DNA of 64,000 bases, taken from the IMG/VR virus record IMGVR_UViG_3300037189_005453, positions 1-64,000 of that record, one strand, 5' to 3'. Of this stretch, positions 1-64,000 are shown piece by piece (positions within the stretch are counted from its first letter, which is position 1; the number at the start of each line of letters is the position of its first letter). The position numbers and the translations under genes are program-made. The notes beneath the pieces were generated by a model that saw only the letters and a program-made list of their open reading frames with translations, had not been told where the DNA came from and ran no database searches. Source of the DNA: a virus.

Positions 1-60
1 CTGATACTTGACTGGCTTGAGGAGGAGTCCTTCTTGAATTCCAGTGCCCAAAATACCCAT
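1..60 (-). CDS. partial hypothetical protein (5' end only)
   Basis: ATG at 60 preceded by GGAAAGAG; MGILGTGIQEGLLLKPSQVS runs off the window. Confidence 0.4.
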   Translation of the reverse strand, partial: MGILGTGIQEGLLLKPVKYQ

Positions 61-136
61 TATTATTCTCTTTCCTAGAGGTTGATTGAAGTCGGATATC
101 CAGCGTACCAAGCTCTGCGGAAAGGGCTTCTAATAA

Positions 137-265
137 CTAGCTTTTTGGGTGAGGTTCTTTTACAAGACGACGCTTCGTTGCGTCAAAAACCCAAACAGCG
201 TGCTTCCATGCTTTGCCATTTGGGCGGTTGTCGTTTCGGTCACCACGCTTTTTAGGTGCAGCCAT
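137..265 (-). CDS. small basic hypothetical protein (42 aa)
   Basis: Hand-translated MAAPKKRGDRNDNRPNGKAWKHAVWVFDATKRRLVKEPHPKS; TAATG overlap with upstream gene. Confidence 0.55.
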   Translation of the reverse strand: MAAPKKRGDRNDNRPNGKAWKHAVWVFDATKRRLVKEPHPKS

Positions 266-444
266 TATTCTTCTTCTCCAAATTTATTGATCTGATTTGC
301 CAAGTTATCTAGGGCACCTGGTGTCTCTAGTATAACTTCAATAAGGGTTGGCAACAGCTTCTGCAGCTCTAAAGCTCGAGGATAAGTCATTAGCTTATAA
401 CGTGATTCTAGAATGTGCGCTGCATCTTCTCGCGTAGTATTCAC
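265..444 (-). CDS. hypothetical protein
   Basis: ORF 265..501, likely GTG start at 444 overlapping the upstream stop, GGGAG RBS. Confidence 0.6.
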   Translation of the reverse strand: MNTTREDAAHILESRYKLMTYPRALELQKLLPTLIEVILETPGALDNLANQINKFGEEE

Positions 445-674
445 TTCTGCTCTCCCTTGATAAGCGCAACAACTGACTCGATGGGGTTGTCGTAGTCCCA
501 TCCGCGCGGGTAATCGGTAATGCTTTCGAGTAGCGCGATAATGCGTTCACGCTCCAACAAAGCCCCGTACTCAATACGGCGGTGACAAGACGGGTGCTCG
601 TACTTTCCAAATATAGGCTCAGACAACAAGAACCCTGGGTTCTCACAATACGTACACGTAATCTCTGCGTCCAT
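441..674 (-). CDS. hypothetical protein (CxxC; G-x3-ERxRII motif)
   Basis: AAGGAG RBS; 77 aa ORF. Confidence 0.7.
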   Translation of the reverse strand: MDAEITCTYCENPGFLLSEPIFGKYEHPSCHRRIEYGALLERERIIALLESITDYPRGWDYDNPIESVVALIKGEQK

Positions 675-697
675 TTTATTCTCCTTCTTGTTATTTG

Positions 698-782
698 CGG
701 TTTAGGTAAGATTCGAACTCACGGTAGCTTTCACTACAACAGTTTTCAAGACTGCCACCTTCGGCCACTCGGTCACTAAACC
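698..782 (-). tRNA. tRNA-Ser(TGA)
   Basis: Acceptor GGTTTAG/CTAAACC, anticodon loop CTTGAAA, long variable arm GTAG-TGAAAG-CTAC, GTTCGAATC T-loop, discriminator G; followed by CAA so CCA is not encoded. Confidence 0.93.
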
Positions 783-825
783 TGGTAACTACACCAGTGC
801 GTTTACATACATGGGTGTAGCTCCG

Positions 826-905
826 TGGATCTGCTCAGAATCGAACTGAGGTCTTACAGCGCTCCCTCTCGGGCTTTCACTGCAATCGAAACCATTCTCA
901 GACCC
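826..905 (-). ncRNA. minimal tmRNA-like RNA (tRNA-like domain only, no tag reading frame)
   Basis: GGGTCTG/CAGATCC-A acceptor with G3.U70 and A73; tmRNA-type D-loop TGGTTTCGA; GAC-CTCAG-TTCGATT-CTGAG T-arm; only about 32 nt between D-loop and T-arm. Confidence 0.8.
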
Positions 906-910
906 TAGAT

Positions 911-951
911 GCTGGGCAGAGGCAGAAAGGAGGGAAAGACCTCTGCCCAGC
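911..951 (-). other. 12-bp hairpin with anti-Shine-Dalgarno-like loop
   Basis: GCTGGGCAGAGG/CCTCTGCCCAGC stem; minus-strand loop TCTTTCCCTCCTTTCTG. Confidence 0.7.
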
Positions 952-972
952 TACTTTTATACTACACGGTTG

Positions 973-1500
973 TTACTGAATGTCAATCTTCTTTGGCAGC
1001 AAAGCCTCGGGGATTTCATTCTTGCATACAACCATGAGTACGCCGTCCTCCATAGTAGCCTGCTTTACTTCAACATACTCCGAGAGTGCGAAGTTCAGCT
1101 TAAAGGCGCGCTTGGCGATGCCCTGATAAAGAACCTCGGTACCAGACTTCTTGATCTGATTCTCCGTAGGAATCTTCGCATCTGCGGCGGTGGCGATGGT
1201 AAGCGTCTGATCTACGACGCTGATCTCGATCTCATCCTTCTTGAAACCAGCCAGGGCCACGTCGATCATGTACGTGTTACCGTGCTTAGTAACGTTGTAC
1301 GGAGGGTACGACGGAGCTTTGCTGTCCGTGAGGGACTTGAGAGTAGCGAACACTGGATCGAACCCAATTGACCAACGGTCAAGATTGGGGAACAGTGTGT
1401 CGATGGTGGGTTTGGGTGGGGTGTCGTTCTTCCACTTTTTGATCTCATCCTCTTTGCGACGGGGTGGGAACTGGTCGTGGGGGTTGACAATGTAATTCAT
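973..1500 (-). CDS. hsp20: small heat shock protein (Hsp20/IbpA family)
   Basis: SYPPYNV, ALAGF, YQGIAKRAF, MEDGVL, PKKI alpha-crystallin motifs; AAGGAG RBS. Confidence 0.95.
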   Translation of the reverse strand: MNYIVNPHDQFPPRRKEDEIKKWKNDTPPKPTIDTLFPNLDRWSIGFDPVFATLKSLTDSKAPSYPPYNVTKHGNTYMIDVALAGFKKDEIEISVVDQTLTIATAADAKIPTENQIKKSGTEVLYQGIAKRAFKLNFALSEYVEVKQATMEDGVLMVVCKNEIPEALLPKKIDIQ

Positions 1501-1565
1501 ATCTTCTCCTTAAAGCAAGATAGTTCTTTTTAAGCGCCCGTTTGGCACGCTCTAAGGAGATTGTA
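1501..1565 (-). promoter_or_regulatory. hsp20 promoter (-10 TACAAT) and ROSE-like thermometer 5' UTR
   Basis: TACAAT at 1565-1560; hairpin AGCGTGCC-AAAC-GGGCGCT; UUGCU placed to pair with the AGGA SD. Confidence 0.55.
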
Positions 1566-1570
1566 TCAGA

Positions 1571-1891
1571 TTAGTCTAGGTTGCCGTAGTAACGAGGAGC
1601 AGGATTATTTGGCATATCAAACAGCGTGGGGTGAGAGTCTTTCTTCTGCTGTGCAAGACTTACGTTACTATTTGCAGTGGGTTCAGTGGCGGGAGCCTGT
1701 GCGGGCTTAGGGTACCCCTTAAACGGATGAGGAGAATCCTCGTACGGGATCTCCATGTGCTGCACGATTGCTGCACGAAGGGGAAATAGGCCCTTATCTG
1801 GGATATTTTCAAACTTTTGCCCACGCTGGCACGTAGAGCAGTTGTGCTTTTTTACCCAACTTATAAAGTCAGGGTGACGGATAGCAGCCAC
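1571..1891 (-). CDS. hypothetical protein
   Basis: 106 aa ORF, CSTC, coupled to upstream gene. Confidence 0.65.
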   Translation of the reverse strand: MAAIRHPDFISWVKKHNCSTCQRGQKFENIPDKGLFPLRAAIVQHMEIPYEDSPHPFKGYPKPAQAPATEPTANSNVSLAQQKKDSHPTLFDMPNNPAPRYYGNLD

Positions 1892-2079
1892 TACTTATCC
1901 ATGGGCTTCCAGGTGGAGCGGCGACCCTTCTCGGTCTTAGGGGCTGGCTGAGGAGCCCGAGCTGCTACAAAGGTACTGCGACGTCCTTTAACCTGCTTAG
2001 GGGCTTTAGGAGCCTGTTTAGCCATGATTCCTTTGATCTGGGCAATACGCCAGTCTTTTGAGGTGTCGTCTCTGTCCAT
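1891..2079 (-). CDS. basic hypothetical protein with duplicated KGRRST motif
   Basis: 62 aa ORF, TAATG coupling. Confidence 0.65.
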   Translation of the reverse strand: MDRDDTSKDWRIAQIKGIMAKQAPKAPKQVKGRRSTFVAARAPQPAPKTEKGRRSTWKPMDK

Positions 2080-2240
2080 TAGGAATTCTGTTCCTTATCA
2101 TTGAGGTCAATAATGACCAGCTTCTCAGGGCCTGCGCCCAGATAAATCCATTCTACGGCAGACCAACCTTGCTCCTCAGCATAAGCCTCAGCGATCAAGT
2201 GGTTTGCTCCTTTAAGGATGTATCTATTACTACCTACCAT
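2079..2240 (-). CDS. hypothetical protein (53 aa)
   Basis: Hand-translated MVGSNRYILKGANHLIAEAYAEEQGWSAVEW...; AAGGA RBS. Confidence 0.55.
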   Translation of the reverse strand: MVGSNRYILKGANHLIAEAYAEEQGWSAVEWIYLGAGPEKLVIIDLNDKEQNS

Positions 2241-2477
2241 GGTTATCCTTAATTCGCCCCTGCTTCTTCGGCTGCGAGCCTACGCCTGGTTAATTCCGCA
2301 GACACTGCCACCCAGTCGATCTTCCCATCGAAGATAAACTTACTGGTGTCAATAGGTTCGTCCATAAATCTAGTCTGCCAGACGGGGAAGATTTTTTTGC
2401 CCTAAGGCGCAACGCGCCCTCGACGGGGAAACTTTTTCTACCCTCTCAGCGGCCGTAGGATCGATTTTACGGGACTT

Positions 2478-3017
2478 TTATCCTAGGAGGCGACGTGTTA
2501 CCTTGGGAACGCCTTGAGCTTGGTACATCGTCACCAAACGCTCGGCGGGTGTGCGGCCAAGAATAGACTGAACGTTCAAAGCGTGGTTAACGGCAAACTC
2601 GGTGTCGTGGCCTTCTTTCAGGCCCTCAGGACGAAGTTGGCGTCCCAGACGCTCGAGCATGTGTGTGGCCTCGTGAGTGACTGTGCCTACATTCAGGCGC
2701 TCAGGTCGTACAACAAGGACACCATTTGCAGCCATACCAGCGTGCATGGTGTCGGGCCACTCTTCTCGCTCACCTGTTGTGGGGTTAATGCGGCCATGGA
2801 GACGAGGAGTGTACTCTCGGACTGTTCTCTTGTTTAAGGACTTACGGAGATCGTGGATGCCATAGTAGTCATCGTTATCTGGGTGATTGATGATCTCACC
2901 TACTAGATCACGTGCACCGCCCATGCTGATTGTCTTGGCAGCTTCGGGGTTAGTCTCTCGCCACAGTCGCTCAGCCTTGTAGAGGCGGCGAAGGTGTTCT
3001 TCCATGTGGGGTTCCAT
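2478..3017 (-). CDS. putative zinc metallopeptidase-like protein
   Basis: HEATH (HExxH) followed by GHDTEF, a SprT/WLM-like arrangement. Confidence 0.6.
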   Translation of the reverse strand: MEPHMEEHLRRLYKAERLWRETNPEAAKTISMGGARDLVGEIINHPDNDDYYGIHDLRKSLNKRTVREYTPRLHGRINPTTGEREEWPDTMHAGMAANGVLVVRPERLNVGTVTHEATHMLERLGRQLRPEGLKEGHDTEFAVNHALNVQSILGRTPAERLVTMYQAQGVPKVTRRLLG

Positions 3018-3269
3018 TTAGCGTCCAATCAGCTTCTTGAAAAACTGCTTACGGTTAAGAGTCTTCTGCATGTGCTCAGAAAGGACCTCGTCCTTAATGG
3101 AGCGGCCATCGTGAGGATGCGCCTCGTGGTGTTCGTCGAGATCGGTCCCGTACTGGAGATTGTCCTCGTGCGAGTGGTGCTCGCTGTATGGGGCGTGGGC
3201 CCAGCCATCGCCTGCTGCAACAACCTCGGTTTTGCAGGATGCGCACTTTGCTGGTTCAAGAATAGTCAT
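3018..3269 (-). CDS. hypothetical protein, paralog of 3308..3754
   Basis: PAKCASC...GWAHA...PHDGRS; probably leaderless. Confidence 0.7.
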   Translation of the reverse strand: MTILEPAKCASCKTEVVAAGDGWAHAPYSEHHSHEDNLQYGTDLDEHHEAHPHDGRSIKDEVLSEHMQKTLNRKQFFKKLIGR

Positions 3270-3307
3270 AGATCAAGTTTCCCACATCTGCAGGGGCGTT
3301 TTAAGGC

Positions 3308-3754
3308 TTAGTTGCCCCTGTTGGGGGGACCGTAGGTGTTTGGGCGTTTTTTAAAAGGTTTGAACTGGTGGCCAAGGTTACCCCTGTCGTCCAGATCTGG
3401 ACGACCAAGAATCTCGTTGTACTTTAGCTGAGGGTTCATAACCATGCTAGATCCGTACTTCTCGTAGGCGTTTAGATCCATGGCGGCGAGGTGTTGCTCT
3501 ACAGACCGACCGTCTCGAGGCGATGGCTCGTGATCCTCGTCAGCTTCCTGATCTTCAATGTCAGCTTTATTGTGACGAGCAATAAGCTCTTCTTTGGATA
3601 CTTTCTCTCCTGGAGCAACAATGTCTGGGGTGGCATGAGCGTGTGTCCATCCTGAAGGGTACTCCAGGTCACCTGAGAATGCGTGGATGTTTCGTCCACA
3701 AGAAGCACAGCGTGCTGGACCAAGGGCACCGTTGGAATTAAACTCTAAAGCCAT
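3308..3754 (-). CDS. hypothetical protein, paralog of 3018..3269
   Basis: PARCASC...GWTHA...PRDGRS; probably leaderless. Confidence 0.7.
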   Translation of the reverse strand: MALEFNSNGALGPARCASCGRNIHAFSGDLEYPSGWTHAHATPDIVAPGEKVSKEELIARHNKADIEDQEADEDHEPSPRDGRSVEQHLAAMDLNAYEKYGSSMVMNPQLKYNEILGRPDLDDRGNLGHQFKPFKKRPNTYGPPNRGN

Positions 3755-3785
3755 ATAACTAGTGTGACATATCTGCAGGGGCGTT

Positions 3786-4028
3786 TTACTGCTTATCTTT
3801 TACAGCAGCTTTACGGAATGCTTCTTCGATCTCTTTGTCTGAGAGCTTACCGTCGTAGATGTAGCCTCGAGCAAACTCTTCGATAACGTTTGCTACTCCG
3901 AGGATTCCAGCCATGATGGCAGTTTGCCAAGTGGGAACATCCACTACAGCTCCAGCGCCAATAACAGAGAGCACGGAGAGAGCAAACACGGCAACAATAC
4001 GACCGACTACGTCAGTGATCTTCTTCAT
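3786..4028 (-). CDS. small two-TM membrane protein (holin-like topology)
   Basis: Two hydrophobic helices, charged C-tail, AAGGAG RBS. Confidence 0.6.
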   Translation of the reverse strand: MKKITDVVGRIVAVFALSVLSVIGAGAVVDVPTWQTAIMAGILGVANVIEEFARGYIYDGKLSDKEIEEAFRKAAVKDKQ

Positions 4029-4124
4029 GGGGGCTCCTTTAGTCTAAGTGCTCCCAATGCCCTCGTGCCGCGTTTGTTCTTCTGTACTATTGTGCCAGAC
4101 TGGCAGGGGCGTTTTTAGGTTAAC

Positions 4125-4153
4125 TTGACAACCATATTTCTGGTGGATAGGAT
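4125..4153 (+). promoter_or_regulatory. near-consensus sigma70/SigA promoter
   Basis: TTGACA-17 nt-TAGGAT upstream of the methyltransferase. Confidence 0.75.
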
Positions 4154-4193
4154 CTAAAGGCGCGTTAAGCGCATAAGACACGAAAGAGATTAG

Positions 4194-4625
4194 ATGATCG
4201 TCAGTAAAGCATTACTCACTAGTAAGACAGAAGATTGGGCAACCCCCGATGTGCTGTTTGCTGAGTTGGATGCTGAGTTTAGCTTCACTTTAGATGTGTG
4301 TGCTGACAAGACCAATAATAAGACCCCCGCGTTTTTTGATAAAGAAACTGATGGACTATCCCAGCCTTGGACTGGAGTGTGCTTTATGAATCCCCCGTAC
4401 GGCCGCACCATAGGCTTGTGGGTCAAGAAAGCGTATGAGTCCAGCCTCGAGGGGGCTACTGTAGTCTGCCTAGTTCCTTCGCGCACCGATACGGCATGGT
4501 GGCATGACTACGCCATGAAGGGTGAGCTTCGTTTTATCCGCCGACGTTTGAAGTTTGTTGGCAGTGATGGCGTTCGTCGTGAAGCGCCCTTTCCTTCGGC
4601 CATCGTGATCTTTCGGCCCATTTAG
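4194..4625 (+). CDS. phage DNA N6-adenine methyltransferase (Dam-like)
   Basis: DWATP, FTLDVCA, catalytic NPPY, VPSRTDTAWW, PFPSAIVIF. Confidence 0.93.
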   Translation: MIVSKALLTSKTEDWATPDVLFAELDAEFSFTLDVCADKTNNKTPAFFDKETDGLSQPWTGVCFMNPPYGRTIGLWVKKAYESSLEGATVVCLVPSRTDTAWWHDYAMKGELRFIRRRLKFVGSDGVRREAPFPSAIVIFRPI

Positions 4626-4739
4626 GCTACTGCCTCAATTGAAAAAGGCTCAACCGTGTGTCTCACCTGGGCGCTATGCTGCTTGCTGTACCTGACGAAT
4701 ACCCCCTAACGGCGTGAGAGACTTTAGGTAATGAGTCGC

Positions 4740-5275
4740 CCTGCCCCACGCCTAGCGCGTGGGGGCGCGTAGCGTGTGAGTGAAAACTGACTAGCGTGGC
4801 TTATGAATGTGGGAAGTGTGAAAAGCGCGTGTGTCGCTATCGCGCGAATGACTGATAACCATTCGCGCCAACGGCGGTCAAACACACCCGCCGATCGCAC
4901 TACACACTTAGTAACCGTGGCGTGGCTATATGACTATCAACCATATGACTGCTATGCCCGAGGGTGTCACGGCGAACAGTGTGATAACCACACCTAACCT
5001 AACCAACTGTGTGTGGGTAACACACAGGCTAGGGGGAGGGTGAGCAATCATCTTCCCCCTAGCCATCTAACCAATCGCTTGGTGACGGTGTCGCGGGCAA
5101 TCCCCCCTTCTGCCCGTGGCACCTTCACCAGTTGTTGGTGAACAACTGGCTGTGTCTAGCGAACGCTAGGCGCACTACCCACACACGCTAAGGTGCGGAA
5201 CAACTGGTGCCAGTAATTGGAATTGACCACGATGCCGCAAGGTTTGGCACGAACCGCCACGCATCTTAGCCCTTA
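4740..5275 (+). ncRNA. highly structured non-coding region or leader (about 10 consecutive hairpins)
   Basis: Back-to-back stems with G.U pairs readable on the + strand; no convincing ORF. Confidence 0.5.
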
Positions 5276-5295
5276 CGCTCTGAAAGGAGCACGTT

Positions 5296-5925
5296 ATGTC
5301 CGCTACCACGGGTAACGAAGGAATGTTCGACGCAGCACAGCTTGCCACCATGTTGGCAAGTCTGTCGCCTGAGCAGCAGGCTGAGGTCGCTGCGCAGCTG
5401 CCTGAGGACGAGAGGAAGAAGTTCCTCCTGCCCACAACGCAGGCTGCGAAGCCGAAGCTTCCGCTCGATGCCATCATCGAGGTCAACAGTGTCGAGGGAT
5501 CGACCTTGCGCCTTACGGTGCAGGACGCTCTCTCGATGCAGCACCTCCTGGGCAAGATCAGCCCTTGGTTCTACCTCACTCCCGAGCAGAAAGACGTTCA
5601 CGCCCTTCTGCGAGACGAGTACGCCAAGGGTGTTGCTGGTCAGCCGTTCAAGCTCTGCGACGACATGTCGCTGACTGAAGATCAGGTCAAGGCACTGCCT
5701 ATCCAGGCAGGACTCGACTCGAAGATGTTCAAGCGTCTCTACCCGACCAACTGGTCGCGTCAGTACTCGCTGCGACACGGCAACCAGAAGATGTCCAAGA
5801 GCAGCACCTTCGACATCATGCTGGAGCTGTTGGTGCAGCTGCGTAACGCTGGTTACACGTACATCAATAACCGTGGTGAAGAGGTTCTCGACCTCGGATC
5901 CATCGGTTACGGTGCCAACGAGTAG
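5296..5925 (+). CDS. hypothetical protein (first gene of the early-type cassette)
   Basis: GAAAGGAG RBS, 209 aa, GC3-rich codons. Confidence 0.85.
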   Translation: MSATTGNEGMFDAAQLATMLASLSPEQQAEVAAQLPEDERKKFLLPTTQAAKPKLPLDAIIEVNSVEGSTLRLTVQDALSMQHLLGKISPWFYLTPEQKDVHALLRDEYAKGVAGQPFKLCDDMSLTEDQVKALPIQAGLDSKMFKRLYPTNWSRQYSLRHGNQKMSKSSTFDIMLELLVQLRNAGYTYINNRGEEVLDLGSIGYGANE

Positions 5926-6026
5926 TTAGCCCTTAGGGTCTAGGGGTAAGGTGGCCAACACAAACACCTTATCCCTAGGCCCACTAGGGTTCACTAAGAC
6001 CCTATCCCACACAGTGAAAGGTAAGG

Positions 6027-6296
6027 ATGATGGAAGTAGACTGGTACGTCGATTACTCAGAGTGCGATACTTGCGGTGGCAACACAGACCGAGTATTCCT
6101 AAGGGACTTGGGACTAAACGGCTGGGAGTTAGCCTTTAATTGGGGCTGCTACAGCACCGCCGTCGCAATGACTAAGCCCTCTGTGCAAATCTCAGAGCGG
6201 GGTGACTACATAGAGTGGGATGACGCTATGGCTAAGGCTAAGGGGATGCTAGGTTCTAAGGACTTTGCCCGTCTCGAGATGCTAATCGCGTCCTAA
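6027..6296 (+). CDS. hypothetical protein (CDTC)
   Basis: GAAAGGTAAGG RBS. Confidence 0.75.
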   Translation: MMEVDWYVDYSECDTCGGNTDRVFLRDLGLNGWELAFNWGCYSTAVAMTKPSVQISERGDYIEWDDAMAKAKGMLGSKDFARLEMLIAS

Positions 6297-6755
6297 CACT
6301 ACCGCTAAGGTAGTAGATCGCTTACAGGTAAGCCTGTAGGCCTTCTAGTGTCTTAGACTAAGGCATTACCCACACAGTAGGAGGCTAAGCCCTAGGCCGC
6401 GAGAGCATCGCAGGCTAAGGGGTAAGCCGTAGGCCCATAGTTGTTTGTGTTGGACGGCTTACGGGTTACGGCGCAAAGAGCGTCGGGCTTAGTTATTACG
6501 GCTAAGGCGGCATATGACCGCGTGGTAAGCCAGTCAGTGTGGCAGGGTAAGCCTTAAAACGCCCCTGCGAGCGCGGTAAGCCCTTACAGATAGCCGTTTG
6601 GGCTACTGTGTCACCGTGGCTAAGGCGTAAGCGTTGGTGCGCCCAGGTCACAGCACTACCCCCCTTATTGTTACCAGGTAGCAGTGGGTTATCCCTTATC
6701 CCCCGAGGGATAGCCCTCTGGTGCTTGTTAGCACTAACACCCACACAGAAAGGTA

Positions 6756-6989
6756 ATGACTATGTTTTTAGTCGTTGAATACCACCCAGATATGCCCGTG
6801 GTAAGGGGTTGGTCTCTCTACAAGGAGTTGGAGAACGCTAACCGTAAAGCCGATTACTTAAAGGCTTGGTTACCCCCTGAGTGCCACGAAGATGTCAAGG
6901 TTATCCCTATCCAAGTAGAAGATGACCCTGACCCTATGGCTAACTGGACAGTGGAACTCATAAAGAGCTTAAAGTTCAAAGAAGTCTAA
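6756..6989 (+). CDS. hypothetical protein
   Basis: GAAAGG RBS. Confidence 0.7.
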   Translation: MTMFLVVEYHPDMPVVRGWSLYKELENANRKADYLKAWLPPECHEDVKVIPIQVEDDPDPMANWTVELIKSLKFKEV

Positions 6990-7325
6990 GTCTCTAGGTT
7001 AGGCATAGGTAGTTCTCTCTCTTATGTTCTATCTATGTCTTTCCTTGTCTCTTAGAAGCCCGACTTAGGGTAGAGGGGGGCAAGCCCCCCTAAGACCCCC
7101 CAACTACAGGGGCGATCTAAGGGCAACCCGAGAGGCCTTGGGTGGGAGCGAAGCCGTAGGGTAAGACCTACGGTATGACTCCTAAGCAGGTCATACGATA
7201 TAAGCCCAAGCTTGGGGGTAGGTATGACAGAAGCACGTTTAGGACGCGTCTGAACGAAGAATTAACGTGTTATGCGAAGCCTATCCCCAGGTGTAAGCAC
7301 TAACCCACACAGAAAGGAAAGCCTT

Positions 7326-7556
7326 ATGTCTAATCGACGTAAGCACTTCAACAAGGCTGTCGAAGATAGCCTTAGGGCGGTACAGGAAGCCAATCAGGGT
7401 GTTGTCTACAGTGACAACGGCCCTACGGTTGCCTTTACCTCAAGCACTCCTGTTACCAAGAAGAAGGATAAGGGTGCTACTGAATTGCGTCTTAACTCTC
7501 AGAGTCGAGCCGCAATCAAGAAGTTCAACCGTATGTACAAGAACGGTGGCAAATAA
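7326..7556 (+). CDS. small basic hypothetical protein
   Basis: Start MSNRRKH after GAAAGGA RBS. Confidence 0.75.
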   Translation: MSNRRKHFNKAVEDSLRAVQEANQGVVYSDNGPTVAFTSSTPVTKKKDKGATELRLNSQSRAAIKKFNRMYKNGGK

Positions 7557-8150
7557 GGCTTCAGGGTTACGAGCAGTGATTAGGCTATAGTCCCCCCGAT
7601 AAGGGCTAGTGATGATGCCTAAGCTCATAGCGGATGCCTTGAGCAGCAAACCTAACTAGTGCTGTGGAAATCTAGTTGGCGTTGTTTTCGCGTAATGAAA
7701 CCGTATCCAAGACGGACCTGGGGTTGCGAGTCCTACCGCCTACCTGAGCATGTTGTGAAACTGCTCACCCTAAACTTGATGCGAGTCCTGCAGCCTTAGG
7801 AGGAAGTCGCAGGGCGGACATTTAAGGGTCGTGAGTCTTACGGTAGACATTAAACAATTCCGTAAGCGTTGCTTGCGCGTGATGCAGTCGTTGAGTTCGT
7901 TATTCTCCGCTGGTACTCGTAAGGCCCTACCTGAGCCGTAGTAAAAGGGCTCACTCAGACTTAACGGTGCGAGCAGTGACCACAAGCAACCCCCCTTAAC
8001 AGGACTGTGGTTGTAAGTGGGCTCATAGCGGACATCCTAAGCGTCAAACCTGCTAACGACGTAAACCCAAGTAGGGATCGGAAAGCCTTTGGCCCGTTGG
8101 CGAGTCGTTAACGCACTTGTGACCTGAGTATGTCCTAAAACTACTCACCC
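7557..8150 (+). ncRNA. three tandem ~190-nt structured RNA units, each ending in an H-type pseudoknot
   Basis: ACCTGAG...AAA..CTCAC pseudoknots at about 7740-7768, 7927-7954, 8121-8148 with compensatory changes; shared CGAG/GCGGA internal loop. Confidence 0.7.
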
Positions 8151-8186
8151 TATCCAGTAACACCAACAAAGAAAGAGGTAACTCTA

Positions 8187-8615
8187 ATGGCACAGATTAG
8201 TGTCCGACCCAACAGGGTCAAGTTCATCAAGGCAGTAACCGTAGCACTCAAGAAGATTGAGGAAGCGGCTGACAAGTACGAGGCTGATATGGCTAAGTAC
8301 AAGGAGGAGTACAAGGTGTGGGAAGCATCCGCTGACCTTAGCCCCTCCAACATCAAAGAAACCAAGGTTCTTGTTGGCCGTAAGTACTTTGAGAACTCAC
8401 CAAGCAAGTGGGCTCCCAACTCTGTCCAAGTAACGCTCAAGAAGTACCCCGCCAATATGCCTAAGGAGCCTACTGCTCCTGCCACTGGCACCAAGAACTC
8501 CTACACCTACAATGACTCGGTGAAGGAACTCAAGAGCGTCATTACCCTCCTCGAGATGGTTGATGATGAGTTGGTCAATGCTTCGGTAGCCAACAAGGTC
8601 ATTCAGTACCTCTAG
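8187..8615 (+). CDS. hypothetical protein
   Basis: GAGG RBS, 142 aa. Confidence 0.85.
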   Translation: MAQISVRPNRVKFIKAVTVALKKIEEAADKYEADMAKYKEEYKVWEASADLSPSNIKETKVLVGRKYFENSPSKWAPNSVQVTLKKYPANMPKEPTAPATGTKNSYTYNDSVKELKSVITLLEMVDDELVNASVANKVIQYL

Positions 8616-8696
8616 TCTTTGATGACGAAACAGGTAGCCTTACCCCCTAGGGCTACCTGTCGCTAGGTAAATTGCCTAGCCTGATGAGTCAAAAGA
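8616..8696 (+). ncRNA. hammerhead ribozyme (type II)
   Basis: GAC-GAAA-stem III (CAGGTAGCC/GGCTACCTG)-TC-stem I (GCTAGG/CCTAGC)-CTGATGA-GTC; GUC cleavage after 8661. Confidence 0.88.
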
Positions 8697-8709
8697 AAGA
8701 GGTGGTTAT

Positions 8710-8955
8710 ATGTCTGAGACATATGACAACTTTGAGGTTCGTAGGGTGTTGATGGAGATTCCATCACGCCTTTTGGACTCCGTTCAAGAACACGGTGTCG
8801 AGGTAGATGGCCGAGTGCTTATGGCACTTCAGTCAATGTGCTTCGGTGCTATCGCTCACCTTGACGAAAATGTCTTGGCTAAGCGAGAGGCTGAGGAAAT
8901 GAAGGAAGCGTTTAAGTCCTTCACCCTTACTCCTGAGGAGACCCCCAGTGAGTGA
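8710..8955 (+). CDS. hypothetical protein
   Basis: GAGGTG RBS. Confidence 0.8.
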   Translation: MSETYDNFEVRRVLMEIPSRLLDSVQEHGVEVDGRVLMALQSMCFGAIAHLDENVLAKREAEEMKEAFKSFTLTPEETPSE

Positions 8956-9316
8956 GGGCCTTGAGCGAGATGACTCAAAGGTTCTTATCTGCCGTGCGGT
9001 AGATAAGGATGACCTTTGGGCTGATGTCTTTGGGGGTGGTTACGAGTTCCTACCTTGGTGGCGCGATGTAACCTTCCCCAATGGGGACTGGGAGACTCAC
9101 GGCACTGCTGTCGTGACTGTCCTAGACCCTGATGACCCTGATGAGCAGGAGACGATTACCAAAGAACTTACGGTAACGGATCTTGCTAATGCTTGGTCTG
9201 CCCTTACCACTAGTGGGTTCCACCACTGTGGTAACAACACGCTAGACGATGCGGATGCCTGCACAAGCGACGCTGTATTACAGCAAGCCGTGTTCGGTGG
9301 CATCATCTACGGCTAG
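8948..9316 (+). CDS. hypothetical acidic protein
   Basis: GAGGAG RBS, overlaps upstream stop. Confidence 0.8.
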   Translation: MSEGLERDDSKVLICRAVDKDDLWADVFGGGYEFLPWWRDVTFPNGDWETHGTAVVTVLDPDDPDEQETITKELTVTDLANAWSALTTSGFHHCGNNTLDDADACTSDAVLQQAVFGGIIYG

Positions 9317-9395
9317 CACCTAAGAGGGTGGGGCGGGCGTGCCAACACAAACACGCGCGCTTGCCCCACCTGTCCAATCAGAAAGGAGGTAAGGG

Positions 9396-9683
9396 ATGAC
9401 CCTTACCACTGAGGCTGAGGTAGAAGTTCTAGACCCACTAGACACCACAGTCATTGACATAGCCTTGACGGCTAAAGAAGTTTATATGGTACTTAGTTGC
9501 CTTTACTTCGACACCGTCAACCCGCCCTTAGATGTACTTGAGCTTATCAAAGACATCGAAGGACGGTTGCTCGATAACGACTTGCCTGTTACCCAACAGG
9601 AGTTCGATAGCGAGTACCTCAATAATCACGAGGATAACCCGCAGTACAAGCGGATTATTTTCGGGATGCCCGAAACACCCTAA
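9396..9683 (+). CDS. hypothetical acidic protein
   Basis: AAGGAGG RBS. Confidence 0.8.
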   Translation: MTLTTEAEVEVLDPLDTTVIDIALTAKEVYMVLSCLYFDTVNPPLDVLELIKDIEGRLLDNDLPVTQQEFDSEYLNNHEDNPQYKRIIFGMPETP

Positions 9684-9708
9684 GACCTATTAGAAAGGTA
9701 GGCAAACC

Positions 9709-11163
9709 ATGTTCGCAGTCATTCTTCAAGAAGGACTAACCACCCCCCAAGGTATGCTGTACGGAATTCGTCAGTATGCCGTCATCCCTCAAGCAGACGG
9801 CACTGTTCGTAAGCTTGTCCGAGACGGCAAGAACCTGCGTGGTACAGCAGGCGCTTGGCGACCTCTTGACTTTGTTGTGTCAAGCAACAAGGCCGTGGGT
9901 AACCCTGTTGCCATCTCGATTACTGCGAGTGATTACGAAGACCTCAAGTCTTCCAACACTCCTACAGTTCTTATGCAGAAGCTGGTTCGTACCGTAAAGG
10001 ACATGAACGAGCTAAGTACTGAGAACTTTGTAGACCAGTACAACGAGGTGTTCGTCAAAGCAGAGAGTTCACCTCATCTGCTCTCTGAGTACCTAGGTAA
10101 CACTGTTCCTGTAGCAGTAAGCCCCACCATTCAAGTTGTACAACAGCCAGTTGTACAGCCTGCCTTTGAGTATGTAGAACTACCACCAGTTCCTGCTTAC
10201 TCATCAGTTGCTCCAGTAACCATTGAAGCAACACGTGAACAGTATGGCTTTATCGAAGAGCCATACACCGTCCCGACAGAAAGTGAGACTCCCATGGAGT
10301 ACAGCACCACAATGCCGATTAAGGATGACACTCAGTCAATCCTTACGGTGCCAGATATTCACCCGTACTATCCACGCAAGTTCTTTGGTAAGACCGAGCG
10401 TGAGATTTACGACACAGCCAGAATGTTCCAGGAGAACGTTCTGCTTACTGGTGATGCTGGTACTGGTAAGACATCCTCTGCACGTAACTACGCAGCAGAG
10501 AATGGTTTGCCGTTCGTAACCATCGAGTGCACACAGCAGATTGACCAAGGTGTGACCCAAGGGTCGTTCGTACCCACTGGTCAGGGTAACGGTGTCAAGT
10601 GGAAGTACAGCCAGCTTGCCACTGCTATCCAACAGCCCAGTGTCATTCTGATCAATGAGTTGACTCGTATGAGTCCTAAAGCAGCGTCGTTGTTCCTACG
10701 CCTGCTTGAGGAGCGTGAGTTGCTCATCGAGCCAATGAACCAGGTCATCAAGGTACACCCTGGTGTACTGTTCATTGCTGACCAGAACACTGGTATCGGT
10801 TACACAGGTACAAGCAAGCAGGATGCTGCTCTTGTTGACCGCTTCAACATCAAGTTGGAGTTCCATTACGACACCAACATCGAGAAGAACTTCATCAAGT
10901 CTCCTACTCTCTTGGCCTTTGCGAGTAACATCCGTGAGGCCAGTGAATTGAACGATGAGTTCTCGGTGCCAATGTCTACTCGACTGCTCAAGAACTTTGT
11001 GTCTCAGGCATCACGCCTCAACTTCGAGTTCGCAGTCAACTCAATGCTCTCCAACTATCCCAAGATGGATGGTGAGCGTGACGCTATCAAGATGCGGTTC
11101 GACGCTGATGTCTCACAGATTGCTGATGAGCTTGGCGTTCCTCTAGGTGGTTACTCCATCTAG
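9709..11163 (+). CDS. MoxR/CbbQ/NorQ/CobS-like AAA+ ATPase with N-terminal extension
   Basis: Walker A GDAGTGKT, Walker B-like VILINE, HPGVLFIADQN, DAALVDRF, STRLL. Confidence 0.9.
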   Translation: MFAVILQEGLTTPQGMLYGIRQYAVIPQADGTVRKLVRDGKNLRGTAGAWRPLDFVVSSNKAVGNPVAISITASDYEDLKSSNTPTVLMQKLVRTVKDMNELSTENFVDQYNEVFVKAESSPHLLSEYLGNTVPVAVSPTIQVVQQPVVQPAFEYVELPPVPAYSSVAPVTIEATREQYGFIEEPYTVPTESETPMEYSTTMPIKDDTQSILTVPDIHPYYPRKFFGKTEREIYDTARMFQENVLLTGDAGTGKTSSARNYAAENGLPFVTIECTQQIDQGVTQGSFVPTGQGNGVKWKYSQLATAIQQPSVILINELTRMSPKAASLFLRLLEERELLIEPMNQVIKVHPGVLFIADQNTGIGYTGTSKQDAALVDRFNIKLEFHYDTNIEKNFIKSPTLLAFASNIREASELNDEFSVPMSTRLLKNFVSQASRLNFEFAVNSMLSNYPKMDGERDAIKMRFDADVSQIADELGVPLGGYSI

Positions 11164-11170
11164 TCAGTAT

Positions 11171-11199
11171 GGGTGGGGGCATTAGCCCCCACCCCTTTT
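11171..11199 (+). terminator. GC-rich hairpin with short U-tract between AAA and vWA genes
   Basis: GGGTGGGGG-CATTAG-CCCCCACCC-CTTTT. Confidence 0.5.
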
Positions 11200-11215
11200 C
11201 TAAGGAGAAAAGAAA

Positions 11216-13042
11216 ATGGATGAACAATCCACAAATGATGTGTTCGATACCCCCGAGCCATTCACTGTTACTAACAACCACGTCATCAGTGCAGAGCAGA
11301 CGCGACGCGCTCGTATGCTTCAGGTTGTTGGTAAGTTTGCCAGCACTCTTACGCTTCGTTCCATTGGCGTTGAGTTGTCAGGTAAGCATGACCGCAATCA
11401 CCAAGACGCCCCTGCTTGGTCAGATGCTGACAACATTTGGTTCAACGAGGATGAGCTAGGTGACCTCAGTGACTTCGACACCGTGCTTAGCATCAAGGGT
11501 CTTAGCCTCCACGAGATTAGTCACATTATGCTGACGCCTCGTAACGGTAGCAACCTTGCCAAGGAGGTACAACGTCAGGGTCTATGGCGTGCGTTCAACT
11601 CACTCGAGGACCAGCGCATCGAGATGATGATGAGCAAGCGTTTCGGTAACGTAGCTGACTGGCTGTGTGCTGCTGTAGCTAAGTTCATTATGGAGGATCC
11701 CTCCCAATGGACAACGTGCTTCCCGCTCCTTCACGGCCGTAAGTTCCTACCTGCCGAGTTGCGTGCACAGGTTGCTAACCTGTACGAGAACCAAGAGGAT
11801 GTTGTTCGACTCAAGCAGTTGATTGACTCCTACATCGTGCTTAACCTTGTTGACCCGCAGAACTTCCCCACTGCTCTCAACATCATCGCTGAGTACGACG
11901 CTCTTGTTAACAAGCTTGGTCCTAATCCACAGGATAGTTCGTGGCAACCACAGACTGGCTGGGGTCGTGTCAAAGACCCCAACGGTCACCAGTCACGCAA
12001 GGATGGTGAGCTTAAGTCATCCAAGTCCAAGCCTATGAGCAAGGCTGAACAGCAGAAGCTCAGTGATAAGGTCGAGGGTGCAGTGCAGGAGGCTAACCAA
12101 GCTGACGCACAGGGTAGCCCGCAGTCATCTGAACCACAAGCTGGTGACTCTCCAAGTAGTTCTGCTAGCTCTCTCTCTTCTATCCTTGAGGATATCCTGG
12201 AGGACATCAAGGAGAAGAAGCACAAGGAGATCCAACAGATTATCAAGCAGTACAACGGTGAGGTTGAGTTGACATCCATCAACGCAGGTACTCCTCAGCG
12301 TCCACACTGTTCTCCTATGGCTGTAAGCAATGCCACAGTGCAAGCCTCTCGCTCTTTTGCCAATGAGCTTGAGCGTTTGCGCCGTGACTATGACCCTGGT
12401 TGGAACCGACGCACCTCGTCAGGTCGCCTCAATGTTCAGCGTTATGTCACTGACGTTGACATCGAAGAGTGCTTTGACCAGTGGGACCTTGGCCGTGAAG
12501 ATGCTGTAGACATCGAAGCAGTCATTCTCCTTGACGTGTCTGGTTCGATGGGTTCTCACTCCATTGGTTCCTTTGAGTCTATGTGGGCTATCAAGCGTGC
12601 GCTTGACAAGGTCAACGCCAGCACTACGGTCATCGCCTTTGACAATGACACGCACCTCATCTACTCAGCCAATGAGCGTGCTGGTCAGCAGATGAAGTAC
12701 ACCAACCAGTGGGGTGGCACTGACCCCTATGAAGCACTGCGTTACAGCCGTAACATCTTGGCGCAGTCTAGCCGTGCCATCAAGCTGTGCATCGTTATCA
12801 CTGACGGTATATGGAGTAACGAGGAACAGTGTAACAAGCTGATCCGCGAGTTCCGTCGTGCAGGAGTTATCACTGCTCTTGGTTATATCGTTGACCGTTA
12901 CTACATCGACAACGGTTACCGATTCAACATCGACAGCCACGGATGTGAGGTAGCTGTCAACATCAGCCAGATGCCTGAGCTGTTCACCTTAGCCCGCAGT
13001 ATGGTTCGTCTGGGTATCCAGCGTAACCTTATCGCCAGCTAG
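11216..13042 (+). CDS. CobT-like vWA-domain protein with N-terminal HExxH domain
   Basis: LHEISH...LEDQRIE; MIDAS DVSGS, GGTD, ITDG. Confidence 0.9.
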   Translation: MDEQSTNDVFDTPEPFTVTNNHVISAEQTRRARMLQVVGKFASTLTLRSIGVELSGKHDRNHQDAPAWSDADNIWFNEDELGDLSDFDTVLSIKGLSLHEISHIMLTPRNGSNLAKEVQRQGLWRAFNSLEDQRIEMMMSKRFGNVADWLCAAVAKFIMEDPSQWTTCFPLLHGRKFLPAELRAQVANLYENQEDVVRLKQLIDSYIVLNLVDPQNFPTALNIIAEYDALVNKLGPNPQDSSWQPQTGWGRVKDPNGHQSRKDGELKSSKSKPMSKAEQQKLSDKVEGAVQEANQADAQGSPQSSEPQAGDSPSSSASSLSSILEDILEDIKEKKHKEIQQIIKQYNGEVELTSINAGTPQRPHCSPMAVSNATVQASRSFANELERLRRDYDPGWNRRTSSGRLNVQRYVTDVDIEECFDQWDLGREDAVDIEAVILLDVSGSMGSHSIGSFESMWAIKRALDKVNASTTVIAFDNDTHLIYSANERAGQQMKYTNQWGGTDPYEALRYSRNILAQSSRAIKLCIVITDGIWSNEEQCNKLIREFRRAGVITALGYIVDRYYIDNGYRFNIDSHGCEVAVNISQMPELFTLARSMVRLGIQRNLIAS

Positions 13043-13081
13043 CCCACCCAACACAAACACCTAGGCGTAAAGGAGAAAACA

Positions 13082-13864
13082 ATGCCTAACTGGGTACAAA
13101 ACCGAATAACAGTAATAGGCCCTGAGAAAGACCTTAGGGCTTTTGCCGAACACCTCAAGGTAAAACCGCGACTGTTCGCGGATGAGGAAATAGGTCTTTC
13201 ATTCCACAGCTTCGTTACAGATGAAACGCTTGACGAGGCGACCTACCGCGAAGGACCAACAGAGTCTAAGGACTATTGGTACAACTGGAACAACAACCAC
13301 TGGAACACTAAGTGGGATGCGTGTGAGGTTACGGTGTATGAGCGTGGTCCGCACACACCTGAGAGTGGTGACGCTCCTACACAGCTTATGGCTGTTGACC
13401 TCGAGTTCAGCACAGCGTGGTCGGCCCCAGGGCCTGTGTTCCAAGCGATGTCTGAGCAGTGGCCTACACTTCAGTTCCACGTTTGGTGGGAAGAGGAGCA
13501 AGGGTTCGGTGAGGAGTTCCGCCTACACTCTGGAGGCACGATACTTATGCTTGACTCTTGGGATATCCCAGACTGTCACGATGACTATGACCGTCGAGGT
13601 AATGCCGAAAATTGCGTCTGTGCCTGGAACGAAGACAAGGGTGATTGGTATGATGACTGCCCTGGTAAGACCAACATCGTCTACACCGTAGATGTGATCA
13701 CGCGCTATACGGTTGTAGCAGACAGTGAGGAGAAAGCAATCCTTACGGTGCAAGCAGAGGAGTCTGGTTATGACCTGCCAGATAACTCGGTTGTCAGAGG
13801 TGTCCTATACTCTGAGGACTACAAAGTAACTGGGTCAGAGGAGGTAAGTACAGATATTGAGTAG
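13082..13864 (+). CDS. DUF1281/YubB ferredoxin-like family protein
   Basis: MPNWVQN, WYNWNNNHWNTKWDA, FSTAWSAP, WEEEQGFG. Confidence 0.8.
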   Translation: MPNWVQNRITVIGPEKDLRAFAEHLKVKPRLFADEEIGLSFHSFVTDETLDEATYREGPTESKDYWYNWNNNHWNTKWDACEVTVYERGPHTPESGDAPTQLMAVDLEFSTAWSAPGPVFQAMSEQWPTLQFHVWWEEEQGFGEEFRLHSGGTILMLDSWDIPDCHDDYDRRGNAENCVCAWNEDKGDWYDDCPGKTNIVYTVDVITRYTVVADSEEKAILTVQAEESGYDLPDNSVVRGVLYSEDYKVTGSEEVSTDIE

Positions 13865-14042
13865 ATTCGGATGGTGTATGGACAACAATGATGAGTCGTG
13901 CATCGTCTCATTCCAGTGGAACAGTGGCACAATCCAGTGCGACTGTAAGTGTCACAAGGAGATAAAAAATGACGAAACCACTAAGCAAGGTAAGCCTCAA
14001 AGTACAGCAAGAGGAAAGAGAAAGAGCAGCACAGATAGTTGA
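13857..14042 (+). CDS. hypothetical Cys-rich protein
   Basis: GGAGG RBS, TTG start, CDCKCH. Confidence 0.5.
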   Translation: MSRFGWCMDNNDESCIVSFQWNSGTIQCDCKCHKEIKNDETTKQGKPQSTARGKRKSSTDS

Positions 14043-14139
14043 GAGTATCTACGGCGGTGCGCCTAAAGATACAATCGCGTTCTACTGTTGCAACAAAGCA
14101 ATCGAAACAATCCTAAAGGAGGATGAAACAAATGAGTAG
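13969..14139 (+). CDS. hypothetical protein (56 aa)
   Basis: AAGGAG RBS; MTKPLSKVSLKVQQEERERAAQIVE... Confidence 0.6.
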   Translation: MTKPLSKVSLKVQQEERERAAQIVESIYGGAPKDTIAFYCCNKAIETILKEDETNE

Positions 14140-14338
14140 TTCAGGTAAGACATACTTCGTGGTTGAGTATGACCACGATGAAGAAACCTTTCGAGTAGAC
14201 AACCCCACGTCTGCAGAGAAGTTCCCCCACGATACGTGGGACAGTGTCGAGGAGCGGTGGTGTCATCTCGACGTCAATAACGAAATGTGGCAAGACATCA
14301 CATCCCTAACTAACGAACTAAAGGAGAAACTGAAATGA
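14132..14338 (+). CDS. hypothetical protein
   Basis: AGGAGG RBS; ORF track 14123..14338. Confidence 0.7.
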   Translation: MSSSGKTYFVVEYDHDEETFRVDNPTSAEKFPHDTWDSVEERWCHLDVNNEMWQDITSLTNELKEKLK

Positions 14339-14520
14339 ACACACCCACAGTAGATGACCTGATGAAGGTATCGGAGGCTAAAGGAGCAATCCTTGAGCAG
14401 GAACGTATCGTACACCTGCTTGCAAGTATGGTGACGAATGATGCCCCGTTCATCAAGCGCAAGTTAATCCTGGAAATCATCCAGGAGATCACAAAAGAAA
14501 CGATGGAGATGAAAGTATGA
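14335..14520 (+). CDS. hypothetical protein (G-x3-EQERIV motif)
   Basis: AAGGAG RBS, ATGA overlap. Confidence 0.7.
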   Translation: MNTPTVDDLMKVSEAKGAILEQERIVHLLASMVTNDAPFIKRKLILEIIQEITKETMEMKV

Positions 14521-14696
14521 GTACACGAGTACACCTTGCTCAAGTAATGAGCGCAATCTTGGCCGTTGCCCCAGAGGCATCGGCTCGAGAAGAAAGTGAT
14601 GGCAACATTGTCATCTCTCTCAACATGCAATTGAAAGACAACGATTACCTCGTACCCTTTGAGTTGGAGTACGACCTTACCGAGGAGGATAACTAA
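14517..14696 (+). CDS. hypothetical protein (59 aa)
   Basis: GGAG RBS, ATGA overlap; MSTRVHLAQVMSAILAVAPEA... Confidence 0.65.
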   Translation: MSTRVHLAQVMSAILAVAPEASAREESDGNIVISLNMQLKDNDYLVPFELEYDLTEEDN

Positions 14697-14881
14697 TGGG
14701 TAAATATATTGTGCAAGTAACAGAGTCCCGCGTATGGGACTTCGAAGTCGAAGCCGATGACGCTGATGACGCAAGTATCACGATTAGTGAGGCACTTGGA
14801 AACTCTCCCGCAGAAGAGTTTGACAACGCATGGCTGGTCTCTGTTGAGTACCAGTCCTTTGAAGTATCCGAAAAGGAGTAG
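14696..14881 (+). CDS. hypothetical acidic protein
   Basis: GAGGAGG RBS, TAATG coupling. Confidence 0.7.
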   Translation: MGKYIVQVTESRVWDFEVEADDADDASITISEALGNSPAEEFDNAWLVSVEYQSFEVSEKE

Positions 14882-14883
14882 TA

Positions 14884-15024
14884 ATGGATATTGATGAGTA
14901 CACTTGTCCCGAGTGTGGGGCAACAGAAACAAGCACCACAGCAGACTGCTGTGATGAATGCGTCCTCAAGTTTTTCTACGAGGATGTAAATGGCCCGACA
15001 TTTGTTTGGAGGAACAATGGCTAA
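14884..15024 (+). CDS. small Cys-rich protein (CPEC...CCDEC)
   Basis: AAGGAG RBS; hand-translated 46 aa. Confidence 0.55.
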   Translation: MDIDEYTCPECGATETSTTADCCDECVLKFFYEDVNGPTFVWRNNG

Positions 15025-15184
15025 GTACGAAGTATTGAGTGGCGAATGCTACAAGGTAGAAGCAAGCAACGAAGAAGAAGCTTTGGCTAAGTTCTTCGCT
15101 TACCACAACGCCGAGACCTGCCCTTGTGGGGTAGAGGAGTGCGACTGTGTTGATTGGTCCGAGACACTTACGGAGGTAATCTAA
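15017..15184 (+). CDS. hypothetical protein
   Basis: GGAGG RBS before MAKYEV. Confidence 0.65.
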   Translation: MAKYEVLSGECYKVEASNEEEALAKFFAYHNAETCPCGVEECDCVDWSETLTEVI

Positions 15185-15333
15185 TGGCTACAGTAAAGGT
15201 ATGGTTCCACGTGTACGACGTGCCTGACAATGACACGGGCAAGTACAGCAAAGCCATCAACAACCTGGTTGATGAATTGTCAACCGTCAACACGGAACTT
15301 ACGTGGGACGACGTTGAGTGGGAGGCAGTGTAA
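15184..15333 (+). CDS. hypothetical protein (49 aa)
   Basis: GGAGG RBS, TAATG coupling. Confidence 0.6.
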   Translation: MATVKVWFHVYDVPDNDTGKYSKAINNLVDELSTVNTELTWDDVEWEAV

Positions 15334-15455
15334 TGAGCGAAAAGATTATATTGTCCAGTGAAGAGTTCGACCGTTTGGTAGAAACACTAGATAGTGAACC
15401 AAAGTTCCTACCTAAATTGGCTGAGTTGATGAAGTTATCTGAGGAGGTAATCTAA
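15333..15455 (+). CDS. 40-aa peptide resembling the C-terminal region of DUF1778 (TacA/AtaR) antitoxins
   Basis: MSEKIILSSEEFDRLVETLDSEPKFLPKLAELMK; GGAGG RBS. Confidence 0.55.
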   Translation: MSEKIILSSEEFDRLVETLDSEPKFLPKLAELMKLSEEVI

Positions 15456-15622
15456 TGATGGATAAGGAAGAAATCCTGGCGTATGTGCGTAAGCGCGTAC
15501 AGGAGATCGAGAACGACATGGATGAGTGGGGGTTCGGCCCCGAAGATATGGATGAATGGACGCAGGGTAACTACGAAGCGTACAAGCATCTGTTTACAAT
15601 CATTATCGGAACAAAGGAGTAA
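15455..15622 (+). CDS. hypothetical protein (55 aa)
   Basis: GGAGG RBS, TAATG coupling. Confidence 0.65.
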   Translation: MMDKEEILAYVRKRVQEIENDMDEWGFGPEDMDEWTQGNYEAYKHLFTIIIGTKE

Positions 15623-15626
15623 TAAA

Positions 15627-15932
15627 ATGCAGTACTACAAAGAACTAGATTCAGAACTGGCGAACTGTTTAGGCACTGACCCTGACATGTTCTTTCCCGA
15701 TGCTGGTGACCGTTGGGCACTCGGCAAAGCACAAAAGATATGTGCAGTGTGTGACATCCGAATGGACTGCTTGCAGGTAGCCCTAGACAACGATGAGAAA
15801 GAAGGTATCTGGGGAGGTGCGGGAATGACAGCACGAAAGAAAATGAAAAAAGACCCCGCAGCCCGCAAAGAGCACGAACGTGAAATGCGTAAACTCGCTA
15901 AGGAAATAAATAAAGGAAAAAAGAATGGCTGA
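15627..15932 (+). CDS. whiB: WhiB family transcription factor
   Basis: C...DPDMFFP...ICAVCDIRMDC...GIWGG; AAGGAG RBS before MQYYK. Confidence 0.95.
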   Translation: MQYYKELDSELANCLGTDPDMFFPDAGDRWALGKAQKICAVCDIRMDCLQVALDNDEKEGIWGGAGMTARKKMKKDPAARKEHEREMRKLAKEINKGKKNG

Positions 15933-16137
15933 GTCGTGGTGGTCAATAGCACTTGATCCAAACCACATCATCGCTGAGTTGTTGTGGACGATAGCGTTTG
16001 ATTTCATTGTCGTAGCCTTCCTATACAATGTAGTGTTCAAGCGATACGTCCTTCCAAAGATGCGTAAGCAGATTCACGATGAGATAGACGCGGAACACGG
16101 TGTGACGCACGACCTGCCAACACAAACAAAGGAGTAA
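15925..16137 (+). CDS. single-TM membrane protein
   Basis: Hydrophobic segment followed by basic residues. Confidence 0.7.
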   Translation: MAESWWSIALDPNHIIAELLWTIAFDFIVVAFLYNVVFKRYVLPKMRKQIHDEIDAEHGVTHDLPTQTKE

Positions 16138-16140
16138 CAA

Positions 16141-16314
16141 ATGGATGACAAATACACAATTCGCCTACGCCCTGACGTGGTTCAGGAGTGGGTAAAGGAT
16201 GCCAACGATGTAATGGACCGCATTACAGAGGGAACACCTATGTACAACTGGTATAAGGGACGCCGAGATGCTTGGCAAATGCTCCTGGACTACTTCGACA
16301 CTGGAAGGAAATAG
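16141..16314 (+). CDS. hypothetical protein (57 aa)
   Basis: AAGGAG RBS; MDDKYTIRLRPDVV... Confidence 0.65.
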   Translation: MDDKYTIRLRPDVVQEWVKDANDVMDRITEGTPMYNWYKGRRDAWQMLLDYFDTGRK

Positions 16315-16316
16315 AA

Positions 16317-16532
16317 ATGGGAATGGCAGACAACTACTACACTCCAAAAGACGATGATGGTTTGGAGTGTTACTACTGTGAGGGTACAGGTGAAGCCGAT
16401 GGAGGTGATTGCCCGCAGTGCGACGGAGTAGGTTACGTAGACAGCAGTGAGATTTGTGGTCTGTGCAACGCATACCCTTGCCGCTGTGATGACATATATG
16501 ACTCGTGGAAAGAACGCGACATGGAATGGTAA
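16317..16532 (+). CDS. DnaJ-type zinc finger small protein
   Basis: CYYCEGTG and CPQCDGVG (CxxCxGxG) plus CGLC..CRC. Confidence 0.7.
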   Translation: MGMADNYYTPKDDDGLECYYCEGTGEADGGDCPQCDGVGYVDSSEICGLCNAYPCRCDDIYDSWKERDMEW

Positions 16533-16544
16533 AGGAGATAAGTA

Positions 16545-16697
16545 ATGGATCCACTAATGATTGCAGCGATAGCGGTTGGTATTGACCTGATCCTGCTCTA
16601 CACAGCAATTGGTCTGTACCTCAAGACCACACGCGAAGCAAAGGAACGCAAGTACAAGTTTGCCCAGATGTTCAACAAGGCAAACCCAATTAAGTAA
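16545..16697 (+). CDS. small membrane protein
   Basis: AAGGAG RBS; MDPLMIAAIAVGIDLILLYTAIGLYLK... Confidence 0.6.
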   Translation: MDPLMIAAIAVGIDLILLYTAIGLYLKTTREAKERKYKFAQMFNKANPIK

Positions 16698-16709
16698 AGG
16701 AGATACACA

Positions 16710-17189
16710 ATGCAGACATTCATGCCCTCTGTTAACTACACAGAGACAGCAAGTATGCTGGACAACAAGCGCCTTAATAAGCAAGCGCTAGAAGGCTGGC
16801 AGATTCTTATGAACCTGCTCGAGCTAGACCCCGAAGGCAATTACCGTGCTCCTAAAGGTTGGAGTAATCACCCCGCAGTTAAGATGTGGCGTGGCTACGA
16901 GTGGTCACTCTATACATACATCCAAGAGATGGTTAAGGAGTGGAAGCGACGTGGGTTTAAGTCAACCATTGGAGACAAAGCGACTAAAACGTTCCTTGTC
17001 TTTAATAAGCGACCACTAACACTCGAGCACCCTGATTGGCTCGAAGACATGCGCACATCAGACTCGGTTACATCAAGCCACCGCCTGGCCTTGCTTGTCA
17101 AGGACTACGAGTGGTACTCTCAATTCGGATGGGAAGAAGACCCTGGCTATCCTCCCGTCGATTACGAATACACCTGGCCAGTAGAGTAA
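16710..17189 (+). CDS. pyrimidine dimer DNA glycosylase-like protein (MSMEG_6728/DenV-like family)
   Basis: MQTFMP, LDNKRLNKQALE, GWSNHPAVKMWRGYE, SHRLALL, YTWP. Confidence 0.88.
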   Translation: MQTFMPSVNYTETASMLDNKRLNKQALEGWQILMNLLELDPEGNYRAPKGWSNHPAVKMWRGYEWSLYTYIQEMVKEWKRRGFKSTIGDKATKTFLVFNKRPLTLEHPDWLEDMRTSDSVTSSHRLALLVKDYEWYSQFGWEEDPGYPPVDYEYTWPVE

Positions 17190-17199
17190 AGGAGGGGCT

Positions 17200-17436
17200 A
17201 TGCGCCTCAGCAGTAACAAGGACGTTAACGACCTCATCAAAGAGGCGCAACGTCAAGGATGGACAATCACCATGACTAGAAGCAACCACCTCAAGTGGGT
17301 GTCTCCTATGGGTGATTTCTTTTTCTCCTCAAGCACACCAAGCGATGGTCGCCGTGTGGTTAACAAGATCTCCCAGGATCTTCGCATGAATGGATTTATC
17401 CAGATCAAGCACAAGCAGTCTCGTAAGAAGCGATAG
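17200..17436 (+). CDS. HicA-like protein
   Basis: LIKEAQRQGWTITMTRSNHLKW...TPSD; conserved His. Confidence 0.75.
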   Translation: MRLSSNKDVNDLIKEAQRQGWTITMTRSNHLKWVSPMGDFFFSSSTPSDGRRVVNKISQDLRMNGFIQIKHKQSRKKR

Positions 17437-17479
17437 TAGTCTGTCTTAATTAAGACGATCACTAACCGAGTAAACTAGT

Positions 17480-17519
17480 AATCCCCCCTGGCTCTACTGC
17501 AGGGGGGATTGTTTGTGTT
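17480..17519. terminator. terminator at the convergence of + and - transcription
   Basis: AATCCCCCCTG/CAGGGGGGATT stem followed by GTTTGTGTT. Confidence 0.75.
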
Positions 17520-17575
17520 GGCTCATTTTTAGGACCTAATATGTTTCAAGCACAAAGGAGTGCTGTTATCAGATA

Positions 17576-19054
17576 CTAGCCTTCTAGGTTGTTCTGGATA
17601 ATTCTGGTTGTTTGATCCTCATTCAGAGGCTGTTGCATCTCCTTTAGAGCACTTGCTCGGTCTCCAAAAATAGCACTTAGCACGCCGCCAGAACTCTCTC
17701 GAGACGCGGTGATTTGTACAAACTCTTTGTCGGTTTCTAGGTCCTTCATGTTACCTACCAACTTAAACAAGCGGTCTATCTCCTGTGACACATTTGGGTC
17801 AGCGTAGCCGCCATTTAGCTCCTCTTGGAATCGCATGAATGCCACCCTTTGGCCCTGCATTTCAACGATTGTGGTCAACAACGCTTTCAATTGATCCTTT
17901 GTCTTAACCTCCACTGGCAGGTTAAATCCACAGGTACTTGCGGCCTTGAATGCTGGACAATTTGCTGCGACAAAACACGTGTCGCATTGTCTTACGCTCC
18001 CATAATTGGACTGAACAACTGGTACGTCCTTTAATACTTCACGCCCATCTTCGGTCTCTACAACGGTCTTCATGTTGTATCCAAAAACAGGCATCGAAAT
18101 GACCTCTTGCGGGTCTCTTTGCGTAACTTCTGCTCCTTCAGGTTTCCGCTTTTCTAAACCACTGTTATTAGAAACCACCCCCCCTATTTCCATCAAACCT
18201 GTGTATAGGGTGTCATCACTGTTATCAGATACTTTATCGTTATTGGGTCGCTTTGCCATTGTCTTCTCTAACTGTAAATAGGACCAAACTGCTACTTTGG
18301 TTGCTTCCTTCGTGTCATCTTCTACGAACTTTGTGAAATCTAGCCCAGCTTTCTCCACGACTGTTTTGTAACGCAACCGTGCCTGGGCCTTCATTTTTTT
18401 TGGATACCTGGCCAATCTCGCTCCGTCGTACACAATGGTTTCTCCATTACGCATTGGCGACAACCAGGACAACGTGCTGACAGAATCAAACGGGATGCTT
18501 CGCAAATTATCTGGTTTTGCGGTCCCCAATCCGTGAATGCGTACATCGTACGCTCCTTTGATCCTACGGATTACGCTCGATAACACTGGCACACTATCAA
18601 TCGCTGCGCCAGAAATGGCTACATTGCTCCACTCTGCCGCCCACTGTTCCAACAACGGAACACTGTACGCTTCGTGCCAAACTACCCACAATTTTGGATC
18701 GTTTTCATACACTGCGCGGTTTTGCACAATGTCGTGCAATCCCAATACTTGTGAATCAAATTCGGTGAACCCCTCGATGCGGTCGTAATTCATCGCGATG
18801 AACTCTTCGTAATCCGACGCGTAGGCTTCCAACTCTCCTTTGGACAGGTTGGCTTTGTCTGCCTGCGTTGCTCCGCTATCTACCCAAACTTTCATCTCTG
18901 GCAGGAAATGCTCACCAATCAGGTACGGTTTTGTTTTTGGCAAACCACGCTTACGGAGGCCCCAGTAATTCAACATTACGTTGTTTACTCCCATGGACTC
19001 CAACAGCGTCCTGTTGCTGGGGATTTCTACCCCACTAAAAATGATCTCACTCAA
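17576..19054 (-). CDS. TGT/DpdA-like (queuine tRNA-ribosyltransferase fold) domain fused to a Cys4/helical C-terminal domain
   Basis: VWVDSGA, VVWH, RIHGLG, PFDSVSTLSW; C-terminal CDTC..NCP..C. Confidence 0.7.
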   Translation of the reverse strand: MSEIIFSGVEIPSNRTLLESMGVNNVMLNYWGLRKRGLPKTKPYLIGEHFLPEMKVWVDSGATQADKANLSKGELEAYASDYEEFIAMNYDRIEGFTEFDSQVLGLHDIVQNRAVYENDPKLWVVWHEAYSVPLLEQWAAEWSNVAISGAAIDSVPVLSSVIRRIKGAYDVRIHGLGTAKPDNLRSIPFDSVSTLSWLSPMRNGETIVYDGARLARYPKKMKAQARLRYKTVVEKAGLDFTKFVEDDTKEATKVAVWSYLQLEKTMAKRPNNDKVSDNSDDTLYTGLMEIGGVVSNNSGLEKRKPEGAEVTQRDPQEVISMPVFGYNMKTVVETEDGREVLKDVPVVQSNYGSVRQCDTCFVAANCPAFKAASTCGFNLPVEVKTKDQLKALLTTIVEMQGQRVAFMRFQEELNGGYADPNVSQEIDRLFKLVGNMKDLETDKEFVQITASRESSGGVLSAIFGDRASALKEMQQPLNEDQTTRIIQNNLEG

Positions 19055-19532
19055 AATTCAACGCCTCCGTACGTGACAATCGGGCGTCTTGTGTCCTTAA
19101 TGAATTTTGCTCTTCTATGGCCTTTTCAATATCATTCCATGCGCGCACTCTCTTTGGCGCATCTGGTCTGAACTCTGGCCGCGTATAACTTGGCACGCCA
19201 AACATCATCGCTGCGATTCCCTGCTCGAATGCAAATGCCCACAGTGTCGGATCATTTGTGATAAACAAATCCACTGCTCCAATTGAACGGGCAAATGTGA
19301 TCTGTCGCTCGCCCAGCTTCTCATCAACCAGGCTCACGGATGAATCAATAATCTTATCAAAATCAACAATTTTGTTGACATCCAACCACTGTTGTGTTAA
19401 CTTCGCGTCCAGCGGTGACATCAACGTGATTTTATTCCACGCACTTAACGACCCAACCGTGATAACCCCTTGGGAAATCGGTTGGTCGTTCGGGCCCCTC
19501 AGTACGCCATCTAAATCCACCAATATTTGCAT
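19047..19532 (-). CDS. HAD-superfamily-like protein
   Basis: N-terminal ILVDLDGVL (DxD motif I). Confidence 0.7.
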   Translation of the reverse strand: MQILVDLDGVLRGPNDQPISQGVITVGSLSAWNKITLMSPLDAKLTQQWLDVNKIVDFDKIIDSSVSLVDEKLGERQITFARSIGAVDLFITNDPTLWAFAFEQGIAAMMFGVPSYTRPEFRPDAPKRVRAWNDIEKAIEEQNSLRTQDARLSRTEALNFE

Positions 19533-19642
19533 TAATAATCCTCGTCATCAGCTCCATTGCAATCACACTTGCAATAATCGTCGGTGCATATGCCCTTCAG
19601 CAATTCGTGCCCGCACCAATGACAATAATCTGTTATGGACAC
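19532..19642 (-). CDS. 36-aa Cys-rich peptide
   Basis: GTG start overlaps upstream TAG and stop overlaps downstream ATG; MSITDYCHWCGHELLKGICTDDYCKCDC... Confidence 0.55.
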   Translation of the reverse strand: MSITDYCHWCGHELLKGICTDDYCKCDCNGADDEDY

Positions 19643-20517
19643 TAATTGTTCCTATACAACGCCGCGCGGCGAACTAATGTGTCTGCGTCTGGCAACTCGA
19701 CATGTTGCGTCAGGTTTGTTTTCATGTACTCACGAATGGCGCGCAACTTGTCAATTGTTCCATAACGCTTGCCCAACTGCCAACGATAATTGTTGAAATC
19801 GTTGTATCCTTGGCCCTCTGACGAAAATGCGATTGATCTATTTTCGTGAATCTCGTTATACAACGCGTTGGCCTGCGCAGCGGCCATCGTCATTTTGTTT
19901 TCCGCATTACGCTTCATAGGACCATTGGATGACATCTGAACATCCTGTAATGCTCCATTAAAACGGTTATGTGCTGACTCTGCCATTTCGGCATCGCGCT
20001 TTGCAATCTGATCCCACTCGGCGTTCCACATCGGTGTCTGATTTGGATCGGGGGTTACTGTCCAGTCGTCATGCTTCAAATCGTACGCTGCGTACGGCTT
20101 AATTGCACGGATATTTGTGGCTGAAGGATTAACATAAAACGTCAGCTCATAACCATTCCAGTTGGACGTCTGCAACTGCAGGTTTTCGTGAAACTCTTCG
20201 TTGAGTTCCGCTGCAATTTCTCTGTCTGACAACCCTGTAAACTCTGGGTTTGCCTTACGGAATTGAATAAAATTTACCCCAACCAGGCAATCTAGGTCAC
20301 CTGGTTCTCGGGCAGCCTCCCACTGGTATGAAACACCAGACCCAGCTAACCACGGTTGCGCCCACAGTTCTGGGTGTCGGTAATGGAGGTTTAGGAAATC
20401 CATCAACAGTGCCATTATTCCTTGGCGCACCCACGAACGGAGGACCCGCCCTTCAAAAAGGGTCGGGTCCAACGTGGTCGCTGGGTGGCTGAAATAACTT
20501 GTCGGGTATACAGTCAT
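19642..20517 (-). CDS. Pol-beta superfamily nucleotidyltransferase
   Basis: WLAGSGVSYQW...GDLDCLV (hGS..DxD), YELTFYV; leaderless (TAAACT-6 nt-ATG). Confidence 0.8.
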   Translation of the reverse strand: MTVYPTSYFSHPATTLDPTLFEGRVLRSWVRQGIMALLMDFLNLHYRHPELWAQPWLAGSGVSYQWEAAREPGDLDCLVGVNFIQFRKANPEFTGLSDREIAAELNEEFHENLQLQTSNWNGYELTFYVNPSATNIRAIKPYAAYDLKHDDWTVTPDPNQTPMWNAEWDQIAKRDAEMAESAHNRFNGALQDVQMSSNGPMKRNAENKMTMAAAQANALYNEIHENRSIAFSSEGQGYNDFNNYRWQLGKRYGTIDKLRAIREYMKTNLTQHVELPDADTLVRRAALYRNN

Positions 20518-20526
20518 GTAACCAGT

Positions 20527-20829
20527 TTATTCGGTTACGGATGCGCTTTCTGGGTCAATCCCGCGCTCCTTCAGCTTCTCTTTAACAGCCTCAGCTGGCG
20601 TAGGCTCCTGGGCCCCCTGCAAAACCGACAACAGTGCGATCATGATTCGGTCAGTCAACTGAGAATTCTCAATCTCCTTTACCAACGCAGCTGATGTAGT
20701 CAACACGTCATAAACGGTTGCGGTACGCTTTGCCTCAATCTTTGTTTCGGGCTGCTCGAGGTCTGCCGTAAACGTTCCGTCGGTGAATACCGATACAACG
20801 AATACTGTGTCTACTTCTTTTTCTGCCAT
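20527..20829 (-). CDS. hypothetical protein
   Basis: AGGAG RBS. Confidence 0.8.
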   Translation of the reverse strand: MAEKEVDTVFVVSVFTDGTFTADLEQPETKIEAKRTATVYDVLTTSAALVKEIENSQLTDRIMIALLSVLQGAQEPTPAEAVKEKLKERGIDPESASVTE

Positions 20830-20845
20830 TTTTTGCTCCTATATA

Positions 20846-21415
20846 TTAATCGTACAATCCTGCCAGCATACGTCGACGCTGTAGGACCATGGAATGAACG
20901 GGACAAAAATTACACGTGTAAATCTTTGGTCCGTCCAAGTGTTCGGGTTTTGGCAGATTCAGGTCTGCTCTTTCCTTTGCGGTGTTTGGCAACAGGCGCT
21001 TTGAATCGCTCTGGTAATCACTGCAATCCTGTTTTGGGCTGTTGTGGCGTTTCCAACAATCCATGGCGTCCTGTGCAAACGTCATCTTTGTGTCGTAAAA
21101 CGACTTTTCAGGGTCTAGGTCATCCAAACCACGTGATCCTGCGCCCAAATTATCCAGAACTGCTTTGCGCTGTTCTCCATTAGCCCACGTCTTAACTGGT
21201 ACTTTAAACAGTTTACCTACGTGAGGTTCCCCCGATGGGAACTTGTGCTTCTCGAGAGTGATCTCGAGGAGGTAATCGCGGTCTGATGGGCCCTCATAAT
21301 CGGGCAACTCTTCCCATGTTTCACACACTAAACAGCGCAGCAAACGAATAACGGGCCCATCGATCTGTTTAGATCCGATGAGGGGTTTACCTGCAGGGTC
21401 AACCAATCCAGCCAA
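20846..21415 (-). CDS. hypothetical zinc-binding protein
   Basis: CLVC, CNFCPVH; AGGAG RBS. Confidence 0.8.
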   Translation of the reverse strand: MAGLVDPAGKPLIGSKQIDGPVIRLLRCLVCETWEELPDYEGPSDRDYLLEITLEKHKFPSGEPHVGKLFKVPVKTWANGEQRKAVLDNLGAGSRGLDDLDPEKSFYDTKMTFAQDAMDCWKRHNSPKQDCSDYQSDSKRLLPNTAKERADLNLPKPEHLDGPKIYTCNFCPVHSMVLQRRRMLAGLYD

Positions 21416-21480
21416 AATATACTCCTATGTGGTGTTACGAATTACTTTACCGTGTTTATGCCTTTATGGCAACTAAACTC

Positions 21481-21696
21481 TTACTTTTTATCGTCCGTGT
21501 ACGGTTCGCCGTTCCACTGGATATCTGCCCACCTGCTGGCAATCGGCTTTTCACCGTCGTAGTGTGCCACCACGTGCTCCCGTGCTGCTGGCCACTCACC
21601 TAAATTAATTCGTTTTGCGTTGTGCGCCTCTACGAGATCACGGGCGAGGGCTTTAAAATACAGGTCCTTACGGCCCTCATCGTTGTCTCGTGCCAC
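21481..21696 (-). CDS. hypothetical protein
   Basis: 71 aa ORF in operon. Confidence 0.65.
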   Translation of the reverse strand: MARDNDEGRKDLYFKALARDLVEAHNAKRINLGEWPAAREHVVAHYDGEKPIASRWADIQWNGEPYTDDKK

Positions 21697-21698
21697 AA

Positions 21699-21911
21699 CT
21701 ACTTCCCAGGGTTTACGCGCGACTCTGCGGGTGCCTCTGATGTTGCAAAACCGTAACCGTAGAACGGGTGGAGGGTCTGACGGTTTTCCATGGTCTTTTC
21801 GTTACCAAGGATGTCTTCAACCTCTGTGTTTGGGCGAATCTTACGGTACTTACCGTCAGTTGCTCCTTCAGCAAGGCTTTCGTTCATTGAACGGCTGGTG
21901 TTAACTGCCAT
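21699..21911 (-). CDS. hypothetical protein
   Basis: 70 aa ORF, AAGGA RBS. Confidence 0.75.
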   Translation of the reverse strand: MAVNTSRSMNESLAEGATDGKYRKIRPNTEVEDILGNEKTMENRQTLHPFYGYGFATSEAPAESRVNPGK

Positions 21912-22230
21912 TTTTCAATCCTTCGTTTTTCTTTTCAACCCAGTTGTCAAGGTGTTTTGTGGGATCGACGTATGCCGAATCCAAGATTTCTGGCGAAGAA
22001 AACTCGCCTGTTCCTTTAAGTGTAGCATCGTGCTCTACGGATGCGCTGCGCAAGTAGTGTGAGGCTACCCGCATTGCCTCGTCTGCTCCATTGCCAGTGT
22101 GCTTACCGATTGCAACGGCGCGTGCGTGCTGATACGCACTGTTTGCGTTCCTGCGAACACGTGCGGTTGTTCCTTTACGCATCAGCTCTGCTGCGGTATT
22201 CATGATCTCAATTGGATCAGAACTAATCAT
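21901..22230 (-). CDS. hypothetical protein
   Basis: 109 aa, coupled. Confidence 0.7.
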   Translation of the reverse strand: MISSDPIEIMNTAAELMRKGTTARVRRNANSAYQHARAVAIGKHTGNGADEAMRVASHYLRSASVEHDATLKGTGEFSSPEILDSAYVDPTKHLDNWVEKKNEGLKNGS

Positions 22231-22427
22231 TATGCTAACCGCCCCTTTACACGGCGAGCAGCCTTGGCGTCATTGCAAGGTGGGCAAAGGAGCGAACTCA
22301 TTGCCTCAACAGGGTTAAGGATTACACCGCAGGTTGGGCAGGGGGCTGATCCTCGGTAATTTACCTGGTTTTGTGCAATCTTCCATGCCTGCAGCTCTAG
22401 TGTCTCTGCACCGTCTCCATCAAACAC
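22230..22427 (-). CDS. small zinc-finger protein
   Basis: CPTC...CPPC; GGAGG RBS. Confidence 0.7.
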   Translation of the reverse strand: MFDGDGAETLELQAWKIAQNQVNYRGSAPCPTCGVILNPVEAMSSLLCPPCNDAKAARRVKGRLA

Positions 22428-23377
22428 TACTGTCCACCTCCACTAGGACGCGCTGTTCTAGCACGGCGGTCATCCACGATGTCCTGCGCTTTTTTAGCCA
22501 CTTTACCCCCCATGCGAACCATGTTTGCCTCAGAAAAACGGTTCGCAGGTACTGCTTCGTAGTCACGATCTCCACCGATGCTTTCATCGTTGTCTACCTC
22601 AGTGGGGATACCTGTGGTGCGTGCTAGGTGCTCAAACCACGCTTGACGAACGGTGTCCAGATGGCGACGAGCATTTTTCAACGAAATGTTTGGGAGTGCC
22701 TCATCCGAAGAACTCTTCAACCAGTTTTCCTTGTTTGGGGACCAGTCATCGCTCAGGATTCCTGCACCCCGATTACCTCCTATAGAACGGAGAGTACTGT
22801 TGGACGTGTGCCCTGACGGCATACCAATTTTAACCCTAGGGGATTGATCGGGGTTTGCTTCTGCGAGTGTCAGTGCGTTTGACAGGTGGTCACTTGCCTT
22901 GGTCAAATACTTGGTTGCGTTTACAGGATCCACAGCCATAATGGCTGAACGGTGTAACGCAAGTGCCTTGTGAAACTTTTCAAGGCTATCAACGGCAGGT
23001 GCCATACGCTGGCTTGCCTCGTCGACCACGGGGACTCCGCCAACCATGTCACGCTCTGGGGGAATTCGTACCACTGCGCGAGTTTCTATTCCTTTTGCAT
23101 ATGGAACTTTTGCGGCAGCGACCGACTCTACGGGCTTATCAATAACAGGACTAACTCCTGCAGCGCGAAAAACACGCTCTCCCAGCTCATTTGCGATCAG
23201 CTCGAGAGCATCTCCGTGTTGCATGTTTTCACGGAATGCTGCGTGACCAGCGTTGGCCATTTGCCGTGAGATTCCACTACGGTTTCCCCCTGAAGGAATT
23301 GGGGAGTAACCAGGGGTATTATTCAGCACTTCCTTCAAACGTGCCGCTGCAATTTCTGGGTCTTGTGATTCAGCCAT
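22427..23377 (-). CDS. hypothetical protein
   Basis: 316 aa ORF. Confidence 0.8.
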   Translation of the reverse strand: MAESQDPEIAAARLKEVLNNTPGYSPIPSGGNRSGISRQMANAGHAAFRENMQHGDALELIANELGERVFRAAGVSPVIDKPVESVAAAKVPYAKGIETRAVVRIPPERDMVGGVPVVDEASQRMAPAVDSLEKFHKALALHRSAIMAVDPVNATKYLTKASDHLSNALTLAEANPDQSPRVKIGMPSGHTSNSTLRSIGGNRGAGILSDDWSPNKENWLKSSSDEALPNISLKNARRHLDTVRQAWFEHLARTTGIPTEVDNDESIGGDRDYEAVPANRFSEANMVRMGGKVAKKAQDIVDDRRARTARPSGGGQ

Positions 23378-23379
23378 GA

Positions 23380-26300
23380 TTACTTCTTAAAGAATTCGGG
23401 GTGAGTTTGGGGAGTAGGTGACGGTGCTTTGGTAGCGTCAATTGCCTTTGTAATACGCTGACCCTTGGTTGTTTTCTTTGCTGCGGGCTTCTTAGCCGCT
23501 GGCTTCTTTTCCGCAGGCTTCTTGGCTGTAGACTTCTTGGCTGCAGGCTTCTTAGCTCCTTTAGCCACTGCTGATCTTTCAGCAGTTGCAGGGGTGATGT
23601 CACCAGACATAGTTGCGGCCAGCTCGTCGCGAGTCTTTGGAATCTGTCCAATTGAACGAGGACCACCACTGGGAACAGGTTCGGGTCGGAATCCAGCTTG
23701 ACGCTGATCCCAACGAATGCTCTGCTCCTTCTCCAGCTGCTTTTTGATTGCGTCTTCATCGCGCTCTTCAACAGGCTTTTCAGGAGCTTCAATTTCAACG
23801 TCCTCGGCTTTACGTCCAATACCAGACTGGGTAACGTTGGGAGACTCTTTACCGAGAGACGCAACGTGGACTCCACGGTTTACTACAGGAACAGGTGTGG
23901 CCTGGACTGTCTCGGGAGCAGACTCTCCTGTTCTCCACTGGACCTGTTCCTCTGACTCTGCACCAGTTCCAGAACGCTGACCGTCGATATCCATCGGTAG
24001 TCCCTTTTCGCGACCACGAAGTCGGGAAGTTGATAGTCCTTTAGAACGCTTAATAAACTCTCTAATGATGTCCTTTGGAACACCTGAGAAGTCTGGGTGG
24101 CCTTCTTTAATCATTTTACGAGCGATGTTGAGCTTTTCCTTCATACCCTCGTCGGCCAGGTTAAACGTGTCTTCGCTTCCGTTTAGATCAACACCTGTTG
24201 GAACGTGTGTGATCTTGTACATGGTTTTTCCATTAGCGTCCTGGGATGTCTCAACCTTAATCTTGGGGCCCAGGTCAGCAGCATGAACAATCGAGGCAGG
24301 AATCGGGTTAGTTTTAACTGTCTGAGTACGCTCCGACACCTTACCTGCACGGTTGAACTTGACCTTTGCGTCACGCTTAGCAATCTTCTCAGTTTCATCC
24401 AGGTTTAGGGGAGAAGGCGCGCGCCCTACGGCGTCTGCAACGTGAACGTACTTGTTAACGGGTTTTTCTCCTTTAACAGACAGTTCATCTCCACCACCGT
24501 AGGAAAGTTGCTGGTGAATGTCCTTAATCGTGGCGATGTGCTTTACCAGCTCTTTACGAGCAAACTCACCTGCTTCACGACCAGATACGATCTTTTGCTG
24601 TGTTGCGCGAACTCCGCCAGGAGTCGGGCTGTCAGAGAAGTCGAGGGCAACCCGCGGGAGATGCTGTTGGCCCAGGTATCCCTTGATACGGTCAAGGGCG
24701 GCCATCGTCTTAACAAGGCGGGCGGCCTGTGTCTGAATGTGCTTGTGGACTTCAGGAGCACCGTATGCGAGGGTCGGTGATGCGGTCCACTCACCATTAG
24801 CGTCAAGGATCTTTCCCACCTGCTGTCCGCGACCATCTGTCACAGTATTGTCAGCGGTTGCTGCCGCTGGGGTGTGGGTAATTGATCGAATGTGCGCGGC
24901 AAGGCGCTGAGCTGCGCCGTGTACCTCAGTGAGGGTTTTGAGTGGACTTTGATATAGCGCACCCGAGTCAGTGTTGGCGAGTTCTGATGCCAGGCTTGGT
25001 TTTTCGGGCTCGCGCTCTGTGTTAACTGCGGTAAAGGAGTTGGGGGTTGCCTGTTTCTTTACCCAGTTCTTCTGGGCATCGGCCAGATATGGCTCGGCCG
25101 CTGCGTTTTCCGCTTCTTGCTCTGGGGTTAGCTTATTGCGCTTTTTACCCGTGTGACGAGTGTGCGGCAGTGAGTAGCCACTTATCTCGTCAAAGTGAAG
25201 GAGGTCTTTTCCGCTCTTCTTGCTGGCAGTCTTTGGGGATTTGTACCCCTCAAGACCACGCCACTGAGGCGAACTCTGGTCTTCTGGAAGAGCGGTGTAC
25301 TTGGTTGGGTGGTACTTGGTTCCATCAACCGCGTAAGGTTTGGTAGGAATGTGGCCTTCCAACCCTTCCCAGTCCTCGTGTGATCGGTCGGATGGCAGGG
25401 GGAAACCTGTCCTGGGGTGATATGGGAGGCCGCCCTGGAAGAACGGACGAGTCCTGTCGATGATAATATCCTGGGGAACATGGGCTTCCCAGTTGCTGTG
25501 TACGCTCATATCACGTTCTGGAGCCTCTTCGGCACGCTGTCTACGAGCTTCGCGTTGAGCTGCCTCTGCGTCCTTCAGGGTTTCAAAAGCCCCCCTAAAC
25601 GTACCGTTTCGCGAGCTGCCTCGACCTGTCATGCCCTGAACGATTTCTTCATTTTGGGCAGAGGTTCGTTCCGCGTTTTCGGCTCGTTGCTGCTCCCTTA
25701 CACTACGCTGTTGCTCCTGCTCGGGAGTAGCGGGGCTCGAGTCAATAGTGAGTCCTTTGCCTTGACCGCGAGGTGCAGTATTTGCGCGAATCGCGTCAAT
25801 CTCGGCCTGATGGGCTGCCAGCATTTCTGGAGTCTTTCGACGTCCTCTGTTAAGAGACTCAAACTGACGCTGCTTAGCGTCAACCCGACGCTCGTTATCT
25901 GCCTTAATAAGCTCTAGCTGTTTTGCACGCTTTTCGGGATCGTCATACTTTTCGGAAAGAGAAATCTCATTACCCTGGGGTTGGAAAATGCTAATTCTGC
26001 CGCCGAGTTCGTTTGTGGGGGTAACAAACGGCTTAGTTTCTTCGCTAGATTCCCCAATCTCTGGCATAACACCAGTACCTGCAGCAACTCCTGAACGTCC
26101 AAAAATGGCACGCTTAGTAAGCCCCTTTTCCCAAAGAGCTGCTCCCGTGCTATCAGGTTTCCCAATGCTTCGGTCGCGGTCTTTAACGCGGGCAGGCTCC
26201 CTGAGTCGACTAGGTAATGATGCCCCAATGCCGCCTACTCTTACGGGAGTCGGCTTTAGTGCCTGGCCCTTTTCGTCTGTTCCAAGTCGGCTCATAACCT

Positions 26301-26592
26301 GGTTGTAAATGTGGTGAGGGATAATGTGCTTAGGCCATGACTGGATGTCGGCGGATCGGACCTCACCGTTTTGAGGGTTGTACGGAAGCCTATTTCCCTG
26401 CTCATCCGCGTGAAATGCACTGTGAGTAACACCAGAGGATGTGGGTGCTTGATCGGCCGTGCGAACACGTGCAACGACCTGACTAATCAGGGCCTCATCG
26501 GGGTTGCGACCTGCAGCTGGCTGCTGTGAGCCACCGTCTTCGCTCCCTGCGCCACCGCGTGCTTGGTGAAATGCGCCGCTAGTACCAGCCAT
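23380..26592 (-). CDS. large low-complexity protein with C-terminal histone H1-like PAAKK repeats
   Basis: 1070 aa; AKKPAAKKSTAKKPAEKKPAAKKPAAKK; AGGAG RBS. Confidence 0.85.
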   Translation of the reverse strand: MAGTSGAFHQARGGAGSEDGGSQQPAAGRNPDEALISQVVARVRTADQAPTSSGVTHSAFHADEQGNRLPYNPQNGEVRSADIQSWPKHIIPHHIYNQVMSRLGTDEKGQALKPTPVRVGGIGASLPSRLREPARVKDRDRSIGKPDSTGAALWEKGLTKRAIFGRSGVAAGTGVMPEIGESSEETKPFVTPTNELGGRISIFQPQGNEISLSEKYDDPEKRAKQLELIKADNERRVDAKQRQFESLNRGRRKTPEMLAAHQAEIDAIRANTAPRGQGKGLTIDSSPATPEQEQQRSVREQQRAENAERTSAQNEEIVQGMTGRGSSRNGTFRGAFETLKDAEAAQREARRQRAEEAPERDMSVHSNWEAHVPQDIIIDRTRPFFQGGLPYHPRTGFPLPSDRSHEDWEGLEGHIPTKPYAVDGTKYHPTKYTALPEDQSSPQWRGLEGYKSPKTASKKSGKDLLHFDEISGYSLPHTRHTGKKRNKLTPEQEAENAAAEPYLADAQKNWVKKQATPNSFTAVNTEREPEKPSLASELANTDSGALYQSPLKTLTEVHGAAQRLAAHIRSITHTPAAATADNTVTDGRGQQVGKILDANGEWTASPTLAYGAPEVHKHIQTQAARLVKTMAALDRIKGYLGQQHLPRVALDFSDSPTPGGVRATQQKIVSGREAGEFARKELVKHIATIKDIHQQLSYGGGDELSVKGEKPVNKYVHVADAVGRAPSPLNLDETEKIAKRDAKVKFNRAGKVSERTQTVKTNPIPASIVHAADLGPKIKVETSQDANGKTMYKITHVPTGVDLNGSEDTFNLADEGMKEKLNIARKMIKEGHPDFSGVPKDIIREFIKRSKGLSTSRLRGREKGLPMDIDGQRSGTGAESEEQVQWRTGESAPETVQATPVPVVNRGVHVASLGKESPNVTQSGIGRKAEDVEIEAPEKPVEERDEDAIKKQLEKEQSIRWDQRQAGFRPEPVPSGGPRSIGQIPKTRDELAATMSGDITPATAERSAVAKGAKKPAAKKSTAKKPAEKKPAAKKPAAKKTTKGQRITKAIDATKAPSPTPQTHPEFFKK

Positions 26593-26593
26593 A

Positions 26594-26953
26594 TTAGTTT
26601 GCTCCTAAATCATTGCGGCTGCTACCACTGTAGCTGCCAGCTCCTCCAGAATACCAGGAAACACGGGGCTCCACATAGTTTCTGTCAACACTTACAACGT
26701 CATCAATCTCGGGTTGAGTTCGATCTCCATAACCAAATCTGGGGGGAAACAACTGGATCTGTGGAATGTTTGGCCTAACAATTTCTTGCAGTTTTGCTCC
26801 AGGAATGGTAGCAACGGCGAGTGCTTGCTGTGTCAACCGCTCTTCATTTGACGACCACGGTCCGTTGTACGTCCATCGAGGATTGCCATCAGGAGTAGTA
26901 ACGCCCTGTTGCCAGGGTTTGGTGTAATCGTATCTTCCATCAAACTGAGACAT
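26594..26953 (-). CDS. hypothetical protein
   Basis: 119 aa, coupled. Confidence 0.75.
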   Translation of the reverse strand: MSQFDGRYDYTKPWQQGVTTPDGNPRWTYNGPWSSNEERLTQQALAVATIPGAKLQEIVRPNIPQIQLFPPRFGYGDRTQPEIDDVVSVDRNYVEPRVSWYSGGAGSYSGSSRNDLGAN

Positions 26954-27252
26954 TATTCGCCCTCATTCCATGGAAGTTCCTCAAACTTCTCAAAGTCAAT
27001 GTTTGATTCAGAGAAACCGTACATCTCTGGTTCGGGGTTAAGTGGGCGCAAGTGATCAATTGGTGATTCGTGGCGGTAATACTCCGACATCGAGTTTTGG
27101 TGTGGGTGCTCAAACCCCTCATAGTTCCCAATATCAAACATCTCATTAGGCTCGATACGCCAATCTTCATAACGATTCAGACGAAGGGCGTTATAGCTGT
27201 CGTGATACGGGCTGTTGTGATTAAAACTGCTAGATACTTTGCGGCCCATCAT
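26953..27252 (-). CDS. hypothetical protein
   Basis: ORF 26953..27264, likely start 27252. Confidence 0.65.
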   Translation of the reverse strand: MMGRKVSSSFNHNSPYHDSYNALRLNRYEDWRIEPNEMFDIGNYEGFEHPHQNSMSEYYRHESPIDHLRPLNPEPEMYGFSESNIDFEKFEELPWNEGE

Positions 27253-27254
27253 GA

Positions 27255-27788
27255 TTACGCCCACCTAGGCTTTAGGTAATTCAACTGGTTGGCACGCTGC
27301 ACGTTAATGGTTCCAGGAGAGTCGGAACGCATGTTGGACTTACCATCATTAACAAGGTGAGGAGCGGGGGTGAGTCGGATGTCCTGTGTGTAACGTTTGG
27401 TTGCCCACACCGTAACGCCATTAATTTCTACTTGTTTTGCCTTCATCTGGCGCTGAATGCTGGTTTGATCGTTGAAGTCGGGGCTCCAGTAGTAGGCGGA
27501 CGGCTCGATGCGCTCACCCTTGTGCACACCACGCTGATATGCTTTCTGGTTGACCCTATTCTTAATGGAGTCAAGGAGGCGGTCATCACGACGCGAACGA
27601 ATTGTTCCCAGGTACCCATCAGGATACTCGGCTGAAGGAACGCGGCCCGTGCCAATACGGATGGCATCCAGATCACCTCGAGCTACGGGGCCACCGTAAC
27701 CGCCTTGGTTGTTGTATCCGTTTAGTCCATTACCACCAATAGACTGCCAGTTTTGCTGGGGGCTAAAGTTATTGACTGCACCAGCCAT
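27255..27788 (-). CDS. hypothetical protein
   Basis: 177 aa; PSAEYPDGYLGTI, RGVHKGERI. Confidence 0.8.
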   Translation of the reverse strand: MAGAVNNFSPQQNWQSIGGNGLNGYNNQGGYGGPVARGDLDAIRIGTGRVPSAEYPDGYLGTIRSRRDDRLLDSIKNRVNQKAYQRGVHKGERIEPSAYYWSPDFNDQTSIQRQMKAKQVEINGVTVWATKRYTQDIRLTPAPHLVNDGKSNMRSDSPGTINVQRANQLNYLKPRWA

Positions 27789-28069
27789 TACTGTGCTCCA
27801 ATACTTCCACCAAAGACTGTTCCAGAAGTGTCGGCAGTATATGCGTTCGGGTGCTGGCGTTCTTTAGCAATATCACTGCTGTAGAAATTAAACGCAGTAG
27901 ACTGACGAGTAAATTTGCTACCTGGTCGAACAGTCGGGCCAACCTGGCGGTAATCGTCAATACTAGAAACGTGGTTAGCAGCAGACACGGGCGACAAGCG
28001 TAGTGTTGCTTCTTTAGGCCCAAGAACCCGCATTTGACTACCCGAAGTAACGTTGTGAGCCATTTCCAT
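27788..28069 (-). CDS. hypothetical protein
   Basis: 93 aa, AAGGA RBS. Confidence 0.7.
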   Translation of the reverse strand: MEMAHNVTSGSQMRVLGPKEATLRLSPVSAANHVSSIDDYRQVGPTVRPGSKFTRQSTAFNFYSSDIAKERQHPNAYTADTSGTVFGGSIGAQ

Positions 28070-28080
28070 GTTAATGTTCC

Positions 28081-28338
28081 TTAACGTTGAGGGGCCTGGT
28101 ATGTGCCAGAGCTGAGGGTGTTTGCTCCAAGAGGCATAAACCCAGTAACAAAACGCGCGTCCATATCGCGATCAACTGGGTTCCCAGTAAACTGGTTAAC
28201 GCTTAGAGGACGTGGGCTGCGCATAGAGGCCACGTTAATGTCCCGAACACGCTGAACTCCGCTATCACTGCTTACTTCAGGATTAGCGGAATTGGGGTTA
28301 AACGTGGAGCTGGTAGCGTCCATGCCAGTAGAAGGCAT
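28081..28338 (-). CDS. hypothetical protein
   Basis: 85 aa. Confidence 0.65.
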   Translation of the reverse strand: MPSTGMDATSSTFNPNSANPEVSSDSGVQRVRDINVASMRSPRPLSVNQFTGNPVDRDMDARFVTGFMPLGANTLSSGTYQAPQR

Positions 28339-28348
28339 ACCCTACCCC

Positions 28349-28792
28349 TTAGTAAGCGGCCTGAATACCAGATTCGAAGTTCGGGTTAGTACGGCCCTGT
28401 ACAGAAGGAATGACACGGGCGTTAGCCATTGTCGGACCTGCTGCGGGGTCAACCTGAACGAACGTCGACTTGGGCTGAACGCGGAAAGTAGCACCAATAT
28501 TTTCAATGTTGGCACGGTTCTGCTTTGAACCTGCACCTGTAGGATCAGCAGACTTGACGTTTTTGCGAGGCATCTGAGTGCCTGCAGTAGGCATAACAGG
28601 GGTAAAGGAGGGCATGTTGCTCTCCGCTGCTCCTACAGAAATGCGGTGGCTGCCAGCTGCAGCTGCCTGTGCGTGAGCCTCATCTGAGGTCTGGTGTGAA
28701 CGTGCCATGCTGGTACCTGCTGCTTCCAAAGGGTTTGAGGGGATTCCGCTACGACGACGCATTGCGTGTCCCACACTGTACTGAGTTGCCAT
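28349..28792 (-). CDS. hypothetical protein
   Basis: AAGGAG RBS, -10 TATCCT upstream. Confidence 0.8.
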   Translation of the reverse strand: MATQYSVGHAMRRRSGIPSNPLEAAGTSMARSHQTSDEAHAQAAAAGSHRISVGAAESNMPSFTPVMPTAGTQMPRKNVKSADPTGAGSKQNRANIENIGATFRVQPKSTFVQVDPAAGPTMANARVIPSVQGRTNPNFESGIQAAY

Positions 28793-28829
28793 GGATAACT
28801 CCTTCGCTTATATCTAGGATAAGCTATTT

Positions 28830-29126
28830 TTAAGACGCGTAAATGGCAAACACAATCGCGGAGATCTCTCCGTCACGTGATTCGATTGTGGCAAAACCTG
28901 GGGTGCATGTGAGGTTAAGTCCTCGAGGGCCTACGTATCCACGTGCAATTGCCATAGCTTTGACTGCCTGGTTAACCGCACCTGCTCCTACGGCACGAAG
29001 CTTTACGCTTTTGTTTTCGTAGATTGCGTGTGCAATTGCGGATGCTACTGATTGTGGATTAGATCCAGCGCTTACTCTGAGTACAGGCTCTTCGGTGGAC
29101 GGCAGGATGGGGGTTTCTTCGGTCAC
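28830..29126 (-). CDS. spoVS: SpoVS family protein
   Basis: LRVSAGSNPQSVASAIA...AVGAGAVNQAVKAMAIARGYV...PGF. Confidence 0.93.
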   Translation of the reverse strand: MTEETPILPSTEEPVLRVSAGSNPQSVASAIAHAIYENKSVKLRAVGAGAVNQAVKAMAIARGYVGPRGLNLTCTPGFATIESRDGEISAIVFAIYAS

Positions 29127-29187
29127 GATTTGTGGTCCTTTAGTGTTCGGTATGAGTGCGCCCGCCTCATCACTAAGGATACAGGAG

Positions 29188-29790
29188 TTAAAGGATTGTG
29201 TCGCGGTATTTAATATCAGTTATTTTGTCAATAACTTCTTGCTCAATTTTATCAATAGCGTGTTTACCAGCTAAACGTCCAAGAGAATACGCGTCTGCGG
29301 CATTATCATCATTGAACTCTACGCCCCACCTCTTATAGATCTGTAGGAGCATCTCTTGCTTCTTTGCAGTGCCCTTACCTGTCGCGTACTTCTTCAAAGT
29401 CATAGGGGGAACCTGTAAAGGGGTCCTTAGAGTTTGATCCAGGGCAGGGAAGTAGTTGTTGGACTCAAAGAAGTACTCAAAAAAGAAAAGCTTAACTGTT
29501 GCAGCGAGCTCACCGAGTACTAGGGCAGACTGGGATGCAAGAACAGTACCCTCCATAGCAACATCTATGGGGGTGTTTCCGTTGAGTTTAAGGTAACTAA
29601 AACGGCTGTGTAGAAAAGTTTGGATATCGTCCAAACGCTGGACACCAGAGTAATTCGATTTGTAGACCCAAGTCATGTGCTCCGAAGGAGATTCAACGGA
29701 GACCGCCGAGAAAGCGAACCCTGTCAAAGATTGGTCTATACCTATAGTTACTTGATGTTCTTTTCGAAGGCCTCCGTTGAATTCCTTCAC
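29188..29790 (-). CDS. ruvC: RuvC-like Holliday junction resolvase
   Basis: IGIDQSLT, VAMEG, LKKYATGKGTAKK, DNAADA. Confidence 0.88.
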   Translation of the reverse strand: MKEFNGGLRKEHQVTIGIDQSLTGFAFSAVSVESPSEHMTWVYKSNYSGVQRLDDIQTFLHSRFSYLKLNGNTPIDVAMEGTVLASQSALVLGELAATVKLFFFEYFFESNNYFPALDQTLRTPLQVPPMTLKKYATGKGTAKKQEMLLQIYKRWGVEFNDDNAADAYSLGRLAGKHAIDKIEQEVIDKITDIKYRDTIL

Positions 29791-29792
29791 GA

Positions 29793-30347
29793 TTAGTCTA
29801 CCTCTTCAGTTAGGGGAAGTGTGGCCATCTCGTGGAGGTCACCCGCAGGAACGGCAAAGTTCTTGTGACCGTATGGGGCTTTGTACTGGTTTCCAGTAAT
29901 AATTTCATAACCACGCATCCAACCAATTGCTCGGAAGGGAGGGGCAGCGTATCCGTTTTCAGGATCACGACGAGTCTTTTTCTCTGGACCACCAACCATC
30001 AGGATATAAATCTGATTTGGGTCATCTACACCGAGCTTAAATCGCAGAGCGTATTTAGGTCCGTCTTCTCGCTCTTTAGAGAAGGAGTATCGGATCTCGT
30101 AACCTGGAATGTCCAATACAGTGTGAAAGGTATTTGCGTGTGGCTCAAAATCATCCATGCCCATCATTCGGGCTGCTGCGATTTCTGACGCTGCACAAAT
30201 CATGTGCTGCCAGGTTTCCCAGATATCGCCTTCGCTGTAGTTTCGATTACGCTCAGGTTGGCCTAACATGGGGAGCTGTCGTTCCCAGCCAACTCGAGCA
30301 GCTGTTGCCTCTTCCTGTGGAGTGAGGCTGTACATCCAGTTATTCAT
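29793..30347 (-). CDS. hypothetical protein
   Basis: 184 aa, coupled. Confidence 0.8.
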   Translation of the reverse strand: MNNWMYSLTPQEEATAARVGWERQLPMLGQPERNRNYSEGDIWETWQHMICAASEIAAARMMGMDDFEPHANTFHTVLDIPGYEIRYSFSKEREDGPKYALRFKLGVDDPNQIYILMVGGPEKKTRRDPENGYAAPPFRAIGWMRGYEIITGNQYKAPYGHKNFAVPAGDLHEMATLPLTEEVD

Positions 30348-30520
30348 TACCAGTCCTTTGAGGTTAAAGTTTCAATAACACCTTTGATAAGATCTGCGGC
30401 GTAAGAATCTGTGACATTTGAGACCATCTCTTCTAGGAAAACCACGATCTCATTGCGCTCGGTTCGCATACCTTCAACAAACCAAGATAAAGACACAAAG
30501 TCTTCGTCAGGGCTAGTCAT
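30347..30520 (-). CDS. hypothetical protein (G-x3-ERNEIV motif)
   Basis: Likely start MTSPDE overlapping upstream stop. Confidence 0.6.
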   Translation of the reverse strand: MTSPDEDFVSLSWFVEGMRTERNEIVVFLEEMVSNVTDSYAADLIKGVIETLTSKDW

Positions 30521-30950
30521 TGGGCCACGTTCCTTCAAGAACCATCATTGCAATGATCGAGTAGTTTGCCAGGTCCAGGAAGGAGTCACGGAGGCTCTCA
30601 TTCTCTGGTGTTGCACCGTTATCAATCAGGTGATTAATACGAGCAAGCTTGTCCCACATGCGAACACGCAAACCATTCAGGGGGCCACCAGGGCTTTGAG
30701 AAATGTTCTTGGGGCCGTAGTCCTTGTGCTTCTGTAGCAAGACTGCTTTAGCGTGCTGAAACTCCTGCTGTACAGATTCGTTGAACTCTTTGTTGGGGTC
30801 GTAATTGCGGATGCGCTCGACCAAGAACTCTGGAAGATCGTCGATTTCTCCCAGTCGTTTGTTCTCCTTAATCCATTCGCTGATGTCTACTGTTGCGGGG
30901 TCAATGCCCTGCTCCTGCAGTTCAGTGAAAATCTCTTTCATCTTGCCCAT
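30513..30950 (-). CDS. DUF1599 / nucleotide-modification-associated domain protein
   Basis: KHKDYG...RMWDKLARI...ESLRDSFLDLANYSII. Confidence 0.8.
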   Translation of the reverse strand: MGKMKEIFTELQEQGIDPATVDISEWIKENKRLGEIDDLPEFLVERIRNYDPNKEFNESVQQEFQHAKAVLLQKHKDYGPKNISQSPGGPLNGLRVRMWDKLARINHLIDNGATPENESLRDSFLDLANYSIIAMMVLEGTWPND

Positions 30951-31405
30951 TAGTAGTCCTTTCGTATTGCCCAAGATTCGTTTGAGCGTCGTGTAATTTC
31001 TCGGCTTACGAGTGAGAGGTCTCGCTCGTGATTGGAGAGAAGCATCTCTACCAACTTACGATAAGCGTACTTCTCTTCGTAATCGTTGTCAAGGTCGACA
31101 ACATCCTGGCTTACGGCGATCTCTGCTTTTACGGCAGTGATTCGTTCGCCCTTAACTTGTGCGCCCATTCTTTTTACAAGGAGGGTGTTCTCTAGGTAGT
31201 CCCGCTTCTTTAAAGCTGCCCGCTCTTCTAGCTGTGCCATGGTCAACTGTGAAGCAATGTAGTCGGTCCAGGAAGTCAGCTCTGTAAACAAACGCCCTAG
31301 TTCGTCTGAGGAGATGTCTGTAATATCGGCAGGGAGCCGTACTTGATCTCCTTCGGGGCGATGAAAAGCAAGGCCCCATCCTTCAAACTTTTTTACTGCA
31401 CTCAT
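30950..31405 (-). CDS. helical protein, possibly a UvsY-like recombination mediator
   Basis: Coiled-coil pattern, located in the RecA/nuclease cluster. Confidence 0.5.
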   Translation of the reverse strand: MSAVKKFEGWGLAFHRPEGDQVRLPADITDISSDELGRLFTELTSWTDYIASQLTMAQLEERAALKKRDYLENTLLVKRMGAQVKGERITAVKAEIAVSQDVVDLDNDYEEKYAYRKLVEMLLSNHERDLSLVSREITRRSNESWAIRKDY

Positions 31406-31412
31406 GATGTTC

Positions 31413-31601
31413 CTACGGCCATACAGGCATAGCTTTAATAAGGTCGATAGCTCCTTGGGCGGCGGCAACACCGTCTAGGGTAGCAAGGATGCGGTTACGC
31501 TCAACCTCAGCACCGTGTTCAGCACCCTTATTAAAAGAAATGCTGTTTGCTTTTAAATTGGCGCTGTAAACGTCTTTTTGCCAGTCTTCCATTTGTTCCA
31601 T
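31413..31601 (-). CDS. hypothetical protein (G-x3-ERNRIL motif)
   Basis: GAGGAG RBS before MEQMED. Confidence 0.65.
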   Translation of the reverse strand: MEQMEDWQKDVYSANLKANSISFNKGAEHGAEVERNRILATLDGVAAAQGAIDLIKAMPVWP

Positions 31602-32461
31602 TAGTTGTTCTCCTCTGTGTACGGTTCGCACTGCTTGCAAGTGCCTCCAGGGTTGTTGTTGCAATCAGGAGCAACACCTGCATCTACAGCATCTACGATA
31701 AATTGCGCCTTGTCAAACACGTGGCGTACCAGTTCAAAGTCTGCTTTTACCGAAAACTCTTTGTAAGACTGGTCTGCTTTAAGTTCGTATAAGAATACGA
31801 TCTCGTTGATTGGATTTCCCATACGCTTCATCAGTTCCAAGTAAACCTGACCCTGCATGATGTGGTCTGAGAACGGGCGGCGTACGTTGTTCCACGCCTT
31901 CATGAAGTCTCCATCAGCATCCATAAACAGGTTTGGCGCTGATGAGCGGATGGTTCCTGGGCCGATTGACTTGATCTCGATCAGGGTGTCGTCACCGAGG
32001 CCCTTGATCCATCCGTCTGTGTGTCCCTTGATGCGCAAGTTATCGTCCTTTAGGGTAACCTCGGCATACTTTAGTTTGTACCCAGGAGCTCCGCACTCTT
32101 CACACGCCTCAGGAGATGTCCCCCAGGTCATGTGATCACATCGGTCACACTGGAAGTTACCGTGAAGAACGCCCATCTCCTGGAACCAGTTCTGCCACTT
32201 AGCGTGAATAGCGTGACCCTCGTCAAAGATGCTCTGCAGGCGTAGCCCAGGCTTTTCAGCAATCTTGGTGCGACCACTTAAAAGGAAATACGAAGCTCGC
32301 TTACAAAAGTCTTTCTTAATCATTTCTGACGGGTGAAGGACAGTCGTAGAACGGTCTCCTACAGGTCGCTCTTGCAGGTGACGCTCAATGTCACCTAGCA
32401 GGCGATGTGGTTTAGTTTTTGCATTAAGAAAGTTTTTTAGATCCGATTTTACTACTGCCAT
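31601..32461 (-). CDS. Cas4-like PD-(D/E)XK exonuclease
   Basis: HPSE..C, GHAIH, GHTDG, IEIKS, QGQVY, C-terminal C..CxxC. Confidence 0.88.
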   Translation of the reverse strand: MAVVKSDLKNFLNAKTKPHRLLGDIERHLQERPVGDRSTTVLHPSEMIKKDFCKRASYFLLSGRTKIAEKPGLRLQSIFDEGHAIHAKWQNWFQEMGVLHGNFQCDRCDHMTWGTSPEACEECGAPGYKLKYAEVTLKDDNLRIKGHTDGWIKGLGDDTLIEIKSIGPGTIRSSAPNLFMDADGDFMKAWNNVRRPFSDHIMQGQVYLELMKRMGNPINEIVFLYELKADQSYKEFSVKADFELVRHVFDKAQFIVDAVDAGVAPDCNNNPGGTCKQCEPYTEENN

Positions 32462-32789
32462 TTTTTTGCTCCTTTTTATCCAATTGAAAGACGTATTCTT
32501 CCAAACTCATTTGGTTTTTGAAACTTCGATTCCATTTACGTACAAGGGCGTTTCGTTCTCTGTGACTCATTCCGCCCCAGATGCCGTGCTGCTCGTTATC
32601 CCTAACTGCCGACAACAAGCACTCGGCCCTAACTGGACAGGGTGACTTACCGCCTTCACCTAGACAATACGTCTTGGCTTCTGTCGCTATTTTTTTATAG
32701 AGATCTTTATCCCGAGGGGGGAAGAAGATGTCTGGATCTTCAATATTACGGCATCTGGCATCTTCTGTCCAATGCTGGTATTCAATCAC
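32424..32789 (-). CDS. whiB: WhiB family transcription factor
   Basis: ARC..DPDIFFP..C..CPVRAEC..GIWGGMSHRER. Confidence 0.93.
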   Translation of the reverse strand: MIEYQHWTEDARCRNIEDPDIFFPPRDKDLYKKIATEAKTYCLGEGGKSPCPVRAECLLSAVRDNEQHGIWGGMSHRERNALVRKWNRSFKNQMSLEEYVFQLDKKEQKNGSSKIGSKKLS

Positions 32790-33111
32790 GGTTTGCTTTA
32801 TCCCAAATCTCTAGGAAATCGGTCTCTGCAAGGATGACGTAATCTTCGCCGTCCAAATGGATTCCGAAAACAGGAAGACGACCATCCATAAACGCCTCTG
32901 TACTGATCTTCTTCAGTTCAGCTGAGCTAATGGTCTTGGTCTTTTTCCCAGTCCACTTGTGTTCAATGAGGAGCCCTTCTCCTCGAACATCTCCTTTACG
33001 TGACCAGAATGCCCCAGAAGCAGCGGTAGTCTGCCCACCTACCGCCTTAGCGAGTCGTTTCTCGTGCTTCTGGGACTGCTTTTGTCCCTCACTCTTCGAC
33101 AAGTCGACCAT
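32782..33111 (-). CDS. Hjc-type Holliday junction resolvase / PD-(D/E)XK nuclease
   Basis: HEKRLA..SGA..KGDV..IEHK. Confidence 0.75.
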   Translation of the reverse strand: MVDLSKSEGQKQSQKHEKRLAKAVGGQTTAASGAFWSRKGDVRGEGLLIEHKWTGKKTKTISSAELKKISTEAFMDGRLPVFGIHLDGEDYVILAETDFLEIWDKANRD

Positions 33112-33334
33112 CCTTATAAGCGTCGATAATGCGGGGAATGAGGAACATGATCCATTCACGGCTAACACAGGCGTCGCACCCACAAAAAGGCTGCCCTGAA
33201 ACGGTCTCAAAGCCGTCTAGAGCGGGGATATCTTCCTCAGCGTAGGCGGACTCCCAACAGGCGTCCATGTACTCCTGGAAGGCGCGTGAGAGCTCCAGAG
33301 CCCACTCTGCGTCTGTGTGAGAGTAGTTAGCCAT
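33089..33334 (-). CDS. hypothetical protein
   Basis: PFCGCDACVSRE; GGAG RBS. Confidence 0.7.
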   Translation of the reverse strand: MANYSHTDAEWALELSRAFQEYMDACWESAYAEEDIPALDGFETVSGQPFCGCDACVSREWIMFLIPRIIDAYKDGRLVEE

Positions 33335-34385
33335 CGATAGTCTCCATGGTTGGGGTGTCGGTAGTATTTAGGACCTTGTCGCGAAGCTCTTCAAACAGAT
33401 CTACTTCTTCTCGAATAGAGTTTGTTAGGTTTTCTACGCCCTGCCACTTACGCTCTCCGTAGTAAATCCAACCGCCCTTGCGGTCAACAATCTCGAGAAC
33501 AATAGACATCGCGGCAATCTCTTTAGCAGTGTCAAAATCTCCTGCATCGTAAACTCCCAAAGGAGCAAAGTAGAAGTCTACAAAAGCGGTACGTGATGGC
33601 GGTGCAGTTTTGTTCTTCAAAGTCTTGAGGGCAATTGTTTGACCCACACGGACCTTGTTACCTGCGGGGCCAGTCTCGATGTACTCCTTACGACGAACCT
33701 CAGTACGAGTGAAGTATGCGTAGTCCTTGCCCTGGCCACCAGGAGTGGTTCGGGGGTCACCGTGCATGACACCGATCTTCATGCGGTACTGGTTAATAAC
33801 AATACCCAGAATTGGACGCTCTGCCTCTACCATGGATCGCTTCATTGCGGCCCCAGCTTTACGGAAGAACTTGTTGGTAATAAGTGCGCCACGACCCACA
33901 GTCATCTCGTCCATAGTCTTCTCGTCCTCTGGTCCAGGGACAAGAGCGGGAAGGGAGTCGATAACAATCGCGTCTACCGACTTTGACTCAGCAAAGGCGA
34001 GTACAGCATCGTACGCCTCTTCCATGATGTTGGTCTCGATGACAATGACACGGCTAGTGTCTACACCACACATCTCTGCGTACTCGGGAACCCACTGCTC
34101 TGCGGCTACCCAGACTGCAACAAAGTCAGGATTAATGGATTGGTTAGCGGCGATAGTCTTAAATGCAATAGCCGTCTTACCGTGGCTTGGCTCGCCTACA
34201 AGCTCGTTCCATTGGTTAGTAGGAAATCCTCCACCAAGGATGTAGTCGAAGGTTGTGGAGCCTGTGGTGGCTCGTTCAATAAGGTCGGATCGAATGTCCT
34301 GACCAATTACTACAGATCCTTCACCCAGTTTTTTATTGATCTGGGCCATGATCTTTAATGCTTCGGGATTTATTGCCATCTTCAT
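33327..34385 (-). CDS. recA: RecA recombinase
   Basis: GEPSHGKT, IVIDSLPAL, INQYRMKIGVMHGDPRTTPGG, KNKTAPP. Confidence 0.96.
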   Translation of the reverse strand: MKMAINPEALKIMAQINKKLGEGSVVIGQDIRSDLIERATTGSTTFDYILGGGFPTNQWNELVGEPSHGKTAIAFKTIAANQSINPDFVAVWVAAEQWVPEYAEMCGVDTSRVIVIETNIMEEAYDAVLAFAESKSVDAIVIDSLPALVPGPEDEKTMDEMTVGRGALITNKFFRKAGAAMKRSMVEAERPILGIVINQYRMKIGVMHGDPRTTPGGQGKDYAYFTRTEVRRKEYIETGPAGNKVRVGQTIALKTLKNKTAPPSRTAFVDFYFAPLGVYDAGDFDTAKEIAAMSIVLEIVDRKGGWIYYGERKWQGVENLTNSIREEVDLFEELRDKVLNTTDTPTMETIDG

Positions 34386-34416
34386 TTTGCTCCGTATAAT
34401 TGTTAGTTATTAAGTT

Positions 34417-34803
34417 CTAGTTAAGTCTACCGATAATTCCCTGAGGATTCCAGTTGCTGGCCCCATCGTTACCTAGCGAGGCTCTTGCTGGGCCGTCTAC
34501 ACGGGCAGTAGAAAGATTTCCGTAACGGCTACCAGATTGAGATACTGGATAACCACAGTCGAAGCAGCGAGCCGTTAAGCTGGCGTCGTTTGGCTTCATG
34601 TAGTTTCCTGAGCCGCATTCAGGACAAGTTTGAGTCTGTGATGCGCTCTGCACACGCCCAGCAGCAGGCTGTTGCTGCTGGAGCGTGGGCATCGGCGTCA
34701 TAGGCTGCTGAGACGGCGGCATGGGGGGAGTGGGGTCAGGACGATACTGAGGCGTCTGTGCCCCTCCATTAAGTTTACTGGCCCACCAGTCGGCGTTACT
34801 CAT
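34417..34803 (-). CDS. zinc-ribbon protein with Pro/Gln-rich N-terminus
   Basis: CPECGS...CFDCGY; AGGAG RBS. Confidence 0.8.
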   Translation of the reverse strand: MSNADWWASKLNGGAQTPQYRPDPTPPMPPSQQPMTPMPTLQQQQPAAGRVQSASQTQTCPECGSGNYMKPNDASLTARCFDCGYPVSQSGSRYGNLSTARVDGPARASLGNDGASNWNPQGIIGRLN

Positions 34804-34818
34804 TTATGCTCCTAGTTG

Positions 34819-34920
34819 TTACTGGCAGCTCTCACACTGGAAGGCATCCATCGGGTCGACGGGGACCGCGTAGTTGCCGACAGTGTCGTTTGAGCTGAAG
34901 GTGTTTGTTGACTCATTCAT
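34819..34920 (-). CDS. 33-aa peptide ending in CESCQ
   Basis: MNESTNTFSSNDTVGNYAVPVDPMDAFQCESCQ fills the gap between flanking genes. Confidence 0.6.
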   Translation of the reverse strand: MNESTNTFSSNDTVGNYAVPVDPMDAFQCESCQ

Positions 34921-34923
34921 ATT

Positions 34924-35334
34924 TTACTTGTACTTTCTTGGAATTTCCAGTAGGCCCATGTCAATGAGTTGCGAAACCGAACCCATTAACGCGGATAGCG
35001 AGACTTGTTCCATCATCTTTCGGCTTTCCCACCAGATTTCGGATGGGATTTCTCCCAGTTCATCAGGTAAGTTTTCTTTTTGAAACTCAATTGCTCCTTC
35101 AGCTAGAAGGTGCACCTGAGCAAAGAGTAAAGGAACAAGATAGGATATTTTTGCGATTCGCTTGTCGCTCTCTTCCTCTTCGCGCTCCATGACCTCATCG
35201 CTTATCGCAGCACATCCGAGGATAACGCTCAGTTCATGAGCGTTGTTAATCTGCGAGTCAAGGATAAGTCCACGAATGCGATTCGTAAGATCAGCCAGGG
35301 TAATTGCCGTTTGTTTTTTCTTTTTAAGCCACAT
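34924..35334 (-). CDS. hypothetical protein
   Basis: 136 aa, coupled to polA. Confidence 0.75.
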   Translation of the reverse strand: MWLKKKKQTAITLADLTNRIRGLILDSQINNAHELSVILGCAAISDEVMEREEEESDKRIAKISYLVPLLFAQVHLLAEGAIEFQKENLPDELGEIPSEIWWESRKMMEQVSLSALMGSVSQLIDMGLLEIPRKYK

Positions 35335-37346
35335 TATTTTGCTTCACCCCACTTGTTTACGATCTTAACGTCAGCAATTAGAGGGACGGTAATCTGGGGA
35401 AGACGAATGCCTTCCATAGACTCACGGATAGCCTCTGCTACTTGTTCCGCTTTGTTTTCTGGTGTAATTGTCACAAGTTCATCGTGTACCGTAAGAATCA
35501 CGTTTACGTCGGTCTCATTCACGAAGCAGGAGTGTGCTCTCACGAGCGCCAACTTCATAAGGTCCGCTGCTGATCCTTGAATCATAGTGTTAAATGCTTG
35601 ACGTTCTGCACGACCAAGAGCCGAAAAGTCCTTGGTGTTCAGTTCTGGAATATAGCGACGACGGCCAAACATGGTCTCTACAAACGGGATTTTTCCCGCT
35701 TGTTTTGCGTCACGTATGACCTTTGCCTTGTACTTTGCAATTGAAGAAAATCGCTCCTCAAATCGATTAAGGAGGTCTTTTGCTTCTTTTACAGTACAGC
35801 CGATGGAGGCTGCGATCTTGTCTGGACCCACCCCGTATGAGATGGCCAGAACCAAAACCTTACCAGCCTTGCGATCTACTCCCATGGTATCACCAATGGT
35901 TGTGTAGATGTCTCCACCCGATAGGTAATTCTCAATCATGACGGGATCTTGGGAGAAACTCGCGATAACTCGCGGTTCAATTTGAGAATAATCCGCTACA
36001 ACAAGCTTGTATCCAGGGGGAGCAACAAATAGATCACGGACCAGTTTTCCGTACTCTCCTGAAGAAGGAATGTTCTGTAGGTTAGGGCCACTGGAAGAGA
36101 ATCGACCAGTGTCTGCGCCATCTGCACGGAAGTTAGTGTGAACACGTCCGTTTATGAGGAGACTTTTACGTTCTGTAATCTTTTCTTTACCCTTAGTCAC
36201 TCGCTTAACTTCACCGCCAGTGTAGGGAGTTACGTAGGTAGTCATCAACTTGTTGAGGTCTTGGTACTCCAAGATTGCGTCAACTAAAGGATCTTTACCT
36301 CGATAAAACTCGAGTGCCTCAGCAGAAACCGAGTAATGAGTGTGGCTAGGATCGTCACCGTTCTTCATAGCCTGGTATCCCTTAGGAGTAAAGGCAACTT
36401 TAAGCTTCGGATTTGGCGCGGGCAGTCGTGGAGATTCTCCGCCAAACAACAGCAGTTGCTTTTCTGGAACTGAGTTGATTGGGAAAGGTTTGCCTGCCTC
36501 TTTATAGACTCGGCCCTCTGCCTCTACCTTACCTCGCTCTACCTCTTTGGCAAGAGTTTCCAGGGCATCCTGGTCGATGTAAGCGCCAGTCAACTCCATA
36601 TCGCAAAGTGCTGACAGCACGTCCATCTCAAGTTTCCACACACGCTTGAGGTTGCCCGTGATCTGTGGCTCGAGCGCCTTGTATAGTTTCCAGGTAACCT
36701 CTGCGTCAATTCCCGAGTACTTTGCAACATCGCTGAAGGAGTATAGGGCTACGTTTTCTCCAATGCCCTTCTCAACTTCAATGCCCAGCTCACGCTTTAC
36801 ACAAGCTGCCAGGCTCACACCAGATCCAAACTTAACCAAGTTGTTGATAATAAATGCAGCCATCATGGTATCAAAGTGGGGCTTTGAGGGTACCTGGCCC
36901 TTGTAATACTTGGCTACAGACTTAAGGTCGAACTTAGCGTTGTGTGCAATCTTGAGAGCAGAGCCAAACATCAAAGGCTGAATAGCGTCGAATACCTGCC
37001 GTGGGGTGAGTTGTTTTGGTGGCTCGCTGAACTTGGGAACCCACTTTGATTGGTCCTTTGAGTAGTGCGCGTCAGTAAGCGGCTTGCCCTCAGCAAGGCG
37101 ACGGACTCCAGGAGTGAGCAGTGGCTTGTCCCAGCCCTCTAACTCACCGTTGGGGTGACCCATTGGGATTACGTCTACGTGGATCTCTCCATTGATTTCA
37201 GTGGAAAAAGAAACCCAACACACGTCGTTGATAACGGGGTACAGACGGTCATCCCCGATGGTCTCTACGTCCCATGCAAATGCGGGAACTTTGGAGTAGC
37301 GACGGACAAAGTCCTGAAGTTGCTGCTCAGTTGTAATGATATTCAT
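35334..37346 (-). CDS. polA: family A DNA polymerase with 3'-5' exonuclease
   Basis: DVET, HNAKFD, TGRFSSSGPNLQNIP, ADYSQIE, KVLVLAISYG, QGSAAD, VHDEL. Confidence 0.97.
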   Translation of the reverse strand: MNIITTEQQLQDFVRRYSKVPAFAWDVETIGDDRLYPVINDVCWVSFSTEINGEIHVDVIPMGHPNGELEGWDKPLLTPGVRRLAEGKPLTDAHYSKDQSKWVPKFSEPPKQLTPRQVFDAIQPLMFGSALKIAHNAKFDLKSVAKYYKGQVPSKPHFDTMMAAFIINNLVKFGSGVSLAACVKRELGIEVEKGIGENVALYSFSDVAKYSGIDAEVTWKLYKALEPQITGNLKRVWKLEMDVLSALCDMELTGAYIDQDALETLAKEVERGKVEAEGRVYKEAGKPFPINSVPEKQLLLFGGESPRLPAPNPKLKVAFTPKGYQAMKNGDDPSHTHYSVSAEALEFYRGKDPLVDAILEYQDLNKLMTTYVTPYTGGEVKRVTKGKEKITERKSLLINGRVHTNFRADGADTGRFSSSGPNLQNIPSSGEYGKLVRDLFVAPPGYKLVVADYSQIEPRVIASFSQDPVMIENYLSGGDIYTTIGDTMGVDRKAGKVLVLAISYGVGPDKIAASIGCTVKEAKDLLNRFEERFSSIAKYKAKVIRDAKQAGKIPFVETMFGRRRYIPELNTKDFSALGRAERQAFNTMIQGSAADLMKLALVRAHSCFVNETDVNVILTVHDELVTITPENKAEQVAEAIRESMEGIRLPQITVPLIADVKIVNKWGEAK

Positions 37347-37368
37347 AATGCCCTCTAAATGTGAATAG

Positions 37369-37407
37369 GGGGGGCCAGAGTGAAAGGAGGAAAGTCTCTG
37401 GCCCCCC
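37369..37407 (-). terminator. 12-bp hairpin after ssb with anti-SD-like loop
   Basis: GGGGGGCCAGAG/CTCTGGCCCCCC; minus-strand loop ACTTTCCTCCTTTCA. Confidence 0.65.
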
Positions 37408-37420
37408 TGATGGTGACTGG

Positions 37421-38068
37421 TTAGGAAACGAGTGAACGTGCCAGCGTCAGAAGTTCTTCGCGAGGGCTCACGTAGATAACTTCTGCGTCGTACGACACTG
37501 CGGTTGAAACGAACGCTTCGATAGCGTCACCGTCCAACTCCCAGTCTTCGGCCAGGTCGGTGGCGCGTACACGGTCAAGCATGTACTGCGTCGTGTTACC
37601 CGATCCTGTACGAGTGATTGCCCAGTAGTACTTGGTCAGCGGTCCACGACGGGGGTCATCGTTGGCCGACTGAAGCTGACGTGCAAACGTGGGGGGAGCA
37701 GTCAGGATCTGTACATTGGGCTCGCCGTCCGAGAGGACAACGATGTTGAAGGCGAACTTCGGGCGAGGCTTGTCACCAGCAATGGTGCAAAGCGGGCACT
37801 CGTCGCCAAGGCAAACGAACGAACGCTTGCCTTCCGTGCGGTCAATCCAGTGCTGCTGGTACACAGCAAAGGGCTCGTCCTGCAGGAAGCGGACAAGTTG
37901 TGCCTGCTCAGAGAAGCGGAAGTCTGTAGCGTACTCAGACTTCTTCGGAGACAGGGCATCAACAGCAGCACCCCAGCCCGACTGCACGGTGGTTCCGTGC
38001 TTAGGAGCGAGGTCTGCGGTGTCTTCAGCCAAGTAGGACTCAGCGGAGACGGAGGGGGTGTTAATCAT
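37421..38068 (-). CDS. single-stranded DNA-binding protein (gp32-like)
   Basis: VRFL, QHW, CLGDECPLC, RTGSGNTTQY; next to polA. Confidence 0.75.
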   Translation of the reverse strand: MINTPSVSAESYLAEDTADLAPKHGTTVQSGWGAAVDALSPKKSEYATDFRFSEQAQLVRFLQDEPFAVYQQHWIDRTEGKRSFVCLGDECPLCTIAGDKPRPKFAFNIVVLSDGEPNVQILTAPPTFARQLQSANDDPRRGPLTKYYWAITRTGSGNTTQYMLDRVRATDLAEDWELDGDAIEAFVSTAVSYDAEVIYVSPREELLTLARSLVS

Positions 38069-38134
38069 TTCGGTATCTTTCGGTCTTGGTACTTACGTAC
38101 ACATCGGTCTTGGGCCTTGTGGCCACGTATTCAA

Positions 38135-38605
38135 TTATAGTGCCTCTTTCCAGCGGACCGCAAGGACCCCTGGTAAATCGGCGTGTTGCTTCCACTCTAC
38201 TCGAGCGTTTCCCAACAATCCGCGCTTTGTAAACTCGTCAATCGTTATCTGAATCAGGGCGCGTGTATAAACGCGGTTCCCATTCACCTTGGTACCATTG
38301 AGGTTTTTGGAGCGTAGACGGTAAGGTGCTGCGGGGATATACCCCTTTTTCTCCCACAGGCGAATAGTAACGACTTGCTTCTCCAATGCAGCTGCTAGTG
38401 CGCTGATCGGGAACACTTCGACTTGTTCACCTTTGAGGGTCTTTACGATTGGGTTTTCATCCCAGCCGTTAGACTCCCCCAGAAGTTTTTGACGACGCTT
38501 TTCCGTTTCTGGTGTTTCTTCTCGTCGTTTTTGTTTGGATCCAGGCACGGTGTCGAGACCCTCAAAAGACTTAAGGACCTCGTCGACTCCGCGAATACCT
38601 ACCAC
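38135..38605 (-). CDS. MerR-like HTH DNA-binding protein
   Basis: ISALAAALEKQVVTIRLWEKKGYIP...RVYT. Confidence 0.8.
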   Translation of the reverse strand: MVGIRGVDEVLKSFEGLDTVPGSKQKRREETPETEKRRQKLLGESNGWDENPIVKTLKGEQVEVFPISALAAALEKQVVTIRLWEKKGYIPAAPYRLRSKNLNGTKVNGNRVYTRALIQITIDEFTKRGLLGNARVEWKQHADLPGVLAVRWKEAL

Positions 38606-38608
38606 TGA

Positions 38609-39052
38609 CTACTTCTTAACAGTGCGTAGTGCCCAGATGACATTTACAGGATACATCTCATCAAGCTGCTGCTCAGTGATCTTGTCCTCATAGTAAGCAG
38701 CCATGAGGGCATCCTCATTAATGACTCGAACGGTCTCGTAAACTTCATCCGTGAGTCCCAGTGACTCCAGGAGAGTCTCTGCGGTGGCCTCGTCTAGTTT
38801 TCGGCTAGCACGACGCTGCTTCTCAATGCGCAGGATACCATCAATCTTTTCTTCAAACTCAAGAACAATGTTTCCATTGTGATCTTCGAATCCGTTCAGA
38901 TCGATTTTCTCCATGAGCTTGTCACGGAGCTGCTTTGCACGAGAGTCAAGTACTTCCATAGAAGCCTTAACCTTTGCGTACTCGCTTACCTGGGCTTCCA
39001 GGGATTCAGGGTCCAAGAAGCGAGATACCTCTTCTTCAATTACTTTTGCCAT
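38609..39052 (-). CDS. hypothetical protein
   Basis: 147 aa, GGAGG RBS. Confidence 0.8.
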   Translation of the reverse strand: MAKVIEEEVSRFLDPESLEAQVSEYAKVKASMEVLDSRAKQLRDKLMEKIDLNGFEDHNGNIVLEFEEKIDGILRIEKQRRASRKLDEATAETLLESLGLTDEVYETVRVINEDALMAAYYEDKITEQQLDEMYPVNVIWALRTVKK

Positions 39053-39283
39053 TTAGTCCTCCAATTTTCCAGCAGCGAGTTCGGCCTGAGCCTTGTCTGC
39101 TGCGTCAGACAGCTTCGAAATGAAGTCACGAACTTCAGGGATCGTAAACGCCATGTCGTCAAACTCATGTTCGTTTGATCCGATAAATACGGCGGGTTGA
39201 GCGGGCTGCTTACCCTCGGATGTAATTACTGACATCTTGCCGTAGTAAACGTCGATATCGTTGTTGATGGTATCGGTTGCCAT
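39053..39283 (-). CDS. hypothetical protein
   Basis: AGGAGG RBS. Confidence 0.75.
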   Translation of the reverse strand: MATDTINNDIDVYYGKMSVITSEGKQPAQPAVFIGSNEHEFDDMAFTIPEVRDFISKLSDAADKAQAELAAGKLED

Positions 39284-39292
39284 TTTTTCCTC

Positions 39293-40858
39293 CTAGATTA
39301 GTTTGGCTGTGATGAACTCTATCAGACTTCCGACTGTTAGGTCAACTCCCCCTCTGGTGTTGATGTTTTCACCATCGAGGATCGCACCTGCAATATTACT
39401 CTTTTGTCTTAACATGTCAAATTGACGCTGTTCAATCGAGTCTTTTACCAGTACATCTTGAATTGTAATAGTTGTCCATTCGCTGGACGTCCTGTTGATC
39501 CTACCATTGCGTTGAACAAGAAGTCCAGAACTCCAGGGTTGATCGTAGTTTAACAGAAGATTGGCTTGAGGCAAATCCACGCCGTATCCTCCCGCATCAC
39601 TGCTTACTAGGACTCGGATGTGAGATCGAGTTTGGAACTTTACTTTGGCGTCTTCTTTTTTTACGGCGTTCATTTCTCCCGTGTACGCCAGCGCACCAAA
39701 TCCTTTTTTGTTTAACCTGTCCACTAACTCGTCTACCGAATCCAGGTATGAAGCAAACACGACAGCTTTGTATGAATCATCAATACTGAGGTGCTCCACT
39801 AAATAGTCTGTGGCAACATCTAGTTTGGGGGTTTTAGAAATTCCGTGAAGCAAATTTCCCAAAGAGTGAATGTATGCACTACCGCCTAGCTGTTGATCAA
39901 ACTTGGCTGCGCTAGCTAAAAGAACGTTTGGGCTAGAACAGAGCATCCTGAGAGCGCCAATGCGGGACATGATTTCTCCGCGCATTTCTACTGCGGGGTC
40001 TCCTGGCTGATAACTTTGGCCGTAGTGTGCGGCTACGTTAAAGGAGGATCCAAATAGCTCCTTTGCCTGGGTAAGCAGATCCATGAGGTCCCCAGCGATT
40101 TTGTTGTAGAGAACCTGGCTGCCCCTGTCAAGTTTTACAATCAAAGGATCTCGGTATACCGCGTCGGGTAGGTAGGGGCGAACATCCTCATCTTTTTGTG
40201 ACTTGCGAACAGCGTGTTCCATCAAGGTCTTATTAAGGAGGGGGAGGTTCCTATACCTCTGTACACCACCAAAGTGGTTCCTGACAATAAAGGTCTTGTC
40301 AAAGATGTCAAACCTTCCCAGGATCTTTGCATTAACAAACTGCATGATAGAGAAGATCTCTTCGGGTTTTCCGTTTTCAATTGGAGTCCCAGTGAGAGCA
40401 AATCTAATTGGGATGTTTTTTGAAAGCTCCTTTACTTTCTTTGCGCGCTTGGCACGGAACCCCTTGATTGCTGTGGCCTCATCGCAGATAACGGCCGAGA
40501 AGTTGAACTTTTTAAGTGCTTCCCAGTCATTGACTACCTGCTCGTAGTTCATGATTATGTAGTTAAAGTCTTCGACAAACCCATACGCTGTAGCACGCTG
40601 TTTAGGCGTGCCGTCGATTACCAACGCGGAGGAATCACTAAACTTGCGGATCTCTTTTTGCCACTGGTACTTGAGGCTGGCAAGACAAAGGACTAAAACA
40701 GGCCCCGTTATCTCACCCCTAGATCTAAGTTCTTCGATCGCGGCAATGGTCATGGGTGTCTTGCCTAGTCCCATTTCATATGCAACTAAGATGGTCTTTT
40801 GATCGACCATCTTTTCAACGGCCTCAACCTGATACGGTTTGAGTGTCCCCTGAAACAT
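39293..40858 (-). CDS. SNF2-family helicase
   Basis: LKPYQ, EMGLGKT, CDEA, LTGTPIEN, GYGVDL, QRNGRINR. Confidence 0.93.
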   Translation of the reverse strand: MFQGTLKPYQVEAVEKMVDQKTILVAYEMGLGKTPMTIAAIEELRSRGEITGPVLVLCLASLKYQWQKEIRKFSDSSALVIDGTPKQRATAYGFVEDFNYIIMNYEQVVNDWEALKKFNFSAVICDEATAIKGFRAKRAKKVKELSKNIPIRFALTGTPIENGKPEEIFSIMQFVNAKILGRFDIFDKTFIVRNHFGGVQRYRNLPLLNKTLMEHAVRKSQKDEDVRPYLPDAVYRDPLIVKLDRGSQVLYNKIAGDLMDLLTQAKELFGSSFNVAAHYGQSYQPGDPAVEMRGEIMSRIGALRMLCSSPNVLLASAAKFDQQLGGSAYIHSLGNLLHGISKTPKLDVATDYLVEHLSIDDSYKAVVFASYLDSVDELVDRLNKKGFGALAYTGEMNAVKKEDAKVKFQTRSHIRVLVSSDAGGYGVDLPQANLLLNYDQPWSSGLLVQRNGRINRTSSEWTTITIQDVLVKDSIEQRQFDMLRQKSNIAGAILDGENINTRGGVDLTVGSLIEFITAKLI

Positions 40859-41828
40859 AGGCAAGTTCTCCGAGTACTGACGATTTAGCGTTCTGAATAC
40901 CCCAGCGAATTTCCTCATCGGTCATGTCACCTGGGTCTTTTTTACTACTTCCACCATAGTTGAAAAAGAACAGGTTTAGTCCGTATTTACGGGCAAACTT
41001 AGACATTTCAGCACACGCTTTTTTACCAGCGTTATCTACATTTGGGTTGTCAAAAGCTACGATGATTCGTTCTGATCGTCGGAGGAGTTTGATTTGTTCC
41101 TCGGAGAGTGTTGTTCCGCACGTAGCCAGTGCCCCGTCAATACCAGCAGAATAAATACGCAAACAATCAAGGGGAGACTCAACAACAACAGCCAGATCAG
41201 CAATTTGAACATCCACTCCAAAAAGGGTCTTTGCCCGCTGAAGTCCAGCAGGGCGGTTAAAGAACGTGCGTTGTTCCGTACCTTTTTCCTGCCACCCCAT
41301 AAGGCGGTTGAAGTGTGGTTCACGAAGGGGGAGAATCCATGTCGCTTTATTATTATCCCACAGCACTCCATACTTGCGGGCTGACTCCGCAGTAATGTTT
41401 CGGCTTTCCAGGGCTTTTGCAGGCGGTTCTTCGAAAACAGCAAGTCTGGCCTCGGACATCTCTAAAGGCTTGGGGTAAGCCTCGATGCGAGTAGGAAGAT
41501 TTTTTACCATTTCTAGGAGATCCTCTATAGGAATAGAAGACATCTCTGCAAGCCAAGCTTGAGCAGTTGGATAGTCGTAGTAGTACTTGTTATCCCAAGT
41601 CTTGGTATAAAACTCTTTTACATCACAAACCAACTGTGCGAGGTTGCCTTTGTATCCACAAGAAAAACAGATGTGCTGACCAGTCTCTAGGTTGATCCAC
41701 CAGGATGGAGAGTTATCGGTTTTTCCAGTGCGGGCAAGGTGTTGGGGGCACAGGGCGTTAGCCTCATTGTTGCGTTCGGAATAGTCGATCCCCAACGCGT
41801 CAAGAGCAGCGGGCACGTCTAGAAGCAT
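40824..41828 (-). CDS. DNA primase (zinc finger + TOPRIM)
   Basis: CPQH...CFSCG, VVESPLD, AFDN, KDPGD. Confidence 0.92.
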   Translation of the reverse strand: MLLDVPAALDALGIDYSERNNEANALCPQHLARTGKTDNSPSWWINLETGQHICFSCGYKGNLAQLVCDVKEFYTKTWDNKYYYDYPTAQAWLAEMSSIPIEDLLEMVKNLPTRIEAYPKPLEMSEARLAVFEEPPAKALESRNITAESARKYGVLWDNNKATWILPLREPHFNRLMGWQEKGTEQRTFFNRPAGLQRAKTLFGVDVQIADLAVVVESPLDCLRIYSAGIDGALATCGTTLSEEQIKLLRRSERIIVAFDNPNVDNAGKKACAEMSKFARKYGLNLFFFNYGGSSKKDPGDMTDEEIRWGIQNAKSSVLGELAYVSGDTQTVSG

Positions 41829-43075
41829 TACCAGGACACCCCATAAGTCGTGCAGAACTTACAGGAGATGTTGTCATCGTGAAAACAGCCCTTGTCCCAC
41901 TTCCAGGTAATTGTGGTTGATTCGGGGGCGGAGTTTCGGGACTGTACTACGCGAAGGGTTCGCAGTTCGTCGTCTGTTTCAATTGGGTCAAGGCCCAGAA
42001 TGACATCAGAGTCTTGGAAGAACGAGGACGAATAACCAATTGAGTCTGCAGAAACCTTTCCGCCCTTCATCTTCCATAGCAAAGTCTGGGTGGTGATGAT
42101 TACGGGGATATCAAACTTCTGAGCTACGCGCTTTAGACCACGAGTAATGTTTGTCAGGGCTTGAGGAGTGTTGGCTTCTCCAGTGACCTGGTCAAGCATC
42201 AGGTATACACCGTCAACAATCAAGATGTCGGGAACCAGTTGATCTGCCTTGGCTACGAGAGAGTCGATTGTCAAACCGTTGACTGCGTCTACAAAGTGAA
42301 ACGATTGAGCGGTTTGCATGGCGTCAAGGTGGGCCAGAAGACGGTCCTCCTCATCGGCCTTCAGCTTTCCCTGTCGGAGGTTTGCTGTTGAGATGTGAGC
42401 GCACATAGCGTTAAAGCGAAGCGCCTGCTCGTGATTATTCATCTCAAAGGACTGGAACAAAGGAACTTTTCCAGCAGCATGAACGTTGGCTGCAATGCGA
42501 AGAGCAATTTGAGACTTACCAGTCTTTGGTGGAGCAATAATGGTAATCAACTGCCCACCCTGCAAGCCAGCAGTTGCCTCATCGATCTTTTTAAATCCTG
42601 TGGGAAGTCCCAAGAGCTTGGAGTTCTGTACGTTCTCGTATTCTTCCCAGAACTTGTTAGGGTTCTCTGTTACATCGAGGTGACTTGTTCCTACGATGCC
42701 CTGCTCGTTGACAACGGCAAGAGCCTTACCCATTTCGAGAAGAGCGGCCTCGTGGTCATTTTGGTTCAGCTTCTCGACGATATCCTGCACACCATTACGG
42801 GTGAGTGTACGGCGACGAAACTCAACCATCTTGTCGATGAGATAGTCAAGAGTGTCCTCAACCATGAGTGTCTTGAAGTTGGGGAAGTTGTCGTTGACTG
42901 CGACGGCCGTGGGGACCTCGCGATACGTCGCGTAGTGCTCTCGAACAAACTTCCACACACGACGAAGGTCATCATCTACAATCCAGTCGTCTTTAACTCC
43001 CCGCTCGATGACGGGAATGATATTGCGGTCAAGAATGACCTTACTTACGAGACGATACTCGTTATCTGCTGCCAT
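41828..43075 (-). CDS. dnaB: DnaB-like replicative helicase
   Basis: PTGF..ID, APPKTGKS, SFEM, IVDG, QDSDVIL. Confidence 0.92.
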   Translation of the reverse strand: MAADNEYRLVSKVILDRNIIPVIERGVKDDWIVDDDLRRVWKFVREHYATYREVPTAVAVNDNFPNFKTLMVEDTLDYLIDKMVEFRRRTLTRNGVQDIVEKLNQNDHEAALLEMGKALAVVNEQGIVGTSHLDVTENPNKFWEEYENVQNSKLLGLPTGFKKIDEATAGLQGGQLITIIAPPKTGKSQIALRIAANVHAAGKVPLFQSFEMNNHEQALRFNAMCAHISTANLRQGKLKADEEDRLLAHLDAMQTAQSFHFVDAVNGLTIDSLVAKADQLVPDILIVDGVYLMLDQVTGEANTPQALTNITRGLKRVAQKFDIPVIITTQTLLWKMKGGKVSADSIGYSSSFFQDSDVILGLDPIETDDELRTLRVVQSRNSAPESTTITWKWDKGCFHDDNISCKFCTTYGVSW

Positions 43076-43098
43076 GGTGTGCCCTCCATTACTTAAGT

Positions 43099-43512
43099 TT
43101 AAATGTTTTGTATTTCAATGCCCCAAGAGCCGAAGCGAGCGACTGTTCCTGGATTGGCGATAACGCCTTTGAAGTTTGCTTTGTACGGTAGTTCGTCAAT
43201 CAGTTCTTGCAGATCGTCGTACAGGTAAGAATAATTAAAAGGGTTTCCACCACGGTTGTCAAGTTTGTCCATCATTTTGGACAAAGATCCCTCTGTCCAC
43301 CCGAGATCTTCTGTGGCTGCTAGCTCAAGAGATAGACCATATTTGTAGGAGATGTCCCACAGGTGTTTAAGGTTTTCTTTGATCCACTTTGTTTTAGGAA
43401 CCTGAACTTTACGAAGACCCTTTCGTTCTTCTGAAAAAGTAACCTCTGCTACGACATCAACCATCACAACAAGTCGTGGCGGTGTTTCGTTGGAGATGTC
43501 TCCGTTAATCAA
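43099..43512 (-). CDS. hypothetical protein
   Basis: 137 aa, GAGG RBS. Confidence 0.75.
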   Translation of the reverse strand: MINGDISNETPPRLVVMVDVVAEVTFSEERKGLRKVQVPKTKWIKENLKHLWDISYKYGLSLELAATEDLGWTEGSLSKMMDKLDNRGGNPFNYSYLYDDLQELIDELPYKANFKGVIANPGTVARFGSWGIEIQNI

Positions 43513-43813
43513 TTACCTCAACCTTGCCGTACTTGATAACAAAATCACGGAATGATTCGGCGCTCTTCATGGCAGCTATGGCGATGTTCTCATCAACATC
43601 TACGGGGATCTGGATTGAATAGTGGCCGTCGTTCTCTTCCATTGCGTCTTTTACAAACTTTATGTGCTTACACTTAGCAAGGCGCTGGAATCCTTGGCAC
43701 GTGCAGCGAGCTTTGTTGTGGTTTTCTTGATCTACTTCAACCTCGACTACGCCGTAGTCTTCTAGAAACAGCTGTACGGTTCTCCACGCAATATCCATAT
43801 TTACATCTTTCAT
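43505..43813 (-). CDS. SWIM zinc-finger protein
   Basis: CTC...CKH. Confidence 0.75.
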   Translation of the reverse strand: MKDVNMDIAWRTVQLFLEDYGVVEVEVDQENHNKARCTCQGFQRLAKCKHIKFVKDAMEENDGHYSIQIPVDVDENIAIAAMKSAESFRDFVIKYGKVEVID

Positions 43814-44529
43814 TGTTTACGAAGGTCCTCTCCTATCATACGTACATGGTAGAAAGCTTCGTGGGCGAAACTTCCCATGGCTGCACCGTACTGGGCATCC
43901 CACTGTTCACGGGGGATGTTGGTTGTCATTAAAGTAGGCAGTGACTTATCGTAGCGCGAGCGTAGGAGCTCGTCAAACGATGTGTCGTCGTACTTTGATC
44001 CGTACTCTTTACCGACATCATCAATTACCAGAAGGCGAACATTGAGACGGTCATCTTCGCAACGTCCATGAAAACCCTCCATCTCACGGAAGAGTTGGGC
44101 ACGCGAGTCTGCGTCTGCGTCAATCAACGCTTTCTTACGAGACAAGAATTCTGGGAACGTCATGTAGTACGCAGGTCGTGCTGCCATCCCATACACCTCG
44201 GGAGACATGCCCAAGATCTCTCGAGCGGCCTTGTCCTCGTTGGGCAGGTTTCGCAAAAACTCCATCAACGTGATAAGTGCAAGGGTTGTCTTGCCACGAC
44301 CTGGCTTGCCGTCAAACAAAATGCCTACGCCAGTAATGCCGATGTCGCCTGTGTTTTTGATAACAAGCCCGCTCAATGCTCGCTCATCCCAACGAGCAAC
44401 CTCGTCAAGATAAGCACCAACCTTGTCGGCAACGTCGGAGGGTTCTAGTCCCAGGAAGCGTTGAGGTATGTTTGCGCTACGAAGCCAGTGTCGTTTTAGT
44501 GATGACACTTCTTCAGGTGTGTAAGTCAT
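43810..44529 (-). CDS. DnaC/IstB-like AAA+ ATPase (helicase loader)
   Basis: GKPGRGKT, LLVIDDVGKE, PTLMTTN. Confidence 0.88.
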   Translation of the reverse strand: MTYTPEEVSSLKRHWLRSANIPQRFLGLEPSDVADKVGAYLDEVARWDERALSGLVIKNTGDIGITGVGILFDGKPGRGKTTLALITLMEFLRNLPNEDKAAREILGMSPEVYGMAARPAYYMTFPEFLSRKKALIDADADSRAQLFREMEGFHGRCEDDRLNVRLLVIDDVGKEYGSKYDDTSFDELLRSRYDKSLPTLMTTNIPREQWDAQYGAAMGSFAHEAFYHVRMIGEDLRKQ

Positions 44530-44549
44530 GATTCTCCTTTCATGATGAC

Positions 44550-44804
44550 TTAAAGTTTGGTGATGTCTGGTTTGGGGATATCCATATTACCAGTAGCTAG
44601 TCGGTAAGCAGCAAGTCCCTGCATGAGCGTGTCTTGAATCAACTTCTGCTGTTCGTCGATCTTATCTTGGACCTGCTTGTACTGTGCGAAAGTTAGCTCA
44701 GCTTTATTAGCTTCCACCATTTCTACCGCAATGTCAAGGTTGGCCCAAGCCTTGGCGCAGTCCATCTGGGTCTGCTCCCACTCTTTGGTTGCTTTGTCGG
44801 TCAT
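44550..44804 (-). CDS. hypothetical protein
   Basis: AGGAGG RBS before MTDKAT. Confidence 0.7.
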   Translation of the reverse strand: MTDKATKEWEQTQMDCAKAWANLDIAVEMVEANKAELTFAQYKQVQDKIDEQQKLIQDTLMQGLAAYRLATGNMDIPKPDITKL

Positions 44805-44908
44805 TAGTGTCCTCCTATCAAGGATATGATTGAGGAGCAAATAATTGCCCCAACGATTATTCCCGTTACAAATATGATGTTGAACCAGTCGGAATCTTTG
44901 TTATCCAT
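44804..44908 (-). CDS. 34-aa membrane peptide
   Basis: MDNKDSDWFNIIFVTGIIVGAIICSSIISLIGGH, overlaps both neighbours. Confidence 0.5.
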   Translation of the reverse strand: MDNKDSDWFNIIFVTGIIVGAIICSSIISLIGGH

Positions 44909-45761
44909 TTTTGAGTTTCTTTTCATAATAGTCAAGGTTGGCTCGACCAGAAAGAGACTTGTCAAATCGAGTTCCATCTGAGGCGTACAGGTACTCGATA
45001 GACTCGGCCAGTTCGATGGCGGATCCGATAGTAACCTCAGTGCGGATAGAACCGATGTTGTTTGTAAAGTACGCCAGGAAAATACCGATGGTGTTACGTG
45101 GGCTCTTTTTTATCAGGTTGATGTTTCGCTGGTCACCAAAGAACTTCTCAATAATTGCAAGTTCGTGCTCAGCAGTGATGTCGTACTTCTTGCGGTTCAT
45201 GGCTAGCACTCCGCGAAGCTTCATTGTGTTCACCAGGTTTGGCACTCCGCGAACATTGTCGTAGAGCCGTGAAGCAAACTCACAGGCTACGTCCATGGCT
45301 GTCCACTCTGCCTGTGGGCGTACAAAGCGGGTCTTGGGGTCTGCCTTGCTTACTTTCTCGGTTGAGATTGTTGGTTCGTCTAGTAATCCAAATGACATTT
45401 GGTCTTCATCCTCTTCTTTCCATTTGTTGACCATGATTTCCTTCCCCGCGCCATCGGCGCGGAAAGAATACGAAGTATTCTTTACTATGACTAACTTAGT
45501 ACTTTGGTTAATGTAGTCATTATTGTTACCTTGGTCAGCTGTTGATGTTTCAAAGTTTAGCACCTTGTATCGATTCTTGTAAAGCCGCCCCAGGTTACGC
45601 TTGGTGCGCGTTGTTTCTACGAGTCCGCGATCAGTCAACACGGTCAGAGCACGCCAAAGTGTGGTGCGGCTCATGCCCGTCATTTCTGACAACTCGTCCA
45701 TCGTGAGACGGGTCTCTCCCCATCGGTCTTTCTTATCTGAAAGAACCGTCAGCAAAGACAT
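44901..45761 (-). CDS. winged-HTH protein, probable replication initiator
   Basis: TMDELSEMTGMSRTTLWRALTVLTDRGLV; upstream of DnaC/DnaB/primase. Confidence 0.7.
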   Translation of the reverse strand: MSLLTVLSDKKDRWGETRLTMDELSEMTGMSRTTLWRALTVLTDRGLVETTRTKRNLGRLYKNRYKVLNFETSTADQGNNNDYINQSTKLVIVKNTSYSFRADGAGKEIMVNKWKEEDEDQMSFGLLDEPTISTEKVSKADPKTRFVRPQAEWTAMDVACEFASRLYDNVRGVPNLVNTMKLRGVLAMNRKKYDITAEHELAIIEKFFGDQRNINLIKKSPRNTIGIFLAYFTNNIGSIRTEVTIGSAIELAESIEYLYASDGTRFDKSLSGRANLDYYEKKLKNG

Positions 45762-45798
45762 CTCACGGCGTTTTAATCCGTGAATGTGATCCTCCTGA

Positions 45799-46065
45799 TT
45801 AACGTTTGATGTTAACTATAGAGGCTCGCTCCAACAAAATCAACAAGGCGTTTGAAAAAAATCCTGCGGCGAGTGTGACGACGACATCGCTAGGCCACGG
45901 GACGCCGAGAAGATAGGTTGCTCCAAAGGCAAGTGGGATCGTTAGCCAAAGGCGAACTGCTCGAGGAGACAGCCACCAAAGCCAAGATCCAAGAGTGTTG
46001 TTAATAAACTCAATCGTAAAAGCCGTGGCTAGTCCAGCCACAATAGTCCAAATTAAAACATCCAT
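45799..46065 (-). CDS. small multi-TM membrane protein
   Basis: Three hydrophobic segments; leaderless (TAAGAT-6 nt-ATG). Confidence 0.7.
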   Translation of the reverse strand: MDVLIWTIVAGLATAFTIEFINNTLGSWLWWLSPRAVRLWLTIPLAFGATYLLGVPWPSDVVVTLAAGFFSNALLILLERASIVNIKR

Positions 46066-46077
46066 GCGGACATCTTA

Positions 46078-48279
46078 CTACGAGATTCCTCCGACGTATG
46101 GTCCTTTGTACGTGTCGATGTAATACGGTGTTCCAAAACCGATATAACTTTCGATCTCTGTTTTGAGGCGTCCCAATCGAACAGACCTGGCTGGGTAGTT
46201 TCCAGAGTATGCCGCACTGGCAGCGTCTCCTTGCCACTCACTTCCACTACCTGTCAGATAACCGTCAAAGTAATCAGTAGGAACGTTTGACTGCTCAAAT
46301 TGCGCAGCGTCAAAGTAAACAACGCTGTTATTGGCGGGCGTAGTTGTCGATTGTACATAGAGGAGGGCTTGGGTAGCGTTGGCGGGCGCTTTACCGCTGA
46401 TTGAAAGTCGTGTCCACCCTGTAGTTGAAGGGGTTACCTCCGCGCTAGTCATTGTGCCACCAGCTGTAGTGATAAGCGTTGTTCCGTTGTAGAACTTTAC
46501 GCTCACCGTATACTTAGCAGCAGTGTTTGCGTCTTTAACGTAAATAGATCCTGAGTAATAGTTCCCTACAGTTACGGGAATATAATCAGACGCGTATGCC
46601 GTAAGTACCCCAGATCCATTGGACGTTGCCGAAAGACAGGTAGTTCCAGTAAATGCGGTTGTTGCCACTTGCGCTAACGAGGCGTTGGTCCCAGCCCAAC
46701 CTGTTGTATTTACTAGAAAACTTGGGTTTTTAATGTAGTTAATTTTTGACGGAGCAAGAGTGATGATAACTCCGCGAGGTTCCTGATACGAGGTTGCTGT
46801 TGATGATTGCTCGAACTGAACCATGTCTATATACATAGGATAATTTTGGCTTACAAAAGTAACGACAATACCCACATAGACGGCGTTAGTTGGGGCAGTT
46901 ACGTTTTCTACTTTGTACTGTGCCCATCCACCCTCAATAGTTACAGATCCACTACTGCTGCTGATATAGAGGCCGCGTTTGTCATACCACTTTACTTCCA
47001 CCGTGGTGTTGTCTACGTCAGACCCCTCAGTTTCGGCACCTTCTTTTGCGTACATAGAGAAGCTGTATGAAAGACCTGCAGTTACTGGTACACCCCGATT
47101 AATGGGGTCTACTGTACCCAAAGCTATTGCTTGGTTTGTAGCTGACGGGTTGATCTTGGCGCAATAAACCGTGTCTAAGGTCCTCAGAACCGTGGAAGAA
47201 GTTAGGGGTTCTTGGTCGGAAACAACAGACAAAGAAACATTGGATGTTGTAGTTGTCCAGTTACCCACGGGAGGAAGAGATGTGCTGTTAGTTACCGCAG
47301 AGTTATACCTGTCTTGCCAATCTTGAATATCAAACGTAGAGTCTTCATGCGACAGCAGCAAGTTAACTGTGTCTGACAAAGTTGCTGCATAGCCAGTCAT
47401 GCTTTGTACCAGCAACTGAAGTCCAGGAGTAGTTCCCTTTTCAGAGTAGATCTGTACTGCGTTCCTAAGAAGAAGTCGCTGAGTGTTAGTCACTGTCTCC
47501 ACATCTTGGGTCATGCCCAGTTCTTGGGATCCAAGATAAACAGACATTGGGGCAGAGTAGTGAAGAGAAACGCTAGGGGCAATAAGCTGCGTAAAGGTCA
47601 TGAACTCATCAAGAGTAAAAGAAAACGCAGACAAGAAGGTAGAGATTAACGAGTTGTCTTTATAACCAGTGTTGTCCGCGTATCGGTCATAAGTATTATT
47701 GACGACATCTGTACCACTGTTTGTAGAGGTGGTAATAACTCTGGGAAGAGTTTCCATGAAACGATCATGGGTTGTAGAAAGGGTGGGAATTAAACTCGCG
47801 TTGTTATAGACGTACGCATCACCAGTAACGTACGTCGGCTTTCCCGTAGACGTAATCTTTGAGACACTGTATTTTGCGTCACGTCCAATTCCCAGAGTGT
47901 GTGGGGAGGGTACGAGGGTAAACGCGTCTCCAGCCTGAACCCAGTCTGAGGTGCTAGTTAGCTGCACCCAGGTTCGATAAAAAGTAAACCTACCAGGAAC
48001 TAAAGGAGCTGTTAGGTTTGAGGAGGTGTCGTTGATTAGCGATGTAGTGGGTGCTCCCACCGATGAGTAAATGATCACACCGTCTTCTTGAGTTTGCGGG
48101 TACCCACGTTGGCTGCGCACTACTCGAAAGTTTGAGTAAGAACCCGAAGGAGTATTCCAAGAAACTTCTACCGTCGAGTAATCTATGGCAGTGGCCGTCA
48201 CTGGCCTAGCGGAAAACGCTAGAGGGCTTTTGGTTCCGTAGTATCCAGTGCTGTAGTAAAACTCATTATAAATAGGCAT
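46078..48279 (-). CDS. baseplate/tail protein (gpI-like wedge region plus two carbohydrate-binding-like modules)
   Basis: YSEKGT..GL; NPSF...DAAQFEQ and DMVQFEQ repeats; tail module context. Confidence 0.75.
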   Translation of the reverse strand: MPIYNEFYYSTGYYGTKSPLAFSARPVTATAIDYSTVEVSWNTPSGSYSNFRVVRSQRGYPQTQEDGVIIYSSVGAPTTSLINDTSSNLTAPLVPGRFTFYRTWVQLTSTSDWVQAGDAFTLVPSPHTLGIGRDAKYSVSKITSTGKPTYVTGDAYVYNNASLIPTLSTTHDRFMETLPRVITTSTNSGTDVVNNTYDRYADNTGYKDNSLISTFLSAFSFTLDEFMTFTQLIAPSVSLHYSAPMSVYLGSQELGMTQDVETVTNTQRLLLRNAVQIYSEKGTTPGLQLLVQSMTGYAATLSDTVNLLLSHEDSTFDIQDWQDRYNSAVTNSTSLPPVGNWTTTTSNVSLSVVSDQEPLTSSTVLRTLDTVYCAKINPSATNQAIALGTVDPINRGVPVTAGLSYSFSMYAKEGAETEGSDVDNTTVEVKWYDKRGLYISSSSGSVTIEGGWAQYKVENVTAPTNAVYVGIVVTFVSQNYPMYIDMVQFEQSSTATSYQEPRGVIITLAPSKINYIKNPSFLVNTTGWAGTNASLAQVATTAFTGTTCLSATSNGSGVLTAYASDYIPVTVGNYYSGSIYVKDANTAAKYTVSVKFYNGTTLITTAGGTMTSAEVTPSTTGWTRLSISGKAPANATQALLYVQSTTTPANNSVVYFDAAQFEQSNVPTDYFDGYLTGSGSEWQGDAASAAYSGNYPARSVRLGRLKTEIESYIGFGTPYYIDTYKGPYVGGIS

Positions 48280-48283
48280 TTAA

Positions 48284-48511
48284 TTACGGTGTCCCGCCAT
48301 CAATTCCCGAAGAAAAGGAAGATACGGTGTTCTGGAGTGACGCCAAGGCCGCAGTAACTCCGCCCGTGCTGGTAAGGTCACTATAGGTCCCAAGCTGCTT
48401 CTGGATGGCAGTGATCTCGTCATAAGCCGTGTTTACGTCAGAAGCAACAACTTTGTCCTGGTTGTCTACTTTATACGTAAAAGATTTTACTGATGCTGGG
48501 TAACTTGCCAT
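48284..48511 (-). CDS. small tail-associated protein
   Basis: AGGAG RBS; ends IDGGTP. Confidence 0.65.
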   Translation of the reverse strand: MASYPASVKSFTYKVDNQDKVVASDVNTAYDEITAIQKQLGTYSDLTSTGGVTAALASLQNTVSSFSSGIDGGTP

Positions 48512-48526
48512 AATAACTCCTAAAGA

Positions 48527-48841
48527 TTAGGCACTTCCACCATCTATTGTACTAGATGAGGTAGTTGCTGTGGATATAGTTGAGGCAAGGTTGTCTGTAA
48601 AGCTACCGTGCCAAATAGGATAAGACGGATCTCCGCCTTCAAACTGCACCCAGACCCCTTGGCCAGGTTTAGGGATTGAAGAAACAAATCCCACGGGCCA
48701 AGCCCACTGCGTCTCGTTGTTAGCTAAGATTTGTGGTACTTGGACCTTAACCCTGTTTTTGCTTAGTGGGTCTTGAACGTTTGATACGATTCCTCGGTAA
48801 ACACCAAAGAAGCGTGTATTACCATAAGAATCTTTTATCAT
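48527..48841 (-). CDS. baseplate spike gp5/gpV-like OB-fold protein
   Basis: YRGIV..DPL..RVKVQVP..WAWP..GVWVQFEGGDPSYPIW. Confidence 0.88.
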   Translation of the reverse strand: MIKDSYGNTRFFGVYRGIVSNVQDPLSKNRVKVQVPQILANNETQWAWPVGFVSSIPKPGQGVWVQFEGGDPSYPIWHGSFTDNLASTISTATTSSSTIDGGSA

Positions 48842-51800
48842 GACGTGGCAACCGATACCTTAAACTTGTACGAGTTAACAGTGACGCCGTCTTGTGCAGT
48901 AACAACAATGATAAGTGTTGTATCGGGAACTTTAAGGTTGGAAACGGTGTAGGTAGTAGTTCCTCCAACCGTAGCCTCCGTAGCAATGTTGTCATTAACA
49001 GAGACTGATGCCAGCGCGTCATTGGTACTAGCCACAATGTTAATCTTGGCACTGTTGTAAGGCAAGGCCAAGGTGTACGAGTAAACTCCCGAGTTAATTG
49101 TCGGACTAATTGTTCCAGCTCCCAAAGACGTACCCGAGCTGTCATAAGCCGTAATTGTTACAGGAGCAATCAGGTTAGCATTTGTACTTGTGGCAGTAAT
49201 TCCAATATCTGAACCTGAGAATACAAATAGCTCATATGGATCTCCAATCAAGCTGTTACGCCCATTTCCACCATCACGGTAGAGGCCAACAACTCGAGCA
49301 TTTGCAACCCCGTCAACCTGACGAATCTTAAACTCAACTTCTTCTGGAGTAATAACATCAGCAAAAGTCAAGTTGTCATATGAGAATGAGTCGAGAATAG
49401 ACTGCTTAATTGCAGTTTCTACAAGACCCTGGTTGTACTGAGGAAGAAGGCTGTACTGAAGCTCTACGTGAATAGGACTGTAAACTGGCTCAAGGACAGT
49501 GACCGTTGTTCCAATCTGCTTCTTTGAAGCAAGGTAATCTGCTACGTAGCCTTTGTACTGTGCCATTGCTGTAGTTGCGATGCCAGCATCATCAACGCCA
49601 GGAGTTGTTTCTCCTCCAGAGGTGGGAGCAATGTAGATTGTTACTGAGCTTCGAGAATTGGCAACTGCGTTAGCCTTTACAATTCCATCAACAGACAGCG
49701 CCAGGTTTGAGAAGTCCTCGAGAGTAACCGCACGGTTAAGGGCTCGAAGGCTCTTGGGGGCATTGTAACGAATAGAGTCGTTACTCTCAGGATCAGCCCC
49801 ACCGACTGCCGCAGCCGTGTTTGTAACAGTCATACTGTTCTTAATCGTGTCCGAGTTTACGCCCACAACACTGTTCCACGTAGTAAGCGAGCCCGCAGAA
49901 ACGTTGCCGATTGCTCCTCCACCAGCAAAATAGACTGCTTTAATCCCTGAGTCACGGTTTGGAATCATTCCCGAAATTCCATCACCAAAAGTTGCACGAA
50001 CCTCTCCAGAAGCAAGCACGTCAACTTGAAAAACCTTTGAGGAAGGCGTGTAGTCATTCACGTGCTCAACTTGCAGCCACTCTTCCCAAGAAATGCTGGT
50101 ATCTACAAATACACGGACGTCTCGTGTCGCTACCTCAACTTCTTTTAGTGCAAAAGATTGGTCCGCAGATCCATCTGAAAAACCAAGAAGTTCACCAGCA
50201 ATGTCGTATGGCTTTGCCACCGAATTGGCGGCGTTTTCGGTACGCAAAGACACGTCTTCTCCGTGGCGAGCCAAGACAGACGCCGATGAACGGAAAGGAA
50301 CAGAGAGATCAGAAAGAGTAGAGAAGATAATCTGCTTTGTTACTCCTTCAACGGTCACGTTTGTACTTACTTGAGTTCCTTTGGGAACAATCGTTGACCC
50401 AACGGCAGTGACGTATGGCCCACTTGTAACAAGGGTAGGAATGTTTGCATAAACAATTTCTCCACCAGAAGTGTATGTTCCTCCAACAACAGGTGTAGCC
50501 AAAGCGTTTGTCGAGGAAGCCCATGATCCAGAGAAACCAGAGGGCTTTGCAATTGTAAAGTACTCAGAAACAGCGGATCCGCTTGAACGGCATTCGCCAA
50601 AAACATTTGCACCTCCGATAGTAAAGCTGTACATAGTTGCTGTTGGACTGGTTGAATTAACTGCGTCGTATGTCTGGGTCCAGTAACCTTCTACAACAAA
50701 CGAAGTGGGTGTAGGAACTGCGAGGATTTTTGCAGCAACAAGATTGTAGACGTTAGTGCTTGTAACTGTTGTGTCGGCAAGGTTAGCGACACCAGTGATC
50801 GTCACGTAGTCATTTGTCAAGAAACTGTGAGTAGAAGAAGTCTGGAAAGTAATTCTTCCCGAACTGGGCGACGCACCTACAACACTGTTGATTGTAAAAG
50901 GAACTGTTCCCACAGCCGTAATGGTTTGGTCTGTAAGGTTGTACCCAAGATCATCTTGTGCAACCTCGTTACCAGCGCTAGCAATACTTCGAGTGGTAAC
51001 GTAGTCTCCTACTGCAAATGCTTGGCTAACATAATACGTGGGAACGCCAGTAGTGACCGTTGCCCTAGAAACAATTGCTTCAACATTTTTTCTAGAAGTG
51101 ATCACCTTGTTAGCCAGGTTAAAAAGCGTTCCAGCTACGGTAGCTGAAGCGGTTGCTCCTGTAACAGAACCTCCAGTGGCGCTGTTTAATACGGTGAACT
51201 GACTAGATGTCGCCGTGTTTACAAGTACGTTCGTGAGGTTGAAAGCGGTAGTAGAAAGGCCTGTAACGCTAACTGTCTGGCCAGCAGCAAAAGAGTTTGT
51301 TGCTGTGTAGGTTACGGTTGGAAGTTGGATTGTAGCCGTCGCTGTTGCACCAGTGACTCCAGCTCCTGTTGCAGAGTTTGTGACAGTGAACTGCGTACTA
51401 GACGCCGTAGCAATTTGCACGTTAGTGAGGTTAAATGCGGTTGTGGAAATCCCTGTAATGCTTACGTACTGGCCGTTAGTGAATGAGTTATTGGCGGTAT
51501 AAGTTACAGTCCCTCCAGCGGCAGAAGCAGCTGTGACCGTTGCTGTGACTGAAGACGCGGTATATCCAGCCGAAGCAGCAGTTACCGTTGCGGTTTTGTC
51601 TACAAATCCTGTAATTGTTACCGTTTCTCCCGTAACAAAGCCGTTCCAAGCAGAGTACATGAGGTAATCGGTTCCAGAAATGGTGGTTACCTTAGCGCTA
51701 CTAATGCTTGCATCGGTACTGAAACTCGTGATGGGATCTACGTAAGTTGTTCGGATGTAAACCTGCAAAGGAGTAGTGGAAGTTTCTGGAGTAACTGAGT

Positions 51801-52983
51801 CAATAACCCAGATTCCGTTGTAGTTTGCTCCACTAGATACCAGAACATTTCGTAGGTGGATTCGCTGTCCAGGAACTGGGGACATTGTGAGATTGCTGTC
51901 TGAGAGGCTGAGGGTAAACCCGAGATCAGTTGCAGTTGCTGAAGCTCCCGTAACGGCTGTTCCAGTCAAAGTACTCAGAATAGTAAACTGCGTGCTGTTG
52001 GCAGTAGCAATGGTTGCAGAAACAAGGTTGAACGCTGTTGTTGAAAGTCCTGTGATTGTTACGACTTGGCCAGGTACAAAAGTGTTAGCAGCCGTGTAAG
52101 TGATTTTTGTGCCAGAAGCAACAGCAGCAGTAATAGTCGCAGTTTGAATGGAGATTCCCGTGACATTTGCCATTGGGCGATACCAAACGGTGTTCTTACC
52201 AAAATTGTCGTATCCAACATACGCCACAGGGAATGTTCCGTTAAAAGCTGACGACTTGTATTTAACTGCTCGCTTACCAACAAACCCGTCAGCCTCGTCT
52301 GGCATAGAGTTAACAATAACCTGGTTGTACTTCCCCGTAGCAGGCACGGAGTCAGCTGTAAACGGGTGATCATTAGGAACAATGATTTTTGCATAGTTAC
52401 CCAGAGTAACGGTTCCAGTTCCAGAGGCCGTGCCTGAAACAGCAGCAGAGACTTGGAAAGTAGTCGGAGTTACAGCCGTAATAGCGGCGTTAGTCAAGTT
52501 AAAGGCTGTGTTAGAAAAGCCAGTAATGGTTACTTGCTCTCCAACAACAAAAGTATTAGCACACGTGTAAGTAACAACAGATCCCGTTCCAGTTGCACCC
52601 GTAGCAGTAAAAGTACCTGGCTCAATAATTGCTCCACCAATGTAACCCGCGTAACCCTGGGAGCTTGTGATCTGAAGCTCAGTGCTTGCACTCACATAGT
52701 TTGCTGGACGGTAGCCGTACATTGCGGCCAAGTTAAGAAGCGAGTCCCTTTGAGTAGCCGTAAGAAGGTACGTCTCATTTGCAATTCGGTCAATGTAGTA
52801 GTTTACCAAGTCTCCCATATAGGCAAAAGACTCGACCAATGCCAAACCAAAGTCGTTGGGGTCTGTGCCCTGCCAGTCAGGAACACGGTTTTGAACGCGC
52901 TTGATCAGCTCATTTCTAATCGCGTAGTAATCGCGACCAGTGTAGTCTACAGAAATCGGGGTGTTACTAGCGGCGGCGGTCAT
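48838..52983 (-). CDS. baseplate J-like wedge protein with multiple inserted beta-repeat domains
   Basis: DYTGRDY, FGDGISG, GGADPES, RAVTLEDF. Confidence 0.9.
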   Translation of the reverse strand: MTAAASNTPISVDYTGRDYYAIRNELIKRVQNRVPDWQGTDPNDFGLALVESFAYMGDLVNYYIDRIANETYLLTATQRDSLLNLAAMYGYRPANYVSASTELQITSSQGYAGYIGGAIIEPGTFTATGATGTGSVVTYTCANTFVVGEQVTITGFSNTAFNLTNAAITAVTPTTFQVSAAVSGTASGTGTVTLGNYAKIIVPNDHPFTADSVPATGKYNQVIVNSMPDEADGFVGKRAVKYKSSAFNGTFPVAYVGYDNFGKNTVWYRPMANVTGISIQTATITAAVASGTKITYTAANTFVPGQVVTITGLSTTAFNLVSATIATANSTQFTILSTLTGTAVTGASATATDLGFTLSLSDSNLTMSPVPGQRIHLRNVLVSSGANYNGIWVIDSVTPETSTTPLQVYIRTTYVDPITSFSTDASISSAKVTTISGTDYLMYSAWNGFVTGETVTITGFVDKTATVTAASAGYTASSVTATVTAASAAGGTVTYTANNSFTNGQYVSITGISTTAFNLTNVQIATASSTQFTVTNSATGAGVTGATATATIQLPTVTYTATNSFAAGQTVSVTGLSTTAFNLTNVLVNTATSSQFTVLNSATGGSVTGATASATVAGTLFNLANKVITSRKNVEAIVSRATVTTGVPTYYVSQAFAVGDYVTTRSIASAGNEVAQDDLGYNLTDQTITAVGTVPFTINSVVGASPSSGRITFQTSSTHSFLTNDYVTITGVANLADTTVTSTNVYNLVAAKILAVPTPTSFVVEGYWTQTYDAVNSTSPTATMYSFTIGGANVFGECRSSGSAVSEYFTIAKPSGFSGSWASSTNALATPVVGGTYTSGGEIVYANIPTLVTSGPYVTAVGSTIVPKGTQVSTNVTVEGVTKQIIFSTLSDLSVPFRSSASVLARHGEDVSLRTENAANSVAKPYDIAGELLGFSDGSADQSFALKEVEVATRDVRVFVDTSISWEEWLQVEHVNDYTPSSKVFQVDVLASGEVRATFGDGISGMIPNRDSGIKAVYFAGGGAIGNVSAGSLTTWNSVVGVNSDTIKNSMTVTNTAAAVGGADPESNDSIRYNAPKSLRALNRAVTLEDFSNLALSVDGIVKANAVANSRSSVTIYIAPTSGGETTPGVDDAGIATTAMAQYKGYVADYLASKKQIGTTVTVLEPVYSPIHVELQYSLLPQYNQGLVETAIKQSILDSFSYDNLTFADVITPEEVEFKIRQVDGVANARVVGLYRDGGNGRNSLIGDPYELFVFSGSDIGITATSTNANLIAPVTITAYDSSGTSLGAGTISPTINSGVYSYTLALPYNSAKINIVASTNDALASVSVNDNIATEATVGGTTTYTVSNLKVPDTTLIIVVTAQDGVTVNSYKFKVSVATS

Positions 52984-53387
52984 TGCGTGAGCTCCTGGTA
53001 GGGGGGATTAATATCTGAGATAACCATGACACCAGCTTGAGTTGTTACCTGGGTCTTGTTTGGCAAAGAATATGTAACCTGAATTTGAAGAACATTTTCT
53101 GTGTTGTTATACACAGTAGTGATATCGATTACAGAAAGGAGGGGCAAAAAATCTACAAAGACCCTGCGGACATCTCGCTCTACAACGTCTTTAAATCCAT
53201 CAACCGTGTTAAACAACGAAGAAGGAACTCGAGTCCCATAGCCTGGGCGCATCACCCTCTCACCAAGATTGGTTTCAATAGCCATCTTTACGCGGCTAGA
53301 CCAAATTGTTTCTTGGGAGGTGGTAGTTACAATTGACCCAGTAAACGGGTCCAAACTAAATGGCAACACCAACGCAACTTCTGCCAT
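52980..53387 (-). CDS. baseplate wedge gp25/GPW-like protein
   Basis: TNLGERVMRPGYG. Confidence 0.88.
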   Translation of the reverse strand: MAEVALVLPFSLDPFTGSIVTTTSQETIWSSRVKMAIETNLGERVMRPGYGTRVPSSLFNTVDGFKDVVERDVRRVFVDFLPLLSVIDITTVYNNTENVLQIQVTYSLPNKTQVTTQAGVMVISDINPPYQELTQ

Positions 53388-53388
53388 G

Positions 53389-54666
53389 TTAACCTACGTT
53401 CTTCCATCTTTTGGGGGTAGTCAAGTAGCCTTGATTTGATTCCGAGGGGTACGGGGTGTAGTCCTGGAGCTGAACAGAGTCAAGGCTGAATGATAGTGCA
53501 GCACTAGATCCGTTTTGAACGCTCTGCTCTAAGTTTACCGTGCCAGCGCCCGTATCGGTCCTTGTTCTAAAAGGAGTTTGAACAACTGCGTCTCCGATTC
53601 CATCCGTAGAAACAGCAAGTTCAATCATGTAGTCACCAATTTTGTGAAACTGATGTTTTGCTTCATTAATGATCCAGAACCCATCAGTAGTTGCGCTAGT
53701 TCCCGCAACATACGTAGTTCCGAAAGGACGGATACGTGGGTCTCCCTGTCCTTTAATTGTTGCTGGAATTCCAAACCTAGAAAGCTGCGCGGCAGCTTTT
53801 GCTGTTTCAGTTGCAGAAACTTGGTTGTTAATTACTTGGTCAGTTCTAAACTCCTCAAAAAGAACAGAACTTACCGTCTCACGAAGAGCGTCACCCGTGG
53901 TGTCTGGACTAGAGGAGGACAGGAGAATATTACCCGAGGCAATGTCTACACCTCCAACATTCTTAACAGTTCGGAAGTTATTTGAGCTCTCTACGTTGTC
54001 TCCATAGATGATTTTAAACTCGTCAAGTGTGCGGTCTAGAAACTGAGTGTTAAAAGGAGCTCCAGCATTTCCAAGAGAAAGTACGGGGGCGTTTGAGAAC
54101 CCCATGTCAATCAATTTGTCAATCGGCCGAAACACAAACGTCATACCATCAACAATGATTCCATAACCAATTTTTTTGGCTTGTTCAGAAATCCACTCCC
54201 AGTAAGAGTTTCCCGTCATAGCAAGTTGAGGAAAAATCTGAGGGTGAGGATCAGTAATTACCTTGAACCCAAATTCCTGGGCAATTTTTGAAACAGCATC
54301 AGGAACTGTTGAGTCAGTAAAAACCCTAGTTGCACGTTGCTTCATAGGGAACGTGGAGCCAACGCACATGACGCGCATTACGTTGGTCCTTTGTGGGGAA
54401 TTCACCTTTGAAATAGAGGAGACGTACCCAATCCAATCTTTAGAAAGAGTATCTTGCCGCCAGCTAAACTGAACAGGAACTCCCGTCTTTAGTGTCTCAA
54501 ACCAGAGCGTACTTTCAGAAAGAAACTCAAGAATAAGAACATCGTGAGAGTACTGTTTTTGAAACAAGTCAATACTGGTTGGCTGCGCAGTAAGAGACGG
54601 CAAAGTAGGGAAGGTAACCTGGGTAGCGGTACCTCTCCTATACTTTGTTGCCAAAAGATCAGACAC
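53389..54666 (-). CDS. baseplate hub protein (gpD-like)
   Basis: SYWEWISEQAKKIG, GDPRIRP...GFWII..H. Confidence 0.75.
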   Translation of the reverse strand: MSDLLATKYRRGTATQVTFPTLPSLTAQPTSIDLFQKQYSHDVLILEFLSESTLWFETLKTGVPVQFSWRQDTLSKDWIGYVSSISKVNSPQRTNVMRVMCVGSTFPMKQRATRVFTDSTVPDAVSKIAQEFGFKVITDPHPQIFPQLAMTGNSYWEWISEQAKKIGYGIIVDGMTFVFRPIDKLIDMGFSNAPVLSLGNAGAPFNTQFLDRTLDEFKIIYGDNVESSNNFRTVKNVGGVDIASGNILLSSSSPDTTGDALRETVSSVLFEEFRTDQVINNQVSATETAKAAAQLSRFGIPATIKGQGDPRIRPFGTTYVAGTSATTDGFWIINEAKHQFHKIGDYMIELAVSTDGIGDAVVQTPFRTRTDTGAGTVNLEQSVQNGSSAALSFSLDSVQLQDYTPYPSESNQGYLTTPKRWKNVG

Positions 54667-54934
54667 TCGGGATCCTCAAAGTAGTTCCAACAGGAATGCT
54701 GAACGGGTCAATAATTTCGGGATTAAAGTCCATAATCTTCCACCAGAAAACGGAGCTACCCAACAACTCGGACGCAACAATGTCGATGCGGTCTCCCTGC
54801 ACCCAGGTATACCAATAGAACTGGGCTCGAGCCTTAGGAAACTTCCTATAAACAGCAAGACGGTATGCCCCGTTTCTGGGATCTTGCACCTTAGTTATAA
54901 GCCCTTGGGCGTATCGGCTATCTGCATAAATCAT
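54659..54934 (-). CDS. LysM/tail X-like baseplate protein
   Basis: GDRIDIVA..LG...WWKIMDFNP..P..IPVGTTLRIP. Confidence 0.82.
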   Translation of the reverse strand: MIYADSRYAQGLITKVQDPRNGAYRLAVYRKFPKARAQFYWYTWVQGDRIDIVASELLGSSVFWWKIMDFNPEIIDPFSIPVGTTLRIPSV

Positions 54935-56415
54935 TAGTAATAGATCTTTCTTCCGTTTTTCCACATAAAGTCATCTTTAGAGGTTGTATCGGCGGGGTAG
55001 TCTGGGAGTCGAGCAAACGCAATATCCAAAGTAGAAAAAAGAGGAACCATACGTGAATCAAAAATGATGTGGTTTAGATTAAGCGAGTTAATTGTTCCCA
55101 AATACCTCATCTCTTTACCAAGGTGAAGTTCGACAGGAAGGGCAGGTAACCAACCCATGTCGGCCGTCTTTGTGCCTCGAAGATAACTGTTCATAGTAGT
55201 TCCCATCAATACCCGCAAAAGAGATTCTACGTCATACATGGTTCCGTGCTCATATAGTGCTTTAGCATCCAGAGCGGTCGGGTCATCGCTTACTATTGGG
55301 GGGACCGCGTAAATATCAGTGAGGCTGACTCCTGGTTTAAGTGCCCCATAGTTGTCAAAATACTGCATATCAAAAATTCGGTTAATTACGACCTGGAAAG
55401 ATATTGATCCTTGTGATCCCGAAACTCCCGCAAGGTTAAACATTTCCTGCCCGCTAGTCATGAGAGTAACGTCAACATTCGGTGCGGTGAAATAAGACAT
55501 CGCAACTGTTCCAGGGTTGTACTGGAACTGAAATCCGTAGTTGTGGTTATCGGACAAGTTTGCTGTATTTGCTGGATTTGATCCCGAGTTCCACGCCCTC
55601 AAAACCTGCTCTGATGTAACAATCATTCCTTTATTAGCTTTAGTTTGAGTCCATAGATCGCTAGCTTGTTGTACAGCTGAGGGGCGGTTGTTAGGGCCTT
55701 GAACTCGATTAACAAAGTTCGAATTACTACTAAAGTAGGCTTCATTAACAGCACTTGCGTTATAAAGGAGGTCGCCTCCTCCATTACTGAGTTTGGTTTT
55801 ATAAGCACCAATTGCTGTATTTGTAACCTTGTCTGCAGCAGCTACTACCTCATCAGCCGCAGACTGTTCGTTATTGCTCTTAAGGTTTTGATCCGCAAGA
55901 TGTGCAGCAACCAATTGCGTATAAAGTGTGTTCTTTTTTGTGTTTAACCCAGAAAGGGTTGTTTTTGCAGTTGACACAGCCTTTGCGTCTACGGATGTAG
56001 TTCCCACCCCACTAGCTCCTGTAACCGCAGTTCCTGTAGCCGCGTTTGTTACTGTGAACGCAGATGATGTTGCGCTAGCAATCTTGACATTACTTAAATT
56101 AAACGCTGCAGTTGAAAGTCCAGTAATACTGATTGTTTGGCCCGCAGTAAGAGCATTTGCGGCTGTATAGGTGACGACCCCACCGCTTGCTGACGCAGCA
56201 GTAATCGTTACAGATACTGGGGAAGCTTGCAAGGCATTAAGGAGAGTTGTCTGGGTAAAAATACTATCTTCTGTAGCCTTCAGCTGCTTAGACAAAGAAT
56301 CTGCATTCGTATCCAAGTTTGCAGTATTAGCGGCTATTTTTGCCACAGTTGTTGCAGATGCTTTTGCAGCGATCTTCTTGTCCCTAGCACTGGTTGCTTT
56401 TTTTGCAGTAGCCAT
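54934..56415 (-). CDS. tail tube initiator-like protein with one inserted beta-repeat
   Basis: FQFQYNPG...YLGTINSL..FDSRMVP; between tape measure and LysM genes. Confidence 0.7.
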   Translation of the reverse strand: MATAKKATSARDKKIAAKASATTVAKIAANTANLDTNADSLSKQLKATEDSIFTQTTLLNALQASPVSVTITAASASGGVVTYTAANALTAGQTISITGLSTAAFNLSNVKIASATSSAFTVTNAATGTAVTGASGVGTTSVDAKAVSTAKTTLSGLNTKKNTLYTQLVAAHLADQNLKSNNEQSAADEVVAAADKVTNTAIGAYKTKLSNGGGDLLYNASAVNEAYFSSNSNFVNRVQGPNNRPSAVQQASDLWTQTKANKGMIVTSEQVLRAWNSGSNPANTANLSDNHNYGFQFQYNPGTVAMSYFTAPNVDVTLMTSGQEMFNLAGVSGSQGSISFQVVINRIFDMQYFDNYGALKPGVSLTDIYAVPPIVSDDPTALDAKALYEHGTMYDVESLLRVLMGTTMNSYLRGTKTADMGWLPALPVELHLGKEMRYLGTINSLNLNHIIFDSRMVPLFSTLDIAFARLPDYPADTTSKDDFMWKNGRKIYY

Positions 56416-56418
56416 TTA

Positions 56419-58905
56419 TTAAATACTCCCCGTGTTAGACATAAGCGTGTTGTTGTCTAGGTATCCCTTAACAAGTTGGGCAAACTTCAAAGCGTCTGCT
56501 GATGTCACATCAGGAACCTGCACTGTGATCGCCACGTTGTTATTGTAATTAGTTCCCGCAGCCCCATCCGCAGCCTGTGCTGCTGCAGGTGTCGTGGCGG
56601 GCCCAGGTCCAGCGGTAGGATCTTGCAGGTATTTCTGCCAGTCTGAAGAAGACACCCCAAGATTAACAGCCATTTTTTGTACGGCGGAGTTAATTCCCGA
56701 TTCAGTACCCGAGTAAAGCCCTTGAAGGATTCCCATAGCATTTGTAGCAGCAGTGGGTGTAGCCGACGCAGTGTTTGCTTGGCTCAGTACTGAGTTGTAC
56801 GTTGATTGATCAGAAGCACTCACTCCTGAAGTCGATGAGTCAGAAGAAGAGCTACTAGAAGAACTACTAGAAGAGCTTGTGCCTTTATCCCATGTCACAG
56901 CACTCTTTGAGCCGTCTGTTTGGATTTGAGAAATAGCATCAAGAGTAAGGTTTTTTCCACCCCGTCCGCTACCCTCACGAAGTTCGAAGTGAAGGTGAGA
57001 CCCAGTAGAACGTCCAGTGTTACCCTGGTAACCAATGATGTCGCCTTTTGTAACGACTTGTCCTTTAGATACTTTAACAGACTTGAGGTGACCGTAAACA
57101 CTTGTGTACTGGTTGACACCTTTTTTATTCGATGTTTGATGCAGAATCGACACGTAATTTCCAAGACCACCATTAGGCCACTCGTTTCCGTGGCCAGTAA
57201 CGGCCTCAAGTACCTTACCGTCTCCAACAGCTCGAACGGGGTTTCCATCTCCCAGGAGAAAGTCGGTTCCATCGTGGGGGGTGCTATGCACGTCGTCTAC
57301 TTCGCCAAGGTGGGTCGAAATTGTTTTCCCATTAAATTGATCGAGAGAGAACTCAGGATAACCCAAAATAGTGGGGTTAGCTGCGCTCATAGTGGCAAGG
57401 GCGTTGTAAGAAGTAGTCCATGCAGAGCCGTAGTCTGGCCCACCACGACCGTATTTTTCCCCTCCGCTAGCTCCATTCCCCCCCATATTTCCAAGCATTA
57501 CACTGCCAGCCGCTCCAAGCCCTAATCCAACGGCCATGTTAGCTGCGTATCCAGCAATTGCAATTCCAGAAGGGATTGCGTTAAACGGAGTGGTATTAGC
57601 GGCCTGGTTTACAATTGCACCAATGCCCTTGCTCGCGTAATCTACGGTACTTGTGATTCCAGATACAGCACCACTAAAACTTTTGTTTCCAAACAGTGTT
57701 TGGATCATTGCTGAAGCACTACCCAAAGCTCGAGCAAAACCACCAGAAACATCTGTTAATACACCAAGCGCTTTAGTTGCCGAGTTAATTCCGCTAATGT
57801 ACGGATCTTCAGCATTTCCCATTGCACCCGTTTGTTTGTTTGCCAAAGTCATTTGCGCATTAAGGGGGTTAATGTTTCCCTTACTTCCAATGCTTTGGTC
57901 AAGAGGCGTTGCCGATGACAAGTCCATGTTTTTTCCGCCAGCGCGGTCAATCATGTATTGTTTAAACATTTGTGCGCCCTGTTGGTCCCCTTGGAAGAAG
58001 GAGTCAATCGTCACACCAAGCGCACCACGACGAATAGAGGCTTGAGTCTGCTCTACTGTTGCTTGACCACGTCCAGCAGTTAGCCTCTGCGCCAATTCCT
58101 CAAAAATATCTTTTTGAGTTTTTTCCTGACCAGTGTCAAGTTTGGCTGTGTAGATACCAAAGTTTCGCAGCATCGAGGAAGCACCCTGAGCAGAAGTCAA
58201 TCCCTCAATAGAGGCTGCAGCTTCTTCGTTGGAGATGTTCATGTAGCGTGCAGCGTTTGCCACTGATCTCAACGTTTGCTGATATACCCCGTTAGCGTTT
58301 GAGGAGGCAGTCATTCCACGACCAGCAAGGAACTGAGCAACGTTTGCGTCTGATCCAGCAGACGTCATACCGTTCATACGTGACAAAGTTCCGTATGTCA
58401 TGTTTTGCAGCGACTGCCTATTCATGACATTTCCACCACGAACACCCGCGTTGTAGTAGCTAGTGGCGCGGTTCATTGTGTCGCCAACTTGCGGAAGGAA
58501 GTTAGACGCAGCCGCAGACATATTTTCTAAGAACTTAGCTGTATCTGACAAGCCAAAGTTAGAAGACACAATTCCAGAGTCGCCGCCCTGAGGAGTAGAT
58601 GAGTAGTACTCTGGATTCTTTTTCAGATTGTTGTAGGCAATTCTTCCGCCAATAAATCCGCCAAGTTTTCCAAAAGGGCTCATTGGGTTAACGCCACTAG
58701 AGACGTTAGCCAAAGAGTTGTCCATTACTCCACCAGTGGAGCCATGTCCTGATTGTCCTCCAGTTGGAGACACCTTACCAGAACTCTTAGCGATGCCTCC
58801 CACAGCCTTTTCGGCTTTAGTCAGCGAACTTTCAATGCCCTGGGCATACCCCATGATTTTTTTCATGGAGGATTCTAGGGATTTAAAGTCTGCGGCTTCA
58901 GACAT
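56419..58905 (-). CDS. tape measure protein with M23 peptidase domain
   Basis: HDGTDF, YGHL, GNTGRSTGSHLHFE; position after chaperones. Confidence 0.85.
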   Translation of the reverse strand: MSEAADFKSLESSMKKIMGYAQGIESSLTKAEKAVGGIAKSSGKVSPTGGQSGHGSTGGVMDNSLANVSSGVNPMSPFGKLGGFIGGRIAYNNLKKNPEYYSSTPQGGDSGIVSSNFGLSDTAKFLENMSAAASNFLPQVGDTMNRATSYYNAGVRGGNVMNRQSLQNMTYGTLSRMNGMTSAGSDANVAQFLAGRGMTASSNANGVYQQTLRSVANAARYMNISNEEAAASIEGLTSAQGASSMLRNFGIYTAKLDTGQEKTQKDIFEELAQRLTAGRGQATVEQTQASIRRGALGVTIDSFFQGDQQGAQMFKQYMIDRAGGKNMDLSSATPLDQSIGSKGNINPLNAQMTLANKQTGAMGNAEDPYISGINSATKALGVLTDVSGGFARALGSASAMIQTLFGNKSFSGAVSGITSTVDYASKGIGAIVNQAANTTPFNAIPSGIAIAGYAANMAVGLGLGAAGSVMLGNMGGNGASGGEKYGRGGPDYGSAWTTSYNALATMSAANPTILGYPEFSLDQFNGKTISTHLGEVDDVHSTPHDGTDFLLGDGNPVRAVGDGKVLEAVTGHGNEWPNGGLGNYVSILHQTSNKKGVNQYTSVYGHLKSVKVSKGQVVTKGDIIGYQGNTGRSTGSHLHFELREGSGRGGKNLTLDAISQIQTDGSKSAVTWDKGTSSSSSSSSSSSSDSSTSGVSASDQSTYNSVLSQANTASATPTAATNAMGILQGLYSGTESGINSAVQKMAVNLGVSSSDWQKYLQDPTAGPGPATTPAAAQAADGAAGTNYNNNVAITVQVPDVTSADALKFAQLVKGYLDNNTLMSNTGSI

Positions 58906-58908
58906 GCT

Positions 58909-59043
58909 TTAGTTCCTTACTGTGGCTTTTTTAAAACTAGAGGAAAGATCCATCCAGTTTTTTCTTTCTCTAGGAGAAAGTGACTTTATTTCTTCTAATG
59001 ACCATCCTGGGAAAAGAGTGCTAAGTACAAGCCAATCCATCAT
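58909..59043 (-). CDS. tail assembly chaperone, C-terminal part
   Basis: FPGWSLEEIKSLSPRERKNW. Confidence 0.65.
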   Translation of the reverse strand: MMDWLVLSTLFPGWSLEEIKSLSPRERKNWMDLSSSFKKATVRN

Positions 59044-59065
59044 CAGAGCTTCATATGAAGATACT

Positions 59066-59881
59066 TTAGAATCGAAACAAGGTTCCGAGATTAAACGGAA
59101 CCACAACCTTTCCGTCCTCGCAGTCTGAACAATCGATTACAATGTCTTCAAACTGTGGGCCAGGTAGGCGATTTGCCAACTCTGTAGTGATTTTGTTTCG
59201 ATCAGCAATACCGAGTTCCTGAACTTGTGCTTTTCCTAAAACAGGCTGGCCATCGATTTCAAGAATTGTGTTTTGCAAGAGAATGGTGTTTCTTTCACCA
59301 GTTGTTTTGCTATCTGTTTCTGCAAGTTCTTTCTGTACAAGACCAGTAGGAAGAGTTACAAGGAATTCTTTTTTACGGCCGTGGACTGTAAACGTACGGT
59401 CATCAATTGGGTCTACCAAGATTTTAGTCTTAACATCTCGGTTGATGTCAATTGCAACAACCTTAATTTCGTTGCATTCACTGCAAATACCAGGAAGCTC
59501 TACATCGCTTCCGAAAGACGCCTTCCAGATACCCAAGAGCAAAGCATCGCGATCCCCAATAATCAAAGAGTTAAGGATCTTCTCGTTTACTGGCTCTCCC
59601 CCAATGGAGACTGTGGCTCGAGCAAGGACCGTGTTATACGCCTTTGCTCCACCACCCGATTTGCCAATGATCTCTTCATCACGACCGTTTAGTTCACGAA
59701 CCTCTGCGGTCTTGGCGACCTCCCCGTCTGGCTTAATGTAGCCAGCGGGAAGGTCAACCAAGGTATCCGAAGGAGGGGTAATTACTACGGGTTGTTCTTC
59801 GACCTTTGTTGTTGCGGAGAGCACTGTTTCAATGAGGTCATTGTTAAGTGCGGCTCCACTTGCGGTCTTTACGTTTTCCAT
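59066..59881 (-). CDS. tail assembly chaperone / T4 gp26-like protein
   Basis: LPAG..EVRELNGRDEE..GDRDALL..CSEC..CSDC. Confidence 0.75.
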   Translation of the reverse strand: MENVKTASGAALNNDLIETVLSATTKVEEQPVVITPPSDTLVDLPAGYIKPDGEVAKTAEVRELNGRDEEIIGKSGGGAKAYNTVLARATVSIGGEPVNEKILNSLIIGDRDALLLGIWKASFGSDVELPGICSECNEIKVVAIDINRDVKTKILVDPIDDRTFTVHGRKKEFLVTLPTGLVQKELAETDSKTTGERNTILLQNTILEIDGQPVLGKAQVQELGIADRNKITTELANRLPGPQFEDIVIDCSDCEDGKVVVPFNLGTLFRF

Positions 59882-59901
59882 TTTATTCTCCTAATTAGTT
59901 G

Positions 59902-60534
59902 TTACTTGAACGCGGGTGCAGACCCATTAAGGGTGAGGTCAGTTCCCCACGACATGTCAAAGCCCTCGTGAACCAGAGTGATCTGCTCAACGAAAAGGGC
60001 GTTGTCACCAGCGTTAAGGTCCGAGTATGAAACGCTGGTAGGCCATGCGTTGTATACCTGGAAACGGGCTGAGACGTGATCCTTGTAGTTAGCTACGGTA
60101 AGGTCAACGTTTGATCCACCAGAGCCTGCGATTGGGTGTGTCAGAACCTCAATCTCAACATCCGCACGGAAGTTTTCGCCAAGTGTAGAGGCAGTTCCCT
60201 GCTGAACAGTTGCGAACAACTTACGCATCCAGTCCCAGTGCTGCGAGGTTCCGAGAACGACACCGCGCTGCAAAGTAATGGGTGAGAAGGTTGTCTGACC
60301 AGGAATCTGGTGAACAGTCGTGTTGTATCCGCCTTCACGGTAAGGGATGCTGTCGGTGTTAACCGACAGACCCGATACCGACGTAAAGCCAATAGTAACC
60401 TTTGTGTTCTTGTACCATGAGCCACCTGCATTGGTTCCAGTTGCAAGAGGCTTAAATGTGACCAGGAATCGGAAATTCCTAATCGGATCCGTCTCGAGAG
60501 TCGAGCGGTTGTTGATAATAGTTGGACCAGCCAT
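59902..60534 (-). CDS. tail tube protein (T4 gp19-like)
   Basis: DPIRNFRF, YREGG, ITLQRG, NAWP, EQITLVHEG. Confidence 0.93.
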   Translation of the reverse strand: MAGPTIINNRSTLETDPIRNFRFLVTFKPLATGTNAGGSWYKNTKVTIGFTSVSGLSVNTDSIPYREGGYNTTVHQIPGQTTFSPITLQRGVVLGTSQHWDWMRKLFATVQQGTASTLGENFRADVEIEVLTHPIAGSGGSNVDLTVANYKDHVSARFQVYNAWPTSVSYSDLNAGDNALFVEQITLVHEGFDMSWGTDLTLNGSAPAFK

Positions 60535-60553
60535 TTACTATTTTCTCCTTCGG

Positions 60554-62527
60554 TTATTCAGCGGTCTTTTGGCTGAGGTTAATGACCACAAACTCAGCAG
60601 GGTACTCGAGAGCCACACCGATTTCGACGTGAACCTCTCCTGCAGCGATTGAGGCGGCGGTGTTGTTCTCGCTGTCACACTTAATGTAGTATGACTGCTC
60701 GATTGTAGTTCCACGCAAACCACCCTGGTTACGGTAGTCATTAAGGAACGTACCCAGGTTGGTGATGAGCCGAGCCCACAGCTTTTCGTCGTTGTTCTCA
60801 AAAACAGCAAACGAAGCGAGGTCGTTGAGGCGCTTCTCCAGGTAGGTAAGAGAACGACGCATGTTGATGTAGCGGTTAGCTGAACCATCCTGAAGGAGAG
60901 TACGAGCACCCATAACAACAACGCCTGCACCAGGAACGTTACGAATAGCGTTTACAACGGTTGGTGATGTTGTAGTTCCTGTTGTCTTGTAACCCGAGTT
61001 AAGAGCGTCAAGTTCAATAGAAGTGAACGCGCGCTCAATAGCGAGGGCATCAGCGACCTTTGCGTCAATACCTGCTGGGGACTTAAACGGACCAATGCGA
61101 GTGTCTGTTGCAAGGTAGATACCAACAACTGCACCTGAAGGTCCGATGTTTCGAACAGAGTTACCTGAACGGCCCAGCGGATCCTTGATGTAGATGTGCG
61201 GGTAGTAGACTGCTGCACGGCTTGACTTCGTGGTGATTGCCGCCGCAGCATCAATTGCCCCGTTAACATCGAGTCCCGCATCCGTCTCAATTACTGCGAA
61301 GTGACGTCCAAGAGTCTTTGGAGCCTCGACCCACGATACAAGTGCGTTAAACACGTACTTTGCAAGTCCCCAACCACCAAGCACTGCCGTGTTGGGGTCT
61401 GATGTAGAGGAGATCTTTCCAATAACATCAGGAAGGAAGAAGATAAGCGGACGGTCAACCACCTCAAACTCAGTAAACACGGTGCAGTTATCTACAACAA
61501 ACGAACCTGTTGAGGTGAACGGGTTGTAAACTGTGTCGCCTGTGTAGTCTGCGTAGGTAAGCGGAACCTGAGGATCAGCTGCACCAGAAAGTGCATACGT
61601 TACATCAACACTGGGTGTCGAGCCGTTAGATCCAACAGAGTACGTCACTACTGGGCTAACTGTTGTTCCGTCTGTGTTGTACTCAGTCACAGCTCCAGAA
61701 AGGACACGGACGTATGCCGAGCCGAATTCCAGAACGTTAACAATGTAGTCGCCAGAAAGCGGGTCATTGAAAACAACGCCGTTAAACTGCTCAACCAGGA
61801 TGTCATCCCCACCATTTGCAGTAACTACGTTATTAACAATGGTGTCAGCAGTTCCCTTTTCGTAAAACACTGACAGGTCGTAGTAACCATCCGTGGCCAC
61901 GGAACGGGACTTGGTAAGACGAATACGAACAGCATTTCCGTCAATTCCACGGTGCTTAGCGGCAAATGTAGCATAAGCAGGAACAAAGCTGACACTCATT
62001 GCTCCAGCACTAACGGGAACATCAGCAGTGTTAGCGTGTGTCAAAGCAAACGTTACAGTGTTGCTTGTGTAGCCCGTAATGGTGAACGTTCCGTTCAGGG
62101 TGCTGTCTGAAAACCCTGAAAGAGTAATGGCCTGAGTGTTAGAGGTAATGCCGTGAGTAGCGGTAGTCAGAGTAACAACGTTGCTTGTTACGCTGAACTT
62201 ACTAGCAGCAAATACCGACGGAGCCGAAGGAATTGCTACCTTAGAAACTTTCTTTGCCGATGTAGGAAGGATGCGCTTTACATAAAGCTCCGTTCCTCCA
62301 TTAATAAAGAATGATCCAACAGAGAATGTTGCGGGGTAGGCCTTGTTGTAACCGCCAAACTTCGAGGTGAAGTCGTACCATGAAGTAACACGGGTGACGG
62401 TGTCAGGACCCTGCGAGAAAGATGCAATAACTGCACCTGCCGCAGTTGCTGCTGCTGTGCTGTTTACTGGCGCAGCGGCAAGCGGGAGCTCATTTACATA
62501 AACTCCAGGACGATTATAAGTCGCCAT
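60554..62527 (-). CDS. tail sheath protein
   Basis: RPGVYVNE, KSPAG, GARTL, YINMRR, FENND, PAEFVVI. Confidence 0.96.
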   Translation of the reverse strand: MATYNRPGVYVNELPLAAAPVNSTAAATAAGAVIASFSQGPDTVTRVTSWYDFTSKFGGYNKAYPATFSVGSFFINGGTELYVKRILPTSAKKVSKVAIPSAPSVFAASKFSVTSNVVTLTTATHGITSNTQAITLSGFSDSTLNGTFTITGYTSNTVTFALTHANTADVPVSAGAMSVSFVPAYATFAAKHRGIDGNAVRIRLTKSRSVATDGYYDLSVFYEKGTADTIVNNVVTANGGDDILVEQFNGVVFNDPLSGDYIVNVLEFGSAYVRVLSGAVTEYNTDGTTVSPVVTYSVGSNGSTPSVDVTYALSGAADPQVPLTYADYTGDTVYNPFTSTGSFVVDNCTVFTEFEVVDRPLIFFLPDVIGKISSTSDPNTAVLGGWGLAKYVFNALVSWVEAPKTLGRHFAVIETDAGLDVNGAIDAAAAITTKSSRAAVYYPHIYIKDPLGRSGNSVRNIGPSGAVVGIYLATDTRIGPFKSPAGIDAKVADALAIERAFTSIELDALNSGYKTTGTTTSPTVVNAIRNVPGAGVVVMGARTLLQDGSANRYINMRRSLTYLEKRLNDLASFAVFENNDEKLWARLITNLGTFLNDYRNQGGLRGTTIEQSYYIKCDSENNTAASIAAGEVHVEIGVALEYPAEFVVINLSQKTAE

Positions 62528-62577
62528 GTGGTGTCTCCTAACTAGGGGTTAATTGTTTCAAGAGGTTACGAATAGTG

Positions 62578-63243
62578 TTACGGAATTACGAATGAGCCGA
62601 TACCGTCAAAGTTAGCCTCGCGGCCACCAGTAGGCATATCGACGTGTACTTCGAGTACCTTGTAGATTGCTCGGAACGCCGTCTGTACCATTTCCGAAGA
62701 AACACGCACAGTGAAAGCGTTGACAAACAGGCGCTTTGCCTGCTCGCTGTTGTTGTCGCGTTTTGCGACACTAATGAGATCCATACGTCGAAAGGTAGAT
62801 GTGATTGTCTCAGTACTTCCTGAGGTCACATCCTTCTCTACGATTTCTAGATACCCAAATCTTTGGAGACGCGTAGTAAGCATCTGCGATAGGATCTCGC
62901 GGTCATGACGAGGATGACGCGAGTACGTGGTGATTTGATAGTCAATGCTGATAGGGATAGGAAGATCCACGGAAAACTCCGTTGCTCCATCAAGCCCGAA
63001 ATTTGTAGGCTTAAGATACTCTGCGTTTGTGATACCGCGCATTTCTCGCTGGGTATCCCTTTGTACATCGATCATATCGATAGTAATATAGGGATAATTT
63101 TGTGACCTAAGTTCCTGGTCAGGCTGACCGTAAAAAACACCGACTTGCCTAGCAGTGGACGATCCGTCAGCTTTTTGGTCGTGAACAACAATCCCTTGAA
63201 GTTTTTCCCTAAGGGCCTTATCCTCTGAAAGTAGAAATGCCAT
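62578..63243 (-). CDS. probable tail terminator/completion protein
   Basis: YPYITID, IDYQITTYSR; immediately upstream of sheath. Confidence 0.6.
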   Translation of the reverse strand: MAFLLSEDKALREKLQGIVVHDQKADGSSTARQVGVFYGQPDQELRSQNYPYITIDMIDVQRDTQREMRGITNAEYLKPTNFGLDGATEFSVDLPIPISIDYQITTYSRHPRHDREILSQMLTTRLQRFGYLEIVEKDVTSGSTETITSTFRRMDLISVAKRDNNSEQAKRLFVNAFTVRVSSEMVQTAFRAIYKVLEVHVDMPTGGREANFDGIGSFVIP

Positions 63244-63551
63244 TAGTCAAACAACTCCTGCAGGTAAATACCAGCAAATAGATTTGCCGTCTCCTTTTCG
63301 CTACTCAACGTCTTTCGGATCGTAGCGGTTCCCTTGCTTGTCTCTGTACCAAATTCCATATCAAACACAACTGTTCCGTGTTCTGGAGCATGAGACATCT
63401 CGAACTGTCCCGAGTTAAACTTTACGGTCAGAGAATTTGCCGCACCTTTGGGCCAGCCATCAGAAATGGCATTCTGAGAAAGCTGCTCAGAGAGTTCCTC
63501 AGCAGCTTTTTCTCCAGCCTTATTTATGGCTTCGCTAAAAATCTTTTTCAC
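63243..63551 (-). CDS. hypothetical virion protein
   Basis: MEFGT motif typical of neck/tail completion proteins. Confidence 0.55.
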   Translation of the reverse strand: MKKIFSEAINKAGEKAAEELSEQLSQNAISDGWPKGAANSLTVKFNSGQFEMSHAPEHGTVVFDMEFGTETSKGTATIRKTLSSEKETANLFAGIYLQELFD

Positions 63552-63744
63552 GACTACGACCTGTATAGGGTTGCGGCTTCTCGAACTTGTTATTAATGTA
63601 GCCTGAGCTAAGTTGACCCATCAGTACATTCAGGGGGAGGTTAGGTCGAAGACCATTTGCTCCCTGGGTAAACTCTTTTCGCTCCTCAAATGAAAGATAG
63701 TCATTGACTTTCTCCCACCAGGGCATGTTCTTTGGAGAAGACAT
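63535..63744 (-). CDS. hypothetical protein
   Basis: AAGGA RBS. Confidence 0.6.
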   Translation of the reverse strand: MSSPKNMPWWEKVNDYLSFEERKEFTQGANGLRPNLPLNVLMGQLSSGYINNKFEKPQPYTGRSREKDF

Positions 63745-63822
63745 CGCAAAATCCCTTTTACAGGTGCAGGCTACTTACGTAGATGGGGTCCGCATGGATT
63801 CCCACCCTTTAAGCATAGGGAC

Positions 63823-63999
63823 TTATTTAGCAGCAGAAGGGCTAAACGTATTAGGCATCCAGTCTTGATTCATGGCAGTTTTATACGCGTGACAGTTAGC
63901 GCACAGTGTCATGAGATTAGATGTGTCGTTATTAGCTTTACTTCCGTCAATGTGATCGACGTGAAGCTGTGAGGCGTGCAAAGCTACAAAGCCACACTT
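63823..63999 (-). CDS. HNH endonuclease (3' part, partial)
   Basis: CGF...QLHVDHIDGSKANNDTSNLMTLCANCH. Confidence 0.85.
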   Translation of the reverse strand, partial: KCGFVALHASQLHVDHIDGSKANNDTSNLMTLCANCHAYKTAMNQDWMPNTFSPSAAK

Positions 64000-64000
64000 T

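Follow-up and report, generated by a model that had tools for sequence, protein, structure and literature searches.

A stretch of 80 nt on the minus strand of the window encodes the tRNA-like domain (TLD) of a tmRNA, with alanine identity and without an mRNA or tag domain. The window is the 64,000-nt stretch analyzed here, positions 1 to 64,000 of the IMG/VR virus record IMGVR_UViG_3300037189_005453. The structure of this mini-tmRNA is conserved, with compensatory base changes, across a family of phage genes, and its position beside a tRNA-Ser gene is shared with cultured Streptomyces phages. TLD-only phage tmRNAs are already known as a kind from Mycobacterium phage DS6A, and the phage represented by the window is another lineage that carries one. 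We consider it probable, at roughly 65%, that the gene is a stand-alone TLD of the DS6A family which competes with host tmRNA and blocks ssrA tagging. The coordinates of the gene, its parts, and its neighbors are collected in the table.

Table. The mini-tmRNA gene and neighboring features in the window (all on the minus strand)
Feature	Position	Strand	Basis and remarks
Mini-tmRNA (TLD-only, CDS-less tmRNA)	826..905	-	80 nt; sequence, fold, RF00023 alignment, R1 model, covariation
Acceptor stem, 5' strand GGGUCUG	899..905	-	Partner CAGAUCC at 827-833; G3:U70 wobble
D-loop AGAAUGGUUUCGA, tmRNA-type, stemless	886..898	-	RF00023 alignment
P2a helix, 8 bp	878-885 with 854-861 (span 854..885)	-	Fold and RF00023 alignment
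P2a cap: internal loop AAAG/AG and CCC-GAGA-GGG hairpin	862-877	-	Fold
GAC linker	851-853	-	Sequence, fold, RF00023 alignment
T arm CUCAG-UUCGAUU-CUGAG	834-850	-	Sequence, fold, RF00023 alignment
tRNA-Ser(UGA)	697..782	-	ARAGORN; RF00005 52.4 bits; no encoded CCA
Spacer between mini-tmRNA and tRNA-Ser, predicted hairpin	785..825	-	MFE fold of 690-975
13-bp hairpin with 15-nt loop, just upstream of mini-tmRNA	911..951	-	MFE fold
Sigma-70-like promoter match TTGACA-16-TAGTAT	959..986	-	Consensus scan, 10/12 positions; overlaps hsp20 stop
hsp20 (small heat shock protein), upstream of mini-tmRNA	973..1500	-	Pfam HSP20, E 1.6e-12

The minus-strand sequence given in the initial annotation, read from 905 to 826, agrees exactly with the window. 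All seven acceptor pairs form, G1-C72, G2-C71, and G3:U70 among them, the discriminator A73 is base 826, and the gene does not encode CCA, the next bases being CGG. The 13-nt D-loop lacks a conserved D stem and ends at its 3' side in GGUUUCGA; a GG(A/U)UUCGA motif in this loop runs into P2a, the strands of which are UUGCAGUG and CGCUGUAA, and the GAC linker precedes the T arm. The central arm consists of 8 bp, an internal loop, 3 bp, and a tetraloop. The single-sequence minimum free energy (MFE) fold gives this structure with all three helices intact, at -29.9 kcal/mol and z = -2.68, values that on their own are modest to weak support. There are 16 nt between the P2a strands, and the RNA contains no pseudoknot, tag frame, or resume codon; ARAGORN found no tag. 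The 3' strand of P2a contains GCG CUG UAA, which we weighed as a short hidden tag but discarded, as it lies inside a helix and is not kept in homologues. In comparison with full-length tmRNA as represented by RF00023, P1, the D-loop, P2a, GAC, the T arm, and the alanine identity align position by position with the window RNA, whereas PK1, the resume codon, the tag frame, and PK2-4 are absent from it. The mini-tmRNA can therefore neither add a tag nor provide a stop codon.

With the 87-base stretch around the gene scanned alone, tmRNA was the best family of the tRNA clan. The alignment to RF00023 was global, running end to end (model positions 1-374, 42.2 bits, E 2.5e-16), and covered P1, the D-loop, P2a, GAC, and the T arm, with about 294 consensus positions deleted, 6 nt in their place, and the D-loop set against the consensus GAucuGGaUUCGA. 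The score is 4.8 bits below the Rfam gathering cutoff of 47 bits. Among the other phage mini forms, BRock (64.5 bits) and pSt2308 (61 bits) lie above this cutoff and DS6A (43.2 bits) lies below it. RF00023 gave no match at the mini-tmRNA in whole-window scans or in a permissive 401-base scan, and an Rfam scan of the window at gathering thresholds reported tRNA-Ser alone. ARAGORN called tRNA-Ser(UGA) and nothing else in the window, and RF00005 (E <= 0.01) found nothing besides tRNA-Ser in the whole 79.5-kb record. Cloverleaf features, meaning a D stem and an anticodon arm with a 5-bp stem and a 7-nt loop, are absent. The mitochondrial tmRNA family RF02544 was not listed for the mini-tmRNA, and clan competition in the output may hide a weaker match; the window gene is viral and in standard order, and RF02544 genes are organellar and usually permuted. 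These results show why routine annotation misses such genes: ARAGORN depends on a tag, the tRNA model does not fit, and a match to the Rfam tmRNA model appears only when speed filters are off, at a score near or below the cutoff.

A scan for the 5' half (GGGTCTG...GGTTTCGA) returned 116 matches, of which 109 were chance occurrences in coding DNA, 5 were mini forms, and 2 were full-length tmRNAs, and a pattern scan of bacterial genomes returned mostly the 3' ends of genuine tmRNAs. By blastn, the 80-nt sequence matched only the T arms of ordinary tRNAs among cultured phages. Full-length phage tmRNAs at loci L281 (378 nt) and L345 (409 nt), for which ARAGORN predicts tag peptides, have the acceptor stem and D-loop of the mini-tmRNA, so the mini forms plausibly arose by internal deletion from such genes. 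The phage tRNA array at L345, which carries this full-length tmRNA, also contains a tRNA with anticodon UUA (4230-4306), a putative ochre suppressor.

We collected the wider family by two pattern scans of IMG/VR, a structural filter, and a covariance model (R1) built from seven sequences, the window mini-tmRNA and six homologues. The window mini-tmRNA scores 91.1 bits on R1, and the family has at least 45 members of 70-89 nt among the matches listed. In an alignment fitted to the model (44 distinct rows), standard pairs fill 98.2% of cells, compared with 37-52% in controls with slid partners. Cells changed on both sides numbered 284, against 82.7 in shuffles, and compensatory changes were found in 15 of 19 pairs, including double changes in all seven modeled pairs of P2. 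The T stem is 100% paired across the family, with four of its five pairs covarying. RNAalifold, run on an unfitted MAFFT alignment of seven homologues, recovered the same helices and the inner hairpin, with compensatory changes in 13 of 22 pairs. The covarying homologues that the initial annotation had proposed to look for thus exist, and its structural reading, an alanine-acceptor tmRNA TLD with no tag domain, is borne out by the RF00023 alignment (global, if below the cutoff), the covariation, RNAalifold, and the match to DS6A; an ordinary tRNA, named there as the reading to exclude, fits worse, with no match by ARAGORN or RF00005.

A set of positions is nearly fixed. G1-C72, G2-C71, and A73 are invariant among the matches listed, and G3:U70 is present in 42 of 43 distinct members, while acceptor pairs 4-6 covary freely. 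The D-loop end GGUUUCGA is near-invariant, and the D-loop and GAC features are kept in 45 members among the matches listed. The exception at the third pair is locus L126 (898-976), the sole member with A3:U70, which sits in a 14-tRNA array with only 1-2 nt to the tRNA on either side; this variant may be uncharged or decaying. The base after A73 (window base 825) is C in all 43 distinct members, and the full CCA is encoded in 19 only. The constancy of C74 is not an ascertainment effect, since neither the model nor the search patterns cover this position, and it may reflect a requirement of 3' processing.

Some further loci are of note. At L037 (2976-3318), ARAGORN called a tmRNA of 343 nt, to which it assigned an implausible tag of 30 residues. 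The 3' part of this call contains a whole mini-tmRNA of 82 nt (3234-3315), including a 5' acceptor strand of its own, so that the call may reflect either duplication of the 5' half or a false extension. Near-identical 82-83-nt TLD-only tmRNAs occur in four Candidatus Poribacteria metagenome-assembled genomes (L143:1361-1443, L151:5102-5184, L165:4114-4196, and L215:2390-2471), with one copy on a 4.8-Mb contig. Both Poribacteria genomes searched also have a full-length tmRNA (189 and 183 bits with RF00023, against 71 and 68 bits for the mini copies), and the mini copies could be either chromosomal or prophage borne.

The initial annotation held that described actinophage tmRNAs are full length. 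That statement is contradicted by DS6A, whose tmRNA was classed as "TLD only" by Hudson, Lau & Williams (2014, PMC4131195); since it is published as such, the kind was already known, and the novelty claimed for the window RNA was overrated. In the 2025 database of Williams et al. (PMC11915505), there are 79 phage tmRNAs, and the class "standard, no CDS" comprises nine in all, from RefSeq viruses. R1 matched the DS6A RNA over its full length (28478-28557, 54.6 bits, E 1.3e-13). Like the window RNA, it is phage encoded and about 80 nt long, with a complete TLD that includes G3:U70 and A73, a short hairpin capping P2, no tag frame, and no encoded CCA. Both share the inner module GAAA(G/A)CC...GG(A/U)AC, their RF00023 scores are close (43.2 and 42.2 bits), and one covariance model finds both. 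They differ in the cap, a GAGA tetraloop in the window and GCACGC in DS6A, in lineage, the window phage being a myovirus distantly akin to BRock-like Streptomyces phages and DS6A a temperate siphovirus, and in neighbors, which are tRNA-Ser and hsp20 for the window gene and, on either side, gp33 and the DNA polymerase III gene for that of DS6A. By sequence and predicted structure, the two RNAs belong to the same family. DS6A also encodes an RtcB-like RNA ligase (gp76, JN698994.1 49300-50502), with an RNA-repair or translation-maintenance function. CDS-less tmRNAs are also described from organelles, in jakobid and oomycete mitochondria (RF02544) and in Mallomonadaceae plastids (~65 bp) (PMC11915505). 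These resemble the window RNA in being TLD-only and without a tag frame and are conserved together with SmpB, but most are encoded by two-piece genes in circular permutation, and they provide ribosome rescue for the organelle itself, whereas the window gene is viral.

The record encodes a tail sheath, a family A DNA polymerase, and a helicase, and its nearest cultured relatives are the Streptomyces phages BRock, Alone3, LuckySocke, GiJojo, and pSt2308, with 34-36% identity in DNA polymerase and about 31% in the sheath. R1 found one full-length match each in BRock (60.2 bits), pSt2308 (54.9 bits), and Alone3 (41.2 bits). In these three phages, the mini-tmRNA is unannotated and has tRNA-Val(UAC) on one side and tRNA-Ser genes on the other, all on the same strand. 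The window order agrees, with tRNA-Ser(UGA), the sole tRNA of the record, 43 nt downstream of the mini-tmRNA on the same strand; the Streptomyces carriers, in contrast, have large tRNA arrays. The mini form is the sole tmRNA-like gene in BRock, pSt2308, and Alone3, and searches found no full-length tmRNA in these three, in DS6A, or in the window's record. The same four complete carriers and the record contain no SmpB gene either, and so the partner would have to be the SmpB of the host.

A blastn search with the BRock copy extended the set to eight cultured Streptomyces phages (BRock, pSt2308, Alone3, LuckySocke, GiJojo, Tomas, Naboo, and Riptide), in which the site is unannotated or covered by a hypothetical protein. 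In architecture these orthologues agree with the window gene, and they are followed directly by same-strand tRNA-Ser genes. The acceptor stem of the Alone3 copy, GGGUCUG/CAGAUCC, is identical to that of the window, and this copy has two T-stem mismatches and a lower score. The actinophage copies, DS6A included, share the inner module GAAAGCC-GCAYGC-GGAAC, and CCA is encoded in none of them. Two current annotations overlap or adjoin these genes: in GiJojo (PP725410.1 17025-17102) a "hypothetical protein" (gene 44) is drawn over the mini-tmRNA, and in BRock (KX925554.1 96957-97037) a tRNA-Cys is drawn beside it, on the opposite strand of an otherwise one-strand tRNA array. A short form at a syntenic spot across about 35% DNA polymerase identity indicates a conserved gene and not a recent deletion relic; the prospect, raised in the initial annotation, that all homologues might carry a full tag domain is at odds with what the nearest cultured relatives have at this spot.

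How the gene is transcribed can be judged in part from its surroundings. The initial annotation placed it in a probable hsp20-to-tRNA-Ser cotranscript. The promoter match and the 13-bp hairpin lie between hsp20 and the RNA, so that such a cotranscript is one possibility only; the gene could be transcribed either from a promoter of its own or by read-through out of hsp20. The hairpin is not followed by a U-run and hence is not a canonical terminator. The promoter match is weak, as the region holds two such sites where chance alone would give 1.1. The predicted spacer hairpin is possibly a processing element. A related-locus search with hsp20 gave one distant locus without synteny, and tblastn of 10 neighboring ORFs against all loci returned two unrelated hsp20 genes only. 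Elsewhere in the window, a queuine tRNA-ribosyltransferase-like gene (17576-19054, minus strand; phrog_887, E 2e-67) probably encodes a DpdA/Tgt-type enzyme for 7-deazaguanine DNA modification, and together with a Dam-type adenine methylase gene (4194-4625, plus strand; Pfam Dam, E 1.5e-27) it suggests that the phage modifies its own DNA.

Across the family, same-strand tRNAs adjoin 14 of the 45 members collected. A different setting, among head genes, is found at L003:3166-5462, L019:9084-10437, and L111:3081-5497 and also at L007, L009, L077, L022, and L078. In the related L003-type phages, the mini-tmRNA sits in the head morphogenesis module between the prohead protease and major capsid genes. 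In loci of other lineages it adjoins the portal gene: at L111 the RNA is immediately upstream of this gene, and members of the same portal cluster are found within 3 kb of the RNA at L022 and L078. There are no tRNAs near the mini-tmRNA at these head module and portal loci. When the ORFs lying up to 3 kb from 49 family members were clustered, no partner protein emerged that is common to different lineages.

Trans-translation is the main bacterial ribosome rescue pathway and an antibiotic target. In tmRNA, the alanyl-tRNA synthetase (AlaRS) recognizes G3:U70, and SmpB binds the elbow of the TLD and P2a. From the features that the window RNA retains, we infer a course of events that begins with its transcription with, or just upstream of, tRNA-Ser. 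RNase P would cut at G905, the 3' end would be trimmed, and the host CCA-adding enzyme would complete the molecule. Host AlaRS would then charge it by way of G3:U70 and A73, and host SmpB would bind at the D-loop/T-loop elbow and P2a. In this form, the mini-tmRNA would compete with host tmRNA for SmpB and probably also for EF-Tu and stalled ribosomes. As it has no message, proteins from stalled ribosomes would remain without an ssrA degradation tag, and host trans-translation would be blocked or short-circuited during infection.

The two functions suggested in the initial annotation, an SmpB decoy and a rescue RNA that adds no tag, are both reasonable. A functional parallel comes from E. coli, where a DS6A-like TLD-only molecule, chargeable or not, is reported to inhibit tmRNA strongly, perhaps via SmpB titration (Mao et al. 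2009, RNA Biol 6:355, as cited in PMC4131195 and PMC11915505). The idea of an SmpB decoy fits this inhibition as those two papers summarize it, and competition with host tmRNA is most likely the role of the window RNA, by analogy with that one experiment. Since inhibition is reported there to occur with no need for charging, pure titration of SmpB does not explain the near-invariant G3:U70 and A73. The strict alanine identity suggests instead that both charging and access to the ribosome are required of the RNA.

A serious rival, though a considerably less probable one, is that the RNA performs a productive rescue without tagging. An alanine-charged TLD together with SmpB would enter the stalled ribosome and accept the nascent chain, and either drop-off together with peptidyl-tRNA hydrolase or an alternative release factor would then free the ribosome, with no tag added. 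The phage would gain when host nucleases or its own takeover make nonstop mRNAs. Such a role has been proposed for the CDS-less tmRNAs of jakobid mitochondria. The near-invariant alanine set (including G3:U70 in 42/43 and C74 in 43/43) points to selection for charging, of which a pure sponge would have no need, and many members lie in tRNA arrays or late head gene modules, among translation-supporting or highly expressed genes. The conservation of mitochondrial and plastid CDS-less tmRNAs together with SmpB (PMC11915505) points the same way. On the other hand, no release factor, peptidyl-tRNA hydrolase (Pth), or ArfB-like partner recurs beside the RNA, and we know of no mechanism that would clear a peptidyl-TLD from a ribosome without a message. 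Moreover, the DS6A-like molecule inhibited tmRNA in E. coli and did not replace it, according to the account in PMC4131195. More broadly, and only as a tentative proposal, the family might constitute a widespread phage system of tagless rescue or anti-tagging, not a simple SmpB sponge, which guards phage nascent proteins or counters host defenses that create nonstop ribosomes; the near-invariant alanine set, the ever-present C74, the tRNA arrays, and, in some phages, the position between protease and capsid genes would be in keeping with this.

The remaining explanations are all unlikely. Phage tRNA-like RNAs are thought to counter tRNA-cleaving defenses, and the RNA, which is often in tRNA arrays, might be a decoy, charged or uncharged, for a factor other than SmpB, such as a tRNA-targeting defense nuclease, AlaRS, RNase R, or an Ala-tRNA-dependent transferase. 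There is also a precedent for tmRNA fragments as part of an anti-CRISPR complex (PMC11662646). The parts that are conserved, however, are specific to tmRNA (the GGUUUCGA of the D-loop, the GA...GAC junction, and P2a) and are not generic tRNA features, which makes a decoy of this type quite improbable.

More improbable still is a decaying relic, a functionless phage tmRNA whose middle was recently deleted. The acceptor stem does recur in full-length tmRNAs of phages, and the mismatches and lower score of the Alone3 copy and the A3:U70 of L126 could be taken as signs of decay. But the three helices are intact in the window, the compensatory changes among the 44 distinct sequences mean that selection acts on the short form, the inner module is kept in actinophage copies including DS6A, and the syntenic short form is found in phages with only about 35% DNA polymerase identity. 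Least credible is an unusual tRNA(Ala)-like gene or tmRNA-derived attachment site fragment unrelated to SmpB: the tRNA-like acceptor stem and T arm, the adjacent tRNA gene, and the use of 3' fragments of tmRNA genes as attP by phages (PMC9004378) would agree with it, but the RNA has no anticodon arm or D stem and fits tmRNA best in its clan, it retains its 5' half as well as its 3' half in perfect pairing, unlike an attP fragment, and the window's record contains no tyrosine integrase, which counts against an attP.

Taken together, a known kind of mini-tmRNA, for which the literature names DS6A as its one phage example, is now tied to at least eight cultured Streptomyces phages that are amenable to testing in nonpathogenic hosts. 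If the RNA does compete with host tmRNA as proposed, it would be a compact natural phage RNA directed against, or around, trans-translation, which would make it a useful tool and mark a site of phage-host conflict.

Follow-up and report, generated by a model that had tools for sequence, protein, structure and literature searches.

The window described here is a stretch of 64,000 nucleotides from the viral record IMGVR_UViG_3300037189_005453 (79.5 kb in all). Its minus strand carries a tightly packed gene block that ends in a TGT-fold, DpdA-like protein. The genes of the unit and the elements that flank them are the following.

21472-21444: weak promoter-like match upstream of the 189-aa gene, the nearest such match to the block
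20846..21415, minus strand: 189-aa protein with two CxxC pairs, homologue of BRock gp42 (ORF; tblastn to BRock, 35.5% identity, E 3e-30)
20527..20829, minus strand: 100-aa ORF, ending 9 nt before the start codon (ATG) of the nucleotidyltransferase-like gene
19642..20517, minus strand: 291-aa Pol-beta-type nucleotidyltransferase-like (NTase-like) protein, NTase core N-terminal, helical bundle C-terminal
19532..19642, minus strand: 36-aa Cys-rich peptide, an accessory gene with a 1-nt overlap with each neighbour
19047..19532, minus strand: 161-aa HAD-like protein (ORF; VDLDGVL)
17576..19054, minus strand: 492-aa TGT-fold DpdA-like protein, whole ORF, with a TTG start
17480..17510, no strand assigned: perfect 11-bp hairpin between convergent gene blocks, seen in the sequence

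The preliminary description reported four overlapping genes behind one leaderless promoter. The overlapping block of 291, 36, 161 and 492 aa is confirmed on the minus strand (overlaps of 1, 1 and 8 nt), and a GGAGG precedes the last gene's TTG start by 8 nt. The promoter is not: a promoter directly before the NTase-like gene has no room because the conserved 100-aa ORF stops only 9 nt upstream. The gene of the 189-aa protein is likely the first of the unit, and the hairpin is likely a bidirectional terminator that closes it. The 189-aa gene was found in 75 of 87 related loci and the 100-aa ORF, which had no match in family searches, in 61. The Cys peptide was detected by tblastn in 31 of the 87, and several loci are too tightly spaced to hold it. 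The presence of a WhiB gene suggests an actinobacterial host, and we read the region as the 3'-terminal portion of a long operon of late genes in a BRock-like actinobacterial myovirus.

All four genes of the block recur in dozens of related contigs, which is more than chance would give. This neighbourhood comparison covers BRock-type phages, as three distant single-protein queries returned no loci. Between BRock and this phage 37 shared ORFs are collinear, so that synteny with BRock is by itself no argument for a functional unit. The co-conservation of the genes anticipated earlier thus stands as recurrence, but with respect to BRock it is part of a genome-wide collinearity. The gp36 of Streptomyces phage BRock and GiJojo gene 181 are full-length homologues of the 492-aa protein (36% identity), in which Ser or Ala occupies the place of the nucleophile, and they have the same neighbours, namely gp42, gp39 (NTase-like) and gp38 (HAD-like). 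They differ in that an endolysin, gp41 and gp37 are interspersed among these genes and in that the Cys peptide was not detected.

The 492-aa protein belongs to the TGT superfamily, as a diverged representative of its phage DpdA branch. Its model has a pLDDT mostly above 95 across residues 1-260, and the top Foldseek matches are all TGTs (E 3.5e-6). VIA gave a Z of 17.8 to 1iq8_A, the archaeosine TGT (rmsd 3.4, 258 residues aligned), and of 17.4 to the Z. mobilis TGT. At the profile level, phrog_887 covers the protein over its full length (E 2e-67), and an hhalign comparison of 87 relatives with the canonical phage DpdAs of Vid5, phiFN37 and BCD7 reached 99.6% (E 7e-24). The Pfam TGT profile (PF01702) matched neither the 492-aa protein nor any of the 87 relatives; none of the four proteins had a match in sequence and profile searches of Pfam, NCBIfam and PDB, and the region itself matched no phage genome by Megablast. 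The canonical enzymes (Salmonella DpdA, 7UI4; the Z. mobilis and P. horikoshii TGTs; the DpdA of Pantoea phage Vid5) share with the window protein the fold (Z 17-18), the DSG general acid/base and the base-recognising Asp. Unlike them, the window protein lacks the nucleophile Asp, the CxCxxC...H zinc motif directly after the barrel and the PF01702 match, and it carries an extra C-terminal domain. The parts of the protein are placed as follows.

18245..19054, minus strand: TGT-fold (beta/alpha)8 barrel, residues 1-270 (model, Foldseek, VIA, hhalign, phrog_887)
18476..18478, minus strand: codon of Ser193, at the nucleophile Asp position of TGT and DpdA (profile alignment)
17579..18085, minus strand: C-terminal domain, residues 324-492, with a beta-hairpin, a Cys4 cluster and four helices
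17930-17986, minus strand: Cys4 cluster of invariant C357, C360, C366 and C375

Residues were mapped onto TGT and DpdA by sequence and profile alignment. Residues 188-197 read PFDSVSTLSW, and hhalign aligns S193 without a gap to the invariant Asp of the Vid5, phiFN37 and BCD7 DpdAs. A Gly eleven residues after the Asp is a rule that, by our own reading, is seen in E. coli Tgt and in Vid5. The substitution of the catalytic Asp suspected earlier in FDSVSTLSW is therefore real, and profile alignment to the DpdAs did not restore a canonical Asp, as Ser193 sits at its position. The nucleophile in other enzymes is Zm D280, Ec D264 and Sm DpdA D256. Of the 76 close relatives, 75 have Ser at position 193, and nearly all of 87 distant ones have S, T, A or G there (S42/T13/A13/G12), with the nucleophile Asp missing from all but one of these 87 representatives; the wider DpdA-like family comprises at least 988 clusters at 50% identity. 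D190, in the 'FDS' preceding the serine, was considered as a substitute nucleophile and rejected since it sits before the strand and the position is variable in close relatives (A, S, D, V, T).

The rest of the pocket is conserved in close relatives. The DSG motif is present, as described earlier, as D59-S60-G61, in which position 59 holds the general acid/base (Zm D102 and Sm DpdA D95). Every one of the 76 close relatives has D or E there, and about 30% of the wider clade have lost D59. The base-recognising Asp, D100, was assigned by strand position and alignment and occurs in 76 of 76 close and 72 of 87 distant relatives; its counterparts are Zm D156 and Sm DpdA D130. E10, E98, E205 and T194 are found in all 76 close relatives, H174 in 74 and H127 in 68. 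Judged from these alignments, the barrel residues D59, D100 and H127/H174 are under purifying selection. The protein has presumably lost base exchange by the covalent Asp mechanism.

DpdA is regarded as the signature protein of 7-deazaguanine DNA modification (PMC10516641), and an ordinary singleton DpdA would insert host-made preQ0 or a derivative of it into the phage DNA. PHROG and GenBank annotations do say DpdA, and Hutinet et al. (2019) catalogued the BRock protein as a 'singleton DpdA' (Supplementary Data 1), leaving open whether singleton DpdAs have diverged in function. A relative with the preQ0 genes at its side also exists. Bacillus phage BCD7 gp021 (YP_007005872), a long-form DpdA, adjoins FolE, QueC, QueE and QueD and, like the window protein, combines a TGT barrel with a Cys4/helical C-terminal domain; both proteins match phrog_887, and the two segments align at 24% identity each (E 4e-15 and 4e-12). 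In contrast to the window protein, gp021 has kept its Asp (FFTGDSTTW), and its two domains are set apart by roughly 300 inserted residues.

In spite of these annotations, we consider ordinary insertion very improbable for the window protein. The Asp is missing clade-wide, and in Salmonella DpdA the replacement of the equivalent nucleophile, Asp256, by Ala abolishes guanine exchange (PMC10164549). The TGT profile of Pfam recognises none of the relatives. Profiles for QueC, QueD/PTPS, FolE and radical-SAM proteins had no match in the whole 79.5-kb record, which bears out the earlier statement that queC/D/E and folE are absent, and QueC was not found in five relatives that are 98-100% complete; the phage was thus not found to carry the genes of preQ0 synthesis (FolE, QueD, QueE, QueC). 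According to Hutinet et al. (2019), some actinobacterial hosts (Mycobacterium) are without a queuosine pathway, and it is to an actinobacterial host that the WhiB gene points here. The proposal that the locus does not perform classic 7-deazaguanine insertion is well supported because the nucleophile Asp is missing clade-wide and the preQ0 genes are absent.

The preliminary description proposed instead that the NTase, HAD and TGT-like proteins make up a coupled, undescribed pathway. For the NTase-like protein the sequence evidence is favourable. Its GS..DxD signature had been recognised before and holds, with G59, S60, D74, D76 and E124 invariant in 48 sequences. In the AF2 model (pLDDT 84.6), which has an alpha/beta core N-terminal and a helical bundle C-terminal, G59-S60 come after the first core strand, the next strand bears D74 and D76 and the third bears E124, so that the signature of Pol-beta-type NTases (hG[GS] ... 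DxD and a third carboxylate on the next strand) is present. Pfam and PDB sequence searches with this protein gave no match. The best Foldseek matches are weak (E from 0.02) and comprise ANT(6), a CCA-adding enzyme, AAD(9) and CD-NTases, the C-terminal helical bundle accounts for the entries in the VIA match lists, and the Atlas neighbours of the protein carry the name nucleotidyltransferase. The protein is 37% identical to BRock gp39 and is probably an active enzyme.

The HAD-like protein presents a different picture. The window protein does have the DxDGV motif reported earlier (VDLDGVL), but the nucleophile Asp is not kept among homologues: relatives read SLDG, QLDG, ELDG or SLNG and BRock reads VVEG, the first motif I Asp thus being replaced by S, Q, E or V. 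D6 and D8 are both less than 90% conserved in 39 sequences, in which R122-P123-D124-A125-P126 is invariant. The family therefore departs from the motif I of HAD phosphatases, DxDx(T/V) with a conserved nucleophile Asp. Pfam, PHROG and PDB sequence searches with this protein gave no match. An Atlas feature score of 0.89 to NIF/HAD clusters serves as a lead only, and the homologue in GiJojo is annotated as 'hydrolase'. On these alignments the HAD-like protein is probably non-catalytic.

A pathway of these proteins would modify or repair DNA or tRNA with a barrel that works without a covalent Asp intermediate, by hydrolytic or direct-displacement glycosyl chemistry or by presenting a flipped base to the NTase. 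Such a pathway would agree with the strong purifying selection on the pocket and its almost invariant Ser193-Thr194, with the invariant catalytic residues of the NTase, with the translational coupling of the genes and with their retention at the core-gene divergence between this phage and BRock, the HAD-like gene being present in 84 and the NTase-like gene in 79 of the 87 related loci. We nevertheless regard it as rather unlikely. The HAD nucleophile is not conserved, and the S/T/A/G variation at position 193 together with the loss of D59 in part of the wider clade looks like relaxed catalytic constraint. One close relative (L017) is without the NTase, BRock has additional genes between the members, no source of a donor base or substrate is encoded, and the synteny is accounted for by genome-wide collinearity. 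What remains of the earlier reading is its exclusion of classic 7-deazaguanine insertion; its coupled pathway is weakened by the HAD motif, the collinearity and the locus without the NTase.

The fusion of the TGT fold to a Cys4/helical domain, which had also been noted earlier, is confirmed by the four invariant Cys; no Cys occurs between residues 200 and 350. This C-terminal domain is the best-conserved part of the DpdA-like protein (0.85 versus 0.75 for the barrel) and carries a GGY.DPN motif. A tblastn search retrieved 63 Gordonia and 6 Tsukamurella phages, with alignments starting at the Cys cluster. A pairwise comparison with a Gordonia phage protein gave an E of 4e-7, phrog_887 matches GTE7 gp001 (E 5e-4), and hhalign of the domain against the Gordonia proteins at the small terminase (TerS) position reached 95% (E 3.6e-8, 206 columns). 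In GTE7 gp001 and Woes gp06 (phrog_6902, phrog_16015) the homology begins at the last strand of the barrel and takes in the Cys cluster (CDSC...CPAY...CG) as well as the helices, and these proteins, of 465-472 aa, are similar in length to the window protein. They differ from it in their N-terminal 170 residues, which do not align to the barrel, and in their position directly upstream of TerL, which the window gene does not share. The Gordonia genes abut or overlap TerL, with translational coupling, and the portal gene is next. Their name 'terminase small subunit' is a positional annotation, and many records say hypothetical. This homology to TerL-coupled Gordonia phage proteins, as deduced from sequence comparison, is new here.

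In one complete relative (G001) the DpdA-like gene is not adjacent to TerL and lies ~25 kb from it, across the early block. PHROG profiles found no TerS upstream of TerL in one complete relative, and none is annotated in BRock; a GTE7 TerL query found no TerL in five relatives, and TerL was located with PHROG instead.

A second feature of the gene that is new here is a pair of genome-unique motifs in and just after it.

18219..18233, minus strand: motif copy 1, AGTATCTGATAACAG, exact 15-mer inside the disordered linker
18162-18176: copy with three mismatches, near copy 1
17563..17577, minus strand: motif copy 2, exact 15-mer sharing the final two bases of the stop codon

The motif TATCTGATAACAG is partly palindromic, and both copies stand in the orientation of the gene, one at the domain boundary and the other just past the stop. 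In 74 of the 87 related loci a genome-unique 13-nt pair brackets the segment coding for the C-domain. The position of copy 1 holds the motif in most of these 74, though the protein sequence of the linker is among the less conserved parts, and copy 2 is kept just past the stop. The motif occurs nowhere else in the genomes of five complete relatives. BRock and GiJojo, whose genomes are collinear with this one, also have two repeats, one at the linker and one just past the stop, but the repeat is a different one, GAGTAACTAC, unique in 100 kb of BRock. No comparable repeat was found in the Gordonia and BCD7 homologues, and the motif pair itself was not found in GTE7 gp001 and Woes gp06. A frameshift at the motif was considered; TGATAA would stop the +1 frame at copy 1, but the copies lie in different frames relative to the ORF, and this reading was rejected.

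The protein could also be a pseudoenzyme that does something else, for example as an anti-defence decoy or by binding guanine-derived ligands, and the motif pair would then serve regulation or RNA processing instead of packaging. The loss of the nucleophile with retention of a guanine-type pocket would suit such a role. The motif copies differ in frame and point the same way on the coding strand, which is compatible with an RNA-level or operator function, and copy 2 shares bases with the start codon of the following gene in BRock and in GiJojo. This explanation leaves the C-domain common to TerL-coupled proteins unaccounted for, and the gene is a collinear core gene and not a variable moron; we hold it to be unlikely.

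Since the attacking Asp has been lost and the tail domain is common to proteins at the TerS position, the DpdA-like protein probably recognises DNA. The reading that we tentatively favour, with somewhat less than even confidence, is that this DpdA no longer exchanges bases and has been repurposed to bind specific DNA, possibly in packaging. Such a protein would bind site-specifically, perhaps flipping a guanine into the retained pocket, and the motif pair in its own gene would provide the candidate sites. Its most likely job would be DNA recognition for packaging in the manner of a small terminase, with autoregulation as the alternative. A more specific form of this proposal is possible but doubtful, namely that in a large lineage of actinobacterial myoviruses a nucleophile-less TGT/DpdA barrel was exapted as a small-terminase-like DNA-recognition subunit, in which the guanine pocket and the Cys4/helical domain would bind a co-evolving, pac-like pair of sites within and immediately behind its own gene. 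Against packaging stand the distance to TerL in G001, the purely positional TerS label of the Gordonia homologues and the lack of a comparable repeat in these and in BCD7. Against plain DNA binding stands the conservation of the pocket, including Ser193-Thr194, which fits surviving catalysis or ligand binding at least as well.

Many phage genomes contain 'singleton DpdA' genes that have been annotated on the signature-protein basis. For BRock-like phages, predictions of modified DNA made from this annotation are probably wrong, because a very large clade is without the catalytic nucleophile. The TerL-coupled homologues and the co-evolving motif pair offer a concrete and testable alternative in site-specific DNA recognition, perhaps for packaging, and BRock and GiJojo are relatives that can be cultivated.

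The 492-aa DpdA-like product of the window has no Pfam match and is matched over its full length by phrog_887, 'queuine tRNA-ribosyltransferase' (E 2e-67), in PHROGs. An AlphaFold model built from 87 diverse relatives has very high confidence over residues 1-270, the barrel, which is followed by a disordered linker and a C-terminal domain (residues 324-492). The best solved-structure matches to the model in Foldseek are all tRNA-guanine transglycosylases (E 3.5e-6), and VIA-align places it on P. horikoshii ArcTGT with a Z of 17.8 (rmsd 3.4 over 258 residues) and on Z. mobilis TGT with a Z of 17.4. Judged from the model, the TGT fold assignment is secure. The family comprises 1667 clusters at 90% identity among 8000 candidates scored and at least 988 clusters at 50% identity, and most among those listed are ~460-520 aa long.

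In Salmonella DpdA, Asp95 is the general acid/base, Asp130 and His181 serve the base and Asp256 is the nucleophile; exchange is abolished by Asp95Ala and by Asp256Ala (PMC10164549). The canonical DpdAs that we aligned (Bacillus phage BCD7 gp021, Pantoea phage Vid5 DpdA and Fusobacterium phage phiFN37 DpdA) read F(S/T)(C/G)-D-S-(S/T)(S/T)-W at the nucleophile and the window protein reads F-D-S-V-S-T-L-S-W. Comparison of an 87-sequence profile by hhalign (99.6%, E 7e-24) pairs S193 with the canonical invariant Asp in an ungapped segment. The spacing also agrees, as this Asp lies 11 residues ahead of a conserved Gly in E. coli Tgt and Vid5, and 11 residues after S193 is the near-invariant G204. 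In the alignment the position is Ser in Streptomyces phage BRock and Ala in Streptomyces phage GiJojo. The replacement of the nucleophilic Asp proposed in the preliminary description is thus borne out by both alignment and profile comparison. D190 of 'FDS' was considered as a substitute and rejected; it precedes the strand and is variable among close relatives.

We compared 76 aligned unique close relatives (58-82% identical). Ser stands at position 193 in 75 of them, and every one of the 76 keeps T194, D100, E10, E98 and E205 and has Asp or Glu at position 59; H174 and H127 are found in 74 and 68, respectively. A set of 87 distant representatives is more varied at position 193, with Ser in 42, Thr in 13, Ala in 13, Gly in 12 and Asp in one, and D59 and D100 fall to 61 and 72 of the 87. 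The barrel is not decaying in the window's clade. Taken together, the conservation in the close relatives and the losses in the distant ones argue that the pocket is under selection in this lineage without a covalent nucleophile and has eroded further in others. That the protein is simply a pseudoenzyme with another role would fit the lost Asp, and we regard this as quite unlikely.

The window belongs to a 79.5-kb IMG/VR record that is estimated to be 85% complete. No QueC, QueD, FolE or radical-SAM genes were found in that record, which extends to its whole length the earlier remark that queC/D/E and folE are missing, and QueC was not found in five relatives that are 98-100% complete. Classic preQ0 insertion is very unlikely on this gene content, and with Ser193 in place of Asp the initial view that this is not a classic DpdA was right. 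BCD7 gp021 falls in the PHROG of the window protein and shares its two-domain architecture, but its gene adjoins FolE, QueC, QueE and QueD. Hutinet et al. 2019 listed BRock (APC46298) as a DpdA-only phage and BCD7 as having DpdA and preQ0 genes, and noted that more work is needed on whether singleton DpdAs have diverged in function. Cui et al. 2023 took DpdA as a signature of 7-deazaguanine DNA. We consider ordinary DpdA activity in the window protein highly improbable given the residue at position 193. In the phiFN37 locus (L033, 4546-5831), a short canonical DpdA is overlapped by a ParB-like gene upstream, and a queuosine-precursor transporter lies two genes further on; the arrangement echoes the bacterial DpdA/DpdB pairing.

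The record codes for a tail sheath, tail tube, baseplate parts and a WhiB-like regulator (15483-15932, plus strand; phrog_472, E 1e-19), as well as a major head protein truncated at the contig end. ORF-by-ORF tblastn found 37 ORFs in common with BRock, and their order is unchanged from the head genes through the tail and replication genes as far as the DpdA-like region. BRock also has sheath and baseplate genes, and the phage is thus distantly related to the BRock-like actinobacterial myoviruses and collinear with them. The WhiB-like regulator and the BRock collinearity point to an actinobacterial host. The DpdA-like gene and its surroundings are as follows:

16710-17189, plus strand: pyrimidine dimer DNA glycosylase (Pfam PF03013, E 8e-21), last gene of the convergent early block
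17480-17510: perfect 11-bp hairpin at the end of the minus-strand block, opposite the convergent early block
17576-19054, minus strand: DpdA-like protein, 492 aa
19047-19532, minus strand: HAD-like protein, 161 aa
19532-19642, minus strand: Cys peptide, 36 aa
19642-20517, minus strand: nucleotidyltransferase (NTase)-like protein, 291 aa
20527-20829, minus strand: 100-aa ORF
20846-21415, minus strand: 189-aa CxxC protein
22427-26592, minus strand: two large proteins (316 and 1070 aa) without a family match, at the site taken by glycoside hydrolase and transglycosylase genes in BRock

The four ORFs in 17576-20517 do overlap, as first described; the successive overlaps are 1, 1 and 8 nt, and the TTG start of the 492-aa gene has GGAGG 8 nt upstream. 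They are not a private operon: the set closes a minus-strand block that reaches from beyond 63 kb, and only 9 nt separate the stop of the 100-aa ORF from the first ATG of the NTase-like gene. A consensus scan gave no promoter-like site beside the NTase gene, the nearest being upstream of the 189-aa gene, and the single leaderless promoter suggested earlier is therefore unsupported. In the public annotation of this record the NTase-like protein starts later and has 257 aa; the longer form is likely correct because homologues of 292-301 aa span the entire 291-aa ORF. Insertions of 300-900 bp lie among the Cys peptide, HAD-like and DpdA-like genes in four related loci (L009, L037, L044 and L047), so the tight coupling in the window is not universal.

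The NTase-like protein is probably an active NTase. The GS..DxD motif first noted in it holds, with G59, S60, D74, D76 and E124 invariant in 48 sequences, and in the model these residues lie on, or follow, the first three strands of an alpha/beta core, behind which comes a helical bundle. Its top Foldseek matches are ANT(6), CCA-adding enzyme, AAD(9) and CD-NTases, all weak (E 0.02 or worse), and its Atlas neighbours carry the name nucleotidyltransferase. The HAD-like protein of the window does read VDLDGVL; in relatives the first Asp is S, Q, E or V, BRock has VVEG, and both Asp fall below 90% conservation while R-P-D-A-P at 122-126 is invariant. Classical HAD chemistry is not a property of this family. 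Of 87 related loci, 84 have the HAD-like gene, 79 the NTase, 75 the 189-aa gene and 61 the 100-aa ORF; the Cys peptide was detected in 31, and several others have no space for it. The NTase gene is missing from locus L017 (4425-5998), a close relative in which the genes for the 189-aa protein, the 100-aa ORF, the Cys peptide, the HAD-like and the DpdA-like protein are present with no NTase between them. The 189-aa, NTase-like, HAD-like and DpdA-like genes all have counterparts in BRock, where others are interspersed. Given the genome-wide collinearity, this marks them as core genes and does not establish joint action. New enzymatic chemistry for the module, for which the NTase would speak, is rather unlikely, as the HAD Asp are not conserved in the family and the synteny is part of the general collinearity. 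The preliminary description was largely correct in its four genes and the replaced nucleophile, and its promoter is unsupported; its coupled pathway is a hypothesis that the HAD result and the collinearity weaken.

The best-conserved part of the DpdA-like protein is residues 357-445, with a mean column conservation of 0.85 compared to 0.75 for the barrel, and the C-terminal domain contains four invariant Cys and a GGY.DPN motif. With residues 320-492 as the query, tblastn matches BRock-type and BCD7 proteins as well as, weakly and very consistently, 63 Gordonia and 6 Tsukamurella phages, where the matches begin exactly at the Cys cluster and several genes are annotated 'terminase small subunit'. 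Among these are:

GTE7 gp001, locus L095 (66-1484): ~470-aa 'terminase small subunit', phrog_6902
Woes gp06, locus L096 (4113-5510): ~470-aa 'terminase small subunit', phrog_6902
Loci L098, L099 and L100: the corresponding ~470-aa gene

In GTE7, Woes, SteveFrench, Linetti and GourdThymes a 465-472-aa gene abuts or overlaps the large terminase gene (TerL) and the portal is next; the small terminase (TerS) label in Gordonia-type phages rests on gene position, not experiment. Pairwise BLASTP gives E 4e-7, and hhalign joins the DpdA-like and Gordonia alignments (95%, E 3.6e-8) in a stretch of 206 columns that begins with the last strand of the barrel and reaches the helices. GTE7 gp001 is matched by phrog_887 at E 5e-4, its own PHROGs (6902 and 16015) both being named 'terminase small subunit', and BFVD structural matches include the 'terminase small subunit' of Gordonia phage Jumbo. 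These comparisons indicate that the GTE7/Woes/Monty-like 'terminase small subunit' is a diverged DpdA-like homologue over the stretch that runs from the last strand of the barrel to the Cys4/helical domain inclusive. In the complete relative genome G001, ~25 kb separates TerL and portal from the DpdA-like gene, and none of the ORFs upstream of TerL is matched to a TerS. In BRock, too, no gene carries a TerS annotation.

The segment of the gene that encodes the C-terminal domain is bracketed by a direct repeat, the 15-mer AGTATCTGATAACAG (gene strand), which has exactly two copies in the 64-kb window:

18219-18233, gene strand: copy 1, within the disordered linker
17563-17577, gene strand: copy 2, overlapping the stop codon
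18162-18176: degenerate copy, 3 mismatches

The 15-mer is found at both equivalent positions in 74 of 87 related loci with up to 2 mismatches allowed, and five complete relatives have no match beyond the pair in 91-95 kb. The core TATCTGATAACAG is mostly intact even though the proteins are 58-82% identical and the linker is among their less conserved parts. The two copies differ in reading frame, and the constraint is therefore on the nucleic acid and not the protein. A different repeat with the core GAGTAACTAC occupies the equivalent two places in BRock and GiJojo, the first ~810 nt inside the gene and the second 4-5 nt past the stop; BRock has no other copy of it in 100 kb. Repeat pairs are located at 6808-6827 and 7504-7523 in locus L001 and at 6802-6819 and 7499-7516 in L002. 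Each of the two motifs includes a short palindrome whose arms are one base apart (TATC-T-GATA and AGT-A-ACT), and the Gordonia and BCD7 homologues have no such repeat. Because the pair changes in concert while its position is kept, recognition by a co-evolving factor is suggested. Full-text literature searches turned up no description of the missing nucleophile, of relatives at the TerS position or of the motif pair.

The motif pair may be a pac-like, operator or RNA-level element. Small-terminase genes that hold their own pac sites are known from P22 and SPP1. We tentatively favor, at somewhat less than even odds, a repurposed DpdA that no longer exchanges bases and would be a putative binder of the motif pair, possibly for packaging.

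Follow-up and report, generated by a model that had tools for sequence, protein, structure and literature searches.

Our data show that the message strand of a single phage transcription unit is kept nearly free of the dinucleotide CT by purifying selection, with CTY avoided most strictly; on the template strand the missing words are correspondingly AG and, most of all, RAG. This unit is a conserved set of five genes on the - strand of the window, by which we mean the whole 64,000-nt stretch of viral DNA that was analysed, and it encodes Cys-rich 189-aa, 100-aa, NTase-fold, HAD-like and TGT-fold proteins (Table 1). In the core desert (17770-20123) the + strand holds no AAG and a single GAG, and the message (-) strand thus has no CTT and one CTC. 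A recount of positions 18001-20100 on the + strand gave 29 AG (22 CAG, 6 TAG, 1 GAG and 0 AAG), which bears out the hand count in the earlier note, and CT, described there as abundant on this strand, occurs 160 times. Composition predicts about 93 AG, 21 AAG and 18 GAG in the same interval; the counts are far below expectation as had been claimed, although the expected numbers put forward at the time (more than 100, about 25 and about 25) were too high. When the message strand of other - strand genes is taken as the baseline, which is fairer than plain composition, the message strand of the core, which is C-poor and G-rich, has 35 CT seen for 159 expected, with CTT at 0/44, CTC at 1/37, ACT at 4/48 and TCT at 4/39. 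Survival of CT depends on the base that follows: 0.08 for T, 0.21 for C, 0.63 for A and 0.89 for G.

The size of the gaps confirms that the near-total one-strand loss of CT is real and far beyond chance. RAG, with a mean spacing of 29 nt, leaves gaps of 1187 and 1168 nt in the core, interrupted solely by GGAGG at 18956, and the next-largest RAG gap in the 79.5-kb genome, 352 nt, likewise lies inside the TGT-like operon. The AAG gap is 43 times the mean AAG spacing and is the most extreme among all 64 trinucleotides. The earlier note had the depletion fading gradually towards about 22 kb, and we indeed find a shoulder at one third to one half of normal density that reaches about 23.4 kb, followed by a weak tail to about 28 kb. 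The polA gene (35334-37346) has about 4-5 times more AG than the desert, in keeping with the roughly fourfold difference estimated before; an assignment of 23380-26592 as polA was rejected, this being a 1070-aa low-complexity protein. Elsewhere in this genome and in those of the relatives compared, including early-looking replication genes, RAG is normal on template strands.

Table 1. Features of the purged operon and its surroundings (window coordinates)
Feature	Position	Strand	Remarks
Conserved 11-mer TCTGATAACAG (message sense)	17563..17573	-	directly after the stop codon of the TGT-like gene
TGT-fold (DpdA-like) protein, 492 aa	17576..19054	-	C-terminal Cys-cluster/helical part
CCTCC, sole CTY left in core	18956..18960	-	Leu33 of the TGT-like gene
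HAD-like protein, 161 aa	19047..19532	-	N-terminus ILVDLDGVL
Pol-beta-type nucleotidyltransferase-fold protein, 291 aa	19642..20517	-	motif AGSG...DLDCLV
Shoulder, partial depletion	20124..23400	+	3-9 RAG per 500 nt vs ~10-20 in other - strand genes
Conserved 100-aa module protein	20527..20829	-
Conserved Cys/His-rich 189-aa protein	20846..21415	-	first gene of module
Promoter-like site TTGCCA-17-TAAAGT	21444..21472	-	directly upstream of module; consensus match only

Several observations show that the ban is reached by context-dependent synonymous choice in all three reading frames and in the spacers. CT is scarce where it would span a codon junction (C|T, 7 seen vs 30 expected), a deficit that control genes do not have. 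The ratio NAT:NAC is 21:2 before T and about 1:1 otherwise. Recoding the same proteins with the codon usage of the genome gave 179 +/- 9 CT and shuffling the genes' own codons among positions gave 90 +/- 4, compared with 61 seen, a difference of over 6 sd from either control. Where the residues are identical, CT codons number 90 in a ban-free relative and 35 in this phage, which uses TTG, GCA/GCG/GCC, ACG, CCA, AGC and others in their place. Because of the junction deficit, the choice of NAT only before T and the many different synonymous replacements, codon bias is ruled out, as it also is by the permutation test. Loss at all codon positions and across gene boundaries had been reported before and holds, as does the view that selection acts at the nucleotide level on an oriented short word. 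The pattern has the marks of motif avoidance kept by selection, in that it goes beyond codon usage and is found in all frames, in the spacers and in diverged relatives.

The replacement spectrum likewise rules out mutation pressure of a single type. No one kind of mutation would turn CTT into TTG (two changes), ACT into ACA/ACG and GCT into GCA/GCG/GCC, or NAC into NAT only before T, and a C-to-T pressure would spare CTT, ACT and GCT, where it would alter the protein, whereas in fact depletion is strongest in just these codons. Nor can the loss be a general effect on pyrimidine tracts or on Rho (YC) sites, given TTT (41 seen vs 42 expected), TCC, CCC and TTC, all of which are little changed. 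A T4 endoV-like gene adjoins the module region; avoidance of UV dimers, an idea prompted by this neighbour, was rejected, since TT is unchanged and the purged template word consists of purines.

The earlier note had labelled the operon NTase-HAD-TGT. The TGT label stands: an AlphaFold model of the 492-aa protein gave 113 PDB matches at E<=1e-3 with Foldseek, the best 50 of the 113 all being Z. mobilis TGT with prob 1.00, which confirms a predicted TIM-barrel TGT fold in a model whose pLDDT is 50 overall and 65-90 over the N-terminal 175 residues. By sequence the protein has no match in Pfam or PDB; it matches phrog_887 (2e-67) and is 36% identical to BRock gp36. In the alignment of relatives, S and G of a DSG motif are invariant and D nearly so. 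Read from the alignment only, the window has F-D-S-V where TGT has F-D-C-V, and the Asp column varies among relatives (consensus 'IPFxTASTLSW'). The other two labels rest on motifs and weak matches. AGSG...DLDCLV is invariant in the alignment of the 291-aa protein, for which the fold matches (LinB, CdnD/E, MNT, ANT) are weak, at E 0.1-0.6 on a model of pLDDT 63; there is no Pfam match, and its Atlas clusters carry the name nucleotidyltransferase, PF01909 being present in 12% of one of them. The alignment of the 161-aa protein leaves L4 and G9-V10-L11 alone invariant, and both Asp columns vary, with ILVDLDGVL also in the consensus; searches of Pfam, PHROG and PDB by sequence found no match for this protein, and four of the five module proteins gave nothing in these searches. 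The gene of the 161-aa protein is the emptiest of the genome (no CTY, 10 CT per kb), and the TGT-like gene, whose final 190 nt lie outside the desert, has 3.4 CTY per kb.

A nucleotide search of phages returned no near match. Among 26 uncultured relatives the ban is common to about half, and the banned word is always CT; no different banned word was found in the ban-free relatives. The remaining relatives and the Streptomyces phages BRock and GiJojo are without the ban, and some relatives are mosaic. Depletion-free orthologous regions had been named beforehand as grounds for rejection; some relatives keep the ban and others lack it, and this presence and absence shows a polymorphic, selected trait and not noise. 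In G000-G003 no genes of the whole genome deviate more than those of the module (z -4 to -6), and CT has a z of about -10 in all four genomes; G004 and G005 have no outlier genes of this kind. The module proteins of the relatives that share the ban are only 60-80% identical, and a sharp import of foreign sequence, which had been doubted at the outset, is unlikely. In trees of three module proteins, the core relatives without the ban group as one clade, and several residues change with its presence or absence. No phage gene was found that tracks the ban; the lone 4/4 candidate is an ORF antisense to a conserved gene.

The extent of the ban in these genomes shows that it goes with the transcription unit. 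In L009, L017, L021 and L005 it also covers the initial 600-900 nt of the co-directional RNR gene downstream; in the window, L002 and L012, it ends on reaching convergent genes; and it persists weakly through an opposite-strand HNH insert (AAA:AAG 13:1 vs 122:55). The ban is shared by several related phages, and therefore something reads the short word site by site. A directional signal for terminase, nicking or ejection near a genome end, which the earlier note had offered as one of two causes, does not agree with a ban that tracks the transcription unit and not a fixed DNA polarity; position 1 of the window is arbitrary, and the 'terminal repeats' of relatives are assembly overlaps of 62-127 nt with differing start points.

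The other cause suggested at that time, the target of a modification by which the modifying genes would impede their own transcription, is our leading candidate, although we hold it tentatively and at somewhat less than even confidence. We prefer, with the same reserve, the reading that RAG is the target of the operon's own guanine-exchanging enzyme and is avoided on the template strand of the operon for this reason. The banned word would then be the short sequence recognised by an enzyme working site by site, and this enzyme would be the TGT-like base-exchange enzyme of the operon itself, with the G of 5'-(R)AG-3' in DNA as its substrate. RNA polymerase would be hindered by events at such sites on the template strand, candidates being a bound enzyme, an abasic or covalent intermediate and a bulky product, but not by the same events on the non-template strand. 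With translation coupled to transcription, the enzyme may be made beside its own gene, and because of this the producing operon would be hit hardest; it would be purged on the template strand, with an effect that fades with distance along the unit.

Consistent with self-avoidance of the enzyme's target, G occurs in the template word but not in the message word, and to our knowledge all TGT-superfamily enzymes act on guanine. The TGT fold, the similar size of DpdA motifs, the clade of ban-free core relatives, the module genes as outliers and the tie to the transcription unit also favour it. Against it stand the normal template RAG in other genes, the ban-free relatives with the same five genes, the absence of the ban from BRock and GiJojo, the ban-free TGT-like gene beside purged upstream genes in L018, and the putative nucleophile Asp position, which by our reading of the alignment is not conserved among relatives. 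Also against it, by the preQ0-pathway test for a phage 7-deazaguanine system, QueC, PTPS/QueD and GTP cyclohydrolase I (FolE) were absent from G000-G004, among them four complete relatives, in searches that matched 10-14 of 14 control genomes. In vitro, 7-substituted 7-deazaguanines inhibit bacterial RNA polymerase mainly at initiation and give no stalled-transcript ladder (PMC4838386), which likewise counts against this reading. It is conceivable, at a lower confidence than the self-avoidance reading as such, that the ban is the footprint of a previously undescribed modification system, in which TGT-fold, HAD-like, NTase-fold and Cys-rich proteins would act without preQ0 genes at 5'-RAG-3' in DNA and hinder transcription when the site is on the template strand.

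The phage DpdA enzymes covered in two reports read motifs of 2-3 nt, GA and GGC in CAjan and GA in iggy (PMC7544227, PMC10484667). They resemble the system described here in being TGT-fold phage enzymes with a 2-3-nt word that contains G, encoded in a module among replication and nucleotide-metabolism genes. They differ in that here no preQ0 synthesis genes were found, the putative nucleophile position is not conserved, and the partners are HAD-like, NTase-fold and Cys-rich proteins. We know of no report of a one-strand purge of the motif from the dpdA operon of DpdA phages.

Nearly as likely as self-avoidance of a DNA target, and still only a possible explanation, is immunity at the level of RNA: a CU(Y)-free operon mRNA may survive a host or phage endoribonuclease or another RNA-acting enzyme. 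A one-strand pattern limited to the unit is what an RNA target predicts, given the run-on into RNR, the stop at convergent genes and the HNH insert; the spacers are purged too, the gradient around the core fits decay that spreads from a cut, and the on/off pattern among relatives could follow host range. Against it, no ribonuclease specific for CU(Y) is known to us, no phage gene tracks the trait, and one sees no evident reason why this operon alone should be protected. Actinobacterial RNase E has a strong single-base specificity with the cleavage preference RR|CNU (PMC10641625), a precedent for such an enzyme, but this mycobacterial motif misfits as the banned word, with CAT and CGT undepleted on the message strand (ratios 1.3 and 1.2). 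The phage carries WhiB, a hint of an actinobacterial host. ACA-less mRNAs escape MazF and stay translatable, and mqsRA lacks GCU; in these motif-free mRNAs, as here, a short word is removed synonymously in all frames, which lets, or in this operon would let, the transcript outlast a sequence-specific ribonuclease, the differences being that the word here is CU(Y), without a known ribonuclease or a nearby toxin gene, and that 4 kb of a phage operon are purged, with a graded edge.

Nicking of the template strand by an R|AG-type nickase or a comparable host defence, with a protective operon that must stay transcribable, is unlikely. A nick in the template strand halts RNA polymerase. The chlorella-virus nickase Nt.CviQII nicks R|AG and the methylase M.CviQII acts on AG (PMC3017599), so that the banned RAG with its weaker loss of all AG is the identical word, read in a strand-specific manner by a virus enzyme; that virus is eukaryotic and algal, and its likeness to this phage lies in the word only. 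Against it, incoming DNA would already be protected, and nicking does not predict that the word is also depleted further along, in RNR. The trait has no correlate among the phage genes, and the sole adenine methylase in the genome, a Dam-like one (4194-4625), was rejected as a correlate, being absent from all five relatives tested.

We consider it slightly less probable still that the ban protects the single-stranded non-template DNA in the transcription bubble of a unit under heavy or critical transcription from an enzyme that attacks CT, such as a deaminase, a DarT-type ADP-ribosyltransferase or a thymidine-modifying enzyme. RNA polymerase is not blocked by non-template lesions, the entire genome would be exposed during replication, and this reading leaves the restriction to one operon unaccounted for. 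The pattern is indeed specific to strand and transcription, the genome carries a DUF1599 'nucleotide modification associated' protein, and DarT2 enzymes read four-base thymidine motifs on ssDNA (PMC11543638), but the missing words are not of the TNTC/TTT type, with TTT intact and TC outside TCT hardly reduced.

A further group of readings, namely packaging, ejection or replication polarity, avoidance of type I-E PAMs, avoidance of Rho sites and tRNA-based codon adaptation, is very improbable. AAG and GAG are classical type I-E PAMs, but the purge affects one strand alone and leaves many PAMs (~50 per kb) on its complement, so that the DNA stays targetable, and ATG (message CAT) is not depleted. 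The C-poor, G-rich message strand recalls Rho avoidance; Rho reads YC, yet CCC, TCC, ACC and GCC are little changed. Codon adaptation fails the codon-junction test, and a polarity signal does not agree with a ban that follows gene orientation and co-transcription. A neutral origin in local mutational bias or hypermutation, foreign codon usage or an assembly artefact can be dismissed as the least probable of all, for although the mid-gene zone edges and the mosaics L018 and L021 are what imported patches would show, the same word is banned in lineages from many different metagenomes whose synonymous sites are expected to be saturated, and an independent assembly of the source sample contains 98% of the sampled words. 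Among sequencing runs, one of DNA, probably from the source sample itself, and none of RNA were listed as carrying the sequence.

Literature searches found no paper on an operon-limited CT/AG ban, and we are aware of no earlier account of a 2-3-nt word that one strand of a single operon lacks almost entirely, with selection upholding the ban in several diverged lineages and others having lost it. Phage genomes avoid long recognition words genome-wide, and the EcoP15I sites of T7 all lie in one orientation. Such avoidance of restriction sites or PAMs likewise reflects selection against an enzyme's word and is sometimes strand-asymmetric; it differs in acting genome-wide on words of 4-8 nt, where here a 2-3-nt word is banned in one transcription unit. 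The ban implies that something of importance to precisely this TGT-like module reads DNA or RNA at frequent sites, and the sequence preference of this reader, RAG on the template or CUY in the message, can be taken from the genome. This bears on the function of the widespread TGT-like/HAD/NTase modules without preQ0 genes and on the question whether phage transcription units are under constraint from base modification or from a ribonuclease. Were the self-immunity reading true, the self-purge of the operon would spell out the specificity of the enzyme directly in the genome sequence, and similar footprints could be mined to predict the motifs of uncharacterised modification enzymes.

Among the few sites that survive, the CCTCC in Leu33 of the TGT-like gene, a codon also present in L012 and L008, is predicted to pair with the Shine-Dalgarno GGAGG of the same gene (~19063-19070), with a fold z of only -1.7. 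Surviving CU sites are not clearly more base-paired, and other pyrimidine steps behave alike. The conserved TCTGATAACAG recurs at 18219-18229 and, with one mismatch, at 18162-18172, and its copies explain several of the few surviving WCT sites.

Recounting the plus strand from 18001 to 20100 reproduced exactly the hand counts of the earlier note, which had reported an AAG/GAG desert here: of 29 AG dinucleotides, 22 lie in CAG, six in TAG, one in GAG and none in AAG, and CT occurs 160 times. Apart from a GGAGG at 18956, the plus strand is free of RAG from 17770 to 20123. The gaps of 1187 and 1168 nt compare with a mean RAG spacing of 29 nt, the gaps that rank next across the 79.5-kb genome (352, 286 and 254 nt) all lie inside the same operon, and AAG has the most extreme gap among all 64 trinucleotides. 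Since every gene here sits on the minus strand, it is the message strand that lacks CTY. With expected counts taken from the message strand of the other minus-strand genes, CT overall is reduced to 35/159 (seen/expected), with CTT at 0/44, CTC 1/37, ACT 4/48, TCT 4/39, CTA 8/35, GCT 12/37, CCT 15/35 and CTG 25/43; CCTG and GCTG show no loss, and the remaining pyrimidine words are about normal (TTT 41/42, TCC 23/31). In pooled context, survival of CT follows both the 3' neighbor (T 0.08, C 0.21, A 0.63, G 0.89) and the 5' neighbor (C 0.86, G 0.40, A 0.38, T 0.22), and the core word therefore reads CTY in the message and RAG in its template, the same word that the earlier note had named.

This ban is the result of selection acting on nucleotides. 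Recoding the same proteins by genome codon usage gives 179 +/- 9 CT and shuffling synonymous codons within these genes gives 90 +/- 4, compared to 61 observed, and at identical residues a ban-free relative has 90 CT-containing codons compared to 35 here. Leucine is written TTG, TTA or CTG in place of CTT, the genome's favorite; ACT is used for none of 40 threonines, and NCT codons are almost gone. Across codon junctions, C followed by T occurs 7 times where the composition of these genes predicts 30, a deficit that control genes do not have, and NAT:NAC is 21:2 before a codon starting with T but about 1:1 elsewhere. The synonymous swaps involve many different types of mutation (CTT to TTG, GCT to GCA/GCG/GCC, ACT to ACG, TCT to AGC), a spectrum that rules out one mutational process as the cause. 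C-to-T pressure would leave CTT, ACT and GCT alone, as changing them alters the protein, yet these are the most depleted.

Features of the window and of related loci (L numbers, uncultured IMG/VR relatives)
Feature	Location	Strand
Hsp20 protein	973-1500	-
MoxR-type AAA+ ATPase with VWA/CoxE-like partner	9709-13042	+
WhiB-like regulator	15483-15932	+
T4 endonuclease V-like pyrimidine dimer glycosylase	16710-17189	+
TGT-fold protein (supported), 492 aa	17576-19054	-
Protein with N-terminus ILVDLDGVL (HAD motif I)	19047-19532	-
Protein with invariant GS...DLD nucleotidyltransferase motif	19642-20517	-
Conserved module protein, 100 aa, no assigned role	20527-20829	-
Cys/His-rich protein, 189 aa, conserved module gene	20846-21415	-
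Class II ribonucleotide reductase (RNR) gene	L009 11599-13641; L017 11640-13685; L021 11659-13704; L005 12145-14289	+
HNH endonuclease gene between TGT-like gene and RNR	L005 11503-12084	- (opposite strand)

The five minus-strand genes between 17576 and 21415 form a conserved module, and this module is the banned zone. The emptiest stretch is always the HAD-like gene and most of the TGT-like gene, and CT density climbs gradually upstream. In L009, L017, L021 and L005 a class II (B12-type) RNR gene follows directly downstream of the TGT-like gene on the same strand, and CT is scarce in its first 600-900 nt too (in L009, 3, 3, 3, then 16, 31 and 28 CT per 300 nt). Where the next gene is convergent (the window, L002, L012), density is normal immediately. 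Because the RNR gene is included and convergent genes are excluded, the ban tracks the transcription unit and not a fixed DNA polarity or mere DNA proximity; the HNH insert of L005 has the same lean, weakly (AAA:AAG 13:1).

The TGT-like gene is present in 26 IMG/VR loci at 58-82% identity with unchanged gene order. Its strength varies: L002, L009/L010, L017 and L012 have a strong ban, L019, L021, L026 and L005 a moderate one, and L003/L004, L007 and L015 a weak one; no ban occurs in L008, L011, L013/L014, L016, L020, L023, L024 and L027, nor in the Streptomyces phages BRock and GiJojo (~36% identity). Scans of whole genomes gave module genes as the top outliers in G000-G003 (z -4 to -6) and no outlier gene in G004/G005. 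The banned word is the same throughout (CT z about -10, TC z about -5, the TC loss in the window being mostly TCT), and no other banned word was seen in ban-free modules. The core ban-free loci group as one clade in the trees built from three module proteins, and L008 looks like a loss of the ban. The modules of L018 and L021 (7600-11500) are mosaic, with upstream genes purged and the TGT-like gene normal in L018 and the opposite in L021, which implies that lineages with and without the ban have recombined. The search for a phage gene shared by all ban genomes but missing from the ban-free ones gave none. The exclusion of a 2-3-nt word from one strand of a single phage operon is real, strongly selected and lineage-polymorphic. 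Motif avoidance as such is already known; we know of no description of an operon-limited, strand-specific form.

Something reads the word site by site, be it on the transcript, on the template of that transcript or on the non-template strand where it is exposed, and whatever reads it matters for this operon alone. Our preferred but tentative reading, possible rather than probable, is that the operon is self-immune to its own TGT-like enzyme, which would act on the G of the template word, the operon's template having been purged of the target; coupling of translation to transcription would confine the effect to the operon and weaken it with distance. We favor it because guanine is the substrate of the TGT superfamily, G is present in the template word only and not in the message word, the ban is centered on the TGT-like gene, and such coupling would limit its reach. 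Motif size also favors it, as two reports give DpdA motifs similar in size to the banned word (PMC7544227, PMC10484667). Against self-immunity, other genes are unpurged, relatives carry the same genes without the ban, the preQ0 genes QueC, QueD and FolE are absent and the catalytic residues doubtful, and bulky 7-deazaguanines inhibit initiation, not elongation, in vitro (PMC4838386). Almost as likely as self-immunity is that a CU-free message escapes a ribonuclease, which best accounts for the transcription-unit shape. However, the RR↓CNU motif that actinobacterial RNase E recognizes fails to match, and we know of no CU-specific ribonuclease. A nickase that cut the template strand at the published site R↓AG would match the banned word exactly, but nothing else speaks for it. 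Polarity signals, PAMs, Rho, UV and codon adaptation were all rejected as causes.

The TGT fold is supported by a phrog_887 match and by 113 Foldseek matches to a poor query model, all 50 of those listed being Z. mobilis TGT. The putative NTase assignment draws on the motif, weak fold matches and Atlas neighbors, and the putative HAD assignment on the motif. Labeling the module a 7-deazaguanine system is unjustified, because QueC, QueD and FolE are found in neither four complete relatives nor the window's genome and the alignment column that corresponds to the nucleophile Asp of TGT lacks conservation. The sole surviving CTY, CCTCC at 18956-18960 (Leu33 of the TGT-like gene, a codon identical in L012 and L008), is predicted to form a ~13-bp pairing with the gene's own Shine-Dalgarno (about 19063-19070; fold z only -1.7). 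Because the TGT-like gene starts before the HAD-like gene has ended, this pairing may act as a switch for translational coupling. The 11-mer TCTGATAACAG (message sense; window 17563-17573, 18219-18229 and 18162-18172; L003-L027 near 10815-10910 and 11500-11523) is exact in about 20 diverged relatives, both ban and ban-free, and persists within the banned zone. The linker-coding part of the TGT-like gene holds one copy, and another stands directly 3' of that gene's stop codon; the 11-mer probably serves as a binding site or an RNA element.

The window's genome is ~85% complete. No evidence places the operon near a physical genome end, a location that one alternative in the earlier note had assumed: the 'terminal repeats' of relatives are circular assembly overlaps, because they are 62-127 nt long with differing start points. 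The phage encodes a Dam-family N6-adenine methyltransferase (4194-4625, plus strand; PF05869 at 1.5e-27), missing from five complete or near-complete relatives, and a DUF1599 'nucleotide modification associated domain 1' protein (30513-30974, minus strand), which is another hint that this phage modifies nucleotides or DNA. The minus-strand gene at 23380-26592 is not polA, the family A polymerase being at 35334-37346; it encodes a 1070-aa low-complexity protein rich in Lys/Ala/Pro/Glu, with no family match and no homologue in relatives. The WhiB-like regulator hints at an actinobacterial host. Message-strand CTY is also low (4-11 per kb) in small genes at 13857-14042, 15483-15932 and 43505-43813 of the window and 65618-65857 of the genome; singly of borderline significance, these might be further weak members of the phenomenon.
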